Source of the DNA: a virus
Length of the DNA: 28,978 nucleotides
Strand: one strand, 5' to 3'
UHGV virus genome: UHGV-0201389
Below are positions 1 to 28,978 of the stretch, piece by piece. The position numbers and the translations under genes were made by a program. A model generated the notes under the pieces. The model searched no databases, had not been told where the DNA came from, and was given only the letters and a program-made list of their open reading frames with translations. Positions within the stretch are counted from its first letter, which is position 1. Every line of letters begins with the position of its first letter.

Positions 1-2
1 CA

Positions 3-1859
3 AAACACATTAGACCGCCAGAAAGGAAACTACCATCACAATGGGTGGAAGATAACATTGTATTAGTCGATGGTCCTCAAGCTGGTAGTAAAGTTAAATT
101 AACCAGCTTTCAAAAAGGTATGATTGATGCTCCTTTCCTTGAGCGTAAAATCAAATATGTGTTTATGACCAGTGCGCAGATCGGAAAAACTACCATCTTG
201 AACGGTATTATCTTTAATAAGATGGCAAACGATCCGGGAAACATGATCATCGGGCAAAGTACCACAAAAGAGATGCAACAATACCTAAGCGGTAAGATCC
301 GACCAGCTATTGAAGCATGTCCGGCACTAAGCGCGGTTGTTACAGATAAAAATGACCGAAATTCGGTTAATAACAATAACCAACTCCAGCTTAAATCAAA
401 TCACTTCCTCTATATGGTTTCTTTGACCAGTCCGTCAAACTTACGAGGAAAATCAGCAAGTTACGTACTTCTTGACGAGGTTTCAGGTGCTGCTATTGAT
501 GCGGATGAAGGGAACCCCGTAGCTCTGGCTGCTAACCGCGCAACCACTTTCGGGGATGAAGCAAGAATTATCGTTTCCAGTACCCCGACCACTAAGCTGG
601 GGATCATCAATCAGGAATGGCTATCCAGCGATCAGCGTAAATTCTTCGTTCCTTGTCCTCATTGTGGGAAACACCAGGTGATCGAATGGGAAAACGTTAA
701 GTTTGAGTGGGTTAACCGTGATGGTCGCAACCTACCTGATGTAGACAGCGCCCGTTATGTTTGTCCTCACTGCCAGACTGATTGGACAGAAGGGGATCGC
801 ATTAGGGCGGTAGCTGCTGGTGAATGGAGAGCTACCCGTGAAAGTGATGTAGCCGGATTCTGGATCAGTCGTCTGTATTCACCTTTTAGCTCTATCAAAT
901 CTTGTGTTTCTGACTTCGCTCAAGCATGGCAAACCTTTGATTTGCAAAGTTTTTATAATACAGTGCTCGGACTCGTGTACGATGATCAGGAAACGGCAGT
1001 AGAAGTAAACGAACTGGAAGAACTAAAAACAGATGTTTCTGTTGAAAATATCCCAGATGACGTTATTTTCTGTTGTTCGGGAGTGGATCAGCAATTGGAC
1101 AGATGCGAATCTACTTTGTTGGGTGTAGCTAAGAACAAAATTTATATCCTCGATCACCGGATCTTTAGAGATTATAACTGTGAGAGGTACGAATCACCTG
1201 TTTGGGACCGATTAATCAACTTCCAGAAAAGCCAGTTTGTCACTGTATCCGGTCATCGTGTACCAATGCTGGCATGTTTCCTCGATACATCAAACGGTAA
1301 ATTCACACAAGCTGGCTACCGTATATGTTCCAAATGGAAAAATCTTCATGCCATTAAGGGCAGTTCATCTGGTAATGCTCCAATCATTCCGGTGAAGCCT
1401 ACCACCACGGGCGGTCATGAATTGCTTATGCTGGGCGTTAACGTTGGTAAAACTGCTGTTCGTGAGCTATTAACACGCAACTTGAAAGACAATCCTCATA
1501 TTGGCCTAGAAATATCAGAAACCGTTCCTGATGATTATCTCGATCAGCTTTTGAGTGAATCCATCAAGCGTACTGTTACTGGAACACGTTGGGTAAAAAA
1601 TCCAGGTACGACACGAAACGAGGCGCTCGACTGTCTGGTTTATAGCTACGCGGCATCCCGCTACGTTCTTTCAAAAATGTCATGGGATAAACTCATTGCA
1701 CTGAAAGAAAAGCTGAACCGCGAGAAGGAAGAACCCGTAGAAGCTCCTAAATCGCAATCTAACGAGCAAATCGAAGAAAGTAAGCCAATCACACGACCGC
1801 AACGTCAAAACATCGTGAGACGTCCAAATAGAGGCCGTGGCTGGGTAACATCGTTCTAA
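3..1859 (+). CDS. terL: Terminase large subunit, 5'-partial (frame is open to window start; listed start at 45 is GTG with no SD)
   Basis: P-loop-like SAQIGKTT and Walker B-like VLLDE near the N-terminus; Cys pairs CPHCGKH / CPHCQTDW; acidic C-terminal half; sits immediately upstream of the portal gene. No start codon or RBS between positions 3 and 45. Confidence 0.8.
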
Positions 1860-1864
1860 TAACT

Positions 1865-1895
1865 CGCCGTCCTTCGGGGCGGCTTACTCCTAAAT
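1865..1895 (+). terminator. Putative intrinsic terminator after terL
   Basis: GC stem GCCGTCC/GGGCGGC closing a TTCG tetraloop, followed by a U-rich stretch. Confidence 0.45.
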
Positions 1896-1932
1896 ATTGT
1901 TAATCCAAATAACAATTAAATAAGGGGTAATT

Positions 1933-2430
1933 ATGAGTTTAGAACTAATTCCCTTAGTAATTCGTAAAGGCGAAAAAATCACGCTGGCGAATGAAGAGGG
2001 TGTAACCATTCAGGTCGGAAATAGTAAAGCTATCGTTTATCAAGTCGATGATGCACCGGAAAATCACGAGATTAAAACATTAGACTTCCCAGAAGGAAAA
2101 ATGACCATCGTTATTACTCGTGACGATGAATTAATCTCTATGCAGGAATTAACTGTATTGCCAGTATTCCAGAAACAGACCAAGAAAGACTATCTACGCG
2201 AAACGATTACTTTAATCGAAAATACCATCTACGCACGCCTTGCAAATGATGAAAGTGCTTTAGCCGCAATGACCATAAAAGGGAACTCGTTCACATACGA
2301 ATCTATTTCGGTATTGCAGCAACTGAAAAAGGACTACGAAAAACAACTCGTAAAACTGATTCAGCAAGAACGCCGCAAAGCTGGCAATTACTCACCGATC
2401 ACACCGATTAAAGTACGCTTAACTCGATAA
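1933..2430 (+). CDS. Hypothetical protein (165 aa) between terminase and portal
   Basis: ORF preceded by the recurring TAAGGGGTAATTATG initiation motif; no recognisable catalytic motifs. Confidence 0.7.
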   Translation: MSLELIPLVIRKGEKITLANEEGVTIQVGNSKAIVYQVDDAPENHEIKTLDFPEGKMTIVITRDDELISMQELTVLPVFQKQTKKDYLRETITLIENTIYARLANDESALAAMTIKGNSFTYESISVLQQLKKDYEKQLVKLIQQERRKAGNYSPITPIKVRLTR

Positions 2431-2439
2431 GGATTTAAC

Positions 2440-3963
2440 ATGTTTAATTTTTTCAAACGCAAAAAAGATATACCCGTGAATCCGGTTAAGAAAATCGGTA
2501 TTCGCCAGCACCGCAAATTATTTGTAGATCGTAAAATCGAAGAATTCACTAAGGATTTACAAAAACGCTCAATGGGTCTACAGGAAAACGACCGATTAGA
2601 GGGCAGTATGGCGCGTCAGGTTATCGCTGGCAGCATTAACAGTGCAATCAAGGGATCTGCATCACGTCTATACAATCAAGGCCGTCACCTTGCTTTGCAT
2701 ACGTCTATCGGTGCTCGTTATTGCCAGCACGTAATTGATTCCGTGGTAGGCACTGGTTTACAGCCGCGCACCTTCGTTATGAAGGGTAATGAATTGGACG
2801 TTGAGACTAACACCGCTATTGAGAATGCTTTTTGGCGTTGGGCGCGTTCTCAGAAACGATTCTCACGCAACGGAAAAGTTAACTTCCTTGAATGCTTAAA
2901 GCTAATGGAAAAAGAGCGTGTGATGGGTGGTGATGCGTTTCTGGTACTCCATGAAGATGGTAAGGATCTGCAAGTATCCATTTACGGCGCGGATTATGTT
3001 GATTGGGCGGACCAGCGCGTTTTAGACAACGGTAATACTGTTTACGCTGGCATCGAATATGAAGATGAAAAACCCGTTGCATATTGGTTTAGACGTCGTG
3101 ACATGTTCACGCAATCTTTCAGCACCGACCGTTATCGTATTCCGGCTGAACGAGTATTTCACTACTTTATCCCTAGCACAGCCGAAGCATTACGCGGCGT
3201 TACTGATTATTTGCCAGTAATTAAAGATATTGCTCACATGGATAGTTTTAGAGAAACAACGATAATTTCTAAACGTGTGGCCGCAAGTAGCATGGGCTTC
3301 ATCACAAGCGACAAAGAAAGTCAAGACTCTTTTGATGTTGGTGAAGACGAGACGGAAAACTATCAACCACCGACAATGATCACCGACTTCGAACCGGGCG
3401 CTATCCACCAATTAGAACCGGGGCAAGATATTAAAACGGTACAATCAAATCAGGGCGGTGATGATTTCGATAAATTTAATGAGGCCATGCTAACGGCAAT
3501 TGCGATGGGTCTCTCCAGCTTTAAACAAGCCCTTACGGGAGATACAAGTTCAATTAACTACTCCAGCGCGAAATTCGGTCATAATATTGAATCCGCTCGC
3601 TTTAAGACGCATCAAGATCGCTTAATTGACACGGTCATCCTTCCGTTATTTCAAGCATTTCTTGAACACGCGGTGATTAACTCTAAAATTAATGTTCGTA
3701 TGACTCAGATCGAATCTATTTTAGATGCAACGACAATTATTAGACCGCGCGTTACGTCAATTGAACCCATCAAAGATATAAACGCGGAAGTTCTCCTGAT
3801 TGACAAGGGTTTAAAATCTAAATCTGCGGTTATTATGGAAATGGGCTACGATCCTGAACAGACATTTAAGCAAATTGAATCAGAGAGACACGCACTAAAT
3901 ACATGCGTCGTGAGTGAGGGTGAGACTGAAAAAGAAAAATTGCCTGATACTCAAAATGAATAA
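2440..3963 (+). CDS. Portal protein
   Basis: 507 aa ORF directly after terL and before the capsid gene; size, acidic C-terminus and gene order typical of portals; SD AAGGA upstream. Confidence 0.75.
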   Translation: MFNFFKRKKDIPVNPVKKIGIRQHRKLFVDRKIEEFTKDLQKRSMGLQENDRLEGSMARQVIAGSINSAIKGSASRLYNQGRHLALHTSIGARYCQHVIDSVVGTGLQPRTFVMKGNELDVETNTAIENAFWRWARSQKRFSRNGKVNFLECLKLMEKERVMGGDAFLVLHEDGKDLQVSIYGADYVDWADQRVLDNGNTVYAGIEYEDEKPVAYWFRRRDMFTQSFSTDRYRIPAERVFHYFIPSTAEALRGVTDYLPVIKDIAHMDSFRETTIISKRVAASSMGFITSDKESQDSFDVGEDETENYQPPTMITDFEPGAIHQLEPGQDIKTVQSNQGGDDFDKFNEAMLTAIAMGLSSFKQALTGDTSSINYSSAKFGHNIESARFKTHQDRLIDTVILPLFQAFLEHAVINSKINVRMTQIESILDATTIIRPRVTSIEPIKDINAEVLLIDKGLKSKSAVIMEMGYDPEQTFKQIESERHALNTCVVSEGETEKEKLPDTQNE

Positions 3964-3968
3964 CCAAC

Positions 3969-3995
3969 GGGGGCGCAATGCCCCCAATAATTTTC
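3969..3995 (+). terminator. Weak hairpin/terminator after portal
   Basis: GGGGGC-gcaat-GCCCCC hairpin followed by a short T run. Confidence 0.3.
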
Positions 3996-4005
3996 AAGGT
4001 GATCT

Positions 4006-6066
4006 ATGACAGCAAAAAAATTACGTCGTAGCGTTGCGGTAGATGCCCCTGATTTTATCGAAGAAAAAGACGAACGAATTATTGAATTGGCTTTCTCTAG
4101 CGAGGCTCCTTATACACGTTATTACATGAATCAGGACGGCGAGCAAGTCGAATTAAAAGAGATTCTCGTACACGATGAATCAGCGGTTGATCTATCCGTT
4201 TTAAACGAAACTAACGCAAGTCTTCTGTTTAATCACAATCTGGATCTTCATATCGGCAAGATTGTTCCTGGCTCCGCTCGTATCGATGAAGATCGTGTAG
4301 GCCGTTGTCTTGTTCAATTCTCCAAAGTAGGCCAACTGGCTAATGAATGCTTTGAGAAGGTAAAGGAATCCACATTATCACAGGTTAGCGTCGGTTATAA
4401 CGTTCTTGATGGTAAAGCCGATTTTAGCAAAGGGATCTATTACGTTACTCGCTGGCAACCATATGAAGTAAGCATTGTTACGTGTGCCGCAGATCCGTTT
4501 AATGCTGGTGTTGGACGCTCTCTAAATACAGACAACGAAATGATTGTTTTGGAGGGTGAACAAGTGGAAGACGAAATTAAAGAAGAAATTAAACCGGAAG
4601 ATGAAGAAAAACGTTCCGAAGAAGATAAAGAGGAACAGGAAAATGAAGAAATTGATTCCGATTCTGGAAATAGTGTTAACAGTGGCGAAGATGTGGAAAA
4701 CCCGCAAGAAGTAACGCCAGAAGAAAAAGAAAAACGTTCCGAAGATGAACCGGAAGAAGAAATTAAACCGGAAGAAACAGAAGAACTAAATAAAGATACA
4801 GACGAGAACGACGAAACGGTAGAAGAATCCGAGACAGTCGAAGAAGAAAAGATTGAAGACGAAGAAAAACCGTTTGAACGTTCTCGCGAAGATACCGCCG
4901 AAATTCGTGCTATCGGAAAACATCTAAATATTCCAGAAGCAACGATTGAAGCTGCAATTAAAGATAGTGCCGTGACTATTGAAAATTTTAAAGAAAAAGC
5001 ACGCGCACTAAATACTACCGAATCTAAAACTTTTGTTAAAGGAAAAATTACCATGACCGATACCATTAAAACTCTGGAATCTCGTTTCGATCTTAATAAA
5101 GCTGTACGTGCAATCGCAGAGGGTAAAGCACTGACTGGCGCAGAAGCTGAATATTCTCAGGAAGAAGCACGTAAAGCCGCAGCGCGTGGTCGTGCACAGC
5201 GTTCTAACTCCGTATTCATTCCGGCGTCCGCTCTGCGTGCTAGCCAGAACATGGAATCTCTGAAACCTGTAGTTGGTGAAGAAATCCGCCATGATTGCTT
5301 CGTTGATATGATCATGGAACGCTCGATTCTGGGTAAATTGGGTGTTCGTACCATTAACGCAACTGGTCCGGTATCTCTGCCGTCTCTGACTTCCAGCAAT
5401 CTGGAAAACTTCGGTTTTGTTGCAGAAGGTCAATCCGCTGGTGAAGGTACTATCAAGTTTGCAGCACAGCCGATGACTCTTAAGACATTCAATGGAATTG
5501 TTCCTGTAACTCGTCAGGCTGCTATCACTCTGCCTAACATCGGTGCTATCGTTGGTGAGCACATGCTGAAACACAGTGCTATCGCTCTGGAAAAAGCGAT
5601 CCTGTCCAATGCTGCTAACCCTAACGCTCGTGATGGCCTGACTAAGATCCTGACCGACGCTGGCAAAGTTAAACAGATTGATTGGACCTATGCCGAGTTC
5701 CTGAAACTGGTTGCTGAACTCACAGACAAAGGTTTTAACGAATCTGATCTGGCATTTGCTACTCGTGGTGTTGTTAAAGCTGAACTGGCAGCGCAACTCA
5801 AAGCAGCTAATGTTCCGGGCTTCCTGGTAGAAGGCGATAAACTGGTTAACCGTCCGATCTATGGCTCTGGTGTAGTTGCTCAGGATACCATGCTGTTTGG
5901 TGACTTTAGCTCCCTTGTTGTTGCAGACTTCGGATCGCTGGAACTTGATTGCGACGATACCACAGGTCGCGCGGCTGGCAACCTGTACTTCCGTGTATGG
6001 GCTGATCTGGATTGGGCTGTTATGGACCATAGCGCACTGACCGTAGTTCAGAAGAAAGGCGAATGA
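4006..6066 (+). CDS. Prohead protease - acidic scaffold-like linker - major capsid protein fusion (686 aa)
   Basis: N-terminal ~180 aa resemble HK97-type prohead protease; residues ~185-290 are an extremely Glu/Asp/Lys-rich low-complexity region; C-terminal ~350 aa look like an HK97-fold major capsid protein and use strong high-expression codon bias. No separate protease or scaffold gene between portal and capsid. Ends in TGA. Confidence 0.8.
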   Translation: MTAKKLRRSVAVDAPDFIEEKDERIIELAFSSEAPYTRYYMNQDGEQVELKEILVHDESAVDLSVLNETNASLLFNHNLDLHIGKIVPGSARIDEDRVGRCLVQFSKVGQLANECFEKVKESTLSQVSVGYNVLDGKADFSKGIYYVTRWQPYEVSIVTCAADPFNAGVGRSLNTDNEMIVLEGEQVEDEIKEEIKPEDEEKRSEEDKEEQENEEIDSDSGNSVNSGEDVENPQEVTPEEKEKRSEDEPEEEIKPEETEELNKDTDENDETVEESETVEEEKIEDEEKPFERSREDTAEIRAIGKHLNIPEATIEAAIKDSAVTIENFKEKARALNTTESKTFVKGKITMTDTIKTLESRFDLNKAVRAIAEGKALTGAEAEYSQEEARKAAARGRAQRSNSVFIPASALRASQNMESLKPVVGEEIRHDCFVDMIMERSILGKLGVRTINATGPVSLPSLTSSNLENFGFVAEGQSAGEGTIKFAAQPMTLKTFNGIVPVTRQAAITLPNIGAIVGEHMLKHSAIALEKAILSNAANPNARDGLTKILTDAGKVKQIDWTYAEFLKLVAELTDKGFNESDLAFATRGVVKAELAAQLKAANVPGFLVEGDKLVNRPIYGSGVVAQDTMLFGDFSSLVVADFGSLELDCDDTTGRAAGNLYFRVWADLDWAVMDHSALTVVQKKGE

Positions 6067-6201
6067 AATAACGTAGAACCTTCTGTACCTTCCCCCGATT
6101 TGGGGGAAGAAAATCTGATTCCACCACAGGAAGAAGAATCCCAGACGGTTAAGGCGAAAGCCACAGCTAAAAAGGTGGGTCGTCCACCGAAAGCAAAATA
6201 A
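6067..6201 (+). other. In-frame stop-free extension after capsid TGA (44 codons, Pro/Glu-rich then KAKATAKKVGRPPKAK), candidate readthrough product
   Basis: Codon-by-codon reading shows no stop in the capsid frame from 6067 until TAA at 6199-6201; no internal ATG or SD; ends just before a strong terminator. Confidence 0.45.
6148..6171 (+). repeat. 24-nt motif GTTAAGGCGAAAGCCACAGCTAAA (copy 1 of 2)
   Basis: 22/24 nt identical to 11770-11793; both copies sit in the same frame near the end of the post-TGA extensions of the capsid and tail tube genes. Confidence 0.8.
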
Positions 6202-6206
6202 TAATT

Positions 6207-6236
6207 AGCCCTGCCTAACGGTGGGGCTTTTTTGTA
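6207..6236 (+). terminator. Rho-independent terminator after capsid gene
   Basis: AGCCCTGCC-taac-GGTGGGGCT stem-loop followed by TTTTTTGTAT; near-identical to the terminator at 12586-12616. Confidence 0.8.
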
Positions 6237-6264
6237 TGTAAATACTCCATAAAAGGGGGTACTA

Positions 6265-6555
6265 ATGAAATTAACTGATAGCCAGATTCGCAGGGCTTTA
6301 AAATTTGCAGAAGAATTTCAGAAAATAGACGGGACAATCATTAAAGCACATCACGAATTTTCACATGTAGATACTCCTGATGGTGGCGTTACCGAAAGTG
6401 AATATCTTATTTGTGCTCGTGGTGATTTAAAATCCGGTGATATTGTCATTATCGAAGGTGTACGTAATAAAGTTGGTTACATCAAAGATGACAGATCCGG
6501 CCTTATTGAAGCCTATATTACTGTAGTAGGGGGTAAACATGGCAAGTATGAATAA
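6265..6555 (+). CDS. Small head/neck-associated protein (96 aa), function unknown
   Basis: ORF with strong SD (AAAGGGGG) between capsid and tail genes; position suggests a head completion or head-tail joining role. Confidence 0.6.
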   Translation: MKLTDSQIRRALKFAEEFQKIDGTIIKAHHEFSHVDTPDGGVTESEYLICARGDLKSGDIVIIEGVRNKVGYIKDDRSGLIEAYITVVGGKHGKYE

Positions 6556-6961
6556 TATGCCTCGATTAGTTCTTAAACGCGCTTTCATGGACATTATTAC
6601 CGACCAGCTAGGGTTAGAGCTAAATGCTGAACATACGAAGCTAGCGAGCGATACAGACGCTACCGTTTGGATCGTTGAAATGAATGAAACGTTTACCCCG
6701 ATCCGTGGAAGTGGTAATGGGCAATTATCATCACTGAATATTGAATTTCAGGTCTTTTCTAGTCGTGGTGAAACAGCCGTTCATAAGGCAGTTTATGAGT
6801 TAATTAAAATTGATGCAACTAACCCGCGATTAATCGAAACAGGTATTCGTATCATGGATATTAACCCTGTAGCAAGTAACACTAGCTGGGAAGATGATTC
6901 CAGCGATGGTTATGTAGTCGCAACACTAACACTAAAAATTGACTATCAAGCGCGTTTTTAA
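6539..6961 (+). CDS. Putative head-tail connector / tail terminator-like protein (140 aa)
   Basis: ORF overlapping the previous gene by 17 nt, SD GGGGG upstream; size and position typical of neck proteins. Function is positional inference only. Confidence 0.55.
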   Translation: MASMNNMPRLVLKRAFMDIITDQLGLELNAEHTKLASDTDATVWIVEMNETFTPIRGSGNGQLSSLNIEFQVFSSRGETAVHKAVYELIKIDATNPRLIETGIRIMDINPVASNTSWEDDSSDGYVVATLTLKIDYQARF

Positions 6962-6970
6962 GGGGTAATA

Positions 6971-7804
6971 ATGAATATTACACATGATAACTTAGATATT
7001 TTTACTGGAAGCCATGTAGAAGTAAGTATTTCTAACCAGCTAGACAATCAGGTCGACTTTTTCGATCCTAGCTTTAGTGGTATGGAGAACATCGCAGCCT
7101 TTCCTACGCTGACAGAATCAACCGAGATCGAGACTTACGAAGAGTATGATCATGATGCTACTGGTAAGCTGGCTGGCTATCGCAAACTTGAACCGACTAC
7201 GCTCACAGTAAACCGAGTTCTTGACGACGAACATCAAGCAATGTTGATGAAAGCCGTAGAGGATAAAACACCTTTGCGCTTTAGAATGTTCTATGTCGTG
7301 AACTCTGGCTATAGTGCTGCTAACACTGGTTACTATGTCATTTATGATGCTTATGTCACTAGCCATAAAACTCGTGGCGGTGATAACAAAGCTGTAACTA
7401 TGGAATTCAAACTAGAACCAGATGGCGGGATTCTTGCAAGGGGTATTGCAACCGAAGGCCGGATCTTACGTCAGGGTGATTTTGGTCTGGGCGCTGGTGT
7501 AAATCCTTTCACCGGACCTATTGATAGTGAATCTCTGACAGGAAACCGCTTCGTAACCTACAAAGGAACGGCTAGCACTAACCCTTATGGTGCTGATACA
7601 TCGTTAATTCATCTTCAAGCTAATGAGCATGGCGCATGGCAATTAACGTGTAATACTTCCGGTGCTCCACGTTTGCGGGTACGAAATATTCAGGACAACG
7701 GAAAATCGGAATGGATTAAAGTCTATACAACAAATGAGAAGCCAACGCCAGCCGAAATTAATGCGGTTGCTAAGACTGATAGAATCGACTTCGGGGAATA
7801 CTGA
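6971..7804 (+). CDS. Structural protein of unknown function (277 aa)
   Basis: ORF with TAAGGGGTAATAATG initiation motif; ends in TGA but with only 3 open codons downstream; C-terminus has a KPTPAEINAV motif resembling the N-terminus of the next gene. Confidence 0.65.
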   Translation: MNITHDNLDIFTGSHVEVSISNQLDNQVDFFDPSFSGMENIAAFPTLTESTEIETYEEYDHDATGKLAGYRKLEPTTLTVNRVLDDEHQAMLMKAVEDKTPLRFRMFYVVNSGYSAANTGYYVIYDAYVTSHKTRGGDNKAVTMEFKLEPDGGILARGIATEGRILRQGDFGLGAGVNPFTGPIDSESLTGNRFVTYKGTASTNPYGADTSLIHLQANEHGAWQLTCNTSGAPRLRVRNIQDNGKSEWIKVYTTNEKPTPAEINAVAKTDRIDFGEY

Positions 7805-7828
7805 TTGCTTCTCTAAATAAAACATGAC

Positions 7829-7865
7829 GCGGGGAGGTTAATTCCTCCCTTATTCCTGTTTTATG
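7829..7865 (+). terminator. Putative terminator/hairpin upstream of the tail fibre gene
   Basis: GGGAGG-ttaatt-CCTCCC stem-loop followed by a U-rich stretch. Confidence 0.5.
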
Positions 7866-7877
7866 TGAGGTGATTAG

Positions 7878-10800
7878 ATGCAATCAATCCAATTTAAACG
7901 CACACAGACGGCTGGTAAAAAGCCAACGCCGGAACAATTACAGGTCGGTGAAATCGCTATTCAGATGGCAGACCATGTAATTTATACCAAAGATAAAAAT
8001 AACGCAGTAGTTCAAGTAAGTGTTTCTCCTGAAAGCCATAATGCTTTAAACACGAAAGTAGACAATAACAAGAAAACTACTGATTCTACTATCGCGGCAA
8101 ATAAAACCGAAGCTGCTAACGCTCTGGCTACCGCTAAATCTGAACTGAATAACACCATTACCACGAAAGATACAGCAACCAATAAGCGCATTGATGCTAC
8201 TAACACCACTGTTAGTAACTTAACCCAGACAGTTACGGCAAATAAAACCGACGCTGACAGCAAACATACCACTTTAACTAACACTGTTGCGGCAAACAAA
8301 TCAGCTATTGAAACTACCGTAGCGAATAACAAACGAGATGCGGACAATAAAATCTCAGCTTTAACCACTACGGTTAATGACAATAACACCGCGATCAATA
8401 GCCGTGTTGATGCCACCAACACCAATGTTAGCAATCTGACCAAAACCGTTACAGCTAACAAGTCTGATGCTGATTCTAAGATCTCCAGCTTAACGAGTAC
8501 CGTTGCGGCTAACAAATCAGCCATTGAAACTACGGTAGCGAACAATAAACGCGACGCTGATACGAAGATCACCAACTTAACCAACACTGTTAATAGCAAC
8601 CACACCGCCATTAACGCGAAGGTAGACAAAAACAAGACCGATGCAGATGCAGCGATTGCAGCCGCTAACCGTCGAATTGATGGTATTGAAGGTAGTGCCG
8701 ATGCTGCTTACATCAAGAAGAATACCAATACCTATCATCATGGCTATCTGTTAAGCAAGACTGCTAACTACTTTGATGATACCGGTGCTCGTAACCTTGA
8801 TTATTTTGGTGCGTTTCGTCCGAACAATGCCGAAGGGTGGGGTAACTTAATCCTTAACATTCCTCATTCTGGCGGTAAAGCACACGGTCGCGGCTTTGAG
8901 TTCCATTATGGGTCTAGCTCATCTCAGGTTAAAACCTATGGCTTTGATGCTAACGGTGCTAAAAGATTCAGCTATCGCATGTATCACGAAGGTGATAAAC
9001 CTACACCATCGGAATTGAACGTTTACAGCAAACAAGAAGTTGATCGTATGTTTGTTAAAAACGTTAAAATGTCGGTTCCTTCTGGTGATGCAACTCGTGG
9101 ATATTTTAAGATTGCAACCGCAATGATTCCGCAGCAAGGCAGAATGGCATTTATTCGCATCTATGGTGGTAACGGTTATAACGTTAATTCTTACGATCAA
9201 GTTGACTTTCTTGAAATTGTTATCCGTAGCGGCAACGGAAACCCTAAAGGAGTTAGTATTGCTGCATATCGTCGAAATGCTAAAAATATTCATCAAGTAT
9301 TTGCGGTTAACACTTCCGGTGATAACTACGATATCTACGTTAACTACGGTCGTTATACTGATAACGTTATTGTCGAATATGGTAAAACTAACGATGTTAC
9401 ACTGACGGTACATGACGTTCCTGAAATAACTCTCGTTAAGCCGTCCACTGGTGTTACTGATGGTAAAGTAATTACCATGTTTAACACAGAGAACAAAGCC
9501 GGAACTATTCGTTTTGATGATAATACACAGGGAACTTACGATATTATCAGTTTGTGTAATGATACTGGTGATGGTAAAAAATATCTTCGTCAGTTCCGTA
9601 GTAAATCAGGTCATACTATTTGGCATGAAACTGTTCAGGGTAGCGTGTACCGCCTAGCTACTGGCACTACTGACTCAAACGAAGTTCTTAAAATTACCGA
9701 CCGCACGCTGCAAACTGGTCGTGCTGTTCTTGATGGTGGTAATATTCGTTTAGAACGCCAGACAGGGAATAGTAACCTTGTTGAATATTGGGATCGTCGT
9801 AACGGTGCTAACGTTCGTCAATCATGGTTTGGTTTTGGTAATGCCGACACTAACGCATTCCAGATCTATAGTGATGCTGGTAAAAACAACTTTGCGTTAG
9901 AACAAAGCGGTCAGATCTCTCTTAATGTTGGTGCAACAAAAATTGTCCATACCAACGGGCAATATATTTCAACTAACGCTGATGCATATCGTATGATTTA
10001 CGGTAATTACGGTGCATTCTGGCGAAATGATGGTGTTAAAACCTATCTTCTGTCTACCGCCGAAAATGATAAATGGGGTAGCTGGACTGGAAACCGTCCA
10101 TTCATTTATGAATTTAGTTCCGGTAACGTTAATTTAGGTGGTGATTCCAATAAATCCGCATTGACCTTAGAAGGTGCAAGCAAAGCCGCTCGATTTGGTG
10201 GTCATGTTTATACTGGCGGTAACTTACATAATACTGGACAGCATATAACGATGGAAGCCGGACTTGCTGGACAATCCCGCGATTTTATTCGCTTTAACCA
10301 TTGGGGTGATAGCAGTAACGGTCGTGATAACGTCCTGTATGTGGAAGATAGCAAAGGACGTCATTTCAGCACCGAGCGTAATATGGCTACTGGTGGATTG
10401 AAAGCAAACTTCTTAGGAGACTTTGAAGTTGGTGGTAAATTGACATGGGGTAAAGGTACAGCACAATCCTCGTTTAACTGTCGTGTTTGGGGTAATGCTG
10501 ATCGTAAACAGGTTTTAGAGTGGGCTGATGAAAGCGGTTGGCATTTCTATAGCCAGCGTGCAGGTGGTCCAGGAACTACAGCGATTCAGTTTAGTGTAAA
10601 TGGACAAATCAACGCACAAAACTTGAACGTTTCTGGTAAGGTTACTACCCCGCAAATTAGCGCATTTGGTGTAAACGTTGCTAATGGATTAGGTGGCAAC
10701 TCAATTGTTTTGGGTGATAGTGATACTGGCTTTAAGCAAAACGGCGACGGTATTTTAGATGTATATGCTAACAATGTGGCAGTAATGCGTTTTACTTCCG

Positions 10801-11156
10801 GTGCAATCACCGCAAACAAAGCAGTAAACGTAACTGGTCGAGTTACACCAACTGATTACGGTAACTTTGACGGTCGTTATATCAAAAAGACGAAAGGTTG
10901 TACTAAAATCTGGTCCGGTACTCTCCCTGGTAATACCCAGACCGGAGGTTTACCACAAGATCTCCGCTTCCGTAATGTGTGGATTCTTGACGCCGCAGGA
11001 TTTAACCATTTTATCCGTTTTGCCAATGACGGGAACTATTACCTGGCTGGTAACGGTGGATGGATTAAAATCCAACTTCACTCTAGCGGTAAAATCTTTA
11101 AGAACATTCAAGATTCTAACTTCGTTCCGCGTGAAATCTGGGTAGAAAACGAATAA
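7878..11156 (+). CDS. Tail fibre protein (1092 aa) with conserved fibre N-terminal motif and internal tandem repeats
   Basis: N-terminus KRTQTAGKKPTPEQLQVGEIA resembles the attachment motif seen at the start of many phage tail fibres; ~72-aa Thr/Asn/Ala-rich tandem repeats; Gly/Asn/Tyr-rich C-terminal half. Confidence 0.8.
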   Translation: MQSIQFKRTQTAGKKPTPEQLQVGEIAIQMADHVIYTKDKNNAVVQVSVSPESHNALNTKVDNNKKTTDSTIAANKTEAANALATAKSELNNTITTKDTATNKRIDATNTTVSNLTQTVTANKTDADSKHTTLTNTVAANKSAIETTVANNKRDADNKISALTTTVNDNNTAINSRVDATNTNVSNLTKTVTANKSDADSKISSLTSTVAANKSAIETTVANNKRDADTKITNLTNTVNSNHTAINAKVDKNKTDADAAIAAANRRIDGIEGSADAAYIKKNTNTYHHGYLLSKTANYFDDTGARNLDYFGAFRPNNAEGWGNLILNIPHSGGKAHGRGFEFHYGSSSSQVKTYGFDANGAKRFSYRMYHEGDKPTPSELNVYSKQEVDRMFVKNVKMSVPSGDATRGYFKIATAMIPQQGRMAFIRIYGGNGYNVNSYDQVDFLEIVIRSGNGNPKGVSIAAYRRNAKNIHQVFAVNTSGDNYDIYVNYGRYTDNVIVEYGKTNDVTLTVHDVPEITLVKPSTGVTDGKVITMFNTENKAGTIRFDDNTQGTYDIISLCNDTGDGKKYLRQFRSKSGHTIWHETVQGSVYRLATGTTDSNEVLKITDRTLQTGRAVLDGGNIRLERQTGNSNLVEYWDRRNGANVRQSWFGFGNADTNAFQIYSDAGKNNFALEQSGQISLNVGATKIVHTNGQYISTNADAYRMIYGNYGAFWRNDGVKTYLLSTAENDKWGSWTGNRPFIYEFSSGNVNLGGDSNKSALTLEGASKAARFGGHVYTGGNLHNTGQHITMEAGLAGQSRDFIRFNHWGDSSNGRDNVLYVEDSKGRHFSTERNMATGGLKANFLGDFEVGGKLTWGKGTAQSSFNCRVWGNADRKQVLEWADESGWHFYSQRAGGPGTTAIQFSVNGQINAQNLNVSGKVTTPQISAFGVNVANGLGGNSIVLGDSDTGFKQNGDGILDVYANNVAVMRFTSGAITANKAVNVTGRVTPTDYGNFDGRYIKKTKGCTKIWSGTLPGNTQTGGLPQDLRFRNVWILDAAGFNHFIRFANDGNYYLAGNGGWIKIQLHSSGKIFKNIQDSNFVPREIWVENE
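8187..8618 (+). repeat. Two tandem ~216-nt (72-aa) repeat units inside the tail fibre gene, with a degenerate partial copy upstream
   Basis: RIDATNTTVSNLTQTVTANKTDADSK...AANKSAIETTVANNKRDAD recurs as RVDATNTNVSNLTKTVTANKSDADSK...AANKSAIETTVANNKRDAD; nucleotide copies differ mostly at synonymous positions. Confidence 0.8.
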
Positions 11157-11180
11157 TAACATCAACTAAATAATAAAAGT

Positions 11181-11199
11181 CGGGGGACTAGTTCCCCCG
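11181..11199 (+). other. GC-rich hairpin after tail fibre gene (no strong U tract)
   Basis: CGGGGGA-ctagt-TCCCCCG inverted repeat; possible processing site or weak terminator. Confidence 0.35.
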
Positions 11200-11229
11200 T
11201 TATAACAAATTCAATTAAGGGGTAATTAT

Positions 11230-11706
11230 ATGTCTCAACAATTCAAAGATATTTTTACTGGTGGTCTGGTAAGTCTGTTCTATCACGCCGATACCACTAA
11301 CACCGCTCTCGATCATGAAAGCTATGAAGAAATTAAAGAGTGTGCTGGTTTCCCTGAAACTGGTATCGAGCGCGGTACTGTAGAAGTTAAATCCTTCTCT
11401 TCTCAGTATAACCGCAAGCTGGTAGGTAAACTGAACGTTCCTGATCTGACTCTGACCGTTAATTATATTCCCGGGGATACCGTGCATGAGCGTCTTATTA
11501 AGGCTGCCGAAGATGGTACCCGTATTCAGATTAAGATTGAATACTATGTTGACGCAGCAAAACAGACTGGTATTCGCACCGCTTTCAACGGCTTTATTTC
11601 TAAAGTTGCTATGCAGGGCGGCGATGAAGAAGTGGTAACTAAAGAATTTACCTTTGCTGTTGATGGTGCTCCGCTGAAACAGGAAATCTTCAATACTGCC
11701 GCTTGA
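11230..11706 (+). CDS. Major tail tube protein (158 aa)
   Basis: TAAGGGGTAATTATATG initiation motif, strong high-expression codon bias, sits directly upstream of the chaperone pair and tape measure gene. Ends in TGA. Confidence 0.75.
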   Translation: MSQQFKDIFTGGLVSLFYHADTTNTALDHESYEEIKECAGFPETGIERGTVEVKSFSSQYNRKLVGKLNVPDLTLTVNYIPGDTVHERLIKAAEDGTRIQIKIEYYVDAAKQTGIRTAFNGFISKVAMQGGDEEVVTKEFTFAVDGAPLKQEIFNTAA

Positions 11707-11814
11707 ACTGTCGAAGAACAACCACAGCCGATTCCTGATGAACCTACGGTGATCCCAGAAGTTGAGGTTGTTATGGTGAAAGCCACAGCTAAACGAAGCC
11801 GCAAGGCAAAATAA
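11707..11814 (+). other. In-frame stop-free extension after tail tube TGA (35 codons, Pro/Glu-rich then VKATAKRSRKAK), candidate readthrough product or reinitiated micro-ORF
   Basis: No stop in the tail tube frame from 11707 until TAA at 11812-11814; contains ATG at 11773 preceded by GAGG; immediately followed by a strong terminator. Confidence 0.45.
11770..11793 (+). repeat. 24-nt motif GTTATGGTGAAAGCCACAGCTAAA (copy 2 of 2)
   Basis: 22/24 identity with 6148-6171 in the same reading-frame context. Confidence 0.8.
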
Positions 11815-11818
11815 TTTT

Positions 11819-11848
11819 AAGCCATCCGAAAGGGTGGCTTTTTTATTT
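11819..11848 (+). terminator. Rho-independent terminator after tail tube gene
   Basis: GCCATCC-gaaa-GGGTGGC stem with GNRA loop followed by TTTTTTATTT. Confidence 0.8.
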
Positions 11849-11889
11849 CTAATAAATACATCGTAATCACTTTTATGAGGACTCCAAGA

Positions 11890-12198
11890 ATGAATATCAA
11901 CGATTTACTGAAAGCTCTTTCCCCGAAACGTGAAGCAATGGAAATCAACGGCTTCAAATTTTATGCTCGCCCTATGAGCGTAAAGGAATTTAACGAGCAT
12001 ATTCAGAATAACAACAAAGAAGACCGCGACGAGCGTACTATTTTGCGCTGTATCGAAGATGAAAGCGGTAATCCTGTTTTCACTAACGTTAAGCAGGTTA
12101 AAGCCCTTTACACTACCGTTAAAGCTCAATTGATTGGTCTGGTGGCACTGGCTTCTATGATGCCGGAACCGAGTAAGGTAGAAGAATCGGTAAAGTAA
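11890..12198 (+). CDS. Tail assembly chaperone (gpG-like position); alternative start at 11875
   Basis: Small acidic ORF between tail tube and tape measure genes; ATG at 11890 is preceded by GAGGA, whereas the longer start at 11875 has no SD. Confidence 0.6.
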   Translation: MNINDLLKALSPKREAMEINGFKFYARPMSVKEFNEHIQNNNKEDRDERTILRCIEDESGNPVFTNVKQVKALYTTVKAQLIGLVALASMMPEPSKVEESVK

Positions 12199-12227
12199 AT
12201 CCGCTCTTAACTTTTTATTTCCGCCAG

Positions 12228-12575
12228 ATGATGCGCAGGGGATTAAGTAAAGATGAAATGGATAATATGCCAGTTCCATTATTTTGGTCGCTGCATATTT
12301 TCGACACCTACTTAGAACCACAATCCCCCGTATTTCAAGACATGCAAAATGCAATGATGCAATATTCCCTTTATATGACTTCTCAGGGAATGACCAAAGA
12401 AATGGCTAAGAAAATCAAACCTAGCCAATTCCAGTTAATCAAAGAAGAGAAAATCTTCAAGACTAAAGAAGAACTGGAAGAAATCGAGCGTAAGCGCGAA
12501 GAAGAACGCAAAGCTGCAATGTTGAGCATGTTCGATCCGGCGTTAGTCAATAAGTTAAGGGCGACCGCTGAATAA
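12228..12575 (+). CDS. Second tail assembly chaperone-like protein (gpT-like position, 115 aa)
   Basis: ORF in the -1 frame relative to the preceding chaperone, directly upstream of the tape measure gene; Glu/Lys-rich C-terminus; no obvious SD of its own. Confidence 0.55.
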   Translation: MMRRGLSKDEMDNMPVPLFWSLHIFDTYLEPQSPVFQDMQNAMMQYSLYMTSQGMTKEMAKKIKPSQFQLIKEEKIFKTKEELEEIERKREEERKAAMLSMFDPALVNKLRATAE

Positions 12576-12585
12576 TTGAATTATA

Positions 12586-12616
12586 AGCCCTGCCTTTATC
12601 GGTGGGGCTTTTTTGT
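12586..12616 (+). terminator. Rho-independent terminator before the tape measure gene
   Basis: AGCCCTGCC-tttatc-GGTGGGGCT stem-loop followed by TTTTTTGTAT; paralogous to 6207-6236. Confidence 0.8.
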
Positions 12617-12638
12617 ATAATAAGAATAAGAGGTCAAA

Positions 12639-15146
12639 ATGTCAGAATTTAAAATTGGTATTACTGGTGTAACCAGTGGCCTAGAATCTGCCGCAAATAA
12701 AGCAAGCGGTATTCTTGATGGCCTTGCTTCCGGTGGCGTTGATGGCTTGACTAGTTCCGTAGGTGGATTGTTAGGCAAGCTGGGTCCATTGGGTATGGCT
12801 GCTGGTGCTGCTTTAGGTGCTCTTACTGCTTTAGCTGCTGGTGGCGCTAAAATGGCTGTTGAATATGCCAACATGTCGAGAGAATTTGGCGTTAATATTG
12901 AGCAAATCCAGAAGTTAGAAAAAGTTTATAGTGGTTTTGGTCTGAATGCCGAAAAAGTTCTTGATATTAACAAGGATGCAGCCGAGAAATTAGGGGAAGC
13001 ATGGCGAGACGGTACAGGGGAATTTCAAGCCGCTCTTAAAATGATTAAAGGTGATATTAAGGATTACGCGGCCTTTACCGACGATCCAGAAGGGGGTCGC
13101 AAAGCTGCTGAAATGTGGTACTACCAAGCGAAGGCCGCAGGATTAAGCCATTCTGAAATCATCGCGGGTATGGAACGTATTGCTTCCGATTCCAGTAAGA
13201 TGATCGGTGCTTTGTCTGAATCAAACGATTATTGGGAACATCAAGTTAAGCTACAACAAAAAGCCGCTTATGTCTCAGAGGAAACCGCTACCGCATATGC
13301 CGACGCGGGGTCTAAACTGACCGAGTTAGGGAAGACCATAATGGGTGCTTTCGCGGATTTATTTTCGTTCCTCCCGAAAGGATTCAACTTAATCTATGAT
13401 TATTTCACTAAAGATTTTGCGAATACTACTTTCTATTTGAGCATTAAGGCTATCAGCACGTTTATTGCTGAAAAACTGCCTCCTTTGTTCCAGAAAGCTA
13501 AGACCGCGTTAACGTCAGCCATTAACCCGATCATCAATACCATTAAAACCGTACAGGAAACGATGGTTAATCTTTACAATAAGATTGCCGAAATCATCGC
13601 TAAAGTACAGAACATGATCCGCAAGGGTGGTAAAACTATAGCTGGCTGGTTTGGTGCTGATGCCGACTTCCTGAATTTTGAAATCCCAGCATTGACTACC
13701 GATAACATCAAGAAAGGTGCTCAAGCGTTAGCCGATGGTATAGCCAGTGGAGTTAGTAACGGGACAGCAACCAGCTTTGATGAACTGGCAGAACAAGAAC
13801 GCAAGAAACAAGCGGCTGAACTCCAAGCGCAAGCGGACGAACTGAAACGGAAACAGGAAGAAGAGAACAAACGTAATGTTCAAGTTCTTTGCCCTATCTG
13901 TAAAAAAGGCGCACATAGTGCCGCAGATTGTCCAGAAGCCAAGAAACAGAAAGATGCAGCTAAGAAGGCCGCAGACGAAGCGAAGAAATTGCGTGAAAAG
14001 GCATACAAGGATTTAGAGGCAATCAATATTTCTTTGTATAGCTCCGTGCAAGCGTCTGTAGCTTCCTCGAATAAACAGATCGTAGAAAACCTTGCTAAGT
14101 TAGATAACGCTCTGAAACAGGGTATTATCACGCAAGAACAATACGAAGAAAAACGTCGTCAGCTTATTGATGCTAACGCGGAAAACTTCCGTAAATCTGT
14201 ATTAGGTGCTAATCCTTCCGATGCTCTCCAGATGTTAGCGGCATCACGTCAAATCTATGACCAGTCGGTTGCAGATCTTGAAATGATGTACAACAACAAA
14301 CTGATTAAGCAATCTGAATACTTACAGCGTAAAAAGGATTTAGAGGCTGCTTTCTCTGCTCGTACCGATGCGACTACCGGATTAGAAGGTATCAAATCTA
14401 ATGAGATGCTCAATTCTTACGGTAATCGTGATCAGACTATCGATGAGATGAAAGCCGTTGATGTCGAGAAGGCCAACACTGAATATTCAGAACATAAAGC
14501 CAAGATCGATAAGCTGCCTCAAGCTGAACAATTTAAGCAATTGCAAGCTCTCAATGAAGCGCACAATAAGAAAATGCGTGAAATTGACTTAAAATACAAT
14601 AACATGCGCTTGCAAGATACACAAAATATGTTCGGTGGATTTGGTGAAGCATTACAAGCATTTGGCTTAGAGAATAACGCTGTTACTAAGGGTATCTTTG
14701 CCGCTCAGAAAGGCGTGTCTATTGCACAAGGTTTGCTCAATGCTCATGAGGCCGCAACGGTAGCTATGGCTAAGTACCCAGGACCATTGGGTGTTGCTAT
14801 GGGTGCTGCAAGCTATGCGTCCGCAATTGCTCGTGTTGCTCAGATGAAATCAATCACCGTTGATGGTATGGCGCATGATGGTATTGATAACATCCCGCGT
14901 GAGGGTACATGGCTTTTGCAGAAAGGGGAACGAGTCGTTGATGATCGTACTAACGGTGATCTGAAAGACTTCCTATCTGCTCAAAAATCAGGCGGTAATA
15001 ACAACTCTCAGCCGATTGAAGTTAATGCGCCTTTGAACATTAACGGCAATGTCAATAGCTCCGACAAGATGGTCATGGATGCTATCAAACGTCATGCTAA
15101 GTTGGTTGCTCAGGCGGTGGAAGACGCACAGCGCCGTAAGATGTAA
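12639..15146 (+). CDS. Tail tape measure protein (835 aa)
   Basis: Long ORF after the chaperones; Gly/Ala-rich hydrophobic N-terminal segment, extended Ala/Lys/Glu-rich coiled-coil-like regions, Gly-rich hydrophobic segment near the C-terminus; SD AAGAGG upstream. Confidence 0.85.
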   Translation: MSEFKIGITGVTSGLESAANKASGILDGLASGGVDGLTSSVGGLLGKLGPLGMAAGAALGALTALAAGGAKMAVEYANMSREFGVNIEQIQKLEKVYSGFGLNAEKVLDINKDAAEKLGEAWRDGTGEFQAALKMIKGDIKDYAAFTDDPEGGRKAAEMWYYQAKAAGLSHSEIIAGMERIASDSSKMIGALSESNDYWEHQVKLQQKAAYVSEETATAYADAGSKLTELGKTIMGAFADLFSFLPKGFNLIYDYFTKDFANTTFYLSIKAISTFIAEKLPPLFQKAKTALTSAINPIINTIKTVQETMVNLYNKIAEIIAKVQNMIRKGGKTIAGWFGADADFLNFEIPALTTDNIKKGAQALADGIASGVSNGTATSFDELAEQERKKQAAELQAQADELKRKQEEENKRNVQVLCPICKKGAHSAADCPEAKKQKDAAKKAADEAKKLREKAYKDLEAINISLYSSVQASVASSNKQIVENLAKLDNALKQGIITQEQYEEKRRQLIDANAENFRKSVLGANPSDALQMLAASRQIYDQSVADLEMMYNNKLIKQSEYLQRKKDLEAAFSARTDATTGLEGIKSNEMLNSYGNRDQTIDEMKAVDVEKANTEYSEHKAKIDKLPQAEQFKQLQALNEAHNKKMREIDLKYNNMRLQDTQNMFGGFGEALQAFGLENNAVTKGIFAAQKGVSIAQGLLNAHEAATVAMAKYPGPLGVAMGAASYASAIARVAQMKSITVDGMAHDGIDNIPREGTWLLQKGERVVDDRTNGDLKDFLSAQKSGGNNNSQPIEVNAPLNINGNVNSSDKMVMDAIKRHAKLVAQAVEDAQRRKM

Positions 15147-15151
15147 TTAAA

Positions 15152-15196
15152 AGCCCTCATAGTGATAAATAATCTTAAAACTATGGGGGCTTTTTC
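15152..15196 (+). terminator. Hairpin with T tract between tape measure and distal tail genes (attenuator/terminator)
   Basis: 11-bp stem AGCCCTCATAG / CTATGGGGGCT around an 18-nt loop, followed by TTTTT; overlaps the upstream in-frame start candidates of the next gene. Confidence 0.5.
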
Positions 15197-15197
15197 T

Positions 15198-15758
15198 ATG
15201 TTCAATTCTCGTAATATTAAAATCACAGATTTTACTCTTAAATCAAAACAGCCTTTCTTCAAGGCGCAAGCAATATCCGGTAAATTTCAACGTCGATTCA
15301 CTGGCATTCATTTTTATGAAGCAGAATTTACAGCCAACTTCATGGCAGAACATATCAATGAAGTAAAAGAATTCGTAGCACGTCATCTTTTTGGTCGTCC
15401 TTTCAGAGTTCCATTGTCTTACTTTTCAAAATATACGGGTGATGTACGTCAGATGGTAACGGCTGCTGCTCGTACCGACCGTGGTGGGCGCAAGGTAAGA
15501 CTCTCCAACTTCACCGGAACACTGAAAGCAGGAACTATCATCCAGTTTGAGAACCACAAGAAAATCTACACAATCACCGAAGATGTTAAGTCAGGTGGCG
15601 AAATGAAACTCTTCCCTAACTTACGCCAGCATGTTCTCGCGGGTGAGGTGATCAAGTATCAGAACGTAGAAGGTGAATTCCTTCTCAAGACCGAAAATAT
15701 TGATTGGAAGATCGCCCAAATCGGAAAGATGAAATTTGAATTAGTGGAGAATGTATAA
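15198..15758 (+). CDS. Minor tail protein, distal tail / gpM-like position (alternative starts 15162 GTG, 15183 ATG)
   Basis: ORF directly after the tape measure gene; the ATG at 15198 lies just past the hairpin and is preceded by GGGGG; stop overlaps the next start as TAATG. Confidence 0.6.
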   Translation: MFNSRNIKITDFTLKSKQPFFKAQAISGKFQRRFTGIHFYEAEFTANFMAEHINEVKEFVARHLFGRPFRVPLSYFSKYTGDVRQMVTAAARTDRGGRKVRLSNFTGTLKAGTIIQFENHKKIYTITEDVKSGGEMKLFPNLRQHVLAGEVIKYQNVEGEFLLKTENIDWKIAQIGKMKFELVENV

Positions 15759-16411
15759 TGGCAACTATTCAGGAATCATTCAGTAAACTATGCACTAATC
15801 TGGACTTCATCGAGGTATACAACGACCAGACAGGTCAGAACGTGTCTAGATTGACTCTACCGCAACTTTTCTCCACCGGATCGATGTTTCACATTATCGA
15901 AGTAGTAACCGCGTCAGGGGACGTTCTACGGCTTACTGATGGTTATTTCGATTTGGACTATAACGGGTTTACGTATCTCGCAACGGGTGATTTTCTTAAA
16001 ATCTCATCTAACACCGAAGAGAAGGAGATCAACAACAACGGGATCAACGTAACTGTTTCTAACGTCCGTGAAGAGTATGTAACTCTCATTCGTAACAAGC
16101 AATTCGATAAATCTGATGTAAAAATCGAGATGGTTTTCCTTAACCCTAACACGGGCAAGGTAGAAACCACTTACCCTGTTTTCCGTGGGGTAGTCGATTC
16201 CATCGGTATTAACATCGAACATGAAGATGATGAGTGTAAAAACGAATCAGAATTCCAGCTTAATAGTATCTGGGAAGTTCTAGATAAAAACGCTCGTAGT
16301 CATGCCTCCGATGGTATTCACCGTTCGTATGCCGGAAACGAGAACGATCTATTCTTCTCCCGCGCCGGGAAGTGGAATAGCGAAAGCAAGTGGCATTCAT
16401 CTAAGAAATAA
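15758..16411 (+). CDS. Minor tail protein, gpL-like position (217 aa)
   Basis: Translationally coupled to the preceding gene (TAATG overlap, SD GGAGA); sits between the distal tail and NlpC/P60-like genes. Confidence 0.6.
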   Translation: MATIQESFSKLCTNLDFIEVYNDQTGQNVSRLTLPQLFSTGSMFHIIEVVTASGDVLRLTDGYFDLDYNGFTYLATGDFLKISSNTEEKEINNNGINVTVSNVREEYVTLIRNKQFDKSDVKIEMVFLNPNTGKVETTYPVFRGVVDSIGINIEHEDDECKNESEFQLNSIWEVLDKNARSHASDGIHRSYAGNENDLFFSRAGKWNSESKWHSSKK

Positions 16412-16457
16412 TCCCTTCTCCCTAAGCCTAGTAAATAACAGCATGGAGGTATTCAAC

Positions 16458-16877
16458 ATGCTAAAAACTAGGCTTATCACTGATTACATCAATTCATTAA
16501 TAGGTCGGGAATTCGTTCAAGGTGAGAATGATTGCAATCTGATTGCATGTAAGATCATCGATATTCTCGCAGGGACCGACCTGTTTAATTCTCTATATCA
16601 AAAATATTCGACAAAAGAAGAAGGCTTGAAAATCTGCAAAGAATTAAGCGGATACACAAACATCCTTCAACCAATTAAAGAACATTTCAAATTAGTCACT
16701 GATGATTTACAGGACGGCGACTTACTGGTCACAGCCCACAAATTAGGAAACCGTAATTATTATTCCGTAGTTCCTCATTATTCCGGTTATGGCCTCGTTG
16801 AAGAAGATGGTATCTGGATGACCATTCCTGTTTCAGACATTGACTATGAACAAGTTTATAGATTCGGGGGTGAATAA
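16458..16877 (+). CDS. Tail tip assembly protein with NlpC/P60-like domain, gpK-like (139 aa); the listed ORF start at 16302 is rejected
   Basis: [12 protein letters not shown] Cys motif and downstream His residues consistent with an NlpC/P60 papain-like fold; SD GGAGG 8 nt before the ATG at 16458; stop overlaps the gpJ-like start (TAATG). Confidence 0.55.
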
Positions 16878-19800
16878 TGGGAATTGAAGTATTGGTAGGC
16901 GCGGTTATTGCTGGTGCGTCTGCTGGGATGGCTGCTGCTGCAACATTTTCTGTTATGACCGCAGTCGCTATCGGTATGGCTGCTGGTGCTATGACCTTGA
17001 TCGCTTCCACTGTAGGCGCACCAAAAACACCAAAAGTACAAAGCCCAGATAATGCGGTGACGCTAGGAACATCAAACGATCCTAAGACAGTATTACCCGT
17101 TCTTTTCGGTACTACCCGTACTGGTGCGATTTGCGTTTATAAGGCTATTTCTAAGAAAGAAAACAATAAGTTAGTTCAAATCTTCGCAATTGCAGAAGGT
17201 GAAATTGACCATTACAAAGCACTGTTTATCGATAATAAAAATGTTCTCGTTGGTAAGAACATGACGATCCGCGATGGTGTACTGGACAAGGGCAACATTA
17301 AAGAAGAATACCGGAAAGTATTAGAGGTTGAATTCCGCACTGGTAAGAATCCTAACACCGCCTTGTCACTGGCAAAAACTCACTTAGGCTCAGACTGGAC
17401 CGACGCTTACAAGGGTAACGGCATTGCTACCATGTGTATTGTTTTACGCCGTGATGATAAATCTCTTGCTGCTGGTGTTGATATTCTCCAGCCTAATAGC
17501 CAAGTGGCAGTCGATGTTATGGGCTTAAAAATTCGTAACCTTGAAACCAATGCTATTGAGGCCAGCACTAACGGCGTGGACCAGATTTTCCACTACCTAA
17601 CAAATGAAAAATATGGTCTTTCAGTACCAATTGAAAACATTAACGTTGATTCGTTCCTGAAAGTTCGCCAGCAAGTTCGCCAAATGGACCTACATTCAAA
17701 CGGTGCATGTGATCCGAACGCCAGCTTTAAAGAGAACTTAACTAGCCTTATGCAGACTTTCGGCGGGGTGATGTTCGAATCCTTCGGACGTATTACTCTG
17801 AAACTGGATGCTCCTGATATTGTTAAGCATGTATTCAATGAAGACAATATTATGATGGGTAAGGTATCGCTTAAGACTGGTGGCACTAACGGTTATTTCA
17901 ATACCATTAACGCGATGTATCAAGAACCATCAATTGACTATTCAGAGCAAATGCTACGTTATCCGGCTGATGCTGAAAATGATGCTACTATCCGCGAAGA
18001 TGGTCGAATTATTGCCAAAGATATTGAATATCGTTTTGTTAAGTCTAAAGACCAGATTGATAAACTTGCGAGCATTGAACGAAATAAATCTCGAATCACT
18101 CAGGTTATCAGCTTTATGACTACTGACGCATTCACTGCCGAAGTGTGGGACGTTATCAGCGTAACCTATGATGAATTAAAACTGAATAATTCCTTATGGC
18201 GTATTACTGCAATTGATCGCAGTATCGATTCTGGTATTGCTGGGATGATGACTATCACCGCCACAGAATATAATTCTCAGGTTTATACTGACCTGAACTA
18301 TGCGGCGAATCCAGACAATAGACCAACTGGTTTACCGGATTCAATGACAGTACAGAAGCCAACTAATTTCAGAATTAAGGCAACTGGTGAGACAATCCAC
18401 GGTAAAAACGTTACTTTGACATGGGATGCACCGGAAGACTTCAACCGTTACGGCTTCCAGATTGATTACAAAGTGAGTGGATCACCTAACTGGATTAAGC
18501 TGGGACAGACTTCACAGCAAATTTTCAATATCAATGCACTGGCAAAAGATCGTTCCTACGATTACCGCGTGTGTGCTTTCGGTATCATCGCCCGTTCTGA
18601 TTGGGTAGAACTGGTTAACCAGAATCCAGAAGTTACCTATGAACTACCTACGCCAGTGATCCGTATTAAAAATCAGGGTAGCACACCTGGTACTTTCGAA
18701 GGCAATGATCTGATTATTGAATGGGATAACCAGCAAAAATTAGATGTTGTTATCAACGGTGAAACTAACAAGTTTAGCGACCTGTTCGAAGCCTACATTA
18801 TCAAGGTAACTAACAAGGCTGGTAAGTCTATTCAGTACCGTACCCGCGATCCTGAATCGTGGACCTATACGCTTGATATGAACCAGTTTAACGGCCTTTC
18901 CCGTCAACTGACGGTAGAAGTATCCGCTAAGGGTTATAACAACTCTGTGAGCGCTCCAGCGCGTTTAGTGGCTATTAACCCACAGCATAAGCCAATGAAA
19001 GGATTTAGTGCGCGTGGTGGCTTTAATAGTGTGTTTGTTAGCTGGACCGATGACGTAGAACATGACTATGCAGGGTCAATCATTCAGTATGCAACCGACA
19101 ATACTTTCTCTGATGCAAGGGCGGTGACAACTAACAGCGTTAGCCATACTTCCTTTGATTTGGCTGATGGTGATTATTATATCCGTGGTGCTCACTACGA
19201 TATTTTCGGTATCGATGATGCTGTTTGGTCTGAACCTTATTACATGTCTATGCAATCTTCGATTAGTTGGGAAGATCAGGACAAAGAAGCACTGGAAGAC
19301 CTGATTGGTTTACAGGATCGCTTAGATGAAACTATCGCTGATGCTATTGCTCAAGCTGGCGCTAATGCTGATGCTAAAATCGATGCAATGCATAAGCAAA
19401 TCACCACCGAAACGGGTAAAACTGTTCAAGCCTCAGCCGATACCTTAAAGAGTCTGATTACTTCTGGTGATCAAGCCAGTGCAACTAAGATTGATCAGGT
19501 TAAAGCTGAACTAAAAGGCGATATCACGAAAGAGGTTAGCGCATCTGCTACTACCCTGAAACAAGCTATTGCAACCAGTGAGGCAGCAAGCGCAAGTAAG
19601 ATTGATCAAGTTCGGGTAGAAATGGACGGTAAGATTGCTGGCGTTAACCAGGAAGCAGATGTAAAAATCGATGCTTTGAAGGGAACCATTAACAGCAAAT
19701 ATAATCTGGCAGTTAATGCAGATGGTCGCGTGGCTGGTATTCACATGAGCGCAACCAACGATCCGGCACAACCGACGAGAATCATCTTTACGGCTGATAA

Positions 19801-20653
19801 AATCGCGGTAGCTCCACAATCTGGATCGGGTGTTTGCCCGTTTGGTATCGAAAATAACAAGGTTTATCTCGATAATGCCATGATTCGTAATGCTGCAATT
19901 GGCACAGCACAGATTAATGATGCGGCTATTACTACCGCTAAGATCGGCAATGCTGCAATTAACAGCGCGAAGATTCAGGACGGGGCAATCACTAACGCCA
20001 AGATCGTAAACGGTGCAATTGATAATGCCAAAATCGGTAACTATATCCAGTCTTCCAACTGGAACGGATCTACCGGATGGCATATTAACAAGAATGGTAG
20101 TGCTACGTTCATGAACGCCACCGTTAAAGGTAATATCACGGCTGATTCTGGTACTCTGAACAACGTCACGATTAACTCTAGCTGTGTTATTAAGGGTATG
20201 CTTGAAGCTACTCAGGTTAAGGGTGATTTCGTTAAGGTGATTGGTCGTAAGTTCCCGCACCGTGATGTTAACGTTGATAATGGTTATGCAGGTTATCCAC
20301 AGGGTACGGTCACTGTTCGCGTTGAAGATGATCATAACTTTGACCGTCAAATCGTTATTCCGGCAATTAGTTTTGGTGGATTGCGAGCGCGTGAAGGATC
20401 GAACGGTAATACGTTTTATGACACATGTCGCCTAATTGTTCGTAAGAATGGGTCAGAGTTGTATAATAGGGCGTATGGTGGCAATACTGGTCTTTACTCT
20501 GGTGTTATTGATATGCCGAGGGGTGGTGGTGCTGTAACTATCACGTTTGAAGTACAATCAAGCGCAATCAACAACTGGACACCGAGTACATGGATTAGTG
20601 ACTTAACGGTAATGGTAACTAAGAAAGCAACTACCGGTATTACTGTTTCTTAA
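16877..20653 (+). CDS. Central tail fibre / host specificity protein, lambda gpJ-like (1258 aa)
   Basis: Follows the gpK-like gene as in lambda; Gly/Ala-rich hydrophobic N-terminus; fibronectin-III-like segments; Ala-rich coiled-coil repeats; AKI-type short repeats; C-terminal ~150 aa ([12 protein letters not shown]...[13 protein letters not shown]...LTVMVTKK) resemble, from memory, the lambda J receptor-binding domain. Confidence 0.85.
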
Positions 20654-20671
20654 AATTTAATTTTAATAATA

Positions 20672-20713
20672 AATCCCGCTTAATACTTTGTAATTAGGCG
20701 GGATTATTTTTAT
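20672..20713 (+). terminator. Rho-independent terminator after the gpJ-like gene
   Basis: AATCCCGC...GCGGGATT stem with extended imperfect pairing, followed by TATTTTTAT. Confidence 0.75.
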
Positions 20714-20755
20714 CTAAATAATTCTGCCATTAAATTATAAAATATCGGGGGCGTA

Positions 20756-21034
20756 ATGACTGAAATTATATATGGCGGTATCGGTGTTATCGCCTTAATT
20801 TGTGGTGGGCTTTGGAGACTCCACCGAAATCAATTAGCCACAGAAAATAGGTTGTCTAAATTGGAATCCAGCGACGCATTGTTAAACCAGAAGTTTGAGA
20901 CGATGCAAAGTAACCATGACCAGATTGCCGAGAGAGTTTATCGAATGGAACAAACCCTGCACGGTATAGAAAAGAAAGTGGTTGCTATGGACGCCAAATT
21001 TGACCAAGTTATCGATTTACTCAAACAAAAATAA
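20756..21034 (+). CDS. Membrane-anchored coiled-coil protein (92 aa), possible lysis-associated (spanin/antiholin-like) or exclusion protein
   Basis: N-terminal hydrophobic helix (IIYGGIGVIALICGGLW) followed by a heptad-like charged region; SD GGGGG upstream; AT-rich codon usage distinct from the structural genes. Confidence 0.5.
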   Translation: MTEIIYGGIGVIALICGGLWRLHRNQLATENRLSKLESSDALLNQKFETMQSNHDQIAERVYRMEQTLHGIEKKVVAMDAKFDQVIDLLKQK

Positions 21035-21053
21035 TAATACTAAGGGTGAATAT

Positions 21054-21224
21054 ATGAAGAATAAACTTAAAAAATACTTTGGTTATCTCTTAATAATCGC
21101 CCTCACTTATAACGTAGCATTACGACCTCTGCTTACGTCCTTCGGGCTTAATCTTCCGGCTATGGCTGTGAATGATGAATTGCTTAGGACTATAGCGGGG
21201 GTCTTTTCGTTATTAGGGGGCTAA
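21054..21224 (+). CDS. Small membrane protein (56 aa), holin-like candidate
   Basis: ATG preceded by AAGGGTGA; basic N-terminus then hydrophobic segments (YFGYLLIIALTYNVAL, IAGVFSLLGG). The longer ORF from 20982 overlaps the upstream gene and lacks an RBS. Confidence 0.45.
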   Translation: MKNKLKKYFGYLLIIALTYNVALRPLLTSFGLNLPAMAVNDELLRTIAGVFSLLGG

Positions 21225-21225
21225 C

Positions 21226-21831
21226 ATGTCTAAACCGAAAATCTCATCCAACATTGATAAGGTGAAGAAAGACATCAAGGATTGGAAAAAGAAGGCTAGT
21301 AATAGTTTTCATAAAGATTTAGGTTTAGCGGTCATTGATGAGCGGGTAAAGTTACAGAAGAAAATCAATTCAAGGATAGATCGCCCGACCAAATTCACAC
21401 AGAAAGCGGTCAATTCATATAACCGTATTCGCTCCAGTGGTAAAACGTCTTTTCATAGCGTTTTTATCATGAACAATCAGGAAAAATACTTAAAATACTA
21501 CTTTGAAGGTGGTAGTAATATTGAGAAATTTGTTCCTGTAACCGATGACCGTACTAACCAATTTGGTAACATTCCACAACTCAAAAACGGTAAGAAAATA
21601 GGGAAGTATGTAACCACCAAATCTAAATCAGGTAAAATACTACTTCTCGATCCATCCGTTAAAGCAGGAATGAAAAACAAGAAAAAGCTAGGAAAGCGTC
21701 TTGTTGCGGTTTTGAAGACAACCGACCGTAGTAACATTATGGGGTCATGGAAAGAAAATGAAAATGAGATGAAAAAGAATATCCAGAAGAGAATGAAAAA
21801 ACACTTCATAGGTAAGATCAATTTCGTCTAA
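21226..21831 (+). CDS. Lys-rich basic hypothetical protein (201 aa)
   Basis: ORF with SD GGGGG; very Lys/Asn-rich; no recognisable catalytic motif. Confidence 0.6.
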   Translation: MSKPKISSNIDKVKKDIKDWKKKASNSFHKDLGLAVIDERVKLQKKINSRIDRPTKFTQKAVNSYNRIRSSGKTSFHSVFIMNNQEKYLKYYFEGGSNIEKFVPVTDDRTNQFGNIPQLKNGKKIGKYVTTKSKSGKILLLDPSVKAGMKNKKKLGKRLVAVLKTTDRSNIMGSWKENENEMKKNIQKRMKKHFIGKINFV

Positions 21832-21870
21832 TCCATAAATACCCTCATAGAAACTTTATGAGGGTATAAC

Positions 21871-22218
21871 ATGGCTAAAAATATTTTTACTGAATTCCCC
21901 ACTTATCCGGTCGATCAGCTCTCCGGTATTTTTATTAATGGCATTAGCCCAGAATCTATGACACATGATTTTGAGGCAAAGAGAGTACAACATAAACAAT
22001 TCAAGCAAATGATCCGCGATGATGGTAATGGGCTAGTGTTTTGTGTTGCGACACTCGCTAAACGTCCTAAGTATCGTTTTCGTGTAGGCCAAGAGATTGA
22101 CATTGATAATCCTTATAATTTCAACTGCTTAGGTGACACGCGAGCGGTTTGCTTAGGTACTGCTCCTTATTATATCAAGGGTATGCGCTTTATTGGATAT
22201 ATCTTCCAGTACCTTTAA
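21871..22218 (+). CDS. Hypothetical protein (115 aa)
   Basis: ORF with upstream GAGGG; no recognisable motifs; immediately upstream of the peptidase gene. Confidence 0.55.
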   Translation: MAKNIFTEFPTYPVDQLSGIFINGISPESMTHDFEAKRVQHKQFKQMIRDDGNGLVFCVATLAKRPKYRFRVGQEIDIDNPYNFNCLGDTRAVCLGTAPYYIKGMRFIGYIFQYL

Positions 22219-22229
22219 GGGGGTAATAT

Positions 22230-22583
22230 ATGTTAAGCAAATACTTTTCCCGCAAGGAATTCAAATGTAAATGCGGAAAATGTGATTATGATACTATCGA
22301 CGCTGAATTGCTGGTAGTTCTCGATGATGTTCGTGAACACTTCGGGAAACCAGTAATTATTAACAGTGGGAACCGTTGTCCGACTCATAACAAGAATGTA
22401 GGCGGGGCAACCAATAGCTATCACGTTCGAGGCCGTGCGGCTGACATTGTAATCAAGGGTGTCTCCCCTGATATTGTCCATGCTTATCTTGATGGGAAAT
22501 ATCCTACTCAATATGGTCTAGGCAAATATAAAACCTTTACGCATATTGATAGCAGGTCGAAAAAATCTAGATGGAATGGTTAA
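22230..22583 (+). CDS. Peptidoglycan peptidase, Peptidase_M15 (MepK/YcbK-like zinc hydrolase) - probable endolysin
   Basis: YFSRKEF...SGNRCPTHNKNVGGATNSYHVRGRAADI...HID matches the His/Asp/His zinc-binding pattern of M15-family cell-wall peptidases; TAAGGGGGTAATATATG initiation motif; followed by a strong terminator. Confidence 0.65.
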   Translation: MLSKYFSRKEFKCKCGKCDYDTIDAELLVVLDDVREHFGKPVIINSGNRCPTHNKNVGGATNSYHVRGRAADIVIKGVSPDIVHAYLDGKYPTQYGLGKYKTFTHIDSRSKKSRWNG

Positions 22584-22603
22584 TCGTCAATTCACATATA
22601 ACA

Positions 22604-22636
22604 AAAAAGCGCCTCACAATGGCGCTTTATTTTTAT
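22604..22636 (+). terminator. Rho-independent terminator after the peptidase gene
   Basis: Perfect 8-bp stem AAAGCGCC / GGCGCTTT, 7-nt loop, followed by TTTATTTTTAT. Confidence 0.85.
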
Positions 22637-22701
22637 CTGGCGCAAATTGACGATAGCGCCCGTGTCGCGCAGAGTACGAGAAATCAGAATTGAAAGTTGT
22701 T

Positions 22702-22857
22702 ATGGCGGCAGATGATGAGATTTTGCCACTTGACACAAAGATCGCTTATTATCAAATGGTAATGGATTTTGCTGGTCGTGCACTGGATATTGTTAAATCT
22801 CGTGGGTTTGCGATCAAGAATGCTATAGAATTGCGTATGTTGGAATCCGGTCGATAA
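22702..22857 (+). CDS. Small hypothetical protein (51 aa), uncertain
   Basis: Sub-60-aa ORF translated manually; weak RBS; lies between two terminators. Confidence 0.3.
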   Translation: MAADDEILPLDTKIAYYQMVMDFAGRALDIVKSRGFAIKNAIELRMLESGR

Positions 22858-22877
22858 ATATATGCAGGAGGAATTTT

Positions 22878-22964
22878 ATGAGTGAATGTATTTGTAGTGT
22901 ATGCAAACAGCCAGTAGAATTGGCGTTTGTGATTAAAGTAAACGACCATGTTGTTCACCCTTAA
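22878..22964 (+). CDS. Cys-containing micro-protein (28 aa, MSECICSVCKQPVELAFVIKVNDHVVHP), uncertain
   Basis: Consensus SD AGGAGG 7 nt upstream of the ATG; CxCxxC motif; directly upstream of a bidirectional terminator. Confidence 0.35.
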   Translation: MSECICSVCKQPVELAFVIKVNDHVVHP

Positions 22965-22979
22965 AATAACTAATTATCA

Positions 22980-23012
22980 AAAAGCCCCAACCGAAAGGAA
23001 GGGGCTTAATTT
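22980..23012. terminator. Bidirectional terminator at the strand switch
   Basis: AAGCCCC...GGGGCTT stem with internal CC-gaaa-GG, T runs on both strands; abuts the helicase stop codon. Confidence 0.75.
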
Positions 23013-24506
23013 TTATGCGAGCATTATACGTTTTTGAGTCCAGTCGAATTTATCGGATATATAACACTTTATTCTTTCAAGCGCATGACTAACAGCATAA
23101 TTCTTACGGGTAACTTTTCCATTCTTACCCACAATGCAAAGGTCGTCTATCAAATCCCATACTACCGCAATTGCTTTACTACCATGTTTCCTAAGAGCAC
23201 GTCCTATTGATTGCCGGACAATGGTTGATTCTTTAACCGGATGACCAAAGATGACATGGTGTAGATTCTTAATCGAAACACCAGTAGAGAAAACACCATA
23301 GGAGGCAACTACAATCAATCCTTTCTCATTTTCAGCCATTTTCTTTAAGGCATCGCGTTCGGCGGTGGTAATCTCACTGGAAACGTAATAAACCTTATCG
23401 TAAACGCGCTGTAATGCATTATAAAGCATTTTTCCATGCTTAGAGTACCGGAACATCAAAAATACGTTTTCTTGCTTTCTAGCGAGTTTTAAGGCCAATT
23501 CACAAGCCAGTTTATTCCTTGCTTTGTGACCATTGATGAATTTAATCTCTTCCTGATAATCTTTACCCCGCATTGCTTTACATTCTTCATCCTTGTACTT
23601 GAGGAAGAGAGCATTAATCTTAAGCTGGGTAACTTGTCCGTCATCCATCAATTGTTTTATTGCTACTATCTTCTGAATATCACCAAACAACCCGACATAT
23701 TGCATTAAATGGCATTTTGATTCTTTCGGGGAACCAGTCATACCGATTTTGAACTGGCAGTGATTCATTCCGTTGATGATGTTGGTGATATTCTTTGCAC
23801 TGGCACGATGTGATTCATCAACTATCAACATTCCATATTGTCGGAACCATTCAGGAGGCATCTTGCAAGCTGATTGCCATGTACTGACAGTGATTAACCT
23901 GTCTCCCGGATGTTTCCCGCTACCACTCATCATTGTATGGATTGCTTCATGAGGGAATAGCCTATAATCGACAAAATCATCCCTCATTTGAACCACCAGC
24001 GATGTAGTCGGGACAATGATTAGAATCTTTCCGGTGTAGTTCTCCAGATACCAACGAGACAGCATACAAGCAATCAATGACTTACCCGCACTGGTAGGAA
24101 GAACCAGCATTCTACGGCGATTATGGATACCCTGAAATACTGCCTCCCTTTGATACCAGTAAGGATTGATTTTATTGCTACCGGAATACACTTCTAAAGA
24201 GTCAATCCATGAATCAATCTGTTCTTTGGTTACATCTTCCTTCTCAAGCAATCTGGGGTCTACCCATACGCTATAGCCCATGTTTTTAGCGAAGATACCC
24301 AATGTTTTCAATAATCCGATTGGCAGGGTATTTTCATGCGTAAACAGTCTTATCTTTCCATCCCAGCCGGAATATTTGTAGCGGGGGCTAAATCTAGCCC
24401 CTTCAACCTCAAACGAGAAATAATCTCTTAATTCCATCCCAATGGAAGGAGAGCATTCAACCTTAACGAAACTGTAATCTTGAAAATGAATGTTAATATC
24501 TTGCAT
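23013..24506 (-). CDS. uvsW: UvsW-type SF2 DNA helicase (start at ATG 24506; the listed ORF extends to GTG 24515)
   Basis: Walker A LPTSAGKS, DExH-type motif II IVDESH, and an N-terminal domain (HFQDYSFVKVEC...LRDYFSF) characteristic of T4 UvsW-like helicases; ATG overlaps the stop of the upstream gene (TAATG). Confidence 0.85.
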   Translation of the reverse strand: MQDINIHFQDYSFVKVECSPSIGMELRDYFSFEVEGARFSPRYKYSGWDGKIRLFTHENTLPIGLLKTLGIFAKNMGYSVWVDPRLLEKEDVTKEQIDSWIDSLEVYSGSNKINPYWYQREAVFQGIHNRRRMLVLPTSAGKSLIACMLSRWYLENYTGKILIIVPTTSLVVQMRDDFVDYRLFPHEAIHTMMSGSGKHPGDRLITVSTWQSACKMPPEWFRQYGMLIVDESHRASAKNITNIINGMNHCQFKIGMTGSPKESKCHLMQYVGLFGDIQKIVAIKQLMDDGQVTQLKINALFLKYKDEECKAMRGKDYQEEIKFINGHKARNKLACELALKLARKQENVFLMFRYSKHGKMLYNALQRVYDKVYYVSSEITTAERDALKKMAENEKGLIVVASYGVFSTGVSIKNLHHVIFGHPVKESTIVRQSIGRALRKHGSKAIAVVWDLIDDLCIVGKNGKVTRKNYAVSHALERIKCYISDKFDWTQKRIMLA

Positions 24507-25075
24507 TAGTTCCACTCCACACTTGCAATATTCTTTATATTGTTTAGTGATTTATTGCAGTAGTGGAATGTTTCAGTTTTGCCGTATTCAATCCCGCCTA
24601 TACCCACATCCAACATTCTCTTTATTGCTCGCTCAGTGGCTAGCGCATGTTTCATTGATGGCATTTCACGAGCATAGACAATATCAAAGTTATGACCGGG
24701 ATTGCGTAAGCCCAGATTAACCCTACGTTTGATAATCGATTTTGTTACACCAAATTTACCAATATCGCCGGATTGCATCACATAGAGATATGGTACACCC
24801 GCTTTATATTGAAAATAATCACTCTTGAAACATACACAGCGTTTGCCTTCATTAAGCAGGTTAGTAGCTGATTTGTCGGCTCTATCACCGCAGCGAGTAC
24901 ATGTAAGAGCAATTCTCGTGTGAAGCCCTTTAAACTCACCCAGAAAGCCATGAAAGACTAACGGTAAGTCATTATCTTTGATGTGAGTAAGAATGCGTTG
25001 TTCTAATGCTGGTGGAGTTACAGCACGGGATGATTTAGGAGTAAAAACAATATCTTTAGCCATTACTGGAATCAT
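24506..25075 (-). CDS. Zn-ribbon + T5orf172/GIY-YIG-like domain protein (189 aa)
   Basis: CTRCGD...CVC zinc-ribbon-like Cys cluster followed by YLYVMQ...KFGVTKS...R...GKTETF, matching the T5orf172 (GIY-YIG-like) pattern; SD GTGAGG upstream; coupled to the helicase gene. Confidence 0.65.
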   Translation of the reverse strand: MIPVMAKDIVFTPKSSRAVTPPALEQRILTHIKDNDLPLVFHGFLGEFKGLHTRIALTCTRCGDRADKSATNLLNEGKRCVCFKSDYFQYKAGVPYLYVMQSGDIGKFGVTKSIIKRRVNLGLRNPGHNFDIVYAREMPSMKHALATERAIKRMLDVGIGGIEYGKTETFHYCNKSLNNIKNIASVEWN

Positions 25076-25229
25076 ATAGACCTCACTTTAACTTATAGGC
25101 AAAACCCTCAATATGGTTGGTTTGTAACTTTAGGGTCGCGGATTATATATCAAAGTTAGTACAGATGCAATAGTGAGATAATTTTATCCAATAAATAGTA
25201 GTGAACTTATAATTTTAGAGGAAACTACT
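25076..25229. promoter_or_regulatory. AT-rich divergent intergenic region with candidate sigma70-like promoter for the + strand gene
   Basis: TTGTAA (25122-25127), 16-nt spacer, TATATA (25144-25149); SD AGAGGA before the ATG at 25230; a leftward promoter for the helicase operon is expected here too but was not resolved. Confidence 0.4.
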
Positions 25230-26255
25230 ATGAAACTAGCATTTGCCAAAGACATTGATTTTGTGAAAGTTGGTAAGCAGAAAACACCGCAATTCTACGA
25301 AGAAATCTGTATTGAATATGCACACAAGACTAAGAAGACTTTCAAAGGATTTATCCTACCGTGGGAAGCCAACCGAACCAGAACAATGTTTATTGACAAT
25401 GAAAGCGGTAAAGAATCTACACCGATGTTGATCAACGTTCGTACATCATGGGGGAAGGTTAAAGGATGCAAACTGGACAAGGGTATCAGTCCGACGGTAA
25501 AACATAAGGCAATGAATCTTTCCAGCGAGAAGAAGCAACAAAAATTAGAGAAACTATACTCAGATGTGAGAAAAGCCGTGGAACACGGTAATAATAAACT
25601 GATTCGAATCACAGGAGAGTTACCAAGCCGCTATAAGTCATATGCTGAATGTAAATGTCTTATCCATAATGAAATCTTTGTTCGAAATTGTCGGGACTTG
25701 ATTCATAAAGGTAGCGCCGCGTGTCCTCAGTGCTTATCTGTCATGCGTTCTATGCAAAATGGTATTTCTCATTACAAATATCATGGAAAAATCAGACCTG
25801 TATCTCTCTATATCCAGTCTCTAGATAAAGAGTTCATCAAATTTGGCATCTCTATCAATCCAGAAGCACGAATGAGAGAACAACAAAGAAACTCACCATT
25901 CATTCATAGTCTGGTTTATACGCATGAATTTAAGGAAGGTTGGAAAGCAGTTGATGTTGAATATGGAATTAAAACCATTTTTAAAGGAAAGAAACTAACC
26001 ATTGATGATTTATCGACCGGATATACAGAAACACGGGATTACAAGTTACTCTCAGAAATTATTAAATTCGTTGATGATTACATCAAAACCGATCCTACCG
26101 TACCGCAATACATTCAAGACGAAAATGAATTCTGGTCACAGATTGGCGGTGATTTTGAACTAGAAGAATCAACGTTCGTGTTTCCAGATACCAGCGATGA
26201 GGAATATTACAATAATTTAGCAGAACTTGATTTAAGCCCTTTAGACACTCTCTAA
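25230..26255 (+). CDS. Zn-ribbon + T5orf172/GIY-YIG-like domain protein with extra N-terminal domain (341 aa)
   Basis: CKC...C...CPQC Cys cluster followed by LYIQS...KFGISINPEAR...GYTETRDY, paralogous in architecture to the 189-aa protein on the opposite strand; acidic C-terminus. Confidence 0.65.
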   Translation: MKLAFAKDIDFVKVGKQKTPQFYEEICIEYAHKTKKTFKGFILPWEANRTRTMFIDNESGKESTPMLINVRTSWGKVKGCKLDKGISPTVKHKAMNLSSEKKQQKLEKLYSDVRKAVEHGNNKLIRITGELPSRYKSYAECKCLIHNEIFVRNCRDLIHKGSAACPQCLSVMRSMQNGISHYKYHGKIRPVSLYIQSLDKEFIKFGISINPEARMREQQRNSPFIHSLVYTHEFKEGWKAVDVEYGIKTIFKGKKLTIDDLSTGYTETRDYKLLSEIIKFVDDYIKTDPTVPQYIQDENEFWSQIGGDFELEESTFVFPDTSDEEYYNNLAELDLSPLDTL

Positions 26256-26270
26256 CGCAATTAAATTAAA

Positions 26271-26292
26271 AAGGGGTACATCTGTACCCCTT
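26271..26292 (-). terminator. Perfect 22-bp palindrome serving as terminator for the recombinase gene (alternative reading: recombination site)
   Basis: AAGGGGTACA-TC-TGTACCCCTT; on the minus strand the stem is followed by TTTTTAATTT, 37 nt downstream of the recombinase stop. Confidence 0.6.
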
Positions 26293-26328
26293 AAAGCGTT
26301 TAGCTCGTTATACGTCGATTTAGGCCGC

Positions 26329-28008
26329 TTAAATTCCAAATTCTTGCAATGGACCTGGTATTTCTTCTTCTGGTTTCCAGTTCTTATCTGTCAGCATGTC
26401 TAAACATGGATGCAGAACAAGCCCGTTACTTTCCAGAATCTGCCTATCATTGATAGTCTTCAAATCAATGAATATCCGGCCTTTCCTCGTTCCTCTTGAA
26501 TTTTCTATTACAACTCTCTGGGTCTTACCATCAACGTATTCCAGTACAAACAAGTTTTTGTTCCTGTCAATCCTTCTACACCCGATCCGCTTTAGAGCTT
26601 GCTTAATCTTAAACCGGACCTTGATTCGTTCCTCATTGTAAACATCTTCTAAATCAAATTCTGCGAGCTTCTCCCAGCCTTGAGAGTCCACAGAATACAT
26701 TTCCTCTTCTGCCATCTTAATCTGATTGTAGAGTGTTTCACGCTCGCTATTAAGGGCAGTAATCTGATCGGCTAGTTCCTTCGTTGCTCCTGTCATAGCA
26801 GAAAGGGCGATCAGGTTATCAATCTTGCGTGATATTTCATCAATCTGTACTTTCAACGCCGGAACCGGGTTAGCCTTATCCTCAGCAATCCAGATTTTAT
26901 CAGCCAGCAATTGCAATACAGCTTTCTCTAATTGGTCGCCGCGAAAACTCCAGTTTGGATGCTCGCAATCAAGTCTACGTGAACGTGTCGCATCACATGT
27001 ATAACGATACTGGTCAGAACGTTTGTTTGTTCCCTTCACTTTAACCATAGCGCAACCGCAATGATCACATTTCAATAGGCCAATGCCACTAAGCAAGGGG
27101 ATCGGTTTAACTTCTTCCTTATCTCCAAAATTCCATGCTCTAGCACCAATATTTTTCTTAAGGTGATAGAACGTAGGGTCGTCAATAACACGAGGGTAAT
27201 AATTGTTTAACTCATAGTTAACGCCATCTACAGAGACCTCCTTGATACCAATCAAAGCGCGGGTATGGAACAATCTTTCAACCATTGCCCGTGACCATTT
27301 TGAATGCTTCTTATTACTAACCGCTGGTGGTGGTGTATATGTCTCGTTAAGGTGATCCAGTATTTCGGCGGTTGAACGTCCATTCTTCCGTAATTCCACA
27401 ATCTCCTGAACAACAGGGAAGTATGTCGGATGAGGCAGCACATAACCGGAAGTGGTATCAGTCCACCACATATTCTTTCCGACTTCCTCGATAGCAACAG
27501 CCGGATTCTGGGGATTTTCTTGATGAGCTTTAATCTTAATCAATGCGCTTGAGTTAGTACGATTGCGCTTAGTCTGGCTTTCCTCGTTAGCCCTGGCAAA
27601 TAGCATGACACTCAAGAGTAAATCGATGGGATTAGCATTAACCGATTCACGGCTATACACTCTGCCATCCATACCAGTGACAATAGTTATTCCCCTACGG
27701 ATAATCGAGAGAAATAGCTCTTGTGCTTCAATGATGGACTGGCGAGAGATACGGTCCAAGTTTTCCACAACCAACCAGCTACCAACAGGAACGGATCGAC
27801 CAATCTCATCCAGAAAGCGGGATAATGCACCTGTTTTACTGTTAGCCCCTTTGAATGCTGATACACCAAAATCCTGATAGCTTGTAACTAGCTCAAGATC
27901 ATATTTTGCGGCAATCTCTGCGGCTGTTCTCTTCTGGCGTTCATAAGAACTACCATCCGCTTGCTTCATAGACGAGAAGCGAATATACGAATACAGTTTA
28001 GTTTTCAT
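26329..28008 (-). CDS. Large serine recombinase (integrase/resolvase family, ~559 aa from ATG 28008; the listed ORF extends to GTG 28059)
   Basis: N-terminal resolvase motifs YSYIRFSS (catalytic Ser), DFGVSAF, LVVENLDRISR; central recombinase domain; CDHCGC...C...C zinc ribbon; C-terminal coiled coil. Confidence 0.85.
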   Translation of the reverse strand: MKTKLYSYIRFSSMKQADGSSYERQKRTAAEIAAKYDLELVTSYQDFGVSAFKGANSKTGALSRFLDEIGRSVPVGSWLVVENLDRISRQSIIEAQELFLSIIRRGITIVTGMDGRVYSRESVNANPIDLLLSVMLFARANEESQTKRNRTNSSALIKIKAHQENPQNPAVAIEEVGKNMWWTDTTSGYVLPHPTYFPVVQEIVELRKNGRSTAEILDHLNETYTPPPAVSNKKHSKWSRAMVERLFHTRALIGIKEVSVDGVNYELNNYYPRVIDDPTFYHLKKNIGARAWNFGDKEEVKPIPLLSGIGLLKCDHCGCAMVKVKGTNKRSDQYRYTCDATRSRRLDCEHPNWSFRGDQLEKAVLQLLADKIWIAEDKANPVPALKVQIDEISRKIDNLIALSAMTGATKELADQITALNSERETLYNQIKMAEEEMYSVDSQGWEKLAEFDLEDVYNEERIKVRFKIKQALKRIGCRRIDRNKNLFVLEYVDGKTQRVVIENSRGTRKGRIFIDLKTINDRQILESNGLVLHPCLDMLTDKNWKPEEEIPGPLQEFGI

Positions 28009-28061
28009 ACCATTTCCAAACAAAAACGCCCCGACCGAAGTCGAGGCGATATTACACACAT

Positions 28062-28403
28062 TCAGTCTTTGAAGTCGATGGTCACGTTACCTTTAAGGGC
28101 AAGTTCCATTAAGCAACTGCGCTCATCCTTCATGCTCTTACACAATTTCATCCCATAAACGACGAGATTATCTTTCTCTTTCCAATATTTTTGTTTCTCT
28201 GCATAAACCTCGCTATATTCACTATCTTTGAGTGAGAGAGCATTTTCTAACTGGCTAATCTCCTGATTCAGATCCTTAATCTCAGCCTTAGTTGACCGGA
28301 TAGTCTCTTGATGTTGAGTATCGGAATAGTCATACCCACAAGCAAATCCACCAATGCCACCAACACACACAGAAACAATAATTGCGTAGATAGTCTTTTT
28401 CAT
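28062..28403 (-). CDS. Secreted or membrane-anchored coiled-coil protein (113 aa)
   Basis: N-terminal signal/anchor MKKTIYAIIVSVCVGGIGGFA with a possible cleavage or weak lipobox at FA-C; heptad-rich middle; two C-terminal Cys; SD AAGAGGA upstream. Confidence 0.6.
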   Translation of the reverse strand: MKKTIYAIIVSVCVGGIGGFACGYDYSDTQHQETIRSTKAEIKDLNQEISQLENALSLKDSEYSEVYAEKQKYWKEKDNLVVYGMKLCKSMKDERSCLMELALKGNVTIDFKD

Positions 28404-28444
28404 AATTGAATCCTCTTTGAATGAATTACGATATATTTATATCA

Positions 28445-28570
28445 TTAAAAATTGATGCTAATAACCAGACCAAATACCACCGCACCAATCAAATCAATCC
28501 AGTTAATACACAATCCGCTATATTCTTTCTTGAATGTCTTAGATGAAATGCCATCATGAAACTGTTTCAT
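28445..28570 (-). CDS. Small tail-anchored membrane peptide (41 aa, MKQFHDGISSKTFKKEYSGLCINWIDLIGAVVFGLVISINF)
   Basis: Manually translated sub-threshold ORF; SD GGGGTGAG; start lies 3 nt after the stop of the upstream 26-aa ORF. Confidence 0.4.
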   Translation of the reverse strand: MKQFHDGISSKTFKKEYSGLCINWIDLIGAVVFGLVISINF

Positions 28571-28573
28571 TGC

Positions 28574-28654
28574 TCACCCCATACTAACGACAAGATAAGA
28601 AAGACTAATCATAGTTGTGAGACTACCTCCCACGAATGAGATAAAAGCTAACAT
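28574..28654 (-). CDS. Hydrophobic micro-peptide (26 aa, MLAFISFVGGSLTTMISLSYLVVSMG)
   Basis: Manually translated; consensus SD AGGAG 8 nt upstream of the ATG; entirely hydrophobic. Confidence 0.4.
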   Translation of the reverse strand: MLAFISFVGGSLTTMISLSYLVVSMG

Positions 28655-28671
28655 GTTTGATTCTCCTAGTT

Positions 28672-28698
28672 TAAAAAGCGGTGGGAATTGCACCCACC
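28672..28698 (-). terminator. Weak intrinsic terminator/attenuator on the minus strand
   Basis: GGTGGG-7-nt loop-CCCACC stem followed on the minus strand by GCTTTTTAA, just downstream of the 89-aa ORF stop. Confidence 0.45.
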
Positions 28699-28708
28699 AA
28701 ATTAGAAA

Positions 28709-28978
28709 TTACTTCTTGCTAATAAACTCTTTGTAGATAAAATCTAAGACTTCCTTTAACTTCTTATCGGTGCCAATCATCGCCGGAAGTTCTTCTTTAA
28801 TATCGCGGGGAAGATACACATTACCTTTCCAGAACAAGCAACCACATTGAGCAATCGAATAGCTGAACATCCATTCACAATCTTGTTCAGTCTCCCAGAA
28901 TCTAACCTGCTCATCTTCGAGTTGAAGTTCGATTCCACGGCGGCGAGCATAGTTATGGATTGCTTTGGTAATGTTCAT
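28709..28978 (-). CDS. Hypothetical protein (at least 89 aa; N-terminus may lie beyond the window end)
   Basis: ORF running to the window edge on the minus strand; no recognisable motifs. Confidence 0.5.
   Translation of the reverse strand: MNITKAIHNYARRRGIELQLEDEQVRFWETEQDCEWMFSYSIAQCGCLFWKGNVYLPRDIKEELPAMIGTDKKLKEVLDFIYKEFISKK

Follow-up and report, generated by a model that had tools for sequence, protein, structure and literature searches.

Why does the major capsid gene of this phage end in a TGA codon, and why does the same reading frame stay open behind it until just before a terminator? In the window, by which the whole analyzed stretch of 28,978 nucleotides of the virus genome UHGV-0201389 is meant, Pfam located both Peptidase_S78 (residues 59-162, E-value 7.7e-11) and Phage_capsid (residues 429-682, E-value 1.7e-13) within the single capsid open reading frame, whose product belongs to PHROG 617 (major head protein; one solved relative, 8gta_A). 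The gene stops in the context GAA-TGA (6064-6066) followed by A6067, and frame 0 continues for 44 sense codons (6067-6198; NNVEPSVPSPDLGEENLIPPQEEESQTVKAKATAKKVGRPPKAK) up to TAA TAA (Table 1). Coordinates and sequence of this extension turned out to be as described in a first-pass annotation of the locus, which had also stated that the extension lacks an ATG of its own (no in-frame ATG occurs in 6067-6198) and that a strong terminator directly follows its TAA (a stem at 6207-6228 and a T-run are indeed present). The predominance of TAA stops noted there was likewise borne out by a count over the 25 plausible genes of the window (TAA 21, TGA 4, TAG 0), with the capsid gene and the tail tube gene representing two of the four genes that end in TGA. 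The annotation had taken these features as a sign of programmed UGA readthrough which adds a linker and a basic tail to a fraction of the capsid subunits. In the PGAP annotation the extension is never called.

Table 1. Coordinates of features at the ends of the capsid and tail tube genes (positions in the window).
Feature	Position	Strand	Basis
Fusion gene of prohead protease, acidic scaffold and HK97-type major capsid protein (686 aa), ends TGA	4006-6066	+	Pfam, PHROG, ORF list
Proposed recoding site, UGA stop + 3′ A	6064-6067	+	TGA-A in all homology-selected E. coli-type capsid alleles
First part of the capsid extension, an acidic linker rich in Pro and Glu (28 codons; D+E 7, K/R 0; pI ~4.1)	6067-6150	+	
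Second part of the capsid extension, a basic tail rich in Lys and Ala (16 codons; KAKATAKKVGRPPKAK; K+R 7; pI ~11.4)	6151-6198	+	
Predicted RNA structure starting 10 nt past the capsid UGA, outer helix 6077-6080/6147-6150	6077-6150	+	RNAalifold consensus, 20 alleles
Invariant 8-bp hairpin 6089-6096/6102-6109 and small hairpin 6119-6122/6129-6132	inside outer helix	+	
Small GGC-GAAA-GCC tetraloop hairpin within shared AKATA motif	6153-6162	+	
Tandem strong stops TAA TAA closing the capsid extension	6199-6204	+	
Intrinsic terminator, 9-bp G+C-rich stem (6207-6228) + T-run	6207-6234	+	
Tail tube protein gene, 158 aa, ends TGA	11230-11706	+	Pfam Phage_TTP_11/12; PHROG 158 major tail protein
Second proposed recoding site, UGA + 3′ A	11704-11707	+	TGA-A in 16/16 extended tail-tube gene ends
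35-codon in-frame tail tube extension TVEEQPQPIPDEPTVIPEVEVVMVKATAKRSRKAK: Pro/Glu linker + basic tail KATAKRSRKAK	11707-11811	+	
TAA ending the tail tube extension (11812-11814), then intrinsic terminator (stem 11819-11840)	11812-11846	+	

A matching extension had also been claimed for the tail tube gene, and it could be found there with all its parts, namely TGA-A, 35 open codons, TAA and a terminator. The gene product matched PHROG 158 with an E-value of 1.2e-20 and Pfam TTP_11 with 28.0 bits, slightly below the cut-off of 28.4. The two extensions have 15 identical nucleotides in common (AAAGCCACAGCTAAA). In one sequence an open frame is nevertheless little proof, as frames of these lengths arise by chance in 5-16% of cases: open runs of at least 44 codons make up approximately 5-6% of the inter-stop intervals and occur in 10% of composition-matched shuffles, and for a run of 35 codons the corresponding chance is 10-16% (inter-stop intervals and shuffles). 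As the window by itself leaves chance possible, the significance of the two extensions rests on the comparison with relatives.

This comparison drew on distinct extension alleles from E. coli prophages, IMG/VR contigs and one Providencia prophage, 29 for the capsid gene and 13 for the tail tube gene. They cannot be regarded as independent samples, as most of them originate from one recombining E. coli prophage clade. The stop is TGA-A in every one of them. Among the E. coli-type capsid alleles it is constant even though the last sense codon is GAA, GAT, GAC or GAG, and the capsid bodies bearing it are of two types, which are only 41% identical. The 63 distinct tail-tube gene ends comprised 16 with an extension, all ending in TGA-A, and 47 without, all ending in TAA; one E. 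coli allele class of the latter kind exhibits TAA and a terminator and no extension. The open frame is conserved, with no stop in frame 0 in any of the 42 extension alleles, whereas both other frames contained one to seven stops each time in the 12 capsid and seven tail-tube alleles that were tabulated. Extension lengths range from 27 to 45 aa (35-41 codons for the tail-tube alleles). When the nucleotides were aligned without constraint, each of the 11 gap blocks had a length divisible by three (48, 42, 27, 15, 3, 3, 3 and 3 nt; 6, 9 and 3 nt), and the length of the capsid linker varies among alleles by multiples of 3 nt only (the blocks of 27, 42 and 48 nt). The tail is always rich in Lys and Arg despite a strong divergence in sequence, alternative capsid tails in relatives (KRGRKPKE, KKQRKTKE, KKERKTKAK and KRRKSK) all being basic. 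The capsid extension ends with TAATAA or TGATAA in all capsid alleles but that of Providencia (TAG), and in every case the extension stop adjoins the terminator, 2-8 nt before its stem. Values of pN/pS for frame 0 were 0.69 (capsid) and 0.47 (tail tube), those for the other frames 0.76-1.25. For the capsid extension frame 0 is hence barely below the other frames (0.76 and 0.78), and as pN/pS is only weakly informative as a frame test, the conservation of the frame and of the indel lengths was used as evidence instead. Judged from this comparison of sequences, selection keeps the frame downstream of the UGA open and maintains UGA-A as the stop.

One detail of the first-pass annotation did not hold. 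The GRP motif, listed there as a feature of the extension, is confined to one class of tail alleles and is not conserved, with KKQRKTKE, KRSRKAK and KRRKSK being tails without a GRP core. An AT-hook was considered and rejected, as Pfam AT_hook (PF02178) scored 13.4 bits against a cut-off of 17.4 and did so only in the KKVGRPPKAK allele. A Pfam search of the extension revealed no Ig-like or FN3 domain, the sole match at an E-value of 10 being this sub-threshold AT_hook.

In relatives, similar tails are attached in other ways. Short basic tails are directly fused to the tube proteins of Salmonella, Providencia, Edwardsiella and Proteus and to many capsid relatives (examples are AEAKSKA, AEAKAGK, ETRKAK, VEASKAK and ASGLRK), and the Edwardsiella tube tail VIPEAVAAKEK is similar to the E. 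coli extension VVIPEVEEVTAKATAK. The Providencia capsid gene has TGA-A followed by 25 open codons. Seven further lineages encode an equivalent basic tail in a -1 frame that overlaps the capsid stop and follows an A_AAR motif located 2-4 codons upstream of that stop. In one of these lineages (L039) the motif is part of a correctly phased canonical slippery heptamer, A_AAA_AAG, and another (L138) has an A8 run; the remaining ones exhibit A_AAR only. A by-eye reading of the Edwardsiella and Proteus capsid ends places a stem 6 nt past the motif. For the window itself an extension reached by frameshifting was rejected, as its extension is in frame with the upstream gene and the -1 arrangement is restricted to distant relatives. 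Some relatives can evidently dispense with the extension, as a tail is missing altogether from the Mangrovibacter prophage and from many others; a contig scan for relatives yielded the Mangrovibacter locus alone, which served as tail-less outgroup. No close isolated phage relative was found by megablast, and the best protein match was a record of phage DCP80 with 37% identity. Judging by these sequences, a basic tail on the protein is characteristic of the family.

The proposal that readthrough of the UGA adds a linker and a basic tail to a fraction of the capsid subunits was thus supported by every comparative test: the invariant TGA-A, the open frame, the indels in multiples of three, the conserved basic character of the tail, and the fused or -1-frame tails in relatives. 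It appears quite probable that the capsid gene and the tail tube gene each give rise to two products by programmed UGA readthrough.

The region behind the UGA is also predicted to form stable RNA structures (z-scores -3.5 and -4.1, the latter for the fold of 6055-6204). The base pairs of the structure at 6077-6150 never vary within the allele class of the window and hence give no covariation signal. A helix starts 10 nt past the UGA in all three allele classes, with a covariation support that consists of few events. The hairpin at 6089-6109 was dismissed as the key element, as the short-linker alleles are devoid of it and carry another hairpin; the tail-tube extension is predicted to form a long-range helix only, without any local hairpin. 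In Providencia and in the related locus L011 the tetraloop hairpin reads GGA-GAAA-UCC, a compensatory change by which two amino acids are altered. The residue changes that accompany compensatory base changes are L to Q together with E to V, and A to E together with A to S. As these changes alter the amino acids, they point to selection on the RNA structure, which could account for a part of the nucleotide conservation. On the basis of the predicted folds, the helix 10 nt past the UGA may raise the level of readthrough.

These observations could also be understood if the region were an untranslated, structured 3′ UTR which stabilizes the message or aids the terminator of the two most expressed late genes, with the frame being incidental. 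The stable predicted folds, the compensatory changes that alter amino acids, the weak pN/pS contrast between frames in the capsid extension and the fact that the region ends at the terminator would all fit this idea. A 3′ UTR does not, however, predict that 11 of 11 gap blocks are multiples of three, that frame 0 is free of stops in 42 alleles with the other frames closed where checked, or that an invariant weak TGA-A is found on genes expected to favour TAA. Nor does it predict that unrelated nucleotide sequences always encode basic tails and that homologous tails are directly fused in relatives. We consider this explanation unlikely.

A different role for translation of the region would be that the peptide is unimportant and that ribosomes which reach the TAA near the terminator modulate termination or mRNA decay and in this way tune downstream genes. 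The invariable proximity of the extension stop to the terminator is in line with this, as is the distance between the last stop and the T-run, which is shorter in recoded relatives (22-27 nt) than in natively tailed ones (30-39 nt, and 57 nt in one locus). This difference is small, though (approximately 8-10 nt), and a few percent of the ribosomes could touch only a few percent of the transcripts. As the acidic-then-basic composition and the natively fused basic tails would in addition be left unexplained, such a role seems very improbable.

The relatives with directly fused tails and those that are wholly tail-less might suggest that the extension is a decaying relic, i.e., an ancestral fused tail which was truncated by a nonsense mutation and whose downstream part is not yet degraded. 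This would require two genes to have acquired an identical TGA-A. With a synonymous divergence of approximately 0.2 and at least 11 indel blocks, not a single frameshift or stop has accumulated, and Providencia shares the layout; the likelihood of this explanation is accordingly slight and it can be regarded as close to refuted. Production of a separate small peptide, by re-initiation or from a non-AUG start inside the extension, is extremely unlikely: an in-frame TTG or GTG is present in some alleles, but no start codon or Shine-Dalgarno site is conserved, the TTG is replaced by TCG in several alleles, both genes have the extension in the frame of the preceding coding sequence, and relatives carry the tail either as a direct fusion or in a -1 frame that overlaps the stop of the capsid gene. 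Hairpins downstream of the UGA in the capsid alleles might finally hint at another type of UGA recoding, either SECIS-directed selenocysteine insertion or a ribosomal hop over the stop, for which we see hardly any chance, as neither a SECIS nor any other Rfam family matched 5950-6300 or 11600-11900 at E-values up to 10, the hairpins differ between allele classes and have no local counterpart in the tail-tube extension, and matched take-off and landing codons are not conserved.

If programmed readthrough is the correct reading, most ribosomes would terminate at the two UGA-A sites (6064-6067 for the capsid, 11704-11707 for the tail tube), and a minority would insert an amino acid at the UGA. 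No suppressor tRNA was found in the window, in four related loci and in one complete 37.6-kb prophage, and the lack of such a phage-encoded tRNA implies decoding by the host. The likeliest agent would be the near-cognate host Trp-tRNA(Trp) outcompeting RF2, and, as Engelberg-Kulka is said to have described in 1981, a 3′ A reportedly favours UGA readthrough by tRNA-Trp. Readthrough of UGA in E. coli occurs at a frequency of 10^-3 to 10^-2, which is set by the competition between Trp-tRNA(Trp) and RF2 (PMC10570021), and for the A1 protein of Qbeta it amounts to approximately 1 in 15 (PMC8067240). In wild E. coli, basal readthrough of UGA-A may lie far under 1%. An apparent sense-codon variant, a 198-aa database protein (P0001) with a W at the position of the stop, was discarded, as its contig has TGA and the gene caller had used genetic code 4.

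Ribosomes that read through would add 44 (capsid) or 35 (tail tube) codons until they reach the strong TAA just before the terminator. The expected products are capsid and tube subunits with an additional tail of approximately 4-5 kDa, probably disordered and consisting of an acidic proline-rich linker and a Lys/Arg-rich tip. Trypsin is predicted to release stop-spanning peptides from them, GE-X-NNVEPSVPSPDLGEENLIPPQEEESQTVK from the capsid product and QEIFNTAA-X-TVEEQPQPIPDEPTVIPEVEVVMVK from that of the tail tube. By analogy with other cases in which HK97-fold capsid proteins or lambda-like tube proteins are extended at the C-terminus, the appendage would probably be displayed on the outside, on a few subunits per head and per tail. 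Its most likely function would be to adhere weakly, through its charge, to anionic surfaces, for instance the cell envelope or further polymers. We infer here not only the inserted amino acid but also the efficiency of the event, the surface location, the adhesive role and the part played by the RNA.

Longer minor forms of capsid and tail proteins that are made by frameshifting are known from tailed phages. For forms made by readthrough of an in-frame stop, the only textbook case known to us is the ssRNA phage Qbeta, and no report of readthrough in capsid or tail genes of tailed phages was found in the literature. The pair of UGA-A sites would, if confirmed, add a mode of recoding for structural genes of dsDNA phages, and readthrough, frameshifting and direct fusion would appear as evolutionarily interchangeable routes to the same appendage. 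That the two most abundant virion proteins carry such an interchangeable module, attached by fusion, -1 frameshift or UGA readthrough depending on the lineage, and that the helix of the E. coli lineage is in addition a true cis-acting readthrough stimulator, is a combined proposal we regard as possible though rather doubtful. Apart from selenocysteine insertion, we know of no established 3′ RNA stimulator of bacterial readthrough; the helix, if it does act in this way, would be the first such bacterial element outside selenocysteine insertion. UGA readthrough in E. coli varies with physiology and with the amounts of RF2 and tRNA-Trp, and a count of tails per virion would therefore reflect the condition of the cell in which the particle was made. 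With E. coli as host, two short cassettes and a natural series of alleles the system is tractable, and it could be used to probe what sets readthrough levels in bacteria and whether downstream RNA structure raises them. A tail that works as an adhesin-like tether would moreover offer a very small natural site for display, on the head as well as on the tail. Annotation pipelines miss the extended products entirely, and one metagenome gene caller switched to genetic code 4.

The closest known system is the A1 protein of Qbeta (Leviviricetes), with which the proposed mechanism shares the host, a leaky UGA that ends the coat gene, decoding by tRNA-Trp at a low fixed frequency, and a minority of virion coat subunits with a C-terminal extension (PMC8067240). 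Unlike the present phage, Qbeta has an ssRNA genome and a coat protein of unrelated fold, and what readthrough adds there is a folded domain of approximately 200 aa which is required for infectivity. Here, the phage is a tailed dsDNA phage, two structural genes are concerned, the extension consists of a low-complexity linker and a basic tip of together 27-45 aa, and readthrough is a prediction. In the Listeria phages A118, A500 and PSA, recoding close to the stop codon gives both the capsid and the major tail protein a second, C-terminally longer form (Atkins et al., 2016, PMC5009743), just as proposed here for capsid and tube. These phages, however, use -1 or +1 frameshifting and have longer extensions, and both of their products were shown experimentally. 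A recoded C-terminal add-on at the surface of a minor fraction of subunits is also known from 10A/10B of T7 and T3, from gp17.1/gp17.1* of SPP1, from Lactobacillus phage A2 and from Ig-like add-ons (PMC5009743, PMC6316719). The T7 extension resembles the present one in not being an Ig-like domain. All of these, the Ig-like add-ons included, are made by frameshifting; the add-on considered here is a short charged peptide without any Ig-like or FN3 domain.

For the RNA, the comparison is with stimulators of readthrough in eukaryotic viruses, namely the MuLV pseudoknot and extended stem-loops (Firth et al., 2011, cited in PMC5009743). In these, a stable RNA structure begins approximately 8-10 nt past the leaky stop, similar to the predicted helix at 10 nt. 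Such stimulators act on eukaryotic ribosomes; the role of the helix described here is putative, and its covariation support is limited to a few events. The last system to be compared is the -1 frameshift of lambda G/GT. The window contains a pair of tail assembly chaperone genes of this kind (11875-12198, the T frame being open from 12177) with the motif GUA_AAG_UAA and a -1 frame that is open across it, and relatives carry the A_AAR motif before the capsid stop. Yet the lambda chaperones are absent from virions, whereas the capsid and tube extensions, which in the window are in frame with their genes, would be components of the virion.

The window comprises the structural-gene half of an E. 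coli prophage of the siphovirus type, as judged by profile matches and the ORF list, and in addition to the features in the table it codes for head-completion proteins, a tail chaperone pair, a tape-measure protein and tail-tip proteins. The capsid ORF ends with GAA TGA (6064-6066), followed by an A and 44 in-frame codons (NNVEPSVPSPDLGEENLIPPQEEESQTVKAKATAKKVGRPPKAK), and the tail tube gene exhibits the same layout with GCT TGA (11704-11706), an A, 35 codons (TVEEQPQPIPDEPTVIPEVEVVMVKATAKRSRKAK) and TAA. The first-pass annotation, which had proposed programmed UGA readthrough at the capsid stop, was accurate in coordinates and sequence for the TGA-A stop, the 44-codon open frame, the terminator and the tail-tube parallel. 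Its description of a TAA-dominated stop usage is likewise correct, as TAA closes 21 of the 25 plausible window genes, TGA four and TAG none. Open runs of 44 codons after a stop are found in 5-6% of the window inter-stop intervals and in 10% of composition-matched shuffles, runs of 35 codons in 10-16% (intervals and shuffles). By itself, the window sequence barely exceeds chance, and the case rests on relatives.

Positions of window features and of candidate -1 frameshift sites at capsid gene ends of relatives
Feature	Locus	Position	Source
gpA-type large terminase	window	45-1859	
lambda-family portal	window	2440-3963	
S78 prohead protease, very acidic scaffold-like region and HK97-type major capsid domain (single ORF)	window	4006-6066	
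TAA TAA closing capsid extension	window	6199-6204	
strong terminator after capsid extension	window	6207-6228	
T-even-like long tail fibre gene	window	7878-11156	
lambda-like tail tube gene	window	11230-11706	
terminator after tail tube extension	window	11819-11840	
candidate -1 capsid site	L017	3775-3851	Edwardsiella
candidate -1 capsid site	L021	3558-3640	Proteus
candidate -1 capsid site	L001	7775-7881	phage DCP80 record
candidate -1 capsid site	L030	around 9900-9995	
candidate -1 capsid site	L039	around 4907-5000	
candidate -1 capsid site	L040	around 4960-5030	
candidate -1 capsid site	L138	around 4890-4945	

A nucleotide search (megablast) yielded no close isolated phage relative. The prophage occurs in many IMG/VR contigs and, out of 5426 complete genomes of E. 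coli, in 54; the family appears to be uncharacterised. In E. coli 14EC007 (NZ_CP024131.1, 2954219-2991802; L176, 2220-39803) it forms a 37.6-kb insertion splitting ycdX, and it encodes a serine-type recombinase; hardly any of its early genes can be recognised. The 141-kb record of Escherichia phage DCP80 (L001, PQ671644.1), classified as T-even-like Gaprivervirus, has at its left end a lambda-like module of terminase, portal, protease-capsid fusion and tube; the assembly may be chimeric, or the genome an unusual one. T-even-like parts occur in the siphovirus-type prophage at 7878-11156 and 22662-24515 of the window and at 12882-13388 of the related locus L009. The fibre gene contains a Gp34 trimerisation domain and is about 78% identical in nucleotides to long tail fibre genes of T4-like phages, the surroundings of the helicase gene are about 75% identical to T4-like phages, and relatives carry a gp38-type adhesin or S74 peptidase. 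A second tube-like protein, encoded at 6971-7804 among the head-completion genes, shares about 30% identity with the tube protein; its N-terminal half corresponds to PHROG 158 (residues 10-154) and is joined by an extra C-terminal part, and its gene stops with TGA-T, with merely 3 open codons beyond. Near-identical terminators (AGCCCTGCC...GGTGGGGCTTTTTT; window 6207-6234 and 12585-12616, related locus L002 around 16150) follow the capsid extension and the chaperone genes, and in relatives the tail-tube extension too, which suggests a repeated terminator cassette.

Comparison with relatives strongly supports programmed UGA readthrough at the capsid gene, mirrored at the tube gene, the evidence being an invariant TGA-A, an open frame, triplet indels, always-basic tails and fused homologues. 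In every E. coli-type capsid gene end, collected by protein homology alone, TGA and A precede 27-45 open codons, which encode a basic C-terminus and lead to a strong stop and then a terminator. This pattern is common to two capsid body types with a mutual protein identity of only 41%, and as their nucleotide similarity picks up again at the stop codon, the extension behaves as a module independent of the capsid body. The mosaic junction lies at the capsid stop codon (window 6060-6066 versus the related loci L006 and L007), and both body types share the extension and the genes that come after it (about 85-97% nucleotide identity). A diverged capsid gene from a Providencia prophage retained TGA-A and 25 open codons (TNEELPEEEPLPVATEKSTKRRKSK). 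Among 63 distinct tail-tube gene ends from an unbiased list, all 16 of the window type exhibit TGA-A and 35-41 open codons; the remaining 47 all end with TAA, without such an extension. An alternative, about 60% identical tail-tube allele with TAA right before the terminator and no extension is located at 13490-13960 of the related locus L012, and also in L031, L044, L047, L055, L062, L082 and L093. As the extension-less tube allele occurs in prophages whose capsid gene keeps the TGA-A extension, the two extensions are separable.

The first-pass annotation had pointed to related phages, in which the open frame should be conserved, and in which stops or frameshifts within an otherwise conserved nucleotide sequence would point to an RNA element instead of readthrough. 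Frame 0, the frame of the capsid or tube gene, is free of stops in all distinct extension alleles, 29 from the capsid and 13 from the tail tube gene. Each of the alleles tabulated for the other frames (12 capsid, 7 tail-tube) has 1-7 stops in both frame +1 and frame +2. All 11 gap blocks in the free nucleotide alignment are multiples of three (capsid: 48, 42, 27, 15, 3, 3, 3 and 3 nt; tube: 6, 9 and 3 nt). The tail versions KKVGRPPKAK, KRGRKPKE, KKQRKTKE, KKERKTKAK, KRRKSK, KRSRKAKD and KRGRKAKN are all Lys/Arg-rich despite strongly different nucleotide sequences. The pN/pS in frame 0 was 0.69 for the capsid and 0.47 for the tube extension (other frames: 0.76-1.25), which fits a disordered peptide of constrained composition and free exact sequence; such substitution patterns are less telling than the frame and indel evidence. 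The database protein P0001 (198 aa; L016, 41-637, ENA contig k141_243218) is an apparent fusion with the tail tube TGA translated as Trp. It was rejected as a sense-codon variant, as the DNA has TGA and the metagenome gene caller used genetic code 4; where a database protein seems to have a sense codon at a site of this kind, the DNA should be consulted.

A short basic C-terminal tail is a family trait of these capsid and tube proteins, apparently reached by three routes. Directly fused tube tails, which need no recoding, are found in Salmonella (ASGLRK), Providencia (AASARK), Proteus (THLNLVKEK) and Edwardsiella (YHMNVIPEAVAAKEK, similar to the E. coli extension VVIPEVEEVTAKATAK), and many capsid relatives end with AEAKSKA, AEAKAGK, ETRKAK or KAALKASA, the Salmonella capsid with VEASKAK. 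Tail-less relatives, such as a Mangrovibacter prophage, run straight into the next gene. In seven relatives (Edwardsiella, Proteus, the DCP80 record and four IMG/VR lineages) the zero frame of the capsid gene stops and the -1 frame is open across this stop, including a linker and a basic tail (e.g., VIPTGREEVSVKSGRKPKTDN, VISQAVGSEVSVKKAKKAKAE and DGSLTDTGAQAAPVRKPRALKVTK) and ending at the terminator. All seven contain an A_AAR lysine motif 2-4 codons upstream of the capsid stop, with the canonical slippery heptamer A_AAA_AAG in L039 and an A8 run in L138, and these gene ends are candidate -1 frameshift sites. In Edwardsiella and Proteus a stem begins at the stop codon, 6 nt past the motif. 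The tail chaperone pair of the window (11875-12198 and 12228-12575) has the expected G/GT arrangement, its -1 frame being open from 12177 and overlapping the GUA_AAG_UAA with which the first gene ends (12177-12198). Given this motif in the chaperone pair and A_AAR before the capsid stops, the prophage family plausibly uses it for -1 frameshifting. A precedent for swapped recoding modes is provided by retroviruses, in which production of Gag-Pol depends either on a frameshift or on in-frame readthrough (PMC5009743).

In all three allele classes (short-linker capsid, long-linker capsid and tail-tube) a predicted helix begins exactly 10 nt past the UGA (window 6077-6150; L009 6978-7009; extension alignments A5-A7). 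Short-linker alleles have a predicted 11-bp hairpin, AAUUGCCGGAA-GAAA-UUCCGGUAGUU, and their alignment (7 alleles, three predicted helices) contains compensatory double changes in four pairs, two of them within this hairpin. For the long-linker alleles, including the window, an outer helix AACC/GGUU (6077-6080 with 6147-6150) is predicted around an invariant 8-bp hairpin (6089-6109; fold z-score -4.1). The long-range helix predicted for tail-tube alleles has two forms, AACUUC/GAAGUU and AACAAC/GUUGUU, each belonging to one of two allele families, and is broken in one recombinant allele. A tiny GGC-GAAA-GCC hairpin lies within the shared AKATA motif (window 6153-6162), with GGA-GAAA-UCC in Providencia and in the related locus L011. 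As some compensatory changes alter amino acids, the RNA is under selection besides the frame. In several eukaryotic viruses readthrough is stimulated by a structure that begins some 10 nt past the leaky stop (PMC5009743), and we hypothesise the same for the helix seen here, which could alternatively stabilise the mRNA 3' end. The region being solely an untranslated structured UTR appears unlikely, as it does not explain why indels come in triplets, why the weak stop never varies, why the tails are always basic and why natively fused homologues exist.

It is very unlikely that translation of the extension matters solely for terminator control, which does not explain its conserved composition. 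Also very unlikely is a decaying relic of a fused tail, as the sequences have diverged considerably and the frame is nowhere broken, and as both genes, as well as Providencia, show the same layout. Each very improbable too are a separate small ORF within the extension, whose start codon is not conserved, and selenocysteine insertion or ribosomal hopping, for which supporting signals are lacking.

For the preferred readthrough of the UGA, the following A might be relevant, as an A 3' of UGA reportedly favours readthrough (Engelberg-Kulka, in 1981). No suppressor tRNA was found in the window, four related loci and the complete 37.6-kb prophage, and Rfam gave no match to SECIS or another RNA family around the stop sites, implying decoding by the host. 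UGA is the leakiest stop in E. coli, with readthrough of 10^-3 to 10^-2 that is set by the competition between Trp-tRNA(Trp) and RF2 (PMC10570021), and the minor coat protein A1 of Qbeta results from UGA readthrough at about 1 in 15 (PMC8067240). As an illustration, if the head is T=7 with about 415 subunits and the phage tail has about 180 tube subunits, both values being assumed from genome size and tape-measure length, 1-5% readthrough would yield roughly 4-20 extension tails per head and 2-9 per phage tail.

The extension is a block polyampholyte, with 7 acidic residues, no basic residues and 5 prolines in the capsid linker (pI about 4.1) and 7 basic and no acidic residues in the capsid tail (pI about 11.4). 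The GRP motif, earlier named as a tail feature, was found in one class of tail alleles only and is not conserved. An AT-hook reading of the tail fails, Pfam AT_hook being below the cut-off and limited to the KKVGRPPKAK allele. Known C-terminal additions to capsid proteins of the HK97 fold and to lambda-like tube proteins point outward (T7 10B, lambda gpV). As these additions point outward, as the same module occurs on both dissimilar capsid bodies and on the tube protein, and as short-linker capsid alleles start with NNEELPEE... much like the tube extension (TNEELPEPEP...), the extension may be a flexible appendage that the particle displays rather than a structural clasp fitted into it. Our best guess for its function, made with low confidence, is that it adheres weakly to anionic surfaces by electrostatic attraction.

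A literature search found no published report of readthrough extending capsid or tail proteins in a tailed phage, so readthrough in place of frameshifting would be the new element for extended structural proteins of such phages. Minor C-terminally extended versions of capsid and tail proteins alike have been described for Listeria phages, T7/T3 and SPP1, and arise there by frameshifting (PMC5009743, PMC6316719). UGA readthrough of a coat gene, in turn, is known from Qbeta (PMC8067240), whereas here it is proposed from sequence comparison.

Follow-up and report, generated by a model that had tools for sequence, protein, structure and literature searches.

In phage HK97, the prohead protease is targeted through its own C-terminal tail without covalent attachment, and the delta domain comprises 102 amino acids. 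A different arrangement is found in the C/Nu3 genes of phage lambda, the I/Z genes of phage Mu and the UL26/UL26.5 genes of herpesviruses, in which a minority of the chains carries an N-terminal protease, whereas most chains begin at an internal start codon of the same frame, and a single gene thereby sets both the dose of the protease and its targeting. Protease and capsid protein can also be encoded together. ORF18 of Lactococcus phage Nocturne116 is a single open reading frame (ORF) in which a putative scaffolding domain lies between a prohead protease at the N-terminus and an HK97-fold major capsid protein (MCP) at the C-terminus, and the N-terminus of the mature MCP lies at the scaffold/MCP junction, between R242 and S243 (J Virol 2026, PMC13595954). 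The 'capsid polyprotein' of Pseudomonas phage PAJU2 (UniProt P85500, cited in PMC8306868) has the same architecture as the gene described here. The capsid of roseophage vB_DshS-R4C, the product of a fused gene, has been solved, and the structure paper is silent on the protease and on processing (Nat Commun 2023, PMC10276861). Named families with the same architecture exist in the databases, namely NCBIfam NF045541 ('prohead protease/major capsid protein fusion protein'), PHROG 617 and PHROG 4523.

The DNA analyzed here, hereafter the window, is the whole 28,978-nt stretch of virus genome UHGV-0201389. The ORF under study is the head-assembly gene of a prophage in the E. coli chromosome, a temperate siphophage of the RcGTA/R4C-like kind (Table 1). 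The upstream neighbor is a lambda-family portal ORF, and the 42-nt gap between the two contains nothing but a terminator-like hairpin and a weak Shine-Dalgarno (SD) sequence. In the annotation of HK97, a putative terminator occupies the place of this hairpin. Pfam and PHROG searches found no separate protease or scaffold gene within the head module. These observations confirm two statements of a preliminary description of this DNA, that protease-, acidic- and capsid-like parts lie in one uninterrupted 686-aa ORF, and that there is no space for extra genes after the portal stop.

Table 1. Position of the fused head gene, its predicted parts and its flanking signals in the window.
Feature	Position	Strand	Residues (aa)	Remarks
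Terminator-like GC hairpin	3969..3985	+		GGGGGC-GCAAT-GCCCCC, then AATAATTTT; between portal stop 3963 and fused gene
Weak SD and ATG-1	3996..4008	+	1	AAGGTG, duplex -3.9 kcal/mol; 686-aa, 75.6-kDa product
Fused precursor ORF (protease-spacer-scaffold-capsid)	4006..6066	+	1-686	ATG start, 686 codons + stop
S78 (HK97-type) prohead serine protease domain	4069..4518	+	22-171
Family-invariant His	4234-4236	+	H77
Family-invariant Ser	4387-4389	+	S128
Family-invariant Glu	4465-4467	+	E154
Hyper-acidic, disordered, repeat-containing spacer	4549..4884	+	182-293	Length differs among close relatives
Candidate nested start 1	4551..4566	+	GTG-187	GGAGGG 4551-4556, 7-nt spacer, GTG 4564-4566
Three-helix segment	4885..5010	+	294-335	EIRAIGKHLNI...FK motif; conserved; candidate scaffold/interaction module
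Candidate nested start 2	5039..5055	+	ATG-350	AAGGA 5039-5043, 9-nt spacer, ATG 5053-5055
Helical propeptide	5053..5235	+	350-410
Predicted maturation-cleavage zone	5233..5271	+	~410-422	...ALRASQNMESLKP/VVGEE...
Mature HK97-fold major capsid protein	5266..6063	+	~421-686	~28-30 kDa; Pfam, PDB 8GTA, Foldseek
Strong intrinsic-terminator-like hairpin and T-run	6207..6235	+		3' of fused gene

The protease-scaffold-capsid fusion is an ordinary, already catalogued architecture. The protease and capsid Pfam domains are both present in all 120 closest homologues, and both halves were matched in 142 of the 150 best-scoring representative clusters (50% identity), giving a total of at least 142 clusters. 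The fused ORF is uninterrupted in 90 of 96 related loci, the architecture is conserved in hundreds of E. coli and Salmonella prophages, and public databases already hold near-identical proteins with 87-95% identity. PHROG 617 (major head protein) matched over the full length (E 5.1e-67; aa 4-682 against profile positions 7-622 of 626). The score against NF045541 (scaf_prot_MCP2) was 124.9 bits, far below the curated cut-off of 525, and the N-terminal half alone was aligned (aa 21-384 against profile positions 3-298 of 634), indicating that the window protein belongs to a different sub-family. The preliminary description had presented one gene in place of the usual separate protease, scaffold and capsid genes as a peculiarity; the fusion is real, but it characterizes a known and widespread family. 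It might be supposed that the fusion is an artefact of assembly or sequencing, or a pseudogenising frameshift in a decaying prophage, since the element is a prophage and one E. coli strain carries an IS2 insertion in this gene. However, hundreds of independent genomes, as well as isolated phages, carry this ORF without interruption, and the capsid of R4C was solved from infectious virions. The artefact reading is refuted by these conservation data, and we give it practically no weight.

In the N-terminal part, Peptidase_S78 (PF04586) matched aa 59-162 (E 7.7e-11; 42.8 bits against the Pfam gathering cut-off of 21), and a PAD...GxGR motif (D163, R171) closes the domain. H77, S128 and E154 were unchanged in all 61 sequences compared, which share 24-40% identity. 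In the hhalign alignment, H77 pairs with His65 and S128 with Ser114 of HK97 gp4, the catalytic residues of that enzyme. Because Foldseek with the full-length model gave capsid matches only, the protease domain was modelled separately, and its predicted fold resembles T4 gp21 and the herpesvirus assemblins. The score against TIGR01543 (HK97 proheadase equivalog) stayed below the cut-off of 59 bits, both for the whole protein (37.1 bits) and for the isolated domain (40.6 bits). The proposed protease-like N-terminus is therefore borne out by the Pfam S78 match and by the conserved His and Ser, the activity itself being predicted, whereas of the two prohead protease profiles PF04586 was passed and TIGR01543 was missed. 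By these scores, the protease belongs to a divergent sub-family and is not an HK97 gp4 equivalog. The low TIGR01543 score and the poor codon bias of the protease part would also suit a degenerate, inactive relic that serves as scaffold mass only, while the precursor is cleaved by a different protease, of the host or of the phage. We consider such a relic highly improbable, since three residues aligned to or accompanying the HK97 gp4 catalytic pair are strictly invariant at this level of divergence, the S78 threshold is passed, the predicted fold is that of T4 gp21 and the assemblins, and the searches of the head module gave no further protease gene.

The HK97-fold-like capsid domain proposed for the C-terminus was recovered by several methods. 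Phage_capsid (PF05065) matched aa 429-682 (E 1.7e-13; 51 bits against the Pfam cut-off of 24.2), a profile search against the PDB returned the R4C capsid structure 8GTA (E 3.7e-79), and Foldseek matched 8GTA (E 8e-15) and HK97 gp5 chains (TM up to 0.77). Direct BLASTP to HK97 gp5 was marginal (E 3e-4), and the assignment required the fold and profile comparisons. Neither the middle region nor the capsid domain taken alone was matched in NCBIfam. The fused ORF of R4C (gp6) has 629 aa, and the virion chain deposited as 8GTA consists of residues 362-629 only, the first of which pairs with aa 421/422 of the window protein; the N-terminus of 8GTA is possibly the first ordered residue rather than the true cleavage site. 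By homology with this chain, the mature capsid protein of the window is predicted to start near residue 410-422, and about 410-420 residues would be removed rather than the N-terminal ~330 that had been supposed. The predicted cleavage zone is disordered in the AF2 model (break at aa 413-428) and contains indels among the homologues.

The hyper-acidic linker between the two domains, which had been put at about 100 residues, measures about 110 (aa ~182-293, 112 aa) with a net charge of -41, and D or E account for 57 of 120 residues. The preliminary description called this region scaffold-like, and here the data disagree. The AF2 model predicts disorder for the tract (pLDDT ~30), proteins with 96% identity elsewhere differ in it by in-frame deletions of 45-95 aa, and most family members do not have it at all. 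We rejected a conserved scaffold on these grounds and regard the acidic tract as a length-variable spacer. More suitable scaffold candidates are the conserved helices of aa 294-335 and aa 350-410. The former are also found in the unfused capsid precursor of Faecalibacterium phage FP_Epona, and the latter form a propeptide that is likely delta-domain-like and removed at maturation.

How the ORF is translated can be seen in two ways. It may give a single polyprotein, in which case each subunit is made with all 686 aa and brings along a protease and a spacer, assembly is self-contained, and the N-terminal part is removed autoproteolytically. The continuity and conservation of the ORF agree with this, and published relatives have been so interpreted, including Nocturne116, for which the authors describe a single precursor (PMC13595954). 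Alternatively, shorter products may be started inside the ORF. In the window gene, only two in-frame start codons are preceded by an SD of -5 kcal/mol or stronger, and both are situated at domain breaks of the AF2 model. Start 1 lies 24 codons past D163 of the PAD motif, and its predicted product is a spacer-scaffold-capsid protein of 500 aa and 54.9 kDa. Start 2 would give a pre-capsid protein of 337 aa and 36.1 kDa. The start 1 codon is GTG, and the SD of ATG-350 is moderate (-5.6 kcal/mol). mRNA structure is weak at both candidate starts (90th and 94th percentile), and the internal SD is stronger than that of the annotated start in 8 of 8 annotated genes. The codons AAA GGA AAA at start 2 are the same in all six loci of the window's clade; as a family-wide feature this site was rejected, being present in 8 of 58 clusters, mostly enterobacterial. 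A scan of the + strand found no sigma-70-like promoter inside the ORF, which leaves an internal promoter unsupported as the origin of shorter products, the scan being weak evidence.

When single sites were compared with synonymous-codon nulls, the P values of 0.005-0.2 were individually weak and subject to selection bias, and we therefore relied on a family-wide positional test with frame controls. Among 58 non-redundant fused genes, the zone from +15 to +49 after PAD, in which start 1 of the window also falls, contains 39 in-frame pairs of SD and start codon, while 12.6 are expected; the start codon is ATG in 34 of the 39. In the same 58 genes, the remainder of the gene gave 187 pairs against 189 expected, and the +1 frame gave 11 against 15.5. 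On the polyprotein reading, such signals would be non-functional relics of once-separate genes or by-products of Glu, Gly and Lys codons. The SD-like background is indeed higher in Glu-rich coding sequence (0.148 against 0.095 per codon), as in the acidic region, and a post-protease site is present in 36 of the 58 clusters and not recognizable in the other 22, so that the family is evidently able to work without one. On the other hand, the enrichment is restricted to the reading frame, consists mostly of ATG and is threefold over the local SD/start expectation, and the sites are kept while the neighboring peptides differ between lineages.

A second signal comes from codon usage. The strong bias noted for the capsid domain was confirmed, with a frequency of optimal codons (Fop) of 0.74 and an ENC of 38, compared with Fop 0.51-0.53 and ENC 49.5-53.5 in the protease part, TerL and the portal gene. 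Fop depends on the chosen set of 'optimal' E. coli codons, and ENC, which is independent of that set, gives the same step. In all seven homologues with a site 14-18 codons past GxGR, codon optimality rises by 0.18-0.33 (amino-acid-stratified permutation, P <= 0.0003), whereas MQ-4, which has no post-protease site, has no step. In each of eight genes, the maximum-likelihood change point falls at most 14 codons from the predicted ATG, and in six of the eight at most five codons from it (change point/predicted ATG in aa: window 336/350, L004 333/337, L007 343/345, L008 345/349, L009 354/348, L010 305/309, DCP80 188/180 and ep3 220/216). Advocates of a single polyprotein would ascribe the step to mosaic ancestry of the modules, and recombination breakpoints do occur near aa 350, so that different module histories could contribute to it. 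The coincidence of step and site in 8 of 8 genes and the behavior of MQ-4 speak against this explanation. In addition, the fusion is ancient (~25% identity across phages of Proteobacteria), and unselected codon bias or relic ribosome binding sites should have decayed. A 421-aa N-terminal part on all 415 subunits would take up about 61% of the cavity at an assumed radius of 21 nm, and 415 copies of this 47-kDa, largely disordered and polyanionic part would crowd a T=7 procapsid. Based on these considerations, we regard a single polyprotein as a rather unlikely, though still serious, explanation.

We suggest that translation of the gene probably yields several nested products with identical C-termini. 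Initiation at ATG-4006 would produce a minor 75.6-kDa form carrying the protease, initiation at GTG-4564 (V187), with its strong GGAGG, the 54.9-kDa spacer-scaffold-capsid form, and initiation at ATG-5053 (M350) the 36.1-kDa pre-capsid form, which would be the most abundant. All forms have the capsid domain in common and would use it to co-assemble into a procapsid of the T=7 type, in which the N-terminal parts point inward. The full-length chain would then be a rare capsid subunit with its protease on a polyanionic leash, the acidic tract acting as a flexible tether and not as a structured scaffold. The tethered proteases may cut within aa ~410-422 and elsewhere, after which the fragments would exit and the ~28-30-kDa mature shell protein would stay. 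Protease dose and encapsidation would be set by the relative initiation strengths within one mRNA. As a joint explanation, a head gene of a known family (S78 protease, spacer/scaffold, HK97-fold capsid) with nested co-terminal products seems to us reasonably probable. For the more specific proposal, that most capsid subunits start at ATG-350 or GTG-187 without protease and that this three-in-one use is the general mode of the family, the chances appear slightly better than even; its extension to a large phage family draws on the 36 of 58 fused genes that carry a post-protease SD and start codon. Literature searches found no protein-level support for shorter products in the window or any relative, nothing usable on internal initiation in fused genes, on lambda Nu3-type nesting or on PAJU2, and, within a searchable literature that is itself incomplete, no report of nested translation in such genes. 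The earlier idea of one polypeptide with self-contained assembly holds as to the continuous ORF; that only one polypeptide is made and that assembly is fully self-contained is doubtful, as the SD and start sites and the codon steps suggest protease-free products.

Start-site enrichment and intragenic codon-bias steps rest on different signals, and both predict nested translation, which would explain, in a simple and testable way, how a protease that is covalently fused stays sub-stoichiometric. If true, it would extend the logic of lambda C/Nu3 and UL26/UL26.5 to the capsid protein and change the annotation and engineering of such genes. The annotation of fused genes systematically falls short, giving no more than 'major capsid protein', and in the R4C structure 8GTA the numbering treats the mature chain of 268 residues as the whole product of the gene. 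For the window's sub-family, the mature capsid boundary can now be placed, by homology, near residue 410-422.

Two candidate precedents were set aside, a CBASS preprint, which concerns protease-scaffold rather than capsid fusions, and Vibrio phage XM1, whose MCP is unrelated and unfused. Nocturne116 is likened to the window by its architecture; its precursor is far smaller and loses ~242 residues, as against a predicted ~410-420 in the window protein, no hyper-acidic tract is reported, and nested initiation is not discussed (PMC13595954). R4C gp6 belongs to the same sequence family as the window protein (phmmer E 4e-13), and its gene order is also the same, with TerL, adaptor, lambda-type portal, fused gene and RcGTA-like tail. 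Just past the protease domain it carries ATG-189, in frame and preceded by a GGAGG SD, whereas it has no Met at the position of start 2, its spacer is short and Pro/Ala-rich rather than hyper-acidic, and the identity to the window protein is ~25%. HK97 gp4/gp5 share with the window the S78 protease with aligned His and Ser, the capsid fold, an N-terminal scaffold-like propeptide that the protease removes or, in the window, is predicted to remove, and terminator-like hairpins before and after the pair, but they are two genes 2 nt apart, while the window gene is fused with an intervening region of ~240 aa. FP_Epona shows the separated state. Its protease (176 aa) and MCP (530 aa) are unfused, with the TAG stop overlapping the SD; the protease is ~40% identical to the window over aa 20-173, the scaffold and capsid protein has the same helical motif, and the MCP starts with a GGAGG SD ~25 residues past GVGR, a place equivalent to start 1 of the window. 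Finally, as in nested genes, the window has in-frame starts with SD sequences at domain boundaries that are conserved among relatives. The products of lambda C/Nu3, Mu I/Z and UL26/UL26.5 share the scaffold at their C-termini, whereas those of the window would share the capsid protein as well.

The fused gene was confirmed as a single unbroken ORF on the + strand (4006-6066; 686 codons, ATG start) that directly follows the portal stop codon at 3963; nothing but a terminator-like hairpin (3969-3985) and a weak Shine-Dalgarno (SD) sequence lies in the 42-nt gap. This hairpin may reduce read-through out of the portal gene; together with a second one at 6207-6235 it flanks the fused gene, and putative terminators are annotated alike at HK97 genes 4-5. 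An extra 340-aa hypothetical gene lies between the portal and fused genes in E. coli ETEC1717 and OkiPb01713 (L005 902-1924 and L006 901-1923), so the layout with no room between portal and capsid is not universal in the family. In the Salmonella prophages (L007 3195-4058, L008 3201-4085), immediately 3' of the fused gene stands a gene of ~346 aa whose product has DUF723 and CapR domains, where the window and its E. coli relatives have a 96-aa ORF; the ~346-aa gene may represent a moron or accessory gene, placed at a hot spot that follows the capsid terminator.

Features of the fused gene and of the genes preceding it (nt, window coordinates; aa, fused protein)
Feature	Position	Details
gpA-type large terminase	nt 45-1859	
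adaptor-like gene	nt 1933-2430	
lambda-family portal gene	nt 2440-3963	42 nt between its stop and the fused ORF
candidate site 1, GTG-187	nt 4564	SD GGAGGG, 7-nt spacer, -9.8 kcal/mol
candidate site 2, ATG-350	nt 5053	SD AAGGA, 9-nt spacer, -5.6 kcal/mol
folded beta-rich domain	aa 22-160	AF2 model
disordered region	aa 163-287	AF2 model, pLDDT ~30
three helices	aa 294-335	AF2 model
break	aa 336-349	AF2 model
helices	aa 350-410	AF2 model
break	aa 413-428	AF2 model
HK97 fold	aa 429-686	AF2 model

Peptidase_S78 (aa 59-162) and Phage_capsid (aa 429-682) were both matched above the curated Pfam cut-offs. The protease residues H77, S128 and E154 are strictly invariant among 61 family members of 24-40% identity, and profile alignment to HK97 gp4 equates H77 with His65 and S128 with Ser114, which are the catalytic residues of gp4. 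The full-length AF2 model resembles the roseophage R4C capsid (PDB 8GTA, E 8e-15) and HK97 gp5 chains (TM up to 0.77), and the family profile matched 8GTA at E 3.7e-79. The protease-like N-terminus and the HK97-fold-like capsid domain of the preliminary description were correctly assigned.

The protease-scaffold-capsid fusion is a known architecture, and the present gene is a further member of it. PHROG 617 aligns along the full length, PHROG 4523 bears the name 'major head and protease protein', and NCBIfam holds a 'prohead protease/major capsid protein fusion protein' (NF045541), for which the window protein scored 125 against a cut-off of 525 bits, placing it in another sub-family. Both domains were present in all 120 nearest homologues. 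An exhaustive search of 1.84 billion representatives gave 1590 matches at E <= 1e-10; 142 of the best 150 representative clusters (50% identity) among them matched both halves, and the fused ORF was continuous in 90 of 96 related loci with DNA. In the cryo-EM study of Nocturne116 (PMC13595954), one ORF is described as carrying a prohead protease at its N-terminus, a putative scaffolding domain in the centre and the major capsid protein at its C-terminus, the precursor being cut at R242|S243. The earlier Nocturne116 genome paper (PMC8306868) cites the 'capsid polyprotein' of PAJU2, a fusion of this kind that had been proposed before, and 'capsid and protease fusion' is a routine annotation in actinobacteriophage announcements.

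The window belongs to a prophage of roughly 38 kb that sits in the chromosome. Among 5426 complete E. coli genomes, 55 carry related head modules, chromosomal every time, and there PGAP annotates the fused ORF as 'phage major capsid (family) protein'; in E. coli RMDEC332 the prophage interrupts hicB, with a serine recombinase at the element's end. The tail genes are RcGTA/R4C-like (tape measure, Dit, DUF2163 and megatron-like tip protein). In E. coli HCP5S3_I4 (NZ_CM149869.1 2468152-2471542, H57) an IS2 element lies inside the homologous fused gene, and that copy is probably defective. Two paralogous tail-tube-like genes (6971-7804, 277 aa with a C-terminal extension; 11230-11706, 158 aa), both matching phrog_158 'major tail protein', enclose a 1092-aa tail-fibre gene (7878-11156), and it looks as if the fibre cassette was inserted into a tube gene or duplicated together with one. 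Two stretches, 8744-9693 and 22662-24506, show 75-79% nucleotide identity to T-even/T4-like phages, one resembling the gp37 region of the distal long tail fibre and the other a UvsW-like helicase/UvsY region, which points to recent exchange between this temperate siphophage lineage and virulent Straboviridae. In the record of Escherichia phage DCP80 (L001, PQ671644.1; 141 kb, classed Straboviridae/Gaprivervirus), the genes at the start (region 1734-7789) encode a lambda-type terminase, a portal protein and a protease-capsid fusion with 37% identity to that of the window, all annotated 'hypothetical protein'; the phage may be a true hybrid, or the assembly may be chimeric.

The acidic region had been described as scaffold-like. 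The hyper-acidic linker itself is present (residues ~182-293, 112 aa, net charge -41), but the scaffold role did not hold up. Among the 142 two-domain representatives the inter-domain length ranged from 131 to 244 aa (median 178), the 242 aa of the window being extreme, and hyper-acidic stretches of at least 80 aa occurred in only 13. Three close homologues (P0002-P0004), ~96% identical elsewhere, lack 45-95 residues of the tract in frame, and the missing segments lie between imperfect direct repeats in the DNA that code for EEIKPE and EKRSE motifs, a pattern suggesting that the tract expands and contracts through its repeats; in the window (4567-4877) the imperfect repeats form 46-nt and 28-nt families of 4-5 copies each. 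Based on its length variation and rarity, the tract is a clade-specific, expandable, disordered spacer. What is conserved between protease and capsid are the helices 294-335 and 350-410, which are better scaffold candidates, and their EIRAIGKHLNI...FK motif is also present in the unfused precursor of FP_Epona. A 57-nt island (5107-5163, aa 368-386) is conserved at 88% identity in four capsid/protease genes of E. coli prophages (H64-H67) that otherwise have no nucleotide similarity, and it may be a linker for recombination, lying just 3' of the mosaic joint at ~aa 350.

The proposed removal of ~330 N-terminal residues also needs correction. Roseophage R4C (L003, MK882925.1, 4420-6309) shares the gene order of the window, and its fused gene encodes 629 aa with an S78 protease domain at the N-terminus, while its deposited virion chain 8GTA comprises 268 residues only, gp6 residues 362-629. 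The published structure numbers this protein 1-268, and the paper (PMC10276861) makes no mention of protease or processing. The first 8GTA residue, which may be the first ordered residue rather than the true N-terminus, aligns between P421 and V422 of the window protein. Together with the ~7-residue alignment offset of 8GTA from mature HK97 gp5, the AF2 break at 413-428 and a homologue indel at 'RASQNMESLK', this places the predicted maturation cut at ~aa 410-422, so that by homology ~410-420 residues would be removed, leaving a shell protein of 28-30 kDa.

Among in-frame ATG, GTG and TTG codons of the window ORF, only GTG-187 and ATG-350 are preceded by an SD whose duplex reaches -5 kcal/mol, and both lie within AF2 breaks. 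Equivalent sites occur, despite different local peptides, in divergent relatives (L004-6, L007-9, L010 and DCP80), and equivalents of site 1 additionally in R4C, VP882 and phiHAP-1. All six loci of the K-G-K-x-T-M clade share the codons AAA GGA AAA while flanking codons drift, and GGA makes up only 8-15% of the Gly codons in these genes. The mRNA at both sites is among the least structured of the gene, the internal SD exceeded that of the annotated start in all eight annotated genes, and a scan of the window revealed nothing promoter-like on the + strand within the ORF.

The signal was also sought across 58 non-redundant fused genes (60%-identity clusters) anchored on PAD, part of the PAD...GxGR motif that ends the protease domain. 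In-frame SD+start pairs peaked at +20 to +29 after PAD (19 against ~3.5 expected), and the +15 to +49 zone held 39 against 12.6 expected from local SD and start-codon rates, SD-like strings being inflated by Glu-rich coding sequence; the controls gave 187 against 189 in the rest of the gene and 11 against 15.5 in the +1 frame. ATG accounted for 34 of the 39 zone starts and 74 of 187 elsewhere. A zone site is present in 36 of the 58 clusters. The 22 clusters that lack one, the restriction of site 2 to eight of the 58, the moderate SD of ATG-350 and the weaker initiation at GTG weigh toward the alternative that the gene yields a pure single polyprotein, which we regard as less likely. Against this alternative, 415 subunits each carrying a 421-aa N-terminal part would bring 19.6 MDa inside, ~61% of the cavity at an assumed 21-nm radius.

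The biased codon usage noticed in the capsid part was confirmed (Fop 0.74, ENC 38; protease part, TerL and portal, 0.51-0.53 and 49.5-53.5), and ENC, which does not depend on the set of optimal codons used for Fop, agreed. In all seven enterobacterial-host homologues with a nested site 14-18 codons after GxGR, Fop was 0.18-0.33 higher downstream of the protease (P <= 0.0003, amino-acid-stratified synonymous permutation); in the same test MQ-4, where a post-protease site is missing, showed no step, and the step was just +0.06 in ep3, whose site is further downstream. The maximum-likelihood change point of the window is aa 336, against ATG-350; change point and predicted ATG are 333/337 in L004, 343/345, 345/349 and 354/348 in L007-L009, 305/309 in L010, 188/180 in DCP80 and 220/216 in ep3. 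Since reading of the whole ORF by every ribosome should select codons uniformly, a step at a start site is expected from unequal translation, although recombination joints near aa 350 mean that module history may add to it. The start-site, family-wide and codon-bias signals rest on different sequence features and argue against one polypeptide; the ORF is continuous, but a single product is probably an over-simplification.

Based on these observations, we somewhat favor nested, C-terminally identical products, inferring expression and processing from sequence, whereas the domain identities and family membership are established. One mRNA between the two hairpins (3969-3985 and 6207-6228) would give a minor 75.6-kDa chain with the protease, a 54.9-kDa chain initiated at GTG-187 and a major 36.1-kDa pre-capsid chain initiated at ATG-350. 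The three would co-assemble via the common HK97-fold domain with N-terminal parts inward, the protease being carried into the capsid by its covalent link, a flexible polyanionic tether. Concentrated inside, the protease would cleave around aa 410-422 and probably at other positions too, and the fragments would exit before DNA packaging and expansion as in HK97. In HK97 the protease and capsid genes are separate and 2 nt apart, and in the unfused FP_Epona a GGAGG SD overlaps the stop codon of the protease gene, and the ATG after it opens a 530-aa scaffold+capsid gene, in the position corresponding to the candidate internal start of the fused gene.

Follow-up and report, generated by a model that had tools for sequence, protein, structure and literature searches.

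Putative readthrough of UGA-A stops at the ends of the tail tube and capsid genes of a temperate Escherichia coli siphovirus

The major tail tube gene of the virus genome UHGV-0201389 ends in a UGA-A stop that is probably subject to low-level programmed readthrough, and the same device appears to be present on the major capsid gene (positions 6064-6204); on the basis of sequence comparisons, a probability of roughly three in four is assigned to this reading. The window, which is the whole stretch of DNA that was analysed, comprises 28,978 nucleotides. Most ribosomes would stop at 11704-11706 and yield the 158-aa tube protein, while a few percent, by analogy with the UGA leakage measured in E. 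coli, would continue for 35 codons to a TAA-TTT-TAA double stop abutting the terminator. The resulting variant of 194 aa would co-assemble with the short form in the tube, and a small share of both the tube and the capsid copies probably carries a flexible, positively charged tail. A preliminary description of this DNA had taken the TGA to be leaky and to give a minor, C-terminally extended tube protein in parallel with the capsid, and every comparative test that was run favours this view. Translation of the extension by UGA readthrough is proposed because of the stop codon and its context, the TAA-ending lineages that serve as controls, the kept reading frame, the charge pattern and the tails of homologues. 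The features concerned are as follows:

4006-6066, + strand: prohead protease-major capsid fusion gene (Peptidase_S78 and Phage_capsid, phrog_617)
6067-6204, + strand: capsid extension of 44 codons (NNVEPSVPSPDLGEENLIPPQEEESQTVKAKATAKKVGRPPKAK) and TAA TAA, with the shared motif at 6148-6171 and the double stop at 6199-6204
6207-6228, + strand: terminator 3' of the capsid extension
11230-11706, + strand: major tail tube gene, with ATG at 11230, 158 codons and a TGA stop
11704-11707, + strand: proposed recoding site UGA-A (TGA and A at +4), TGA-ACT in 31/31 tube genes
11707-11769, + strand: tube extension part 1, acidic Pro/Glu-rich spacer (TVEEQPQPIPDEPTVIPEVEV), net charge -6, 5 Pro
11717-11784, + strand: predicted RNA stem domain (11717-11723 with 11765-11771) and GGU-GAAA-GCC hairpin (11775-11784), from MFE folding, weak in the window copy
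11770-11811, + strand: tube extension part 2, basic end (VMVKATAKRSRKAK), net charge +6, including the 24-nt motif at 11770-11793
11812-11820, + strand: double stop TAA-TTT-TAA closing the tube extension (TAA 11812-11814, backup TAA 11818-11820)
11819-11840, + strand: intrinsic terminator hairpin of 9 pairs (5 G-C), followed by a T run

The open reading frame starting at 11230 encodes a tail tube protein, as it matches phrog_158 (E = 1e-20), and the Pfam families of lambda-type tail tube proteins, TTP_11 and TTP_12, match it weakly, just under the cutoff (28.0 bits for TTP_11, with a cutoff of 28.4). The AF2 model has a core with pLDDT 80-92, the fold of which matches the tube domain of lambda gpV, and a Foldseek search with this model returned the tube structures of lambda (8k36, 7t2e), YDC107 and NF5 at E = 1.5e-6 to 8e-6, the top matches being the lambda gpV-type structures (YDC107, lambda 8k36 and 7t2e). 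The gene is located immediately 5' of the genes for the tail assembly chaperone (G/GT) and the tape measure, and both fold and gene order are hence those of a lambda gpV-type tube.

At its 3' end the tube gene reads ...GCC GCT TGA (11704-11706), followed by A at 11707, and the frame remains open past the TGA for 35 codons, TVEEQPQPIPDEPTVIPEVEVVMVKATAKRSRKAK, until the TAA at 11812-11814; the succession of GCT-TGA-A, 35 open in-frame codons and a terminator, as given in the preliminary description, was confirmed. The capsid gene ends in GAA TGA (6064-6066), which is also followed by A. In all relatives, the second stop of the tube extension is a TAA with a backup TAA, and the terminator after the tube gene is kept behind every variant, with or without an extension. 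The design of a linker plus a basic tail, which had likewise been recognised before, is borne out by the relatives, where an acidic spacer and then a basic end are kept even if the sequence differs. Residues 159-194 have an AF2 pLDDT below 50 and no secondary structure, and the tube extension is predicted to be intrinsically disordered. It attaches at the C-terminus, which is where lambda gpV bears its external Ig domain. The terminal Lys codons of the extension overlap an A-rich tract 5' of the terminator, which may bias their composition.

The tube and capsid extensions have a 24-nt motif in common, as 11770-11793 (GTTATGGTGAAAGCCACAGCTAAA) and 6148-6171 (GTTAAGGCGAAAGCCACAGCTAAA) are identical at 22 of 24 positions, in agreement with the match first reported. 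A degenerate pattern of this motif is found exactly twice in the window and in none of 100 shuffles. The chance of a 35-codon open frame alone is about 0.19, yet the arrangement is more than chance, because the motif is absent from the shuffles, TGA usage is rare and the feature is kept in every close relative. It had been argued that the tube and capsid genes represent two independent occurrences that are beyond chance; the latter part stands, while the independence does not, since the extensions are homologous to each other, being copies of a single module.

The choice of stop codon is unusual for this phage, as TAA ends 21/25 genes in the window and TGA only 4/25, two of the four being the tube and capsid genes, which are expected to be the most highly expressed. 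Highly expressed genes normally favour TAA, UAA-U is the most efficient termination signal in bacteria, and in E. coli tRNA-Trp misreads UGA most readily when an A occupies +4 (PMC5289835). Of the E. coli stops, UGA leaks the most, with about 2% in one reporter, mainly by Trp insertion and in a context- and growth-dependent manner, and ordinary E. coli genes that end in TGA tend to carry a backup stop nearby (PMC11126739). The mechanism and magnitude assumed here are those of such non-programmed leakage, whereas the frame that is open for 28-45 codons, its double TAA end and the use of TGA against the strong TAA preference of the phage are unlike it. Natural controls are provided by tube lineages at 72% and 58-61% identity, which are without the extension and have TAA-TAA or TAA-T right at the terminator; in the same genomes the capsid genes still have TGA and an extension, and the phages are otherwise similar. 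The Salmonella, Hafnia and DCP80 relatives use TAA, which in the Salmonella relatives without the extension directly adjoins the terminator.

Among the relatives, TGA-ACT and an extension of 35-41 codons are present in 31/31 window-type tube genes, most of which are close (82-98% tube identity), so that many of these sequences are not independent and the tube extension amounts to about one lineage. TGA-A and an extension of 28-45 codons are found in all E. coli-type capsid genes (about 30 unique 3' ends), and this holds across lineages that are only 38-39% identical in the capsid body. The prophages with this fixed TGA come from several hosts and from five or more countries. The codon before the tube TGA varies (GCT, GGA, TCT or GGT), and in both genes the flanking codons vary around an invariant TGA and A. 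A comparison of stop contexts across relatives had been suggested in the preliminary description, and it found TGA with A at +4 to be invariant wherever the extension occurs. Loss of frame in relatives, which had been named as a finding that would speak against readthrough, was not seen, as the frame is kept in all length variants. The tube extensions have 35, 36, 39, 40 or 41 codons and the capsid extensions 28, 33, 42, 43, 44 or 45, and within each gene all of them reach the same terminal TAA by the terminator. The length of the tube spacer changes only in multiples of 3 nt, and frame 0 is open through at least 11 length classes, while frames +1 and +2 carry 1-6 stops per unique variant; 1-nt indels are present just 3' of the extension, in non-coding DNA.

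The charge pattern is preserved in the relatives, with -4 to -9 in the spacer and +5 to +6 over the 14 residues at the end, and the basic ends are built from differing residues and codons (KRSRKAK, KRGRKAKN, KKVGRPPKAK, KKQRKTKE, KKERKTKAK and KRGRKPKE). The pN/pS in the extension is 0.43 for the tube and 0.73 for the capsid, which is moderately below 1, and variable sites are distributed over the three codon positions as 11/12/18 and 11/19/15, without concentration at third positions. Purifying selection on the residues of the extension is weak, and both measures are only mildly supportive of coding.

Homologous capsids elsewhere have a similar Ala/Lys-rich tail, which is either fused constitutively or located in the -1 frame. 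The constitutively fused capsids end in ...EAKSKA, ...EASKAK, ...AEAKAAKQ or ...NKATAAGK before the stop, and the tube protein of Edwardsiella also has its tail fused constitutively, ending in ...NVIPEAVAAKEK. A basic tail that is homologous or similar is found in the -1 frame across the stop of the capsid gene in Edwardsiella, Proteus and DCP80-like phages, where it follows in-phase motifs of the form A_AAG, A_AAA_AAG or A_AAA_AAA; relatives with a -1-frame capsid tail behind A_AAR are L034, L035, L001, L113, L114, L122 and L123, and in L113 and L114 the tail frame has no start codon of its own. A_AAG is also the shift site of the chaperone G/GT in the window (12192-12195). A sense codon in place of the TGA was sought among the homologues, and none was found besides P0001 (198 aa), the only full-length 'fusion', which is not evidence, as the gene caller read TGA as W. 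A megablast search of the 901-nt region against cultured phages gave no match, and with 25 kb only T4-like patches (fibre and uvsW/uvsY region) were returned; the family is therefore not among the cultured phages, apart from the distant DCP80, which was identified by protein search. A profile search of genome contigs with the tube-protein alignment gave no match.

A part of the nucleotide conservation, chiefly 3' of the capsid gene, looks from the alignments like a constraint on RNA structure. The stretch from the TGA to the terminator could be a structured 3' UTR, which would act as a stabiliser, a processing or protein-binding site, or a small-RNA precursor, with an open frame that is incidental or kept harmless; this is considered improbable. 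The RNA of the capsid extension in the window is strongly structured (z = -4.5), and the capsid extension and the tube extensions of most relatives fold much better than shuffles (z of about -1 to -7), while the tube extension of the window is not significantly structured (z = -0.8, or about -0.6 with mononucleotide shuffles). No variation, not even at synonymous sites, is found in the stems CCUUCCCCC/GGGGGAAG and GGC-GAAA-GCC, and a compensatory pair is seen in L003, where GGUGG/CCACC has become GGCGG/CCGCC. Two stem pairs of the tube extension covary (UA to AU), in one haplotype, and one recombinant breaks them. The 24-nt motif common to both genes comprises the most conserved nucleotides, GG(C/T)-GAAA-GCC in the motif region can form a mini-hairpin, and the fairly high pN/pS would also be in keeping with a UTR. 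However, a structured UTR does not account for the use of TGA-A where the stretch occurs and of TAA where it does not, for a frame 0 that is open to the terminator in all length variants next to closed alternative frames, for an acidic-then-basic pattern that survives changes of codon, or for the similar tail that homologues have within the protein or, behind slip sites, in the -1 frame. No Rfam family matched at threshold in the whole window, SECIS families included. RNA structure is moreover compatible with readthrough and could stimulate it.

The basic end could instead be a separately initiated small peptide, of 13 aa from the ATG at 11773 or of 21-22 aa from the GTG at 11746, but this is very unlikely. 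The 13-aa frame had been raised as an alternative in the preliminary description, and both the ATG and the GAGG located 5 nt upstream of it are indeed present; the ATG is, however, unique to the window, with ACG (Thr) in 30/30 relatives, and the GAGG upstream of this position belongs to a minority haplotype only, so that the peptide reading did not survive the comparison. The GTG at 11746 (GTG ATC CCA, V-I-P) is conserved in all tube extensions, yet it is without a Shine-Dalgarno sequence. In Edwardsiella and Proteus the homologous capsid-tail frame starts with a GTG sharing bases with the capsid stop (GTGA), an arrangement that would permit termination-reinitiation, and DCP80 has an ATG-initiated frame of 21 codons; the -1 frames of L113 and L114, in contrast, lack a start codon. 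An in-frame start is not conserved among the capsid extensions: L018 is without any ATG, GTG or TTG, and the sole candidate in L067 is a GTG located 8 codons before the end. Frame and composition are also kept in the spacer 5' of any candidate start. Internal initiation was rejected, as start codons and Shine-Dalgarno sequences are not conserved. A decaying remnant, in which a nonsense mutation cut a formerly longer tube or capsid gene and the codons 3' of it have yet to degrade, has if anything a slightly smaller probability. It would fit the fused tails of more distant homologues, the weak constraint on the residues, and the plain GAA-to-TAA change that distinguishes L036 and L070 and removes the last five capsid codons, but it is difficult to reconcile with the same TGA being fixed in both genes and across such divergent capsid bodies (down to 38% identity), countries and hosts, with many in-frame and zero frame-breaking indels, and with a stop that is always TGA-A and never TAA or TAG. 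Phage suppressor tRNAs recode stops in other phage groups, and dedicated decoding of the TGA, by selenocysteine and SECIS, a phage suppressor tRNA or an alternative code, would make the long form the main late product; an RNA hairpin 3' of the UGA is present, yet this route is scarcely credible here. No tRNA gene was found in the window, and the annotation of a complete relative prophage of 38 kb has none. TGA occurs in the window only as a terminal codon (4 genes), with in-frame TGA confined to the ends of the tube and capsid genes and all large open reading frames intact under code 11. The hairpins differ between variants and start 10 nt past the stop, the Rfam search included the SECIS families, and the fused P0001 is a gene-caller artefact. 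Two further candidates were rejected: overlapping starts at the stop (TTG-A, ATGA) lead only to frames of 2-11 codons in other phases, and for hopping over the stop, the surroundings of the TGA offer no take-off codon with a matching landing codon.

Under the readthrough model, the decoder would most likely be the host tRNA-Trp, which would place Trp at the position of the stop, so that the tube junction would read QEIFNTAA-W-TVEEQPQPIPDEPTVIPEVEVVMVK and the capsid junction GE-W-NNVEPSVPSPDLGEENLIPPQEEESQTVK, the homologous capsid extension using the same UGA-A device. Readthrough may be boosted by the RNA stem domain, the predicted stems of which start 10 nt past the stop and differ in sequence among variants; to our knowledge, a structural stimulator of readthrough is not established for bacterial ribosomes. 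The C-termini of lambda gpV-type tubes and HK97-fold capsids face the outside of the virion, so that a particle would bear a few flexible cationic tethers on its head and on its tail. What the tail does is a matter of conjecture, the likeliest role being weak electrostatic binding to polyanions, for instance LPS, capsule, mucus or nucleic acid, possibly as a form of adhesion, and a leaky stop would hold the copy number low and spare assembly. In a wider and decidedly tentative scheme, which is more doubtful than readthrough itself, the copy number of a polycationic tether would be set by recoding, through UGA-A readthrough in the E. coli prophages, through a -1 frameshift at A_AAG or A_AAA_AAG in the Edwardsiella, Proteus and DCP80-like phages, and through direct fusion in the Salmonella and Hafnia types, with the routes being freely swapped.

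The proposed device is a variant of known recoding, as represented by Qbeta A1 and by the frameshifts of phages A2 and PSA. A1 of Qbeta arises by tRNA-Trp readthrough of the coat-gene UGA at about 5% and is essential for infectious particles. The likeness would consist in a leaky UGA that ends the gene for a major structural protein in a phage of E. coli, with an in-frame extension, a low-copy co-assembling variant and presumed decoding by host tRNA-Trp. Qbeta is, however, an ssRNA levivirus with a folded extension domain of about 195 residues, while the phage described here is a dsDNA temperate siphovirus in which two genes (capsid and tube) have 28-45 disordered residues with a polycationic end, and there is no sequence relationship. 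Related frameshift cases are known from gene 10A/10B of T7 and T3, and a further related case is SPP1 gp17.1*. Reviews name Qbeta A1 as the only phage readthrough example, and a 2019 recoding review has no dsDNA phage case (PMC7026636). In the literature search, no programmed readthrough was found to be reported for capsid or tail genes of dsDNA phages.

In Lactobacillus phage A2, frameshifting (-1/-1) leads to long forms of the major head and tail proteins, and in the Listeria phages PSA, A118 and A500 a +1 or -1 shift occurs in cps and a +1 shift at CCC_UGA in tsh (PMC5009743). As in the A2/PSA type, 3'-end recoding would affect both the capsid and the tube gene of a siphovirus and give two C-terminal variants of each. 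Unlike in A2, PSA and A118, the extension lies in frame 0 straight after the TGA, with no slippery site at 11704, and the added segment is no Ig-like, FN3-like or other folded domain by AF2. It has been noted that Ig-like extensions are indifferent to the recoding route (PMC5009743), and the -1-frame capsid tails of the relatives behind A_AAG or A_AAA_AAG echo this.

If the reading is correct, it would be, as far as was found, the first natural programmed readthrough in a structural gene of a dsDNA phage, and evolution would be able to dose one appendage interchangeably by readthrough, by -1 frameshifting or by direct fusion. It would also mean that, in a common family of E. coli prophages, the two virion proteins of highest abundance have unannotated long forms; the PGAP annotation covers neither extension. 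UGA leakage that is driven by context, and possibly by structure, would have a natural model in E. coli, with the TAA lineages as built-in controls. If the cationic tether alters adsorption or retention by mucus or LPS, this would be relevant to gut phage ecology and phage engineering. The C-terminus of lambda gpV has an external Ig domain and is used for display, C-terminal fusions being displayed at low copy, and amber suppression of lambda D mixes wild-type and fusion gpD on one particle (PMC6260602). The tube protein resembles gpV in the fold of the tube domain and in having its putative appendage on the outward C-terminus, whereas the domain of gpV is found on every subunit without recoding, and the identity between the two proteins is only 12-15%. 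The tail would represent a ready-made site for low-valency display on both head and tail.

The tail tube gene ends in ...GCC GCT TGA A (stop at 11704-11706) and is followed in frame by 35 open codons encoding TVEEQPQPIPDEPTVIPEVEVVMVKATAKRSRKAK, which are closed by TAA (11812-11814), TTT and TAA (11818-20) and then a terminator, while the capsid gene ends in GAA TGA A (stop at 6064-6066), with 44 open codons and then TAA TAA. As in the preliminary description, nucleotides 11770-11793 and 6148-6171 of the two extensions are identical at 22 of 24 positions; within the window the pattern they share occurs at these two sites only, and it is absent from all 100 shuffles. The feature is real, and its proposed reading as a leaky TGA with an in-frame extension is supported by comparative evidence, namely the dichotomy between TGA and TAA stops, the kept frame and protein homologues.

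The window spans the half of a temperate siphovirus-type prophage that holds its structural and lysis genes, with these elements:

45-1859, gpA-type large terminase
2440-3963, lambda-type portal
4006-6066, prohead protease-capsid fusion
6207-6228, terminator after the capsid extension
7878-11156, T4 gp34/gp37-like fibre
11230-11706, tail tube
11819-11840, terminator hairpin of the tail tube gene
11875-12198 and 12228-12575, tail assembly chaperones
12639-15146, tape measure
16877-20653, gpJ-like tip
3' of the gpJ-like tip, in this order: M15 endolysin, UvsW-like helicase, large serine recombinase

A comparison with 50,697 deposited phage genomes gave no close DNA match to the window. At least 20 complete E. 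coli chromosomes carry a closely related prophage, and dozens of IMG/VR contigs are close relatives too. One 38-kb relative prophage (L074; E. coli E275a, NZ_CP035865.1 2168786-2206646), which uses a large serine recombinase and has a fibre gene broken by IS2, sits in the hicB antitoxin gene and cuts it into two partial pseudogenes. The sole deposited phage related to this module is the distant Escherichia phage DCP80 (L001, PQ671644.1), whose 141-kb record is classed as Straboviridae/Gaprivervirus, yet has a gpA-type terminase, an HK97-type protease-capsid fusion and a lambda-type tube, so that its classification or assembly deserves a check.

Across the relatives, the stop context is TGA-A wherever an extension exists and TAA at the terminator in lineages without one. 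Every tube gene examined in the window lineage (26 in a first set and 5 from E. coli chromosomes, 82-98% amino-acid identity) has TGA-ACT and an extension of 35, 36, 39, 40 or 41 open codons, always closed by TAA-TT(A/T)-TAA and a terminator; the codon preceding the TGA is not fixed (GCT, GGA, TCT or GGT). In E. coli-type capsid genes (~30 unique 3' ends), TGA-A(CT/AT) is without exception followed by 28, 33, 42, 43, 44 or 45 open codons, which end in TAA TAA or, in one type, TGA TAA; a capsid lineage only 38-39% identical to that of the window also has TGA-A and an extension. The family thereby provides its own natural controls. Tube genes of two further lineages, with 72% and 58-61% identity, carry TAA-TAA or TAA-T right at the terminator and lack an extension, in phages whose own capsid genes still have TGA and an extension, and Salmonella relatives have TAA at the terminator in both genes. 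Stop usage in the window is extremely biased, with TAA in 21 of 25 genes and TAG in none; the four TGA genes are those of the capsid, the tube, 6971-7804 and 28062-28403 (minus strand; TGA-A, 18 open codons). TGA is the leakiest stop of E. coli, with ~2% readthrough in one reporter, mostly as Trp, and E. coli genes ending in it tend to have backup stops close by (PMC11126739). An A after UGA makes misreading by tRNA-Trp especially likely, whereas UAA-U is the strongest termination signal and is favoured in highly expressed genes (PMC5289835); hence the extension starts behind the weakest stop on offer and finishes at the strongest, which is doubled.

All length variants have an open frame 0 that reaches the shared terminal TAA at the terminator; each unique variant has 1-6 stops in frames +1 and +2, and one-nucleotide indels are seen just 3' of the extension region. 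The translated pattern is constant despite different residues and codons: the spacer is acidic and rich in Pro/Glu (net -4 to -9), and the 14 residues after it carry a net charge of +5 to +6, the basic ends being KRSRKAK, KRGRKAKN, KKVGRPPKAK, KKQRKTKE, KKERKTKAK or KRGRKPKE. The moderate pN/pS (0.43 for the tube and 0.73 for the capsid extension) and the lack of enrichment of variable sites at third codon positions speak against strong constraint; they are as expected of a disordered linker, though no proof of coding.

Comparison across the wider family establishes this tail as protein. Distant capsid homologues have short Ala/Lys-rich C-termini without any intervening stop (...QAKAPASK, ...AEAKSKA, ...KAAQKASA, ...AEAKAAKQ, ...AEAKAGK, ...ETRKAK, ...NKATAAGK and, in Salmonella, ...EASKAK), and an Edwardsiella tube protein, which ends in ...NVIPEAVAAKEK, has the VIPE motif in common with ...TVIPEVEVV... 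of the window. In Edwardsiella, Proteus and DCP80-like phages, a similar basic tail is encoded across the capsid stop in the -1 frame, up to the terminator; one such tail, VIPTGREEVSVKSGRKPKTDN, has a clear homologue in VIPEVEEVTAKATAKRGRKAKN of E. coli tube extensions, and others read VISQAVGSEVSVKKAKKAKAE, ...AAPVRKPRALKVTK and ...RKAKAKAKAKAETAE. The loci of these -1-frame capsid tails are:

L034, 2750-2870
L035, 4535-4655
L001 (DCP80), 6530-6660
L113, L114, L122 and L123, around 2440-2600

An in-phase Lys-codon slip motif stands 2-3 codons before the capsid stop in all seven cases (A_AAG in three; A_AAA_AAG, A_AAA_AAA, A_AAA_C and A_AAA_A once each), and the -1 frame is open from just upstream of it only. 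The -1 ORFs of L113 and L114 have no start codon of their own, and the downstream hairpin differs between the two by one compensatory change (CAGGAGAA/TTCTCCTG versus CAGGAGCA/TGCTCCTG). These tails are candidates for unannotated -1 frameshifts. In the window, the first chaperone gene ends in GTA AAG TAA, and the -1 frame from A_AAG (12192-12195) is stop-free into the 12228 ORF, so that this motif directly before the stop is probably the canonical -1 frameshift of the G/GT chaperone pair. Given these homologues, some phages carry the tail constitutively, others apparently gate it by frameshifting, and the E. coli clade probably gates it by UGA; Ig-like extensions of phage structural proteins show a parallel pattern (PMC5009743). 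Two Hafnia-type capsid genes (L036, 4669; L070, 5669-5687) are 95% identical at the end and differ by GAA versus TAA six codons before it (...PAGVEAKSKA versus ...PAGV-stop-AKSKD), which is either a simple loss of the Ala/Lys tail or another gated tail behind TAA.

The serious rival is that the region is an RNA element instead of a coding extension. Folding is better than that of shuffles for the capsid extension and for the tube extensions of most relatives (z about -1 to -7). With the U of UGA counted as nucleotide 1, pairing begins at nucleotide 14 in 25 of 42 unique variants, and a closed stem domain and then a GGC-GAAA-GCC hairpin follow. Stems are unchanged even at synonymous sites; L003 shows one compensatory pair, and the tube stem has a single haplotype that covaries. 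However, the tube copy in the window itself lacks significant structure (z -0.8; about -0.6 in a second run), and RNA structure is treated as an added layer, since an RNA-only model leaves the TGA/TAA dichotomy, the frame and the protein homologues unexplained. Such structure may be a readthrough stimulator or an mRNA stabiliser, the former being considered because, with UGA in the A site, a spacer of 10 nt would bring the structure to the mRNA entrance.

Internal initiation fares worse. The 13-aa peptide that the preliminary description offered as an alternative would start at ATG 11773, which has GAGG 5 nt upstream, but ACG stands there in each of the 30 relatives compared; the GTG that is conserved in the tube extension (V of VIP) lacks a Shine-Dalgarno sequence, and some capsid extensions are devoid of any in-frame ATG, GTG or TTG. 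A suppressor tRNA or alternative code was rejected, as no tRNA gene was found in the window or annotated in a full relative prophage and other ORFs are intact, and a search for SECIS gave no Rfam match. The 198-aa database protein P0001, seemingly a fusion, is a gene-calling artefact.

Readthrough at UGA would resemble Qbeta A1 in mechanism, the only phage case in a 2019 review (PMC7026636), although the present phage is not a levivirus. The biological logic is that of phages A2, PSA and A118, whose head and tail proteins are extended by frameshifting, and of T7 10B (PMC5009743), except that no frameshift is required and no folded domain is added. The literature searched yielded no account of readthrough in a capsid or tail gene of a tailed phage, which, coverage being incomplete, is absence of evidence only.

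In an AF2 model (30-sequence alignment), the tube core is confident, with a pLDDT of 80-92, and the extension is predicted to be disordered, with no secondary structure and a pLDDT below 50; the core matches lambda gpV-type tail tube structures (YDC107, lambda 8k36, 7t2e and 7t4f, NF5, 80alpha). HK97-fold capsid proteins and encapsulins have C-termini exposed on the outside. The C-terminus of the gpV tube domain leads into an external Ig-like domain and serves as a phage-display site (PMC6260602). Readthrough would place outward-facing flexible cationic tethers on a few percent of subunits, roughly from a handful up to a couple of dozen on each head and each tail if 2-5% readthrough, ~400 capsid subunits and ~180 tube subunits are assumed. 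Our best guess for their function is weak electrostatic adhesion to polyanionic surfaces, and gating might be needed to spare assembly the disturbance that tails on all subunits would cause.

The 6971-7804 gene, between the head genes and the fibre gene, encodes a second protein (277 aa) matching the major-tail-protein family phrog_158 (E = 2e-9), kept in all relatives at 275-281 aa (446 aa in Hafnia-type); its stop is TGA-T, with the next only 3 codons on. Positions 22662-24506 and 8744-9695 of this temperate siphovirus are 75-90% identical to T4-like (RB49/Krischvirus) phage DNA, spanning the UvsW-type helicase, the uvsY-adjacent region and part of the gp37-like distal tail fibre, which looks like recent exchange between virulent myoviruses and the prophage. 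The terminators at 6207-6228 and, after the chaperone T gene, 12585-12610 are near-identical (AGCCCTGCC..GGTGGGGCTTTTTTGTAT), and the same hairpin also follows the tube extension in most relatives, while the tube terminator in the window has another hairpin, GCCATCC-GAAA-GGGTGGC. In most relatives (L145-L149 and most IMG/VR contigs), a gp38-like receptor-recognising adhesin gene lies 3' of the tube terminator, so that the tube gene is between the fibre gene and its adhesin, whereas in the window a chaperone gene comes directly next; the tube gene, extension and terminator together behave like a mobile cassette.

Follow-up and report, generated by a model that had tools for sequence, protein, structure and literature searches.

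The viral genome UHGV-0201389 encodes a gpJ-like tail-tip protein directly downstream of a gene in the position of lambda K, and this arrangement raises the question of where the counterpart of lambda gpI is to be found. An earlier note on the DNA analysed here (a stretch of 28,978 nt, in the following referred to as the window) had stated that a gpI-like function may be fused to the tip protein or absent. Judged by sequence comparison, it is fused: the N-terminal ~95 residues of the tip protein share homology with the C-terminal half of lambda gpI, including its hydrophobic helices, plug and beta-strands.

Gene neighbourhood of the tail-tip open reading frame

The following genes of the tail region were considered:

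15162..15758, plus strand: distal tail protein (Dit; phrog_1302, E 8.8e-16; matches to T5 pb9 weak)
15758..16411, plus strand: separate hub hdI/attachment protein of 217 aa (PF09931/DUF2163, E 9.9e-6, 26.2 bits; phrog_2048)
16458..16877, plus strand: DUF6950 protein of 139 aa in the lambda K position (PF22262, E 6.7e-12), without JAB domain
16877-20653, plus strand: tail-tip open reading frame of 1258 aa with ATG start (ORF list and translation)

The tip ORF is present in the ORF list exactly as given in the earlier note. Its start codon and the stop codon of the preceding gene overlap (TAATG). A separate gene would not fit between the tip ORF and the K-position gene, as the earlier note had also claimed for gpI, and a purine run (GGGGGTG) is located 5-11 nt upstream of the ATG. 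Full-length homologs of the tip protein with 84-93% identity were found in E. coli, and an ortholog carries the PGAP label 'phage tail tip (domain-containing) protein'. For the DUF6950 gene, the ATG at 16458 and not the one at 16302 was identified as the true start, being preceded by GGAGG 8 nt upstream and giving a protein equal in length to its PGAP ortholog. The 217-aa protein is labelled by PGAP as 'DUF2163 / baseplate hub domain-containing' and had no sequence match in the PDB. An antisense ORF at 19511-20350 was rejected as a gene, with nothing found in its favour.

When the tail region was compared with 50,697 phage genomes by megablast nothing was returned, and there is thus no close cultured relative in this set. 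The prophage type was detected in 57 of 5426 complete E. coli genomes (~1%), which identifies E. coli as the host and agrees with the Escherichia/Shigella-like host predicted earlier.

The N-terminal segment and lambda gpI

Two segments precede the hub domains of the tip protein:

16877..17017, plus strand: residues 1-47, Gly/Ala-rich hydrophobic segment, predicted to be membrane-inserting and equivalent to gpI helices H1/H2 (profile alignment to gpI 117-155)
17018..17161, plus strand: residues 48-95, gpI C-domain-like plug and beta-strand, with motifs of 12 residues each (BLASTP, tblastn, hhalign)

The Gly/Ala-rich hydrophobic start of ~50 residues described in the earlier note was recovered both in composition and in hydropathy. 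Of residues 1-50, 15 are Ala and 7 are Gly, and the only charge within residues 1-47 is carried by E4. In Kyte-Doolittle scans with 19-residue windows, values above 1.6 were reached in the tip protein at the N-terminus only; the same scan gave no such window in lambda J, whereas lambda gpI has them at ~101-156. The segment was earlier called atypical of a J N-terminus, which holds in comparison with lambda J but not within the tip protein's own family, where it is normal, and it is analogous to the RcGTA megatron. The hydrophobic N-terminus, with invariant positions, recurs in homologs of E. coli, Salmonella, Citrobacter, Klebsiella and phage DCP80 whose genes were called independently, and is therefore no start-codon artefact.

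The relationship to gpI was detected by several types of comparison. BLASTP against gpI 156-223 gave 35% identity (E 1e-6), and tblastn of gpI 121-223 against the whole window returned a sole match at 16949-17197 (E 2e-4), so that the search for a gpI homolog suggested in the earlier note led, within the window, to the N-terminus of the tip ORF and nowhere else. A profile of 6 family sequences compared with 177,635 PDB sequences ranked gpI first (E 3.3e-6), and with a 12-sequence family profile gpI was matched with E 1.4e-6 and, through the same beta-strand, T5 pb3 262-314 with E 1.6e-6. By hhalign against a gpI family alignment a probability of 96% (E 4.8e-9) was obtained over gpI 137-214. 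The colinearity extends beyond gpI, as tip-protein residues 99-112 match lambda J 20-35, and the single chain of T5 pb3 likewise has the J-like motif contiguous with the gpI-like strand, just after the pb3 plug.

It was also considered that the hydrophobic N-terminus could be unrelated to gpI and resemble it in composition only, representing either a mis-called start or a peptide with signal or anchor function. Alignments of hydrophobic stretches rich in Gly and Ala arise easily, Pfam yielded nothing meaningful in residues 1-148, and in single-sequence phmmer of the tip protein against the PDB the gpI-region match reached only E 0.29. This explanation is nevertheless regarded as very improbable: the significant stretch of the alignment comprises the polar, non-hydrophobic residues 48-99, so that the gpI match is no composition effect, and gpI is the top match of two independent profiles. 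A mis-called start or a signal peptide was rejected in view of the conservation of the start, its translational coupling to the upstream gene and the missing Sec-type positively charged n-region.

The homology to gpI is restricted to its C-terminal half, the portion visible in the lambda virion, whose beta-strands lace into the hub. The ubiquitin-like (Ubl) domain of gpI, PF06805, was not found, as residues 1-148 gave no Pfam match even at E values up to 10 and tblastn of gpI 1-99 against the window gave nothing better than E 2.9; in the window and in one related prophage, neither Ubl nor JAB domains were found by sequence similarity. Since PF06805 covers only the Ubl domain (gpI 14-97), the fusion is invisible to domain annotation. 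When residues 1-130 were compared as a single sequence with 1.84 billion representatives by phmmer, other fused long tail proteins were returned but no lambda-type gpI, for which profiles were needed. In an AF2 model of residues 1-508, residues 1-70 (pLDDT ~25) and 336-390 were unmodelled; with no confident structure for residues 1-70, the plug arrangement discussed below is derived from homology.

Whether the fusion persists as one chain may depend on the K-position gene, which the earlier note had called gpK-like. The position is that of K, but the protein has no JAB domain and resembles only the Cys/His motif region of the NlpC/P60 half of K. DUF6950 was its sole Pfam match, without any JAB/MPN domain, whereas lambda K was assigned Prok-JAB and NLPC_P60 together with a weak DUF6950 match (E 0.067). 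The GxxDC and GD..H motifs of the DUF6950 protein and lambda K align, with an hhalign probability of only 3%; tblastn of lambda K against the window gave nothing, a DUF6950 profile had no match in the PDB, and a single-sequence AF2 model (pLDDT 40) was too poor for a fold search. If DUF6950 were a papain-like peptidase, the fusion could be cut post-translationally, for example by this protein, and the virion would then contain separate I-like and J-like chains. Such processing would fit the translational coupling of a putative Cys/His peptidase-like gene to the tip ORF, and proteolytic processing in the K/I/J system was predicted by Iyer et al. (PMC1779556). It is considered quite unlikely, however, as no cleavage motif was identified in the fusion protein, the equivalent segments of T5 pb3 form one uncleaved chain in the solved structure, and DUF6950, at most a putative relative of NlpC/P60, lacks an invariant His across its homologs.

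Hub, fibre and receptor-binding region

Downstream of the gpI-like part, the tip protein is divided as follows:

17162..18316, plus strand: residues 96-480, baseplate-hub domains of hdII-hdIV type
18317..19276, plus strand: residues 481-800, FN3/Ig-like beta-sandwich string (one Pfam-recognised domain; domain number inferred)
19277..19666, plus strand: residues 801-930, alpha-helical/coiled-coil segment with heptad-like A/D/K/I repeats (coiled-coil-type Pfam matches weak)
19667..20074, plus strand: residues 931-1066, tail-tip straight fibre (PF09327), ending in xAAIxxAKI repeats
20075..20650, plus strand: residues 1067-1258, lambda-J-type receptor-binding region (PF12421 proper at residues 1124-1258, nt 20246-20650)

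Residues ~96-480 are a T5-pb3-like hub, the hdI part of which is contributed by the separate 217-aa DUF2163 protein. It resembles T5 pb3 more closely than lambda J, and both the hdII-insertion/hdIII/hdIV fold and a plug ahead of the conserved strand are pb3-type features found in the tip protein; a pb3-type hdI is not part of the chain, the upstream PF09931/DUF2163 protein being present instead. In the beta-sandwich string an fn3 domain was detected at residues 506-570 (E 8.9e-6, 26.3 bits, with the segment scanned alone), and the tail fibre families phrog_5616 and phrog_496 matched in this region. Residues 801-930, in which a 50-residue block (851-900) is substituted in some relatives, would be equivalent to the helical segment above the straight fibre of lambda J. 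The straight fibre itself was recognised by PF09327 at residues 931-1028 (E 1.7e-19; 70.4 bits, cut-off 22) and by phmmer matches to PDB chains of T1, F2-pyocin and a J-like fibre. PF24801 (FNIII-A), PF24421 and PF24489, which occur in lambda J, were absent from the Pfam matches of the tip protein, and BLASTP against lambda J gave nothing significant outside the C-terminus.

At the C-terminus the resemblance to the lambda J receptor-binding domain, suggested in the earlier note, proved significant: residues 1067-1258 (1070-1257 in the BLASTP alignment) are 41% identical to lambda J 949-1131 (E 5e-34), and PF12421 (Ig_GpJ_C) was assigned to residues 1124-1258 (E 1e-32; 113.5 bits, cut-off 26.2). 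By phmmer against the PDB, the gpJ chains 8iyk/8xcj were matched with E ~1e-33 and 9wca ('A8 gpJ 713') with E 1.3e-49; the C-terminus is 46% identical to this OmpC-binding A8 gpJ. The earlier proposal of a swappable module agrees with the relatives, which are 98-100% identical up to residue ~1100 and ~50% beyond, placing the breakpoints at residue ~1100-1125. Alleles of the domain within the family share 48-62% identity with strongly variable loops, and homologs from Klebsiella, Citrobacter and Enterobacter carry different C-termini. From these alignments, the receptor-binding domain is a module that relatives exchange as a cassette.

Among the known receptors of PF12421-type domains, LamB is used by lambda and OmpC by A8/1A2 (PMC11338833; PMC11101478). 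As the domain of the tip protein shares only 40-53% identity with those alleles for which a receptor is known or assumed, no receptor is assignable from identity, and both LamB and OmpC were rejected as assigned receptors because 41% versus 46% identity does not discriminate between them. By analogy, a trimeric porin is our best guess. Binding to a non-porin target, either another beta-barrel protein or a carbohydrate, would be compatible with the distance to characterised alleles and with the variable loops, and J-type fibre tips of other siphophages have been linked to TolC or NupG. It appears improbable, since in the literature searched the receptors of PF12421-type domains are trimeric porins (LamB and OmpC; OmpF by mutation) bound with 3:3 symmetry (PMC11338833; PMC11101478), and the Drexlerviridae tips binding TolC, NupG or LamB are reported to have little homology to the lambda domain.

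Proposed mode of action and known systems

Taken together, the ORF probably encodes the trimer-forming tail-tip protein of a temperate siphophage of E. coli, in which three functions of lambda gpI and gpJ are performed by one chain. In the closed tip, by analogy to lambda, T5 and RcGTA, the three N-terminal segments would be located inside the cone, plugging the channel and supporting the C-terminus of the tape measure. The C-terminal trimer would bind a protein of the outer membrane, a trimeric porin being the likeliest, with one domain per monomer. Receptor binding would then twist the fibre, free the FN3 strings and open the hub, upon which the N-terminal hydrophobic helices could drop out, become inserted in the outer membrane and anchor the tube, and the inserted helices may help to form the lining of the exit through which the tape measure and the DNA leave.

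The membrane step is modelled on lambda gpI, for which structure and a proposed role in plugging and insertion have been described (PMC11101478; PMC10721106; PMC12617516) and whose H1/H2 helices are predicted to be transmembrane (PMC11101478). Insertion of the gpI helices is a proposal even in lambda (PMC11101478; PMC12617516), and the N-terminus could instead be an internal plug or assembly element that never enters the membrane, with the tape measure alone forming the outer-membrane channel. In T5 the channel is proposed to arise from a hydrophobic segment of the tape measure, while pb3 merely anchors via beta-hairpin legs. A Vequintavirus homolog has the strand motif but no hydrophobic helices, and Vibrio phage homologs have a single helix, so that the helices are not universally required. 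A purely internal role is nevertheless judged unlikely, given the conservation of ~45 uncharged hydrophobic residues across Enterobacteriaceae prophages and many unrelated long tail proteins and given that, upon opening of the lambda tip, the density of H1/H2 moves out of the lumen and is directed toward the membrane (PMC11101478). Insertion of the helices is therefore retained as the preferred reading.

With the plug in the same chain as the hub, the gpI Ubl domain and the gpK JAB peptidase predicted to remove it would not be needed. Tentatively, and with some doubt, the lineage may be seen as a natural 'pre-processed' lambda I/J, as the protein starts approximately where the JAB domain of gpK is predicted to cut Ubl off gpI. 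If so, the Ubl/JAB pair of lambdoid phages would serve only to bring a separately made plug to the hub. If the proposed mechanism applies, one chain would detect a porin with one of its ends and become inserted in the outer membrane with the opposite one, and several natural alleles of the receptor domain, borne by a scaffold that is identical in other respects, would provide a compact system for testing both ideas.

The location of gpI is thus answered, its virion half being built into the tip protein, and a gpI-C/plug module, detected by none of the Pfam models scanned, can be assigned to the N-terminal ~95 residues of such proteins. The boundary at ~1100-1125, near a conserved GDFVK motif, represents a natural junction for receptor-domain swaps, as in retargeted lambda-based delivery particles; at least three divergent receptor-domain alleles are carried by this uncultured prophage type of E. 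coli. The solved tail tips of lambda, T5 and RcGTA are linked via this one intermediate architecture.

With lambda gpI and gpJ (PDB 8IYK/8XCG/8XCJ) the protein shares the order of hydrophobic helices, APK..P(K/R) plug, VLPV(L/V)(Y/F)G strand and J N-terminal motif, followed by hub, FN3 string, helical segment, PF09327 fibre and PF12421 domain. The gene position after tape measure, Dit, hub and K is also shared, and the C-terminal 190 residues are 41% identical. In contrast, I and J are two proteins in lambda and one chain in the E. coli prophage, where no homologs of lambda L and M were detectable by sequence; the 217-aa DUF2163 protein corresponds to lambda L and RcGTA g13. T5 pb3 (PDB 7ZHJ/7ZQB) differs in having hdI within the chain and in a plug that refolds into a short amphipathic beta-hairpin, without the ~45 hydrophobic residues of the prophage protein, and in T5 the fibre pb4 and the receptor-binding pb5 (FhuA) are separate, whereas in the prophage they are fused in lambda style.

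The gene order of RcGTA (g12 Dit, g13 DUF2163 hub, g14 peptidase, g15 megatron; PDB 6TBA/6TEH) is matched by the prophage, as is a large tip protein with N-terminal hydrophobic helices that would close the channel; in the RcGTA megatron an equivalent N-terminal iris/penetration domain is fused to the chain (PMC7296036). Megatron chains of RcGTA or roseophage R4C were absent from the PDB profile matches at E values up to 10, so that the link to RcGTA is one of position and function only. Its megatron ends in fibre-binding domains without PF12421, and host and lifestyle differ from those of a temperate E. coli phage. TAPI-TAPJ fusions, NlpC-only TAPK variants and the predicted cleavage of Ubl by JAB were described by Iyer, Burroughs and Aravind in 2006 (PMC1779556). 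Those fusions share with the prophage a TAPI-C module joined to the host-specificity protein and a K-position gene without JAB, but TAPI was defined there by its Ubl domain, whereas the prophage protein has the Gly-rich region and TAPI-C only. I-J fusions and N-terminal penetration domains have thus been described before, and the prophage protein is a mosaic of known parts.

Tip-protein gene and homology of its N-terminus

The gpJ-like tip protein is encoded downstream of several tail genes and is composed of consecutive regions behind its N-terminus, as follows:

12639-15146 (+): tape measure, 5' of the tip gene
15162-15758: Dit with weak pb9 similarity, 5' of the tip gene
15758-16411: hub protein of 217 aa (PF09931/DUF2163)
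16458 (likely start): DUF6950 protein in the K position, with GGAGG 8 nt 5'
16877-20653 (+): tip-protein ORF, 1258 codons, with an FN3-type string (one fn3 reaches the Pfam threshold), then a helical segment, a PF09327 fibre with xAAIxxAKI repeats and a C-terminal receptor-binding domain

ATG 16458 is the most likely start of the DUF6950 gene, as the mechanical ORF from 16302 would give an overlap of 110 nt with the gene before it. The 139-aa product was also called by PGAP in a relative. GxxDC and GD...H motifs are common to this protein and the NlpC/P60 half of lambda K, a likeness at the motif level, and no JAB domain was found in it. In the tape measure, aa 485-509 match a SHOCT domain (E 7.4e-9), which is unusual as an insert in such a protein.

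A purine-rich run lies just 5' of the ATG of the tip ORF. This ATG shares TAATG with the stop of the preceding gene and therefore, as the earlier note had claimed for a gpI-like gene, there is no room for a gene between the K-position gene and the tip ORF. The Gly/Ala-rich hydrophobic N-terminus described there was likewise recovered: Ala and Gly account for 44% of residues 1-50, one charged residue is found within residues 1-47, and hydropathy above 1.6 (19-residue windows) is confined to this segment, which is kept with invariant positions in independently called homologs from E. coli, Salmonella, Citrobacter, Klebsiella and one deposited phage genome. By hydropathy, lambda J is without a segment of this type, whereas lambda gpI has one at ~101-156.

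Lambda gpI consists of a ubiquitin-like domain (Ubl; Pfam PF06805, residues 14-97), a Gly/Ala-rich hydrophobic region and a C-terminal module, in this order. When tip residues 1-148 were compared with gpI by BLASTP, residues 48-107 paired with gpI 156-223 (35% identity, E 1e-6). A tblastn search of gpI against the entire window, covering the homolog elsewhere in the genome that the earlier note had considered, gave 16949-17197 as its sole match, at the N-terminus of the tip ORF. With a profile of six family N-termini against all PDB sequences, gpI was the best match (E 3.3e-6, gpI 119-219), followed by the T5 baseplate hub protein pb3 (263-312); a wider profile of 12 sequences gave E 1.4e-6 for gpI and E 1.6e-6 for pb3 262-314. 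The hhalign comparison with an alignment of gpI homologs yielded a probability of 96% (E 4.8e-9, span gpI 137-214). Mere compositional similarity was ruled out as the source of this likeness, since the columns carrying the significance are polar (APKxPK...D and VLPV[LV][YF]G..R.G).

Directly after the gpI-like module, the tip protein has a motif whose counterparts are LLSVIDAISEGPIEG, close to the lambda J start, and VVYAFAEGEIDGF in pb3. Given this succession of gpI-like module and J-start motif, the tip protein is the C-terminal half of gpI joined colinearly to a J-type protein. Of the two options that had been left for gpI, fused or absent, the searches thus support fusion, of the C-terminal half only.

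The start of the tip protein approximates the beginning of the post-Ubl part of gpI (gpI 100-GGVFQIVLGAAAIAGS against residue 1 onwards), and neither a Ubl nor a JAB peptidase domain was detectable in the window by Pfam and tblastn. According to a prediction by Iyer, Burroughs and Aravind (PMC1779556), gpI loses its Ubl through cleavage by the JAB domain of K. Under this model both domains are expected to be absent if the plug is attached in the same chain, and their joint absence appears to agree with it.

Distribution and receptor-binding domain

A region of 80-95% identity is carried by 57 of 5426 complete E. coli genomes, chromosomal in every case, which confirms the proposed Escherichia/Shigella-like host, here E. 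coli. The prophage of E. coli GN4741 disrupts ycdX and has a large serine recombinase at its end. When 5.8 billion proteins were searched with a profile, 307 family members were retrieved from Escherichia, Klebsiella, Raoultella, Citrobacter and Enterobacter. Tip residues 1-130 gave 30 phmmer matches among 1.84 billion representatives, nearly all located at the N-terminus of long tail proteins (650-2300 aa), and therefore the fused form recurs widely.

No megablast match to the tail region was obtained among deposited phages, and the prophage lineage is an uncultured one. Among deposited sequences the closest is a module of 'Escherichia phage DCP80' (tip protein 39% identical over 96%), with Vibrio siphophages of ~100 kb and a module from Vequintavirus next in order; one hydrophobic helix is present in the Vibrio homologs and none in the Vequintavirus homolog. 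The 141-kb DCP80 record (PQ671644.1), filed under Straboviridae/Gaprivervirus, holds a siphophage-type structural module related to the prophage (terminase 44%) beside T4-like motA and endonuclease VII, and could stem from a chimeric assembly or from a mixed lysate. In EPFV3, a phage filed under Vequintavirus, ORF5-ORF8 (4232-9639) form a four-gene module with gene sizes and order similar to those of the window; the large tip protein ORF8 (23% identity) keeps VVYG..R..G and is without the hydrophobic N-terminal helices, and ORF7 is 20% identical to the DUF6950 protein.

PF09327 lies ahead of the gpJ receptor-binding domain PF12421, which covers tip residues 1124-1258 (E 1e-32), and the lambda-J-like C-terminus was borne out by 41% identity of residues 1070-1257 to lambda J 949-1131 (E 5e-34). 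Within the family, PF12421 is restricted to E. coli members; homologs from Klebsiella, Citrobacter and Enterobacter align to residue ~1117-1133 and are divergent beyond. In two E. coli relatives, P0107 and P0108, identity to the window protein is 98-100% through residue 1100 and ~50% beyond, in line with the swappable host-range module that had been suggested. Other E. coli alleles are 62% or 79-85% identical to that of the window. At the DNA level, no more than 17-21 of the 57 genomes have the window allele (20180-20653), and some matches end at nt ~20245, the PF12421 boundary. Divergence among the alleles is as large as that of each from lambda J (40% identity) or the A8 gpJ chimera that binds OmpC (46%), and the best deposited phage alleles reach 53% identity. 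VEDDH.FDRQ, VIDMP.G.G and V.V.KK...GI are kept as scaffold motifs with variable segments between them. The C-terminus is, from these alignments, a genuine lambda-type receptor-binding cassette.

In lambda, four loops of this domain enter each LamB monomer (PMC11101478), and OmpC is the receptor of A8 and 1A2 (PMC11338833). By analogy with these receptors, a trimeric porin would be the best guess for the tip protein, no particular one being favoured. J-type tips with other specificities occur in Drexlerviridae, reportedly with little homology to the lambda domain.

Within the helical segment, residues 851-900 (19427-19576) are replaced in the otherwise near-identical relatives P0114, P0117, P0125 and P0127 (18-32% identity), which suggests a second recombination cassette besides the receptor-binding domain.

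Other genes of the window

A single 686-aa ORF, 4006-6066 (+), combines the prohead protease (Peptidase_S78) with the major capsid protein (Phage_capsid). A 1092-aa tail-fibre gene at 7878-11156 (+), with PF21446 Gp34_trimer and several tail-fibre PHROGs, is flanked by paralogous major-tail-protein genes (6971-7804 and 11230-11706, both phrog_158). At nt 8744-9693 this fibre gene shares 78-83% identity with the distal long-tail-fibre genes (gp37) of RB49-like T-even phages, suggesting exchange of a fibre segment between temperate siphophage and T4-like myophages.

A probable lysis cassette lies 3' of the tip gene (20756-22583, +). It encodes a protein of 92 aa that has an N-terminal transmembrane helix and a coiled coil, and a small transmembrane protein (within 20982-21224); its further products are a basic, lysine-rich protein of 201 aa, one of 115 aa and an M15 endolysin. 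Neither a lom-like nor a Drexlerviridae-style RBP/exclusion locus was recognised there. At 23013-24515 (-) and 26329-28059 (-) the window codes for a UvsW-like helicase together with a large serine recombinase. In the related GN4741 prophage locus (positions 29197-30876 and 32578-32919), the ycdX insertion adjoins the curli operon.

The tip protein among known tails

Depending on the map, the resolved part of gpI in lambda virions begins at residue ~101 or ~135 and forms a trimer within the tip. It comprises the hydrophobic helices H1/H2, a plug (159-175) obstructing the lumen beneath the C-terminus of the tape measure, and strands by which gpJ sheets are augmented; upon LamB binding the hub opens, the plugs part and H1/H2 are lost from the density, and their insertion into the outer membrane has been proposed (PMC11101478, PMC10721106, PMC12617516). 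T5 pb3 was already equated with gpL and gpI together with gpJ's N-terminal part (PMC10721106); in this single chain the gpI-like and J-like motifs are contiguous, right after the plug (hairpin tip 230-238). RcGTA is without gpI, and its large tip protein, the megatron, has at its start an iris/penetration domain, which shuts the channel and was proposed to form an outer-membrane pore (PMC7296036). The parts, the fusion and the proposed mechanism of the tip protein all have published precedents. A separate baseplate-hub domain hdI is shared by the present system with lambda and RcGTA, and a plug fused to the hub with T5 and RcGTA, so that the tip protein fits as an intermediate in the series of lambda, T5 and RcGTA.

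Follow-up and report, generated by a model that had tools for sequence, protein, structure and literature searches.

What do the four uncharacterised genes between the tail-tip and endolysin genes of virus genome UHGV-0201389 do? The stretch of this genome that we analysed (28,978 nucleotides, referred to here as the window) is from a temperate siphophage of E. coli of ~37 kb with an RcGTA/HK97-like tail module, in which PHROG and Pfam matches were found for the capsid, tail tube, chaperones, distal tail protein, DUF2163, DUF6950 and tail tip. Relatives of this phage are integrated in ycdX via a large serine recombinase, and a complete related prophage that splits ycdX carries no holin or spanin annotation. 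The original prediction, made from the letters of the window, described the four genes as an AT-rich and variable accessory cassette, with holin, antiholin or spanin roles suggested for the first two and host-takeover or anti-defence functions for the others. The reading we favour, and which we hold to be reasonably probable, is that a displaced tail completion protein (TCP; ORF3), two lysis proteins (ORF1 and ORF2) and a conserved partner protein (ORF4) are combined in one late unit. The features referred to below are as follows:

6265-6961, plus strand: two neck genes (96 and 140 aa), upstream of the tail tube genes
12639-15146, plus strand: tape measure protein gene
16877-20653: tail-tip gene (1258 aa), upstream of the four-ORF block
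20672-20715, plus strand: intrinsic-terminator-like hairpin (13-pair stem, 20672-20705, and T run) 3' of the tail-tip gene
20756-21034, plus strand: ORF1 (92 aa)
21054-21224, plus strand: ORF2 (56 aa)
21226-21831, plus strand: ORF3 (201 aa, 20% Lys)
21838-21868, plus strand: stem-loop between ORF3 and ORF4
21871-22218, plus strand: ORF4 (115 aa)
22230-22583, plus strand: M15 peptidase endolysin (117 aa; PF08291 E 3.7e-27, phrog_894 endolysin E 5.7e-45)
22606-22638, no strand assigned: bidirectional terminator-like hairpin (stem 22606-22628) 3' of the endolysin

A terminator-bounded late unit conserved as a block

Positions 20756-22583 are a single late unit of five genes which is bounded by terminators and conserved as a block, with the hairpin at 20672-20715 as its upstream edge and the bidirectional hairpin 3' of the endolysin closing it. 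The original prediction had correctly placed the four ORFs, the terminator that follows the tail-tip gene, and the M15 endolysin. The four ORFs are real genes, as no frame is broken in the related loci we compared and their dN/dS values against the window (0.04–0.25) lie in the same range as that of the endolysin. The ORF2 stop codon is 1 nt ahead of the ORF3 start, and no sigma-70-like promoter for the unit was found on the plus strand between the terminator and ORF1.

The order of the five genes is identical in 55 of 5,426 complete E. coli genomes, and the four ORFs also occur together beside the tail-tip gene in phage DCP80 and in prophages of Yersinia kristensenii and Pantoea. These three elements are much more distant (the portal proteins of the window and DCP80 share ~37% identity), their endolysin is of another type or missing, and homing endonucleases have been inserted. 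In the window and DCP80 the block adjoins the endolysin, in Yersinia it encloses it, and in Pantoea it is kept without an endolysin next to it. We note that the Pantoea block sits among tail genes and that the distal tail and DUF2163 genes are missing from their expected place; little weight was given to gene order here because the element appears to be rearranged or degraded. A megablast search of the region against GenBank phages gave a sole match of 39 nt, downstream of the block, and tblastn searches of phages with the four proteins found only DCP80 and weak Ralstonia matches (the Ralstonia record carries no annotation, and nothing could be learned from its GC-rich ORF map). The comparison of synteny across related phages that the original prediction had proposed thus argues against its variable region: these late genes of an E. 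coli prophage form a conserved block, retained in the 55 E. coli genomes and in the Yersinia, Pantoea and DCP80 relatives.

The region is AT-rich, as had been noted, with 37.7% GC compared to a mean of 41.8% for the window, which places it in the lowest 4% of same-sized segments. The sharp shift in codon usage and base composition that had also been described was not borne out, as the drop in GC past the tail-tip gene is modest (from about 0.43 to 0.38) and the GC3 of the four genes (0.35–0.43) is unchanged relative to the other genes of the window (0.25–0.48). We attribute the low regional GC to the Lys-rich composition of ORF3 (GC1 0.36, GC2 0.29) and to intergenic DNA, and since GC3 is within the range of other genes there is no evidence for a codon-usage shift or a foreign origin.

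ORF3 is linked to the tail completion proteins

By family and fold comparison, ORF3 is a predicted TCP of the lambda gpZ / HK97 gp10 / SPP1 gp16.1 / 80alpha gp51 type and a distant relative of gpZ. The two proteins are similar in length (201 and 192 aa) and both are strongly basic, with a net charge of +32 for the window ORF3 (pI 10.3), +32 to +37 for ORF3 alleles down to 31% identical, and +37 for gpZ over its 192 aa. The TCP fold, which consists of a long, bent helix at the N-terminus, a loop bearing a beta-hairpin or beta domain, and a helix at the C-terminus, is seen in ORF3, and its fold match is to a tail completion protein. The closest known proteins are lambda gpZ (Pfam PF06763, Minor_tail_Z), the HK97 gp10 family, SPP1 gp16.1 and 80alpha gp51 (PDB 9mu2 chain P).

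A profile of ORF3 homologues covers 318 cluster representatives, nearly all of 180–230 aa. When 38 members of this family were sampled, 22 matched phrog_1924 'minor tail protein' (best E 1.5e-51), seven matched phrog_27 'tail completion or Neck1 protein' (best 1.7e-9), two matched phrog_5 with the same annotation, and seven matched Pfam PF06763 Minor_tail_Z (best 1.5e-4). The window ORF3 itself matched only phrog_1924 in PHROGs (E 2.7e-4) and nothing in Pfam, including Minor_tail_Z and all HK97-gp10 models; at the level of sequence its link to the curated TCP models is transitive via relatives and not direct. A phmmer search with lambda gpZ recovered three family members at E ≤ 0.0011 (best 2e-5, then 1e-4; from a set of 204), and hhalign of the family against the single gpZ sequence was not significant (E 0.011, probability 3.8%). 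Nothing meaningful was returned by the family profile from PDB sequences, and nothing was found by Foldseek of ORF3 against the PDB. Pfam contains no model for the family (phrog_1924), whose members carry the annotation 'hypothetical protein' or, loosely, 'minor tail protein'.

It should be noted that ORF3 is not in the canonical neck cluster. A canonical TCP gene precedes the major tail protein gene and is flanked by the head–tail joining and tail terminator genes, whereas ORF3 is in the lysis block, downstream of the tail-tip gene and ~14 kb from the neck genes, and the neck position of the window phage is occupied by only two small genes (96 and 140 aa) for whose proteins no family match was found. 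In more distant phages, ORF3 homologues lie upstream of the small terminase gene; the region upstream of the terminase genes is a frequent site of lysis genes. We suggest that the ORF3 gene has been displaced from the neck cluster, its usual place, and now lies at the end of the late operon. The solved 80alpha neck, from which we infer the virion location and contacts of ORF3, implies by analogy that a single, very basic copy of the protein would occupy the lumen of the neck.

Pfam, PHROGs and PADLOC returned no enzyme or defence match for the four ORFs, in agreement with the earlier view that they have no recognisable enzymatic motifs. The proposal that the Lys-rich ORF3 is a host-takeover or anti-defence candidate gives way to the TCP-type family and fold links and to the allele covariation described below.

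Covariation of ORF3 with tape-measure and neck alleles

ORF1, ORF2, ORF4 and the tail tip share 84–100% identity with the window proteins in all four related prophages we compared, and the M15 endolysin 77–98%. Within the block, it is ORF3 that varies most among the E. coli prophages, with identities to the window copy of 90, 59, 31 and 31% in the same four. Where the tape measure and neck genes both match those of the window, so does ORF3; where the neck genes alone differ, ORF3 identity is 59%, and where both differ it is 31%, though this covariation comprises only three allele classes and the shared ancestry of mosaic blocks may have contributed to it. The window-type ORF3 was detectable genome-wide in exactly two genomes, and these are the genomes with the window-type tape-measure N-terminus. 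The tape-measure N-terminal allele type co-occurs with the ORF3 allele type, the tape-measure C-terminus is conserved in all, and the allele type of the 96-aa and 140-aa neck genes also follows the divergence of ORF3. The 6–14 kb separating ORF3 from the covarying tape-measure and neck genes stays conserved, and the downstream edge of the ORF3 allele-replacement block is the stem-loop at 21838-21868. We propose that the N-terminal part of the tape measure would be the binding partner of ORF3. A TCP would be expected in virions, and in the neck it should touch both the tape-measure N-termini and the head–tail connector; the shared allele types of ORF3, the tape-measure N-terminus and the neck genes, which the genes adjoining ORF3 do not follow, lend this indirect support.

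ORF4 and the ORF3–ORF4 stem-loop

ORF4 is always directly downstream of ORF3 and is under strong purifying selection (dN/dS 0.05–0.08), which makes it a strongly conserved partner of ORF3 and not a variable moron. Structurally it is likely to be a small beta-barrel whose highly conserved N-terminal arm is poorly modelled, and a role in the virion or its assembly would be our guess. No homology to characterised proteins was found using Pfam, PHROGs or the family profile against PDB sequences, and scans of IMG/VR and GTDB genomes with the ORF4 alignment recovered close relatives only, or a single fragment. We also considered ORF3–ORF4 as a displaced Z–U (completion and terminator) pair, which would fit in size and order, but hhalign of the ORF4 family against gpU was not significant and the idea is unsupported for ORF4.

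The stem-loop between the two genes has a folding energy of -19.2 kcal/mol (z -5.4), and none of 200 shuffled sequences folds as well. The ORF4 Shine-Dalgarno sequence is within its 3' arm and no T run follows. It is conserved in the E. coli relatives, in which a U-A to U-G change keeps the pair, and it may dampen ORF4 translation or stabilise the mRNA.

ORF1 and ORF2 as candidate inner-membrane lysis proteins

The M15 endolysin has no signal, SAR or N-terminal hydrophobic segment and so would need a holin-type function to leave the cytoplasm. ORF1 and ORF2 are the only plausible small membrane-protein genes in the late operon of the window, and because they share a unit with this signal-less endolysin, an inner-membrane lysis role is the best reading for both. 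Outside of the window, a related prophage encodes a 94-aa protein with three TM segments which could be the holin instead. Neither the window nor the related prophage yielded a spanin or lipoprotein candidate, no plausible lipobox ORF was found embedded in, overlapping or near the block, and no outer-membrane-disrupting component was identified. Part of the original suggestion of holin, antiholin or spanin roles for these two proteins is retained here, with operon context and likenesses to PF11351 and Mu gp25 pointing to the inner membrane; the spanin part is not, given the predicted N-out/C-in topology of ORF1 and the absence of a lipoprotein.

ORF2 is a basic small membrane protein of 56 aa (dN/dS 0.20–0.25) with one clear hydrophobic segment (residues 8–28) and a short second one at the C-terminus. 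No match was found for the window protein in PHROGs at E ≤ 0.01 or in Pfam at E ≤ 1. We place ORF2 in family phrog_2024 through its relatives, as an allele at 88% identity (L002) and the analogues from DCP80 and Yersinia match phrog_2024 with E values from 0.011 to 2.6e-8, and the best Pfam match among the analogues is that of the Yersinia homologue to PF11351 (E 0.2, 12.6 bits, below the cut-off of 24.8). This homologue also aligns by BLASTP with a holin, L043, which adjoins a lysozyme and matches PF11351 at E 2.5e-19 (9e-9, 40% identity over 52 aa, in a single comparison open to hydrophobic bias), and hhalign of the ORF2 family against the same holin gave E 6e-4 and a probability of 28%, values which hydrophobic segments may inflate. 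A tblastn search with the Yersinia homologue gave only weak matches (E ≥ 0.04); one of these led to the PF11351 holin used in our comparison, and another, to a T4-like phage, had an uninformative context. The relatives of ORF2 appear to share a TM-core motif with this holin (aromatic-N/Q-F-V..P-L-L ... P.P-L-D ... G-x-L-G), and ORF2 is found in the endolysin unit of a phage with an RcGTA-like structural module. PF11351 (GTA_holin_3TM) proteins differ in having ~120–140 aa and three TM segments, compared to the 56 aa of ORF2, which lacks the N-terminal region and falls below the Pfam threshold. The resemblance to the TM core of GTA-type holins is weak, and suggests that ORF2 may be a cut-down holin related to that core. 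The linkage to the endolysin expected of a holin is present in the window and inconstant in relatives, as ORF2 adjoins ORF3–ORF4 and not the endolysin in the Yersinia and Pantoea elements.

ORF1 (dN/dS 0.04–0.20) is predicted by hydropathy to have one N-terminal TM segment (~residues 1–20) followed by a 72-residue helical coiled coil, in which 15 of 20 heptad a/d positions are hydrophobic. The charges flanking the TM segment (K+R) are 0–1 on the N side and 3–5 on the C side in all four lineages, so that the positive-inside rule predicts an N-out/C-in topology and places the coiled coil in the cytoplasm. The window protein has only coiled-coil matches in Pfam and PHROGs, and its analogues have weak, sub-threshold and coiled-coil-like matches to phrog_739 and PF10805 (E 0.0034 and 17.9 bits for the Pantoea analogue against PF10805, compared to a cut-off of 24.9, with no match to this model for the window ORF1). 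DUF2730 (PF10805) proteins are also found with cytoplasmic endolysins. The Mu gp25 releasin is a 99-aa N-out/C-in protein with a membrane-tethered cytoplasmic domain, and ORF1 resembles it in length (92 aa), in its predicted single-pass N-out/C-in topology with few periplasmic residues, in a predicted helical cytoplasmic domain of ~70 residues and in having its gene near an endolysin. It differs in that there is no significant sequence kinship (hhalign E 0.0067, probability 5.7%), the window endolysin lacks a SAR anchor that could be released, and this is not a Mu-like phage. By analogy, ORF1 may be a membrane-tethered cytoplasmic lysis factor, similar to a releasin or holin regulator, which would act with ORF2 to bring the signal-less M15 endolysin to the cell wall.

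Alternative explanations

The region does lie past a terminator and in the lowest decile of GC for the window, ORF3 is variable and ORF4 has no detectable characterised homologue, all of which might be expected of an AT-rich accessory cassette acquired horizontally, with ORF3 and ORF4 serving host takeover or anti-defence. We now regard this as highly improbable, as GC3 is unchanged, PADLOC found no defence system in the region, and synteny extends across E. coli, Salmonella, Providencia, Yersinia, Pantoea and phage DCP80. ORF3 has the fold and family links of a TCP and its variability tracks tape-measure and neck alleles, not host or defence context, and ORF4 is under strong purifying selection and varies with nothing; nothing in the four-gene block points to anti-defence or host takeover. 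The high positive charge of ORF3 might also suggest that all five genes form a lysis cassette in which it replaces the spanins together with ORF4, through a disruptin-like disruption of the outer membrane. The lack of any spanin or lipoprotein candidate would fit with this, as would the position of the block beside (window and DCP80) or around (Yersinia) the endolysin and the distant homologues upstream of terminase genes where lysis genes are frequent. It is nevertheless very unlikely, because ORF3 has no signal peptide or membrane segment with which to reach the periplasm, gpZ is equally cationic and is a virion assembly protein, and the ORF3 fold match is to a TCP; a lysis protein would also have no reason to covary with the tape measure and neck genes, and the Pantoea element keeps the block without an adjoining endolysin.

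Different roles can likewise be imagined for the membrane proteins. An N-terminal TM segment followed by a coiled coil is the plan of the i-spanin of Rz/Rz1 systems, and ORF1 could resemble an i-spanin or a unimolecular spanin, with its coiled coil in the periplasm, leaving ORF2 alone as the holin; matches of the Yersinia and DCP80 analogues to phrog_739 'Rz-like spanin' (E 0.001–0.003) include the membrane segment. However, these matches are within the range expected from coiled-coil bias, and the topology predicted in all four lineages is opposite to that of an i-spanin (N-in/C-out). There is also no lipobox ORF that could encode the lipoprotein partner, nor a cysteine in ORF2, and we consider a spanin improbable. 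ORF1 and/or ORF2 might instead be membrane morons expressed from the prophage, for example in superinfection exclusion (HK97 gp15 and Cor are superinfection-exclusion proteins which act on DNA entry), and have no part in lysis. In favour of this, neither of these small proteins of the inner membrane shows significant homology to any characterised holin, they follow a strong terminator directly 3' of the receptor-binding tail-tip gene, and ORF2 keeps company with ORF3–ORF4 rather than the endolysin in Yersinia and Pantoea. We consider it unlikely, as the plus strand has no promoter-like site between the terminator and ORF1, and ORF2 is 1 nt from the late structural gene ORF3. Both genes have also been conserved with the block over deep divergence under purifying selection, and the holin that a cytoplasmic endolysin requires has no other candidate in the late operon of the window.

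Implications for the phage and the ORF3 family

Returning to the displaced TCP, lysis proteins and partner protein that we favour, homology to structural or lysis proteins with defined roles, where the original prediction had seen four uncharacterised genes, is now firm for one gene and weak for two, and ORF4 remains as it was described, with none. The outcome is the correction of an over-interpretation and a sharper annotation, and is not revolutionary. An extended reading, to which we assign a low probability, is that the block is a functional module rather than a relic of gene order, in which the TCP, as the final component added to the virion, and ORF4 would be co-transcribed and translationally coupled with the holin-type proteins, timing particle completion with lysis. 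ORF4 would then be a new kind of neck/tail or lysis component, perhaps a neck protein that is otherwise missing or the factor that disrupts the outer membrane, in a lineage where no spanin is recognisable and the neck position holds just two genes.

The prophage lineage (~1% of complete E. coli genomes) combines a cytoplasmic M15 endolysin with two small membrane proteins of an unusual type, lacks a recognisable spanin, and carries a strongly conserved ORF4 without known relatives. The natural allele pattern of ORF3 provides independent genetic support, from a Gram-negative siphophage, for contacts first seen in the 80alpha neck. More generally, our analysis offers a name and a testable mechanism for a widespread family of ~200-aa proteins (318 cluster representatives, with no Pfam model), and indicates that TCP genes can sit outside of the neck cluster, where they would be missed by synteny-based annotation.

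Gene organisation and base composition

The original prediction placed four small open reading frames, and a terminator after the tail-tip gene, ahead of an M15 endolysin, and all four genes and the terminator are present where it put them:

16877-20653, + strand: tail-tip protein gene (1258 aa), upstream of ORF1
20672-20705: terminator-like hairpin after the tail-tip gene, 13-pair stem and T run
20756-21034, + strand: ORF1, 92 aa
21054-21224, + strand: ORF2, 56 aa
21226-21831, + strand: ORF3, 201 aa, 20% Lys
21838-21868: hairpin between ORF3 and ORF4
21871-22218, + strand: ORF4, 115 aa
22230-22583, + strand: M15 peptidase, 117 aa, downstream of ORF4 (PF08291, E 3.7e-27; phrog_894 endolysin, E 5.7e-45)
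22606-22628: bidirectional terminator-like hairpin 3' of the M15 gene

A good Shine-Dalgarno sequence lies upstream of every one of ORF1-ORF4, and the end of ORF2 is separated from the start of ORF3 by 1 nt. Because the five genes are flanked by terminator-like hairpins and no sigma-70-like site was found on the + strand from the first terminator to ORF1, ORF1-ORF4 and the M15 gene look like a single terminator-bounded late unit.

This block had also been described as AT-rich with a sharp shift in codon usage, and only the first part of that description holds, as a modest drop in GC (37.7% vs a window mean of 41.8%, within the lowest 4% of equal-sized windows). Third-position GC is 0.43, 0.42, 0.41 and 0.35 for ORF1-ORF4, inside the range of all other genes of the window (0.25-0.48), and the deficit falls on the first and second codon positions of ORF3, which is rich in Lys (GC1 0.36, GC2 0.29), and on AT-rich intergenic DNA. 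The modest AT-richness is real, but an effect of amino acid composition; codon usage does not shift, and nothing indicates a recent foreign origin.

The block belongs to a prophage family

No close relative was found among GenBank phages by megablast, and the window proteins are identical or near-identical to chromosomal proteins of E. coli and Shigella. The block occurs in 55 of 5,426 complete E. coli genomes (megablast), chromosomal every time. In FDAARGOS_1267 it is part of a complete prophage of ~37 kb that interrupts ycdX, encodes a large serine recombinase and has no holin or spanin annotated anywhere by RefSeq. By sequence the structural module of this prophage is RcGTA/HK97-like, with a capsid-protease fusion, tail tube proteins, G/T-type chaperones, tape measure, distal tail protein, DUF2163 and DUF6950 proteins, a Phage_Tail_Tip protein, and a fibre gene annotated in relatives as head spike fibre.

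Several features of the window outside the block are also recorded here. The major capsid protein (4006-6066, 686 aa) has a protease-like N-terminal region joined via a very acidic Glu-rich linker, and this fusion matches phrog_617, phrog_4523 and phrog_80. Two tail-tube-like paralogues (6971-7804, 277 aa, and 11230-11706, 158 aa) both match phrog_158 and enclose, midway along the tail genes, the 1092-aa fibre gene (7878-11156), which is highly variable among relatives and annotated there with 'phage head spike fiber domain' and 'tail fiber domain'; instead of being a tube protein, the 277-aa paralogue may form the base of a fibre or spike. A 55-aa ORF (22690-22857) is called 'recombination mediator protein UvsY' in the annotation of one relative, and 39 nt just before it (22662-22700) are 100% identical to the T4-like phages PHB13 and 011D4. 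A 113-aa protein (28062-28403, - strand) encoded beside the serine recombinase gene, in a place that other genes take in some relatives, follows the plan of ORF1, with a hydrophobic segment at the N-terminus and a coiled coil. It could be a moron, or else a second factor for lysis or exclusion.

The four genes remain linked across distant elements

The order ORF1-ORF2-ORF3-ORF4-M15 is unchanged in all the E. coli relatives inspected. Across 29 related loci we found no broken frames in ORF1, ORF2, ORF4 or the M15 gene, and dN/dS was 0.04-0.20, 0.20-0.25, 0.05-0.08 and 0.03-0.10, respectively. Three elements at much greater distance also have counterparts of all four genes adjoining the tail-tip gene. 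In phage DCP80 (portal identity 37% to the window) the order is a 153-aa transmembrane and coiled-coil protein (L001 7802-8263, the ORF1 analogue, which carries no annotation), an endonuclease VII insert, a 57-aa membrane protein, homologues of ORF3 and ORF4, and a GH24-type lysozyme. The Yersinia kristensenii prophage has an 88-aa transmembrane and coiled-coil protein, a lysozyme, a GIY-YIG insert, the ORF3 and ORF4 homologues and a 101-aa ORF2 homologue, and the Pantoea element a 105-aa transmembrane and coiled-coil protein, endonuclease VII, and then homologues of ORF2 (57 aa), ORF3 and ORF4, with no endolysin adjoining the block. Across these relatives the endolysin changes type or relocates and homing endonucleases are gained or lost while the four genes stay together, which contradicts the view of the block as a variable accessory region.

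The homing-endonuclease-type inserts (L001 8289-8756 in DCP80, L038 6371-6853 in Pantoea and L007 1574-2005 in Yersinia) comprise endonuclease VII at the same ORF1/ORF2 junction in DCP80 and Pantoea and a SegE-like GIY-YIG gene in Yersinia, and suggest a recurrent insertion site inside the block. Two of these elements are themselves unusual. DCP80 (PQ671644.1) is classified as a 141-kb T4-like Straboviridae phage with motA, yet has a complete siphovirus-type portal-to-tail-tip module akin to that of the window prophage, so that either the assembly is chimeric or the genome is a remarkable mosaic. The Pantoea sp. MBLJ3 prophage has a scrambled tail order (tube, DUF6950, tail tip, four-gene block, chaperones G/T, tape measure), lacks the distal tail and DUF2163 genes in their expected place, and is probably rearranged or decaying.

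ORF1 and ORF2 as candidate lysis proteins

A lysis role had been proposed for the first two genes, and is plausible for both membrane proteins in forms other than a spanin. ORF2 is basic, and is hydrophobic over residues 8-28 and in a short stretch at the C-terminus. It has no PHROG match at E <= 0.01 itself, though phrog_2024 (phage proteins of 65 aa without an assigned function) is matched by a close allele (L002, 88% identical; E 0.011) and by the DCP80 (4e-4) and Yersinia (2.6e-8) analogues. For the 101-aa homologue from Yersinia the sole Pfam match is PF11351 (GTA_holin_3TM; E 0.2), and phrog_3427 'holin' is matched as well (E 0.018). The transmembrane core of a true PF11351 member (E 2.5e-19), a 143-aa "holin" adjoining the lysozyme of an uncultured podovirus, is 40% identical to the Yersinia protein over 52 aa (E 9e-9 in a single comparison), and against the ORF2 family profile this holin gives an hhalign E of 6e-4 at 28% probability. 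The motif that it shares with the ORF2 relatives is specific-looking, but support for the relationship is weak and may be inflated by hydrophobic bias. A holin-type function is required because the M15 endolysin lacks an export signal, and the structural genes are RcGTA-like; the best reading of ORF2 is therefore a miniature GTA-type holin, which we put at roughly even chances. An alternative holin candidate lies outside the window, at the far end of a related prophage (L041 46150-46434): this protein of 94 aa has three predicted transmembrane segments and class-I-holin-like topology.

A single transmembrane segment at the N-terminus of ORF1 is followed by a domain of 72 residues with strong heptad periodicity (hydrophobic residues at 15 of 20 a/d positions). 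In all four lineages there are 0-1 basic residues in the N-terminal flank and 3-5 in the 15 residues after the membrane segment, which predicts an N-out/C-in protein with a cytoplasmic coiled coil. The predicted topology argues against an i-spanin, as does the failure to find a lipobox ORF for a spanin partner, and weak matches of two ORF1 analogues to phrog_739 do not outweigh these points. In predicted architecture ORF1 is the equal of the Mu gp25 releasin, a type I protein of 99 aa (four residues periplasmic, 73 in a cytoplasmic domain) whose family, DUF2730, is also found alongside cytoplasmic endolysins. Since sequence support is sub-threshold (the Pantoea analogue scores 17.9 bits on PF10805 vs a cut-off of 24.9, and hhalign against gp25 gives a probability of 5.7%), we describe ORF1 as apparently built like a releasin or holin-accessory protein and do not claim membership of DUF2730.

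ORF3 as a probable tail completion protein, and its neighbour ORF4

A profile of ORF3 and six homologues, run on a library of 1.8 billion proteins, retrieved 318 cluster representatives, nearly all of 180-230 aa and none with a name in public sources or a Pfam domain. Among 38 sampled family members, 22 matched phrog_1924 'minor tail protein' (best 1.5e-51), as did 8 of 9 close relatives; the two 'tail completion or Neck1 protein' families phrog_27 and phrog_5 were matched by seven and two members (best 1.7e-9), and PF06763, the Pfam family of lambda gpZ, by seven (best 1.5e-4). A phmmer search with gpZ also picked up family members (2e-5, 1e-4 and 1e-3 in a set of 204). ORF3 itself falls below any curated model for tail completion proteins, and hhalign of the family with the single gpZ sequence was not significant. 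Size and charge are alike (192 aa and +37 for gpZ; 201 aa and +32 for ORF3), and alleles of only 31% identity retain a net charge of +32 to +37. According to a paper on the 80alpha neck, gp51 is the counterpart of gpZ (which has an extra beta domain at its apex), SPP1 gp16.1 and HK97 gp10; one gp51 molecule occupies the lumen of the neck, where it is attached to three tape-measure chains at their N-termini, caps the DNA end and contacts the head-tail connector.

ORF3 alleles covary with the tape measure and with the two neck genes upstream of the tube genes.

Identity (%) between proteins of four E. coli prophages and their window counterparts
Protein: L044, L045, L046, L041
ORF3: 89.6, 59.2, 31.2, 30.8
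Tape measure: 85.6, 85.8, 38.1, 37.8
Neck, 96 aa: 94.8, 42.3, 43.3, 45.4
Neck, 140 aa: 94.3, 49.6, 49.6, 48.9
ORF1: 96.7, 94.6, 96.7, 94.6
ORF2: 85.7, 83.9, 85.7, 87.5
ORF4: 89.6, 90.4, 85.2, 100.0
M15: 93.2, 76.9, 95.7, 98.3
Tail tip: 90.2, 96.0, 88.5, 85.6

ORF3 is conserved where both tape measure and neck are conserved, intermediate where only the neck differs, and very divergent where both differ. Tape-measure divergence is N-terminal and the C-terminus is conserved. Genes physically adjoining ORF3 do not show its pattern. In blastn searches of all complete E. coli genomes, window-type ORF3 was found just in RMDEC332 (88%) and STEC1575 (70%, partial), the window-type N-terminal 1.2 kb of the tape measure in exactly these two, and the window-type neck genes in RMDEC332 only. 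The chance of drawing the same two of 55 independently is 1/1485, a figure weakened by shared ancestry, although the DNA in between does not show the same co-inheritance.

Gene position adds two caveats to this assignment. ORF3 is encoded outside the neck cluster, and in distant phages its homologues lie directly upstream of the small terminase gene, where the gene stands alone in Burkholderia, Roseomonas, Poseidonocella and metagenomic phages (L008 9001-9624, L010 9001-9597, L039 9001-9618 and L040 9001-9618); some of these are myoviruses with lambda-type terminase and portal genes, and in two a conserved 100-aa ORF overlaps the ORF3-family gene. As a 208-aa gene also occupies the canonical neck position in phages of this arrangement, some may carry two completion-type proteins.

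ORF4 always lies directly 3' of ORF3. Because this pair mirrors lambda Z-U in order and sizes, and only two genes are at the neck position in the window phage, our guess, and no more than that, is that ORF4 could be a missing neck or tail-end component; it does not covary with ORF3 alleles and so does not read out the variable ORF3 surface. The intervening hairpin (-19.2 kcal/mol, z -5.4, no T run) is predicted to sequester the ORF4 ribosome-binding site in its 3' arm. E. coli relatives retain this hairpin, in which a change from U-A to U-G leaves the pair intact, and the segment replaced between ORF3 alleles has its right-hand boundary there.

Accessory, anti-defence or host-takeover functions had been suggested for both proteins. 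For ORF4 this is unsupported, and for ORF3 we reject it on the family links and the allele covariation. ORF3 is probably a tail completion protein, and an unusually placed one, and a useful by-product is a natural covariation of such a protein with the tape measure and neck genes.

Follow-up and report, generated by a model that had tools for sequence, protein, structure and literature searches.

The window analyzed here is a 28,978-nt stretch of viral DNA (UHGV virus genome UHGV-0201389) from a temperate E. coli siphovirus, a prophage of ~37 kb that integrates at ycdX. Genes encoding TerL, the portal, a protease–MCP fusion, the major tail protein, the tape measure, the distal tail protein and the tail tip are found in the window, and Phage_Tail_Tip and Ig_GpJ_C domains are present in related prophages. 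Together, this gene set and the domains of the relatives bear out the siphovirus context proposed earlier; the phage is temperate, and its tail tip is lambda-J-like. Roughly 3.6 kb of this genome (window positions ~22640–26250) is a block of T4-like DNA of the Krischvirus (RB49) type, flanked in the window by the endolysin and serine integrase genes. The block occupies a variable slot that has lysis genes on one side and a large serine integrase on the other, and it contains uvsW, a nuclease-like gene directly upstream of uvsW (gene A), remnants of uvsY and uvsY.-2, and a second, paralogous nuclease-like gene (gene B). The first-pass annotation overlooked the Krischvirus-like capture of the block as a whole, including the uvsY and uvsY.-2 remnants. 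An assembly chimera can be ruled out, because many complete E. coli chromosomes carry the identical arrangement at the same ycdX site.

The helicase gene, uvsW, lies on the minus strand (23013..24506); its open reading frame spans 23013–24515(−), and the real ATG at 24506–24504 gives a 497-aa protein, an orthologue of the T4 SF2 branch-migration and R-loop helicase UvsW of Krischvirus type. UvsW_N (PF21241) is matched over residues 6–86 with the full profile covered (E 8.7e-36; 122.7 bits versus a cutoff of 25.3), ResIII and Helicase_C are matched at 7e-20 and 8.7e-9, respectively, and residues 3–496 match T4 UvsW (PDB 2OCA) end to end at E 1.7e-184, all of which are far above chance. Prophage UvsW contains the SF2 motifs Walker A (GKS), DExH (DESH), motif III (TGS) and QSIGRALR (with the motif VI arginines), and residues K142, D230, E231, H233, R436 and R439 are unchanged throughout the alignment (A2). 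The window protein is 75% identical to UvsW of the RB49-like Krischviruses AV108 and G5211 and, over its full length, 53% identical to that of T4. The Pfam matches, the 2OCA alignment and the Krischvirus identity all agree with the initial assignment of a UvsW-type helicase with UvsW_N and an SF2 core; likewise, the view that full-length UvsW otherwise belongs to large virulent phages holds, as every full-length match examined came from a genome >100 kb. T4 UvsW is a characterized enzyme (PMC3016281), and given the 53% identity, prophage UvsW would be expected to act like it in ATP-dependent branch migration, fork regression and R-loop unwinding. Across 21 of 21 loci of related prophages, uvsW is stop-free and intact. 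It appears to be under purifying selection, with a dN/dS of 0.03–0.14 among the prophage copies that could partly come from variation imported from phages selecting uvsW. An essential role as the prophage's replication helicase is ruled out because ~41 of the 58 related E. coli prophage arms do without the gene. Two scans of genome contigs for UvsW relatives (protein; alignment A2) used a few exact peptide patterns and yielded no confirmed locus, a weak negative.

Gene A (24506..25075, minus strand) encodes a homing-endonuclease-like protein of 189 aa (185 aa in the PGAP annotation) with a CapR-type Zn-finger and a probable T5orf172 domain (GIY-YIG fold), in line with its earlier description as a Zn-ribbon/T5orf172, GIY-YIG-like gene. 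Cysteines C59, C62, C80 and C82 are invariant in the family and form the CxxC...CxC motif described for CapR-type Zn fingers (PMC10448857). All members of the gene A family (13/13) match Pfam CapR, the best at 5.2e-5, and the window protein scores 21.9 bits, just under the 24.2 cutoff. The TAA of gene A and the ATG of uvsW share base 24506 (minus strand: GTG GAG TGG AAC TAATG CAA GAT), exactly the reading-frame positions and TAATG overlap first reported. GGAG is found 8 nt 5' of the uvsW ATG, and the Shine–Dalgarno and upstream region of uvsW are carried in the last ~100 nt of gene A. Homology between gene A and the Seg-type endonuclease upstream of uvsW in Krischvirus was considered and rejected (BLASTP against AV108, E 1.6); gene A is a positional analogue of the Seg-type GIY-YIG endonucleases and not a member of that group. 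Relatives of both nuclease-like genes occur as sporadic, free-standing insertions beside essential genes of T4-like and T5-like phages. For instance, homologues of gene A lie between gp14 and gp15 in Lw1, after gene 32 in GEC-3S, and between the major capsid protein and adaptor genes in the T5-like phage NR01. PADLOC and NCBIfam returned nothing specific for genes A and B (PADLOC-DB gave no matches for either), and the helicase showed only a generic SF2 likeness (in PADLOC, PbeA at 1.3e-12, type I REase and others, with partial coverage).

The remaining features of the block lie on both sides of this gene pair. The uvsY remnant (22663..22857, plus strand) is 5'-truncated and retains the last 64 of 135 codons and the stop of a T4-type gene. 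Its product is 100% identical to residues 72–135 of UvsY from Krischvirus G5211 and RB49; at the nucleotide level, it differs from G5211 at 26 positions (86% identity), all of them synonymous. The same reading frame is called UvsY by PGAP in E. coli FDAARGOS_1267. The uvsY.-2 remnant (22878..22964, plus strand) is a 28-aa reading frame resembling the N-terminal part of a 58-aa Krischvirus protein (tblastn, 52% identity over 23 aa, E 0.001), and the Krischvirus nucleotide match extends to 22960. Gene B (25230..26255, plus strand) marks the right edge of the variable slot and encodes a 341-aa protein (phrog_681) whose C-terminal domain is MUG113/T5orf172-like. In the Krischviruses Whisky and JK32, a 361-aa gene inserted between uvsW and uvsW.1 shows 32% identity to it (E 7e-55). 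Gene B is hypervariable among the prophages: its identity to the FDAARGOS counterpart is 58% in a prophage that is otherwise 92–98% identical. The left edge of the slot is marked by a bidirectional terminator hairpin (22606..22628; terminator scan) after the M15 endolysin gene, and prophage variants diverge from the window right after it (22638 onward). An intrinsic terminator hairpin 3' of uvsW (22979..23015, minus strand; MFE −16 kcal/mol) precedes a U-run, has T-runs on both strands and is common to the window-type alleles (L003, L015–17 and L019). Over 44 bp, it shares 95% identity with a terminator annotated in RB43-like T4-type phages. Genes A and B are separated by a divergent intergenic region (25076..25229), the B-proximal 76 nt of which are retained even where both genes are deleted. 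A sigma-70 promoter scan of 22400–26400 found 8 sites, fewer than the 12.9 in shuffled controls, and therefore no promoter is claimed in this interval. The canonical T4 late-promoter motif TATAAATA is present upstream of uvsW in RB49, Whisky and CC31 (at −44 or −37) and is absent upstream of prophage uvsW, where only TATAAAGA is found at −33. Thus, the idea that a superinfecting T4-like phage turns on prophage uvsW is unsupported.

The six T4-like loci examined all have uvsW, uvsY and the baseplate hub genes, conserved and in synteny. The window keeps part of this neighborhood: the remnants of uvsY and uvsY.-2, followed by a convergent uvsW, are in T4-like order and orientation; uvsW.1 and inh are missing from it, and sister prophages have uvsW.1 or a full uvsY. 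The uvsW.1 products of these relatives are 96–100% identical to that of RB49, and other relatives encode full-length UvsY. In the identity matrix, prophage UvsW alleles are 70–84% identical to Krischvirus UvsW and 52–56% identical to UvsW of T4 and CC31. In the homology search, identity was ~50–52% for one Pseudotevenvirus, one Aeromonas phage and one Vibrio phage. The matrix and a neighbor-joining tree of 10 sequences both place prophage UvsW with Krischvirus. We infer the direction of transfer from the conservation and synteny of uvsW in the T4-like phages examined, not from a rooted large phylogeny. Nuclease-like genes come and go at this locus in the T4-like phages as well: 4 nt upstream of uvsW, an endonuclease gene is present in Krischvirus G5211 and AV108 and absent in RB49 and CC31, and the gene B homologue between uvsW and uvsW.1 is present in Whisky and absent in RB49. 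In T4, segE lies between inh and uvsW, and SegE cuts the uvsW gene of related phages (PMC2988022).

The overlap of gene A with uvsW had been taken by the first-pass annotation as a sign of functional pairing between a nuclease and a helicase. The gene identities, the TAATG overlap and the siphovirus context on which that proposal was built all stand, but the functional pairing itself is unsupported, because five lines of evidence speak against it. The same 5' slot holds unrelated homing endonucleases in T4 (SegE), G5211 and AV108, and nothing in other T4-like phages. Strict adjacency of gene A homologues and uvsW is contradicted by the phage loci examined, as the co-occurrence check finds the virulent-phage homologues beside other essential genes and not adjoining uvsW. 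The two genes also assort independently among related prophages: gene A is cut down to a 106-nt stub in 5/21 loci with uvsW intact and elsewhere gives way to an allele of 45% identity; there, the breakpoint falls within the last ~70 nt of gene A, and the adjoining uvsW is 97% identical. The overlap is not conserved, being replaced by a 12-nt gap in a Salmonella relative and a 1-nt gap in L018, and no PADLOC system model fits. The strongest form of the pairing proposal, in which gene A and UvsW would be a dedicated module with coupled translation for stoichiometry, acting on branched DNA in the recombination-dependent replication of the siphovirus, runs into each of these observations except the last and also into the ~41/58 related E. 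coli prophage arms that lack the pair altogether; we consider it highly improbable.

The locus is probably a captured Krischvirus-type uvsW island with a homing-endonuclease-like gene beside its likely target. Its constant element is the intact uvsW, which persists where genes A and B have been lost; the homing-endonuclease-like genes are present, swapped or deleted within the prophage family. Like T4 UvsW, the prophage protein would be an SF2 translocase that uses ATP to drive branch migration of Holliday junctions and D-loops, regression of stalled forks and unwinding of R-loops, and the processing of branched DNA and R-loops for the element or the host may be the benefit that keeps the gene. 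Gene A and the divergent gene B would be free-standing homing-endonuclease-like genes of the CapR-Zn-finger/T5orf172 class (GIY-YIG superfamily). The position of gene A, flush against uvsW in the manner of SegE in T4 and of a GIY-YIG homing endonuclease in some Krischviruses, is best read as a variant of this known homing-endonuclease arrangement. Gene A probably cuts endonuclease-free alleles of the uvsW region in co-resident T4-like genomes, and repair from the endonuclease-bearing copy would result in gene conversion. The TAATG overlap and the predicted co-transcription would then follow from insertion geometry, with the uvsW ribosome-binding site inside the 3' end of gene A, and not from an enzymatic partnership. 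Homing-endonuclease genes of T4 contain expression signals for the genes downstream of them (PMC2988022), and T5orf172 homing endonucleases with CapR Zn fingers lie next to essential genes and at the edges of genetically exchanged regions (PMC10448857). Mosaic tracts occur in prophage uvsW: patches are 97–99% identical to RB49, and in L004, nt 800–1300 of the gene show 91–99% identity to RB49 and the 5' part 57–78%. Such tracts are compatible with homing and are not proof of it. Counting against the homing interpretation, the T5orf172/CapR proteins include some that have been domesticated for DNA binding, CapR among them (PMC8096241; PMC10448857). In addition, the prophage shares homology with a T4-like target on one side only (uvsW), and therefore classical two-sided homing is not obviously possible.

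Two other explanations assign the island a different role. It could be a prophage weapon against superinfecting Krischvirus-type phages, in which the two nuclease-like proteins would cleave the invading genome in or close to uvsW and prophage UvsW (in some variants together with UvsY or its C-terminal fragment) would be supplied too early or in the wrong form, dissolving the origin R-loops of the invader or poisoning UvsX/UvsY recombination. In its favor, the island lies in the kind of slot that accessory genes usually take, with lysis genes to one side and the integrase to the other, and on the opposite strand to the late genes. Its variable and even hypervariable content resembles that of conflict loci, and Krischvirus DNA has been imported repeatedly and recently (97–99% identity). 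T4 makes UvsW late, and once the protein appears, origin R-loops are unwound (PMC3016281); T5orf172 nucleases serve in phage–satellite conflicts (PMC8263062; PMC10448857). We nevertheless regard this role as unlikely: PADLOC fits are limited to generic SF2 similarity, the promoter scan of 22400–26400 is not above chance, and recombination-dependent initiation would still let T4-type phages replicate. A similarly doubtful extension holds that this E. coli and Salmonella prophage family maintains a standing island of T4-type recombination genes (uvsW, with or without uvsY, uvsW.1 and gp27 fragments) plus T5orf172 nucleases, in conflict with Krischvirus and serving as a hub of two-way recombination; if so, shared homology would let temperate phages swap alleles with the core genes of T4-like phages that are strictly lytic.

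In the second of these explanations, UvsW could be kept for lysogenic conversion, benefiting the host or the DNA metabolism of the element itself by acting like RecG or RNase H in R-loop removal and fork rescue, with the nuclease-like genes as mere passengers. When E. coli expresses T4 UvsW, R-loop levels fall and rho, nusG and rnhA rnhB defects are rescued (PMC5909445), intact uvsW is kept once genes A and B are lost, and the 7.4-kb early arm of the prophage contains no other recognizable replication or recombination gene. Such a benefit overlaps with the captured-island explanation and does not exclude it, but as a full account we find it quite improbable, since uvsW is carried by only 17 of 5426 complete E. 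coli genomes and ~29% of related prophage arms, and since the uvsY, uvsW.1 and gp27 fragments among the island variants and the turnover of alleles would be left unexplained.

The usual view of T4-like phages is that they exchange no genes with temperate ones. The intact uvsW, the T4-like fragments and the 97–99% RB49-like tracts provide direct sequence-level evidence that DNA has moved between a virulent and a temperate lineage recently and repeatedly, and this ongoing lytic–temperate gene flow, rather than a new helicase–nuclease machine, is the main interest of the locus. Such gene flow is plausible, given that RB49-type phages are capable of transduction and do not modify their bases (PMC12115623). 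A literature search (UvsW with prophage; Krischvirus with prophage and recombination), incomplete in coverage, found no description of the island. The locus offers a natural test case for asking whether genes of the T5orf172 homing-endonuclease-like kind bring about exchange between phages of different lifestyles, and whether a prophage copy of a lytic phage's late helicase can interfere with that phage. For annotation, it illustrates that a tight overlap of nuclease and helicase genes can be insertion geometry and not a functional operon.

The closest known parallel is segE–uvsW of T4, in which, as with the nuclease-like gene A, a GIY-YIG-superfamily gene is directly 5' of uvsW on the same strand (PMC2988022), and the uvsW locus here has mosaic, gene-conversion-like tracts. 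Unlike segE, gene A appears to be of the CapR/T5orf172 class and has no detectable sequence resemblance to the Seg-type endonuclease that AV108 and G5211 carry, it overlaps the uvsW start, and its genome is a temperate siphovirus prophage and not a T4-like phage. The Krischvirus locus is arranged as inh – [endonuclease] – uvsW – [T5orf172-like gene] – uvsW.1 – uvsY.-2 – uvsY. The window shares with it a 70–84% identical UvsW, a 100% identical uvsY remnant protein, convergent uvsY and uvsW, the endonuclease slot 5' of uvsW (G5211, AV108) and the gene B homologue 3' of uvsW (Whisky, JK32), whereas inh, uvsW.1, the 5' half of uvsY, the 3' half of uvsY.-2 and the TATAAATA late promoter of RB49, Whisky and CC31 are missing (only TATAAAGA is present), and the flanks are the endolysin and serine integrase. 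The T5orf172/CapR homing endonucleases of ICP1 and T5-like phages (Barth, Dunham & Seed 2023, PMC10448857) have the same CxxC..CxC Zn-finger, and a C-terminal T5orf172 domain that gene A probably shares, and are also found next to an essential-type gene, at an exchange boundary and with shuffling of domains and alleles; here, however, the setting is a temperate prophage and the neighbor a T4-type gene. T4 itself has no T5orf172 genes, and neither prophages nor temperate phages are mentioned in that work (PMC10448857). Finally, the SF2 helicase D10 of T5, which has UvsW and XPB as relatives, works on branched DNA and is only 20–30% identical to UvsW (PMC5180179), in contrast to the 53% identity of the window protein to T4 UvsW and its UvsW_N domain, which point to UvsW proper rather than a D10-like helicase.

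By sequence comparison, the helicase is UvsW proper, in contrast to T5 D10, the other protein named for comparison in the first-pass annotation, which is only 20–30% identical to UvsW (PMC5180179). The ORF spans 23013–24515(−), and its likeliest start, an ATG at 24506–24504, gives 497 aa. The protein matches the full UvsW_N profile of Pfam (E 8.7e-36) as well as ResIII, DEAD and Helicase_C. Against the PDB (phmmer), residues 3–496 align to T4 UvsW (2OCA, E 1.7e-184), and the next families, XPB/Rad25, reach only ~1e-14, which bears out the proposed UvsW-type identity. The motifs GKS, DESH, TGS and QSIGRALR were found, and key helicase residues do not vary when the protein is aligned with six T4-like UvsW sequences. 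In a tblastn search of 50,697 phage records, identity was 74.6% to AV108, a member of Krischvirus (RB49-like T4-type phages), ~55% to CC31, ~52% to T4 and ~35% to cyanophages; among the matches listed, all full-length ones came from genomes >100 kb. By homology with T4 UvsW (PMC3016281, PMC5909445), it is predicted to drive branch migration with ATP, regress forks and unwind R-loops. Among prophage copies of uvsW dN/dS is low (0.03–0.14), and the gene is kept in prophages after the neighboring nuclease genes are lost. It may be kept because it helps the element process its own DNA, because it repairs R-loops and forks for the host, or because it interferes with Krischviruses, although no PADLOC model supports this last option.

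The window carries siphovirus late genes (TerL, portal, protease–MCP fusion, major tail protein, tape measure, distal tail protein and J-like tail tip); after them come the M15 endolysin gene and the gene of a large serine recombinase (26329–28059), which presumably mediates integration in ycdX. E. coli chromosomes carry the same arm within ycdX, next to ycdY and csg. In FDAARGOS_1267 (loci L003 and L013; NZ_CP069522.1, ~2920078–2957481), the element is ~37.4 kb and splits ycdX; its 7.4-kb non-structural (early) arm carries a TerS-like gene and one for a Rha/Ant-like regulator, and no replication initiator, helicase loader, primase or recombinase could be recognized in it. Among 50,697 deposited phage genomes there was no close relative. 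Past the integrase, a 113-aa ORF (28062–28403(−)) has weak matches only (Rz-like spanin, 4e-4; PADLOC RTasRmuC, 4e-4, N-terminus), and the small genes between integrase and att site vary among prophage variants.

The region ~22640–26250 is an island of Krischvirus-like DNA in a slot where related prophages differ, as indicated by its uvsY and uvsY.-2 remnants, its T4-like gene order and the relative of gene B. The uvsY remnant (22663–22857(+)) adjoins the helicase gene on its 3' side and encodes 64 residues that match the Krischvirus UvsY C-terminus at every position (100%). Because its nucleotide differences from Krischvirus G5211 are all synonymous (26/26), it must have diverged inside a working uvsY, with no decay since capture. 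A 28-aa uvsY.-2 stub comes next, then a terminator hairpin; uvsW.1 was not found in the window. T4-like genomes have the same order: uvsY, uvsY.-2, then convergent uvsW. Gene B (25230–26255(+); phrog_681, MUG113) is oriented divergently from gene A, the T5orf172-like gene upstream of uvsW, and encodes a 341-aa paralogue of it. Its best phage relative (32%, E 7e-55) is a gene that Krischvirus Whisky and JK32 carry as an insert separating uvsW from uvsW.1 and that RB49 lacks. Between the window and FDAARGOS_1267 (L003 8279–9292), the gene B proteins are 58% identical, whereas the flanking DNA is 92–98% identical. Versions in other relatives are 28–39% identical (332–391 aa), and genes A and B share an N-terminal AKDIxF motif with the Whisky gene. 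At the uvsW terminator, 44 bp (22973–23016) show 95% identity to an intergenic terminator annotated beside gene 2 in ~150 T4-type phages, comprising RB43-like (Pseudotevenvirus), Klebsiella, Cronobacter and Citrobacter phages; these 44 bp were not found at the uvsW locus of the Krischvirus loci examined.

Prophage UvsW alleles cluster with Krischvirus at 70–84% identity, which we regard as within the range between Krischvirus sublineages (81–86%), and are distant from T4 and CC31 (52–58%). Transfer likely ran from a T4-like phage to the prophage, since uvsW occupies the same syntenic neighborhood in 6/6 T4-like loci examined and is mostly absent from the prophage family (present in 17/58 related prophage arms and 17/5426 complete E. 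coli genomes). Judged from sequence identities, exchange between Krischvirus and prophages is ongoing, because three sets of tracts in related prophages are close to Krischvirus. In L004, uvsW is 91–99% identical to RB49 over nt 800–1300 and 57–78% over the 5' 800 nt; UvsW.1 of L020 is 100% identical to RB49; and in L015 (8572–9120) and L016 (8570–9120) (GCA_012319325.1, GCA_041866535.1), two ~280-bp pieces of the gp51/gp27 (baseplate hub) junction stand in tandem, one 97% identical to G5211 and the other 98% to Whisky. Each copy of this segment is called as a short PF09097 ORF, and the pair is bounded by the endolysin gene on one side and a diverged, full-length uvsY on the other. RB49-type phages lack most modified-base genes and are able to transduce (PMC12115623), so a chemical barrier to exchange would be removed. 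The main interest of the island is this evidence for recent lytic–temperate gene flow; literature searches, of incomplete coverage, returned no earlier description of it.

Within the window, a 1092-aa tail-fiber ORF (7878–11156) holds a ~0.95-kb patch (8744–9695) 78–83% nucleotide-identical to gene 37 (gp37), the distal long-tail-fiber gene of RB49-like phages. It is a second Krischvirus-like piece in this siphovirus, and its position is odd: the ORF is flanked by 6971–7804 and 11230–11706, both matching major tail protein phrog_158. L015 (8103–8510) and L019 encode a full-length 135-aa UvsY (51% identical to Krischvirus UvsY, 42% to T4), directly convergent with window-type uvsW and with no uvsW.1 or uvsY.-2 in between. 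A UvsY this diverged may point to a T4-like donor lineage not yet sampled, or to long residence in prophages.

Gene A (24506–25075(−), TAA stop at 24508–24506) matches phrog_681 'endonuclease' (1.6e-18) and itself scores under the Pfam thresholds for CapR (21.9 bits vs 24.2) and T5orf172 (16.3 vs 20). Fifteen homologues were found. In a 13-sequence alignment, four cysteines (C59, C62, C80, C82) form an invariant CxxC..CxC pattern; Y96, Y98, G106, K107, G109, R117, E148 and E168 are invariant too, and members match CapR (13/13), T5orf172 (11/13) and GIY-YIG (4/13). The C-terminal domain is modeled by AF2 as beta-beta-alpha-beta-alpha (pLDDT 80, pTM 0.50). The Zn-ribbon/T5orf172 call thus holds at family and fold level, and the family matches and modeled domain point to a GIY-YIG-like fold upstream of the helicase. 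Gene A has the same domain architecture as the T5orf172 homing endonucleases described earlier (PMC10448857), whose Zn fingers are of the CapR type (CxxC...CxC).

The first-pass annotation, whose gene identities stood, had also suggested that the two genes are functionally paired. Both ORFs indeed lie on the same strand and overlap at TAATG (minus strand, GTG GAG TGG AAC TAATG CAA GAT), with GGAG 8 nt 5' of the helicase ATG, and PGAP calls the same two genes with a 1-nt overlap in related E. coli genomes. The overlap is not constant, being replaced by a 1-nt or 12-nt gap in L018 and a Salmonella relative. Across 21 uvsW-bearing loci, uvsW is stop-free in all (21/21) and gene A full length in 16/21; in the other 5/21 gene A is a 106-nt 3' stub and gene B is gone too. 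Of the 21 loci, 2 have uvsW.1, 4 encode a diverged UvsY of full length and 2 keep the uvsY remnant. Between L015 and the window, uvsW is ~97% identical in nucleotides and gene A only ~50%, except in its final ~70 nt, where identity jumps to 100%; this invariant tail contains the uvsW Shine-Dalgarno. Where virulent phages carry gene A homologues, these are single inserted genes at sites other than uvsW: between gp14 and gp15 in Lw1, after gene 32 in GEC-3S and, in T5-like NR01, between the major capsid protein and head-tail adaptor. The slot 5' of uvsW has other occupants, an unrelated GIY-YIG endonuclease ending 4 nt ahead of uvsW in G5211 and AV108; it is empty in RB49 and CC31, where a TATAAATA late promoter is present instead (exact at −44 or −37 of uvsW in RB49, Whisky and CC31). 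In the window, TATAAAGA (24537–24544, minus strand, −33 from the uvsW ATG) matches T4 TATAAATA at 7/8 positions; it falls in gene A's invariant 3' end, and the match is too weak to interpret. Such loss, swapping, variable overlap and alternative occupancy make an obligate enzyme pair a poor fit and functional pairing unlikely; the two genes are better read as a homing-endonuclease-like gene beside its probable target.

As a homing-endonuclease-like system, genes A and B would direct Zn-finger-guided GIY-YIG cleavage to endonuclease-free alleles of the uvsW region in a co-resident T4-like genome, and repair would then be copied from the prophage allele. Their patterns fit the description of nuclease genes at genetic-exchange boundaries (PMC10448857), and the gene A tail with the uvsW Shine-Dalgarno matches the situation of T4 homing endonucleases, in which signals of the downstream gene are embedded (PMC2988022). 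T4 SegE, a free-standing GIY-YIG endonuclease between inh and uvsW, cuts uvsW (PMC2988022). A homing endonuclease beside uvsW is therefore a known arrangement, although here the endonuclease is of another class and the temperate host is unexpected.

Follow-up and report, generated by a model that had tools for sequence, protein, structure and literature searches.

Two genes that point away from each other across a short spacer in an E. coli prophage, next to DNA of T4-like origin, raise the question of what kind of proteins they encode and how they came to lie there. The window, meaning the whole stretch of 28,978 nucleotides that was analysed (UHGV virus genome UHGV-0201389), is a siphovirus-like prophage of E. 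coli with relatives located in ycdX, and as no DNA match to it was found in the plasmid collection it is not a phage-plasmid. The gene pair lies in an accessory slot, with the lysis genes on one side and, on the other, a large serine recombinase that is the integrase of the prophage (26329..28059, minus strand; Pfam Resolvase, Recombinase and Zn_ribbon_recom; PHROG 95 integrase). ORF1 (24506-25075, minus strand, 189 aa) combines a single zinc module of CapR type with a T5orf172-type GIY-YIG domain behind it. In the longer ORF2 (25230-26255, plus strand, 341 aa), two CapR-like modules precede a GIY-YIG domain of MUG113/T5orf172 type, and an acidic tail comes last. Both divergent reading frames were found where the original prediction had placed them, together with the motifs listed there (YLYVM, KFGVT, R117 and GKTET in ORF1; LYIQS, KFGIS, R214 and GYTET in ORF2), whose residues vary little or not at all within either family.

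The proposed paralogy of the two proteins was borne out by profile methods. ORF1 and ORF2 are about 20% identical and a pairwise BLASTP gives an E value of only 0.03, while profile-profile alignment pairs them with a probability of 97.3% (E 2e-11, 150 columns). Both domains also align when taken separately by profile-profile comparison, the N-terminal modules with E 5e-10 and the nuclease domains with E 6e-10, and PHROG 681 'endonuclease' is matched by ORF1 (1.6e-18) as well as ORF2 (4.6e-24). Based on these alignments, the homology is real and the two proteins are distant paralogs; their duplication is ancient and not a recent event.

In ORF1, the CapR-like DNA-binding module (24821..25018, minus strand, about aa 20-85) contains the putative zinc ligands C59-x2-C62 ... 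C80-x-C82. All four cysteines of this CxxC...CxC motif, a type described for CapR (PMC8096241), are invariant in the ORF1 family alignment, although the two pairs are 17 residues apart as compared to the 24-26 reported for CapR. The Pfam CapR match on ORF1 itself (aa 36-80, E 2e-4) reaches 21.9 bits against a cut-off of 24.2. Among ten family members, CapR is matched by all ten, T5orf172 by seven (best 1.9e-5) and GIY-YIG by three. The GIY-YIG domain of the T5orf172 type (24560..24796, minus strand, about aa 94-172) conserves Y96/Y98, K107, G109, R117, E137, E148, G165 and T167-E168-T169, and a dN/dS of about 0.10 indicates purifying selection on the gene. A Foldseek comparison of ORF1 to viral structures gave 120 matches at <=1e-3, with E values down to 2.5e-11, and CapR-domain, T5 Orf172 and 'homing endonuclease' proteins among them match ORF1 along its whole length. 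PD-T4-3, a GIY-YIG anti-T4 nuclease, was also seen among the fold matches. A sequence search of the PDB with the ORF1 family profile gave nothing significant, so a solved structure of an ORF1 relative apparently does not exist. Taken together, its sequence features mark ORF1 as a putative free-standing homing endonuclease.

The original prediction had given ORF2 an extra domain of ~150 residues and an acidic tail. The tail is present, and the extension amounts instead to about one added CapR-like module. Module 1 (25236..25460, plus strand, aa 3-77) has a CapR-like fold without zinc ligands and is homologous to aa 3-79 of ORF1 (hhalign 96.6%, E 4.8e-10); AF2 models of both show a common helix-strand-strand-helix order. 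This module is degenerate, with an ORF1-like fold and sequence from which the cysteines have been lost. Module 2 (25524..25757, plus strand, aa 99-176), with which the zinc module of ORF1 pairs in a full-length hhalign comparison, is a CapR-like zinc module with the putative ligands C143, H146, C165 and C168, whose alignment columns are invariant or nearly so. The GIY-YIG domain that follows (25794..26045, plus strand, aa 189-272) conserves Y194, K204, G206, R214, E244, G264, E267 and T268. The acidic C-terminal tail of ~50 residues (26097..26252, plus strand), which ends in ...SDEEYYNNLAELDLSPLDTL, is mostly disordered by prediction (pLDDT <55); its final LDLSPLxxL is kept in several alleles that are otherwise divergent, and tails of this type also occur at the related loci L001 and L007 and in the L006 scar. 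In the ORF2 family, MUG113 is matched by 7/10 members and CapR by 4/10, and CapR is found in 49 of 55 wider relatives (best 4.6e-46). ORF2 is also under purifying selection (dN 0.31, dS 1.6), and it too is read as a putative free-standing homing endonuclease, or as a derivative of such an enzyme.

Similarity to T5orf172 and GIY-YIG proteins, also part of the original prediction, is statistically supported at the level of families, that is, for the relatives of ORF1 and ORF2. The single window proteins score 16.3 and 15.7 bits with Pfam T5orf172, under the curated cut-off of 20, and ORF2 alone reaches 22.3 bits with MUG113, which equals its cut-off (E 2e-4); the paralog L007_193 exceeds the cut-offs of both CapR and T5orf172. 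AF2 models of both proteins have the b1-b2-a1-b3-a2 order of the small alpha/beta GIY-YIG fold. The catalytic-type residues, assigned to their roles by secondary-structure order and not by residue-level superposition, are Y96/Y98, K107-x-G109, R117, E148 and E168 in ORF1 and Y194, K204-x-G206, R214, E244 and E267 in ORF2; all are invariant or >=90% conserved, and the Y, K-x-G, R and E are kept in the two window proteins as well as throughout 55 distant homologs. Profiles, modelled folds and these residues thus assign the pair to the GIY-YIG superfamily (Pfam clan GIY-YIG, with T5orf172 and MUG113), while predicted N-terminal zinc modules and free-standing genes with presence/absence polymorphism place it with the CapR-module/T5orf172 homing endonuclease genes (HEGs) of phages. 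As the catalytic-type residues are retained over hundreds of distant relatives and dN/dS is about 0.1, the nuclease domain is likely in use. NCBIfam returned nothing meaningful for the window proteins, neither ORF1 nor ORF2 matched a PADLOC-DB v2 family at E<=0.01, and a word-indexed protein search using the profile added almost no further relatives. Matches to the YhaV toxin-antitoxin system and to IS5 were far under the cut-offs and were dismissed.

The spacer of 154 bp (25076-25229) is AT-rich, as had been predicted: its GC content is 31.2% compared to 41.8% for the whole window, a value equalled by 1.2% of 154-bp windows (1.2nd percentile). The idea that it forms a shared promoter region is plausible. 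Toward ORF1, the minus strand carries TTGCAT-17-TATAAT (-35 at 25165-25170, -10 at 25142-25147) and a Shine-Dalgarno GAGG at 25081-25084; toward ORF2, the plus strand carries TATAAT at 25208-25213 and GAGG at 25218-25221. These perfect -10 hexamers with their weak -35 were found by a relaxed scan only; with the default sigma-70 consensus, the spacer yielded no promoter. An 8-bp inverted repeat (25195-25202 / 25224-25231) flanks the plus-strand TATAAT and GAGG, and a hairpin around the ORF2 start has a folding energy of -9.7 kcal/mol (z -1.8), which is not significant by energy alone. The last ~50 bp of the spacer, with the -10, the Shine-Dalgarno and the inverted repeat, are invariant ahead of all ORF2 alleles. 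Between the convergent ORF2 and integrase genes lies a GC-rich hairpin (26271..26292), likely a bidirectional terminator, which is conserved at all related loci including the junction sequences of L004-L007. No RNA family of Rfam was found in the whole window.

On its other side, ORF1 adjoins a gene for a UvsW-like helicase (23013..24506, minus strand, 497-500 aa; Pfam UvsW_N 8.7e-36 and helicase domains), which is under purifying selection (dN/dS 0.08-0.15). Its ATG (24506-24504) overlaps the stop codon of ORF1 as TAATG. The helicase DNA is ~70% identical to Krischvirus uvsW, and the T4-like homology stops exactly at the ATG. PADLOC-DB v2 gave generic matches only for this helicase. Further along, the 3' half of a T4-like uvsY and uvsY.-2 remain (22662..22960, plus strand), with 85.7% identity to Krischvirus G5211 over 22662-22898 and 78% to JK32 over 22672-22960; RefSeq annotates a 56-aa 'UvsY' in a sister prophage. 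A 40-bp T4-type terminator element at 22973-23016 is common to ~150 phages. Based on these DNA matches, the uvsY'-uvsW fragment is a capture from Krischvirus (RB49-like) DNA that has been joined seamlessly to the gene pair. At the same locus in the sister prophages L011-L013, pieces of Krischvirus gp27/gp51 are 97-98% identical to current phages.

Matches to the gene family are scattered unevenly over T4-like and T5-like phages. Among phage proteins, the closest relative of ORF2 is one of 32% identity from the Krischvirus JK32. Its gene is a free-standing insertion of 1.1 kb just downstream of uvsW, fitted precisely between the stop codon and the terminator of uvsW, and the Krischvirus G5211, which lacks an insertion of this type at uvsW|uvsW.1, presents a clean empty site. 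In RB16, an ORF1 relative lies between genes 14 and 15. Immediately upstream of its uvsW, G5211 in turn has a GIY-YIG gene of the SegE type. SegE itself is a proven HEG of T4, located between inh and uvsW and directed at the latter gene (Edgell et al. 2010, PMC2988022). ORF1 holds this position in the window, directly upstream of uvsW, and like T4 SegE and its G5211 homolog it has the same orientation, is tightly packed on uvsW and belongs to the GIY-YIG superfamily. ORF1 as a SegE homolog was nevertheless rejected: hhalign of the ORF1 family against the SegE-like protein of G5211 gives a probability of 0.1%, Pfam SegE_GIY-YIG matches neither ORF1 nor ORF2, and in SegE the GIY-YIG domain is N-terminal with a different DNA-binding region, whereas the domain order is reversed in ORF1. 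A locus scan of IMG/VR returned the same prophage lineage alone and thereby does not gauge how frequently the family adjoins uvsW.

The nearest known systems are the T5orf172 HEGs of phages, which have the same architecture (Barth, Dunham & Seed 2023, PMC10448857; Netter et al. 2021, PMC8096241). Those of ICP1, T5-like, Plateaulake-like and other phages resemble the window pair in their N-terminal CapR/DUF723/DUF4379-type zinc modules, variable in number like 'beads on a string', in their C-terminal T5orf172-type GIY-YIG domain, and in being free-standing beside conserved genes, patchy, and subject to domain and allele shuffling. The window copies differ in that they lie in a temperate E. coli prophage beside an integrase and not in a lytic phage, score at or under the curated cut-offs of Pfam as single sequences, lack zinc ligands in ORF2 module 1 and in all modules of the L011 allele, and have a conserved acidic tail on several prophage alleles. 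The PLE CapR repressor shares the CapR DNA-binding domain and the ICP1 nuclease Odn the T5orf172 nuclease domain; CapR, a repressor that binds DNA, is related to the N-terminal domain found in the HEGs, while Odn uses RepA_N rather than CapR modules. Both indicate that mobile elements can enlist members of the family in conflicts with one another.

It is probable, on our reading, that ORF1 and ORF2 are anciently diverged CapR-module/T5orf172-type GIY-YIG phage proteins encoded by free-standing putative HEGs. Their N-terminal CapR-like modules, one in ORF1 and two in ORF2 arranged as beads on a string, would read a long DNA site, the C-terminal GIY-YIG domain would nick or cut DNA nearby, and the gene with its flanking markers would be copied into the cut genome by recombinational repair from a gene-carrying genome. 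As ORF1 holds the SegE position and the pair is joined to captured uvsY'-uvsW, the most likely home or target region would, by analogy, be the surroundings of uvsW in the genomes of T4-like and related phages. The data establish homology, fold, conserved catalytic-type residues and purifying selection, as well as gene-precise presence or absence, replacement of alleles and the link to T4-like DNA; nuclease activity, target and homing are our inference.

Related prophages show how the genes vary, and with it what other explanations have to be weighed. Across 26 E. coli genomes, both window-type genes are found in one, ORF1 with a different ORF2 allele of 391 aa in 12, and another ORF2 allele without the helicase in eight; both genes are deleted in four. 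Each gene is independently absent or swapped for a divergent allele, in one case a 45%-identical ORF1 allele within a locus that is otherwise ~96% identical. The presence/absence polymorphism that had been proposed as a mobility signature exists in that each gene is lost or replaced on its own, but the gene-less loci are ruled out as naive empty sites since their junctions read as deletion scars. In L004 and L005, the final 105 bp of ORF1 survive together with a mini-ORF, MKLAYAA*, composed of the ORF2 start and stop, and L006 is a microhomology fusion. The allele swaps have their breakpoints within the conserved ORF ends, both 5' and 3'. Given these ends and the invariant leader of ~50 bp, plain homologous recombination accounts for the swaps no less well than homing driven by an endonuclease. 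A quite unlikely extension of this view is that the polymorphism reflects passive shuffling of cassettes by short conserved sequences, with nuclease domains that are inactive or otherwise used, e.g. in transcriptional regulation, as in the repressor PLE CapR. The leader and the conserved hairpin terminator bracket every ORF2 allele, a T4-type terminator element is at hand, and accessory ORFs are exchanged by PeSL promoter/stem-loop cassettes in RB49 and phi1 (Arbiol et al. 2010, PMC2839356), where a short conserved promoter/leader and a hairpin likewise bracket exchangeable ORFs; part of the DNA exchanged here is from the RB49 group. The likeness is one of layout; the leader here has a weak -35, and the host is a siphovirus-like prophage. 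Passive shuffling is also at odds with the conservation of the catalytic-type residues, and it accounts for the movement of alleles rather than the function of the proteins, so that it is compatible with homing endonucleases instead of replacing them.

Purifying selection and an accessory slot in a temperate prophage are also what would be expected of a domesticated gene that benefits the host. Perhaps the pair derive from HEGs that were domesticated and now help the prophage or its host to resist or exclude superinfecting phages, as an Odn-like nuclease or a PLE CapR-like repressor, with RB49-like T4 relatives as the most plausible targets. We regard this as unlikely. The site next to the integrase at the prophage end, the genes' own AT-rich leader and terminator, rapid and arms-race-like allele replacement in near-identical backgrounds under purifying selection, the accumulation of Krischvirus fragments (uvsY/uvsW; gp27/gp51 in L011-L013), the precedents of PLE CapR and Odn and the fold match to PD-T4-3 would all suit such a role; on the other hand, neither protein matches a PADLOC model, the genes are often deleted in related prophages, and relatives abound in lytic T4-like and T5-like phages, where host defence makes no sense. 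Alternatively, ORF1 and perhaps ORF2 could be functional partners of the UvsW helicase in a recombination or replication-restart module, as the TAATG overlap suggests co-transcription and translational coupling, the helicase is itself under selection, and ORF1 alleles are always directly upstream of it (L001-L003, L011-L018). Such a partnership is highly improbable: the helicase occurs without either gene in L004 and L005, and family members occur without the helicase in L007, RB16 and T5-like phages. As T4-like phages hold the unrelated SegE in the same place, the adjacency of ORF1 and uvsW more likely reflects a homing site.

The pair are fairly ordinary new members of a known phage family of putative selfish homing endonucleases, and the twist is the adjoining T4-like DNA. 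It is conceivable, if unlikely, that the island of uvsY'-uvsW and the two genes is an interface between temperate and virulent phages, in which captured uvsW/uvsY sequences would serve as homology arms, the nucleases would cut the uvsW region of infecting RB49-like phages, and the outcome would be either exclusion or gene drive into virulent phages with the prophage as reservoir. The nearly identical Krischvirus fragments in sister prophages would then be by-products of such encounters. Until now, discussion of genes resembling T5orf172-type HEGs has centred on lytic phages (ICP1, T5-like, some Aeromonas/Vibrio) and their satellites; here the same family is found next to the integrase of a widespread prophage lineage of E. 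coli, at a hotspot where alleles are swapped. If the proteins are inactive, the locus simply adds one more example of selfish-gene litter to those from prophage accessory regions. If they are active, it would offer a tractable E. coli system for studying how such nucleases transfer genes between temperate and virulent phages, in what way target specificity is set by CapR modules that have or lack zinc, and whether prophages turn these enzymes on superinfecting phages.

Both members of the divergent gene pair were confirmed where the original prediction had placed them, ORF1 at 24506-25075 on the minus strand (189 aa) and ORF2 at 25230-26255 on the plus strand (341 aa). Both carry the motifs described for them (aromatic-Y-hydrophobic, KFG(V/I)(T/S), an Arg and G-x-TET), whose residues form invariant or near-invariant columns in the family alignment of each protein. 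The anticipated similarity to T5orf172/GIY-YIG profiles is clear for the two families and marginal for the single sequences in Pfam, with ORF1 alone matching CapR at 2e-4 and T5orf172 at 0.015, and ORF2 alone matching MUG113 at 2e-4 (exactly the cut-off) and T5orf172 at 0.022. Within the ORF1 family, CapR was matched by 10/10 proteins, T5orf172 by 7/10 and GIY-YIG by 3/10; within the ORF2 family, MUG113 was matched by 7/10 and CapR by 4/10. The 55 wider ORF2 relatives sampled matched CapR (49), MUG113 (17), DUF4379 (14), DUF723 (9) and T5orf172 (4). PHROG 681 'endonuclease' was matched by both ORF1 (1.6e-18) and ORF2 (4.6e-24). An exhaustive family-profile search recovered 2661 cluster representatives at E<=1e-3, with 693 of them reaching <=1e-10; several matched stretches per protein, and hence repeated modules, are common among them. 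This architecture agrees with that of published homing endonuclease genes (HEGs): the CapR domain is common to the N-termini of ICP1 proteins with a C-terminal T5orf172 domain, which are predicted homing endonucleases (Netter et al., PMC8096241), and T5orf172 HEGs carry one to several CapR/DUF723/DUF4397 modules as 'beads on a string', are enriched in particular phage lineages, adjoin essential genes, undergo domain shuffling and have given rise to the domesticated offshoots CapR and Odn (Barth et al. 2023, PMC10448857). The identity of ORF1 and ORF2 as CapR-module/T5orf172-type GIY-YIG proteins is secure. A third CapR(x3)/T5orf172-like gene lies beyond the integrase in some related prophages (7524-8570 in locus L001 and 9002-9991 in locus L018; Pfam CapR 1e-28), so the family is present on both integrase flanks.

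The proposed kinship of the two proteins also held. Pairwise BLASTP gave a weak match, with 28% identity across 69 residues at E 0.03; when alignments of close homologs were built for each protein and compared profile to profile, the similarity was supported with 97.3% probability (E 2e-11), aligning ORF1 22-173 to ORF2 107-272. By the same method, the N-terminal modules alone (ORF1 3-79, ORF2 3-76) matched at E 4.8e-10 and the C-terminal domains alone at E 6.2e-10. ORF2 is therefore an ORF1-like build with about one more module and a tail; of the extra material predicted for it, the acidic tail stands, while the single domain of ~150 residues gives way to this additional module. The single CapR-like module of ORF1 has the zinc ligands C59-x2-C62...C80-x-C82. 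In ORF2, module 1 is CapR-like with its cysteines lost, module 2 has the ligands C143, H146, C165 and C168, and after them come a nuclease-like domain and the mostly disordered acidic tail of ~50 residues. This tail (window 26097-26252) keeps ...ELDLSPL(D/E)xL among otherwise very divergent prophage alleles and is also retained in the deletion scar of locus L006; it is missing from the homolog in the Krischvirus (RB49-group, T4-like) phage JK32. Its sequence resembles short acidic-hydrophobic partner-binding tails such as clamp-binding motifs.

In AF2 models (mean pLDDT 84 for ORF1 and 74 for ORF2, whose low-confidence regions are the linkers and tail) both C-terminal domains fold as strand-strand-helix-strand-helix-strand. 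Foldseek against predicted viral structures gave full-length matches (E down to 2.5e-11; 120 hits at <=1e-3) from T5-like, T4-like, Aeromonas and jumbo phages, labelled 'CapR homology domain-containing', 'GIY-YIG domain-containing', 'T5 Orf172 DNA-binding domain-containing' and 'homing endonuclease'; a sequence search with the ORF1 family profile found no solved relative. Residues Y194, K204, G206, R214, E244, G264, E267 and T268 of ORF2 are kept across 55 distant homologs, and their ORF1 equivalents are Y98, K107, G109, R117, E148, G165, E168 and T169. Judged by secondary-structure order, those on b1, b2, a1 and a2 would correspond to the GIY-YIG catalytic set.

The pair sits in a prophage with captured T4-like DNA. 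The window is not that of a T4-like phage; its gene set is siphovirus-like (terminase, portal, fused protease/capsid protein, tape measure, tail tip protein and endolysin), and it also encodes a large serine recombinase. Related chromosomal prophages occur in 58/5426 complete E. coli genomes, in most loci read inserted at ycdX beside ycdY, and no match to the window was found in the plasmid collection. ORF1 and ORF2 share the slot between endolysin and integrase with a UvsW-like helicase (Pfam UvsW_N 8.7e-36) and a uvsY/uvsY.-2 remnant, the latter two recognisable as Krischvirus DNA: compared with Krischvirus phage G5211, 22662-22898 is 85.7% identical, and 23044-24506 is ~70% identical to uvsW. 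The T4-like homology ends exactly at the uvsW ATG (24506-24504), which overlaps the ORF1 stop as TAATG. Beyond the integrase, an unrelated 113-aa ORF (28062-28403) has weak PADLOC matches to retron/DRT-associated models (RTasRmuC 4e-4), which are probably noise.

Further stretches resembling DNA of T4-like phages were seen in the element and its relatives. Within the tail-fibre gene (7878-11156), ~950 bp (8744-9695) show 78-83% DNA identity to the RB49-group distal long-tail-fibre gene 37, a second Krischvirus-type piece. Prophage loci L011-L013 (L011 7574-8120) hold a full-length uvsY (135 aa) beside a different ORF1 allele, as well as two tandem ~275-bp Krischvirus gp27/gp51 junction fragments (one 96.8% identical to G5211, the other 98.2% to JK32), which implies that DNA of virulent phages has been captured here repeatedly and very recently. 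Just beyond the uvsW stop codon, a hairpin element of ~40 bp (AAAGCCCCAACCGAAAGGAAGGGGCTT plus flanks; 22973-23016) shares 95-97.5% identity with intergenic terminator-like sequences of roughly 150 T4-like phages infecting Klebsiella, Enterobacter, Citrobacter and Cronobacter. It is far more conserved than the genes around it and may be a mobile regulatory element like the promoter/stem-loop cassettes (PeSLs).

In T4, SegE is a proven GIY-YIG homing endonuclease encoded between inh and uvsW, with uvsW as its target (PMC2988022, Table 1), and the corresponding position in G5211 is taken by a SegE-type gene (Pfam SegE_GIY-YIG) lying 4 bp from uvsW. ORF1 has the same position and orientation relative to uvsW as SegE, but its domain order is reversed and no homology to SegE was detectable. 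The closest relative of ORF2 in phage records (JK32 and phage Whisky; 361 aa, E 7e-51, 32% identity over 87% of ORF2) lies on the uvsW side opposite the ORF1/SegE position. In JK32 it forms a 1.1-kb insertion, equipped with a hairpin and a ribosome-binding site of its own, that separates the uvsW stop codon from the uvsW terminator; in G5211 this junction is uninterrupted. Phage RB16 has an ORF1 relative between genes 14 and 15. These placements in JK32, G5211 and RB16 follow the classic distribution of free-standing HEGs, which makes the uvsW neighbourhood the likeliest home region of genes of the ORF1/ORF2 type.

Related E. coli prophages were compared by a survey of the two-gene region in 26 genomes and by reading individual loci, and the presence/absence polymorphism suggested as a check on mobility was observed, each gene being gained, replaced and lost independently. 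Only one genome has both window-type genes (ORF1 at 99.3% DNA identity, the ORF2 allele at only 60% protein identity). Twelve combine ORF1 (92% DNA) with an unrelated-looking 391-aa ORF2 allele with an extra zinc module, and eight (L007 type) have a further ORF2 allele and a CapR/T5orf172 paralog with the helicase absent. Loci L011-L013 pair another ORF1 allele (45% aa) with a cysteine-free 390-aa ORF2 allele, and resemble the window at ~96% in the helicase and the conserved flanks at the ORF ends. Breakpoints coincide with ORF ends: ORF1 alleles diverge from about 24577 to 25036, and ORF2 alleles from 25240 to 26222-26252. Four genomes have neither gene, and a naive empty site was ruled out at these loci, whose junctions read as deletion scars. 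Two scars (L004, L005) still contain the final 105 bp of ORF1, along with 76 bp from the spacer and a mini-ORF, MKLAYAA*, in which the ORF2 start is joined to the ORF2 stop; that of L006 is a fusion via CCGGAAGA microhomology. The L006 junction (2075-2150) joins the ORF2-allele tail to part of an acidic 148-aa gene that was also seen in L007; L006, which lacks the whole island, is integrated beside ydcR and a hicB remnant, not at ycdX/ycdY. In these prophages the direction of change is towards loss and replacement rather than the invasion of naive sites. Purifying selection was found on ORF1 (dN/dS about 0.10), ORF2 (dN 0.31 vs dS 1.6) and the helicase (dN/dS 0.08-0.15).

The spacer is AT-rich as predicted (154 bp, 31.2% GC compared with 41.8% for the window; lowest 1.2% of same-size windows). 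A default consensus scan of it gave no promoter; under relaxed settings, the minus strand showed TTGCAT-17-TATAAT some 60 nt upstream of ORF1, and the plus strand a perfect TATAAT (25208-25213) that precedes the ORF2 ATG by only 16 nt. An 8-bp inverted repeat (ATAGTAGT/ACTACTAT) encloses this plus-strand -10 and the Shine-Dalgarno sequence in a potential hairpin at the ORF2 start (-9.7 kcal/mol, z -1.8), and ~50 bp (ATAAATAGTAGTGAACTTATAATTTTAGAGGAAACTACTATG) are invariant before every ORF2 allele, even where all else differs. Several T4 HEGs are silent on read-through transcripts owing to a promoter inside a hairpin able to mask the initiation region (PMC2988022), a likeness to the ORF2 leader that is no more than suggestive. 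It is equally possible that the conserved leader and terminator serve as recombination handles through which cassettes are exchanged, as in the PeSLs of RB49/phi1 (PMC2839356).

ORF1 and ORF2 are probably free-standing homing endonucleases that have the uvsW region of T4-like phages within their home range. As a consequence, the uvsY-uvsW segment would have been acquired by the prophage together with, or through, these genes. The leading alternative, that the genes were domesticated to exclude superinfecting phages or for regulation, would fit their location in an accessory region of the prophage, the purifying selection and the turnover of alleles; given that neither protein matched a defence model in PADLOC and that relatives abound in lytic phages, we consider it rather unlikely. 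Passive cassette shuffling would account for the movement of alleles but leaves the conserved active site unexplained, and is more doubtful still, while a role as partners of the helicase runs counter to the genes being separable and seems very improbable.

As members of a known family, ORF1 and ORF2 do not overturn current understanding. Modestly new are the occurrence of CapR/T5orf172 genes at a hotspot in a temperate E. coli prophage, the physical linkage of the pair to captured RB49-group DNA, the occupation of a SegE-equivalent position by an unrelated GIY-YIG architecture, and CapR-like modules without zinc ligands.

Follow-up and report, generated by a model that had tools for sequence, protein, structure and literature searches.

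Intrinsic (Rho-independent) terminators of bacteria consist of a G+C-rich stem of 7-9 bp, a 4-nt loop and a run of U residues immediately 3' of the stem, they have an A-rich stretch 5' of the stem, and they lie tens of nucleotides past a stop codon, also in the gap between convergent genes. The attachment sites of large serine integrases, e.g., those of phiC31, Bxb1, TP901-1 and the A118-type enzymes, are characterized by inverted symmetry around a non-palindromic dinucleotide and are located near the recombinase gene. They are about 40-50 bp long, with imperfectly symmetric half-sites of about 20-25 bp to which the recombinase and zinc-ribbon domains bind, and in attP long imperfect arms enclose the non-palindromic 2-bp core. 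In the tI/sib retroregulator of phage lambda, a conserved hairpin and 3'UTR directly follow the integrase gene, and integration separates sib from int. The genomes of T5-like phages contain the inverted repeats IRB and IRB' in conserved untranslated Repeat Regions 1 and 2, with IRB' in Region 2 (Davison, bioRxiv 10.1101/866236, where the IRA/IRB-type names follow the nomenclature of Wang 2005).

The locus described here lies in a window of 28,978 nt (the whole stretch of viral DNA that was analysed), in which the genes for a large serine recombinase and a GIY-YIG/T5orf172-like protein converge (Table 1). A palindrome, AAGGGGTACA-TC-TGTACCCCTT, with two perfect arms of 10 nt and a 2-nt centre, is located 36 nt past the stop codon of the integrase gene and 15 nt from that of the opposing gene, and its symmetry ends after 10 bp per arm. 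An earlier sequence-only reading had described this perfect inverted repeat with its TC centre, its location in the convergent gap between the T5orf172 gene and the recombinase gene, and a T tract on the minus strand. The palindrome and the gene arrangement were found as described, although the interval assigned to the repeat, 26256-26328, is the whole 73-nt gap from stop codon to stop codon, and the T tract is TTTTTAATTTAATT at 26259-26272; on the sense strand of the recombinase gene the palindrome is directly followed by TTTAATTTAATT.

Table 1. Coordinates of the features at the integrase locus (window positions)
Feature	Position	Strand	Description
Convergent GIY-YIG-superfamily endonuclease-like gene	25230..26255	+	341 aa; PF13455 (MUG113, GIY-YIG/T5orf172 clan) at cutoff; phrog_681 endonuclease
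U/T-rich tail	26259..26270	-	UUU AA UUU AA UU; five consecutive U if the two stem-closing U are counted
Predicted terminator hairpin	26271..26292	-	RNA AAGGGGUAC-AGAU-GUACCCCUU; 9-bp stem, 5 G-C, tetraloop
Conserved 3'UTR element	26293..26333	-	TTTAAGCGGCCTAAATCGACGTATAACGAGCTAAACGCTTT; overlaps recombinase stop codon 26329-26331; BLAST matches to T5-like phages
Large serine recombinase (prophage integrase) gene	26329..28008	-	559 aa, starts MKTKLYSYIRFSS; PF00239, PF07508, PF13408; phrog_95 integrase
Upstream terminator-like hairpin	28027..28048	-	CGCCTCGAC-TTCG-GTCGGGGCG + TTTTTGTTT

It should be noted that the palindrome is by itself only weakly non-random. The window contains two perfect inverted repeats with arms of at least 10 nt and a spacer of at most 8 nt, and 60 simulated windows (first-order Markov) had a mean of 0.45 such repeats, with at least one in 15 of the 60, showing that a perfect inverted repeat of this length is not rare at this window size. 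The reality of the palindrome as a feature rests on its conservation and its position. The second perfect palindrome of the window (ATACCCTCAT-N7-ATGAGGGTAT, 21840-21866), in which one further A-T pair would reduce the loop to 5 nt, is not followed by a T-run; the GAGGG ribosome-binding site of an ORF that starts at 21871 falls within the right arm, and the palindrome may be a translational control hairpin.

The anatomy of the RNA closely resembles that of the canonical terminators. In silico folding of both strands yielded, in the minimum free energy (MFE) as well as the centroid structures, a stem of 9 bp with a tetraloop, in which GGGGUAC/GUACCCC and two additional A-U pairs would form the stem. 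The MFE of the minus-strand 85-mer was -21.6 kcal/mol (z = -2.7 for the whole stretch), and for the plus strand the centroid of the hairpin alone had -15.0 kcal/mol (z = -3.7 for the whole 71-nt stretch). A loop of two nucleotides had been regarded as sterically awkward, but this objection fails because the innermost A-U pair stays open and the loop becomes a tetraloop. In the RNA the hairpin is followed by UUUUUAAUUU, its 3' side on the minus strand being CCCC-UUUUU-AAUUUAAUU, and a scan with a terminator consensus flagged the site on this strand with 9 pairs (5 G-C), a loop of 4 nt and the tail TTTAATTTAA. The stem is G+C-rich and longer than the minimum of 5 bp for intrinsic terminators, the loop is within the range of 3-8 nt, a U-tract lies 3' of the stem, and the whole is located shortly after a stop codon; the A-rich sequence 5' of the stem (AAAAA, on the opposite strand) and the position in a convergent gap, tens of nucleotides past the stop codon, are also as in canonical terminators. 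There is no essential difference from these, with the qualifications that the U-tract is interrupted (UUUUUAAUUUAAUU) and that the function is predicted. Together with the conservation pattern described below, anatomy, fold and position argue for the sequence-only reading of the palindrome as the terminator of the recombinase transcript, and very probably it encodes the intrinsic terminator of the minus-strand integrase mRNA. RNA polymerase would pause on the U-tract, the hairpin would form, and the transcript would be released about 55-65 nt past the stop codon.

The hairpin is located between two convergent genes, and therefore it would probably also shield the integrase gene against transcription that comes from the GIY-YIG/T5orf172-like gene on the opposite strand. 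Termination of the transcript of that gene itself, in the plus direction, is plausible, but it should be weaker because the tail after the hairpin is UUAAAGCGUUUAG in this direction. In comparison with terminators that are shared by convergent genes, the tail for the opposite direction is poor, and bidirectional action is uncertain.

The region 3' of the recombinase gene was compared among 28 IMG/VR loci and E. coli lysogens, which yielded 19 distinct sequences. The stem, AAGGGGTAC/GTACCCCTT, was invariant in all of them with the exception of a single A to C change at the base, which was also the only unpaired case where both bases were present, so that eight of the nine outer stem pairs were never broken. 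In contrast, the four central nucleotides were AGAT, ATCT, ATCC, ATTC or ATTT, and the central dinucleotide was GA, TC or TT. The tenth, innermost A-T pair of the arms was broken in 10 of the 19 homologues; the perfect 10+2+10 form is present in the window but is not the conserved state, and the conserved unit is a stem of 9 bp with a loop of 4 nt. Two variants carried deletions of 1-2 nt at the edge of the loop that leave a stem of 8 bp (GGGGTA-TTAG-TACCCC and GGGGTA-ATTCG-TACCCC). The T-run was retained in all homologues, apart from two sequences with G in place of the fifth T and another two with an additional T. A fixed stem with a loop that is free in sequence and length is what a structural hairpin predicts, and it is the opposite of the prediction for a crossover site or a dimeric operator, both of which need a fixed centre and a fixed spacing. 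The pattern would be the signature of selection on the hairpin, and not on its centre or on the spacing of half-sites.

Two limits of this comparison have to be considered. The stem never varies, compensatory changes are absent and the covariation score is 0 for the 19 distinct sequences, so that covariation cannot be invoked for the hairpin. In addition, the last 600 nt of the integrase gene and the UTR are unusually conserved as a whole, and part of the invariance of the stem could therefore be due to recent recombination instead of selection. The AGAT and ATCT loops (26280-26283 in the window, and relatives) are reverse complements of one another; small loop inversions arise at hairpins, and the difference looks like such an event. 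The type of loop tends to accompany the type of the downstream cassette.

The same variation bears on the possibility that the palindrome is not an RNA element but a DNA operator for a dimeric regulator of the convergent genes, for example, a Rha-type or other repressor. Perfect dyad symmetry with 10 bp per arm and strong conservation of the arms would be in line with protein binding. However, the centre of the hairpin varies in sequence (the 4-nt variants) as well as in length (the deletions of 1-2 nt), and the latter would change the spacing of the half-sites of an operator; furthermore, the site is where the two genes end, not in the vicinity of a promoter, the conserved T-run follows directly, and no second copy of the palindrome is present anywhere in the prophage. 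An operator is highly improbable.

The sequence-only reading had also raised the possibility that the palindrome doubles as a recombination site, since inverted-repeat arms around a central dinucleotide are typical of the crossover sites of serine recombinases, and had proposed to search for it at prophage junctions. Considered here was a role of the palindrome, alone or besides another one, in crossover or binding by the adjacent large serine recombinase. The resemblance to such sites is only formal: two inverted arms enclose the non-palindromic TC, and the gene nearby encodes a serine recombinase. The junctions could be located in five lysogens. In four E. coli strains (FDAARGOS_1267, PSJ-22, GN4741 and ETEC1739) the prophage interrupts ycdX, and in strain 06-00048 a relative is integrated in codB; in all five the junctions lie 5' of the integrase gene, some 2.6-2.9 kb away from the hairpin at its 3' end. 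The attachment sites were derived by comparing attL and attR of ETEC1739 with the intact ycdX of K-12. The site in ycdX, attB, is ...CCATCCCGGA-AA-TCCCAAATATG..., and the reconstructed attP is GTGTTATTGTGGGTACATGATATTAGGG-AA-CCCAAACGTAGTCAACCCCCAATAACAC, also written GTGTTATTGTGGGTACATGATATTAGGG-AA-CCCAAACGTAGTCAACCCCCAATAAC AC. This attP is an imperfect palindrome of 58 bp with an AA core and dyad symmetry at 20 of 30 arm positions, including an outer motif GTGTTATTG(T/G)GGGT, and matches the architecture expected for attP sites of serine integrases. It is located about 2.7 kb from the hairpin, roughly 17-75 nt beyond the right end of the window (28978); the last 43 nt of the window are identical to the sequence before attR in PSJ-22 and ETEC1739, which shows that the window ends some 45 nt before the crossover point.

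Clean junctions were present in PSJ-22, GN4741 and ETEC1739. In FDAARGOS_1267, about 55 bp of ycdX to the right of the crossover (attR) differ from K-12 at 14 positions, although the altered stretch still encodes a YcdX-like peptide, and the phage-side arm is also variant; this could be a mosaic or the result of gene conversion at the attachment site.

Neither attP nor attB is similar to the palindrome, which lies away from the prophage junctions. Its arms of 9-10 bp are much shorter than the half-sites of this enzyme class, its central dinucleotide varies and the deletions alter the spacing of the arms, in contrast to the att sites of phiC31, Bxb1, TP901-1 and A118-type integrases. A partner site is also missing: the hairpin pattern occurs once per element, always immediately 3' of the recombinase gene, i.e., as a single copy in the window and in each of 26 matching IMG/VR viral contigs, nearly all of them recombinase-bearing relatives. 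Of 5426 complete E. coli genomes, 55 contained a match to a 79-nt stretch that includes the hairpin, and no second copy or partner site was found in the window, in the 26 contigs or elsewhere in the 5426 genomes, while invertases and resolvases require at least two sites (hix, gix or res) per replicon. An octamer, GGGTACAT, is common to the hairpin and to the P arm of attP in some lysogens (chance estimate about 2%), but it is not within the dyad-symmetric portion of attP, and the P arm of FDAARGOS_1267 (GGGTTTAT) lacks it.

The relative in codB provides a further argument. The overall identity of its integrase is 77%, but no more than 52-60% remains in residues 181-360, the part that comprises the recombinase and zinc-ribbon DNA-recognition domains; the enzyme would represent a natural switch of specificity with the divergence mainly in this part of the protein. 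The identity of the integrase genes is 57-78% at the nucleotide level over most of their length, whereas it is 97-100% for 3'UTR, hairpin and T-run, with hairpin and T-run being 100% identical. The hairpin therefore does not track the specificity of the integrase, and taken together with the location of the attachment sites, the variable centre and the lack of a partner, this contradicts a role of the palindrome as a crossover site, which is now extremely improbable.

The position of attP also matters for the comparison with lambda. By analogy with tI/sib, hairpin and 3'UTR could in principle affect the stability of the int mRNA. However, the fold contained no extended helix with downstream sequence like that of sib, and no structure of the RNase III type was evident; in addition, attP is on the other side of int here, so that integration would not separate the hairpin from int, as it does with sib in lambda. 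The T-run of the strong terminator-like hairpin upstream ends about 10 nt ahead of the integrase start codon, and together with the 3' hairpin it brackets the recombinase gene. It is so near the ATG that there is no room for a promoter in between, and the integrase would apparently be expressed only with read-through or antitermination at this upstream hairpin.

The window represents a temperate E. coli prophage of the siphovirus type. PHROG profiles identified a large terminase, a portal protein, a fusion of head protease and major capsid protein, a major tail protein, a tape measure protein, a distal tail protein and tail-fibre proteins. The integrase contains Resolvase, Recombinase and Zn_ribbon_recom domains and corresponds to an annotated recombinase CDS of 1680 nt in E. 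coli lysogens. Megablast matches had suggested a T4-like phage (tail fibre of the RB49 type, UvsW, UvsY), which was ruled out by the siphovirus structural module of the lambda/HK97 style and by synteny with E. coli prophages of about 35 kb. Homologues of T4 UvsY and UvsW are encoded at 22690-24515, with about 75% nucleotide identity to phages of the RB49 group, and a tail-fibre segment (8744-9695) is 78-83% identical to T4-like gp37.

The same recombinase (77-97% identity) is encoded on 28 IMG/VR contigs of about 20-45 kb, nearly all of which align with the window over 17-29 kb, and 57 of the 5426 complete E. coli genomes contain related sequence. The phage collection contained no close sequenced free phage, the best recombinase matches being about 32% identical, and no match was retrieved in a literature search for a ycdX prophage or a ycdX serine integrase. 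Divergent copies were sought among the GTDB species representatives: a pattern scan found none, and a protein-guided scan found only one contig of 512 bp (JANCAF010000145.1, from an assembly of the actinomycete Actinacidiphila), which is 97% identical to the integrase and almost certainly reflects contamination of the assembly with E. coli DNA.

On the other side of the hairpin, the slot between the gene for the UvsW-like helicase and the hairpin (about 24500-26255) is occupied by different GIY-YIG/T5orf172-like cassettes in different relatives, and T4-like and T5-like phages carry homologues of the cassette gene as free-standing endonuclease genes. T5.011 was compared with the convergent T5orf172-like gene as a candidate homologue, but there was no similarity, and T5.011 is a DUF7566 protein. 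The breakpoints of similarity cluster at 26222-26261, just past the T-run. This raises the possibility that hairpin and 3'UTR are mainly the boundary of a module, which would be kept uniform by repeated homologous exchange or by co-conversion with the variable cassettes by homing endonucleases, and that the shape of a terminator is incidental or secondary. Besides the variable endonuclease cassettes and the clustered breakpoints, the rise of conservation toward the 3' end of the integrase gene fits with such a boundary, as does the occurrence of the 3'UTR element in T5-like phages, where the two copies of T5 flank an insertion with an HNH endonuclease. However, it leaves the variation of the loop versus the fixed stem and the conservation of the U-tract unaccounted for, and it is compatible with a terminator instead of replacing it. 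As the main explanation of the locus, a module boundary is very unlikely.

A further feature of the interval is the sequence between the stop codon and the hairpin (TTTAAGCGGCCTAAATCGACGTATAACGAGCTAAACGC, 26296-26333). The 3'UTR element is 87-89% identical over 45 bp to non-coding DNA of T5-like phages (BLAST E about 1e-6), and 190 records matched it, most of them T5-like phages of Escherichia and Salmonella. In T5 (NC_005859) the match at 6260-6296 forms an inverted repeat of 37 nt with a partner at 5275-5311, and the HNH gene hegG lies between these arms. From its position and the inverted arrangement, this pair was identified as IRB/IRB', and the element shares TTTAAGCGGCCTAAAWCG-N5-TAACGAGCTAAACGC with IRB'. 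The arrangement differs in that IRB/IRB' of T5-like phages are an inverted-repeat pair in non-coding DNA of the first-step transfer, with IRB' between divergent promoters, whereas the prophage contains a single copy of the element inside a 3'UTR. The exact 30-nt pattern was confined, among viral contigs, to this prophage family and T5-like genomes, and a looser pattern added one phage contig of 348 kb and one contig of 38 kb. A similarity of the hairpin to the T5 IRA/IRA' repeat (GGGTACATCT...TAAAG) was rejected, because the local-alignment score of 27 compares with 22 +/- 2 for shuffles, 9 of 300 were as high, and the best alignment was elsewhere. In one subgroup, about 260 bp are inserted between the equivalents of 26328 and 26329, right after the integrase stop codon; the insert contains a small ORF on the same strand (MKMIKILGLILSMNSCLALA..., similar to a signal peptide or lipoprotein), and element and hairpin then follow.

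A conserved RNA structure was not found in the 3'UTR element, as a pairing of AAGCG with CGCUU is predicted in the window but is absent in most relatives. The T5 version of the element folds no better than shuffles (z = -1.3), and an Rfam scan of 25900-26700 with permissive E-values yielded only noise (TarB with 17 bits versus a gathering score of 80). Among the prophages of this family, the conservation of the element does not exceed that of the final 600 nt of the integrase gene, while in the codB relative it is 97% identical where the integrase gene falls to 72-78%. It is conceivable, but unlikely, that the block of about 75 nt that comprises the IRB'-like element and the hairpin is a module common to temperate E. 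coli prophages and to the first-step-transfer region of T5-like phages, which would act either as a 3'UTR-derived sRNA with the terminator as the end that binds Hfq or ProQ, or as a DNA target of a homing endonuclease or of a factor from host or phage.

The hairpin behind the integrase gene is very probably an ordinary feature of a known kind, a routine terminator, and its analysis has removed the tempting false lead of a second recombination site. The window represents an uncharacterised E. coli prophage family that integrates into ycdX via a large serine integrase, and an attP/attB pair is now defined for this family, together with a codB variant; such pairs are of practical interest for genome engineering. 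Moreover, the analysis exposes a sequence link between the 3'UTR of the integrase gene and a conserved non-coding repeat of T5-like phages; if the block of about 75 nt were indeed a functional module, it would provide a first handle on the conserved T5 repeats.
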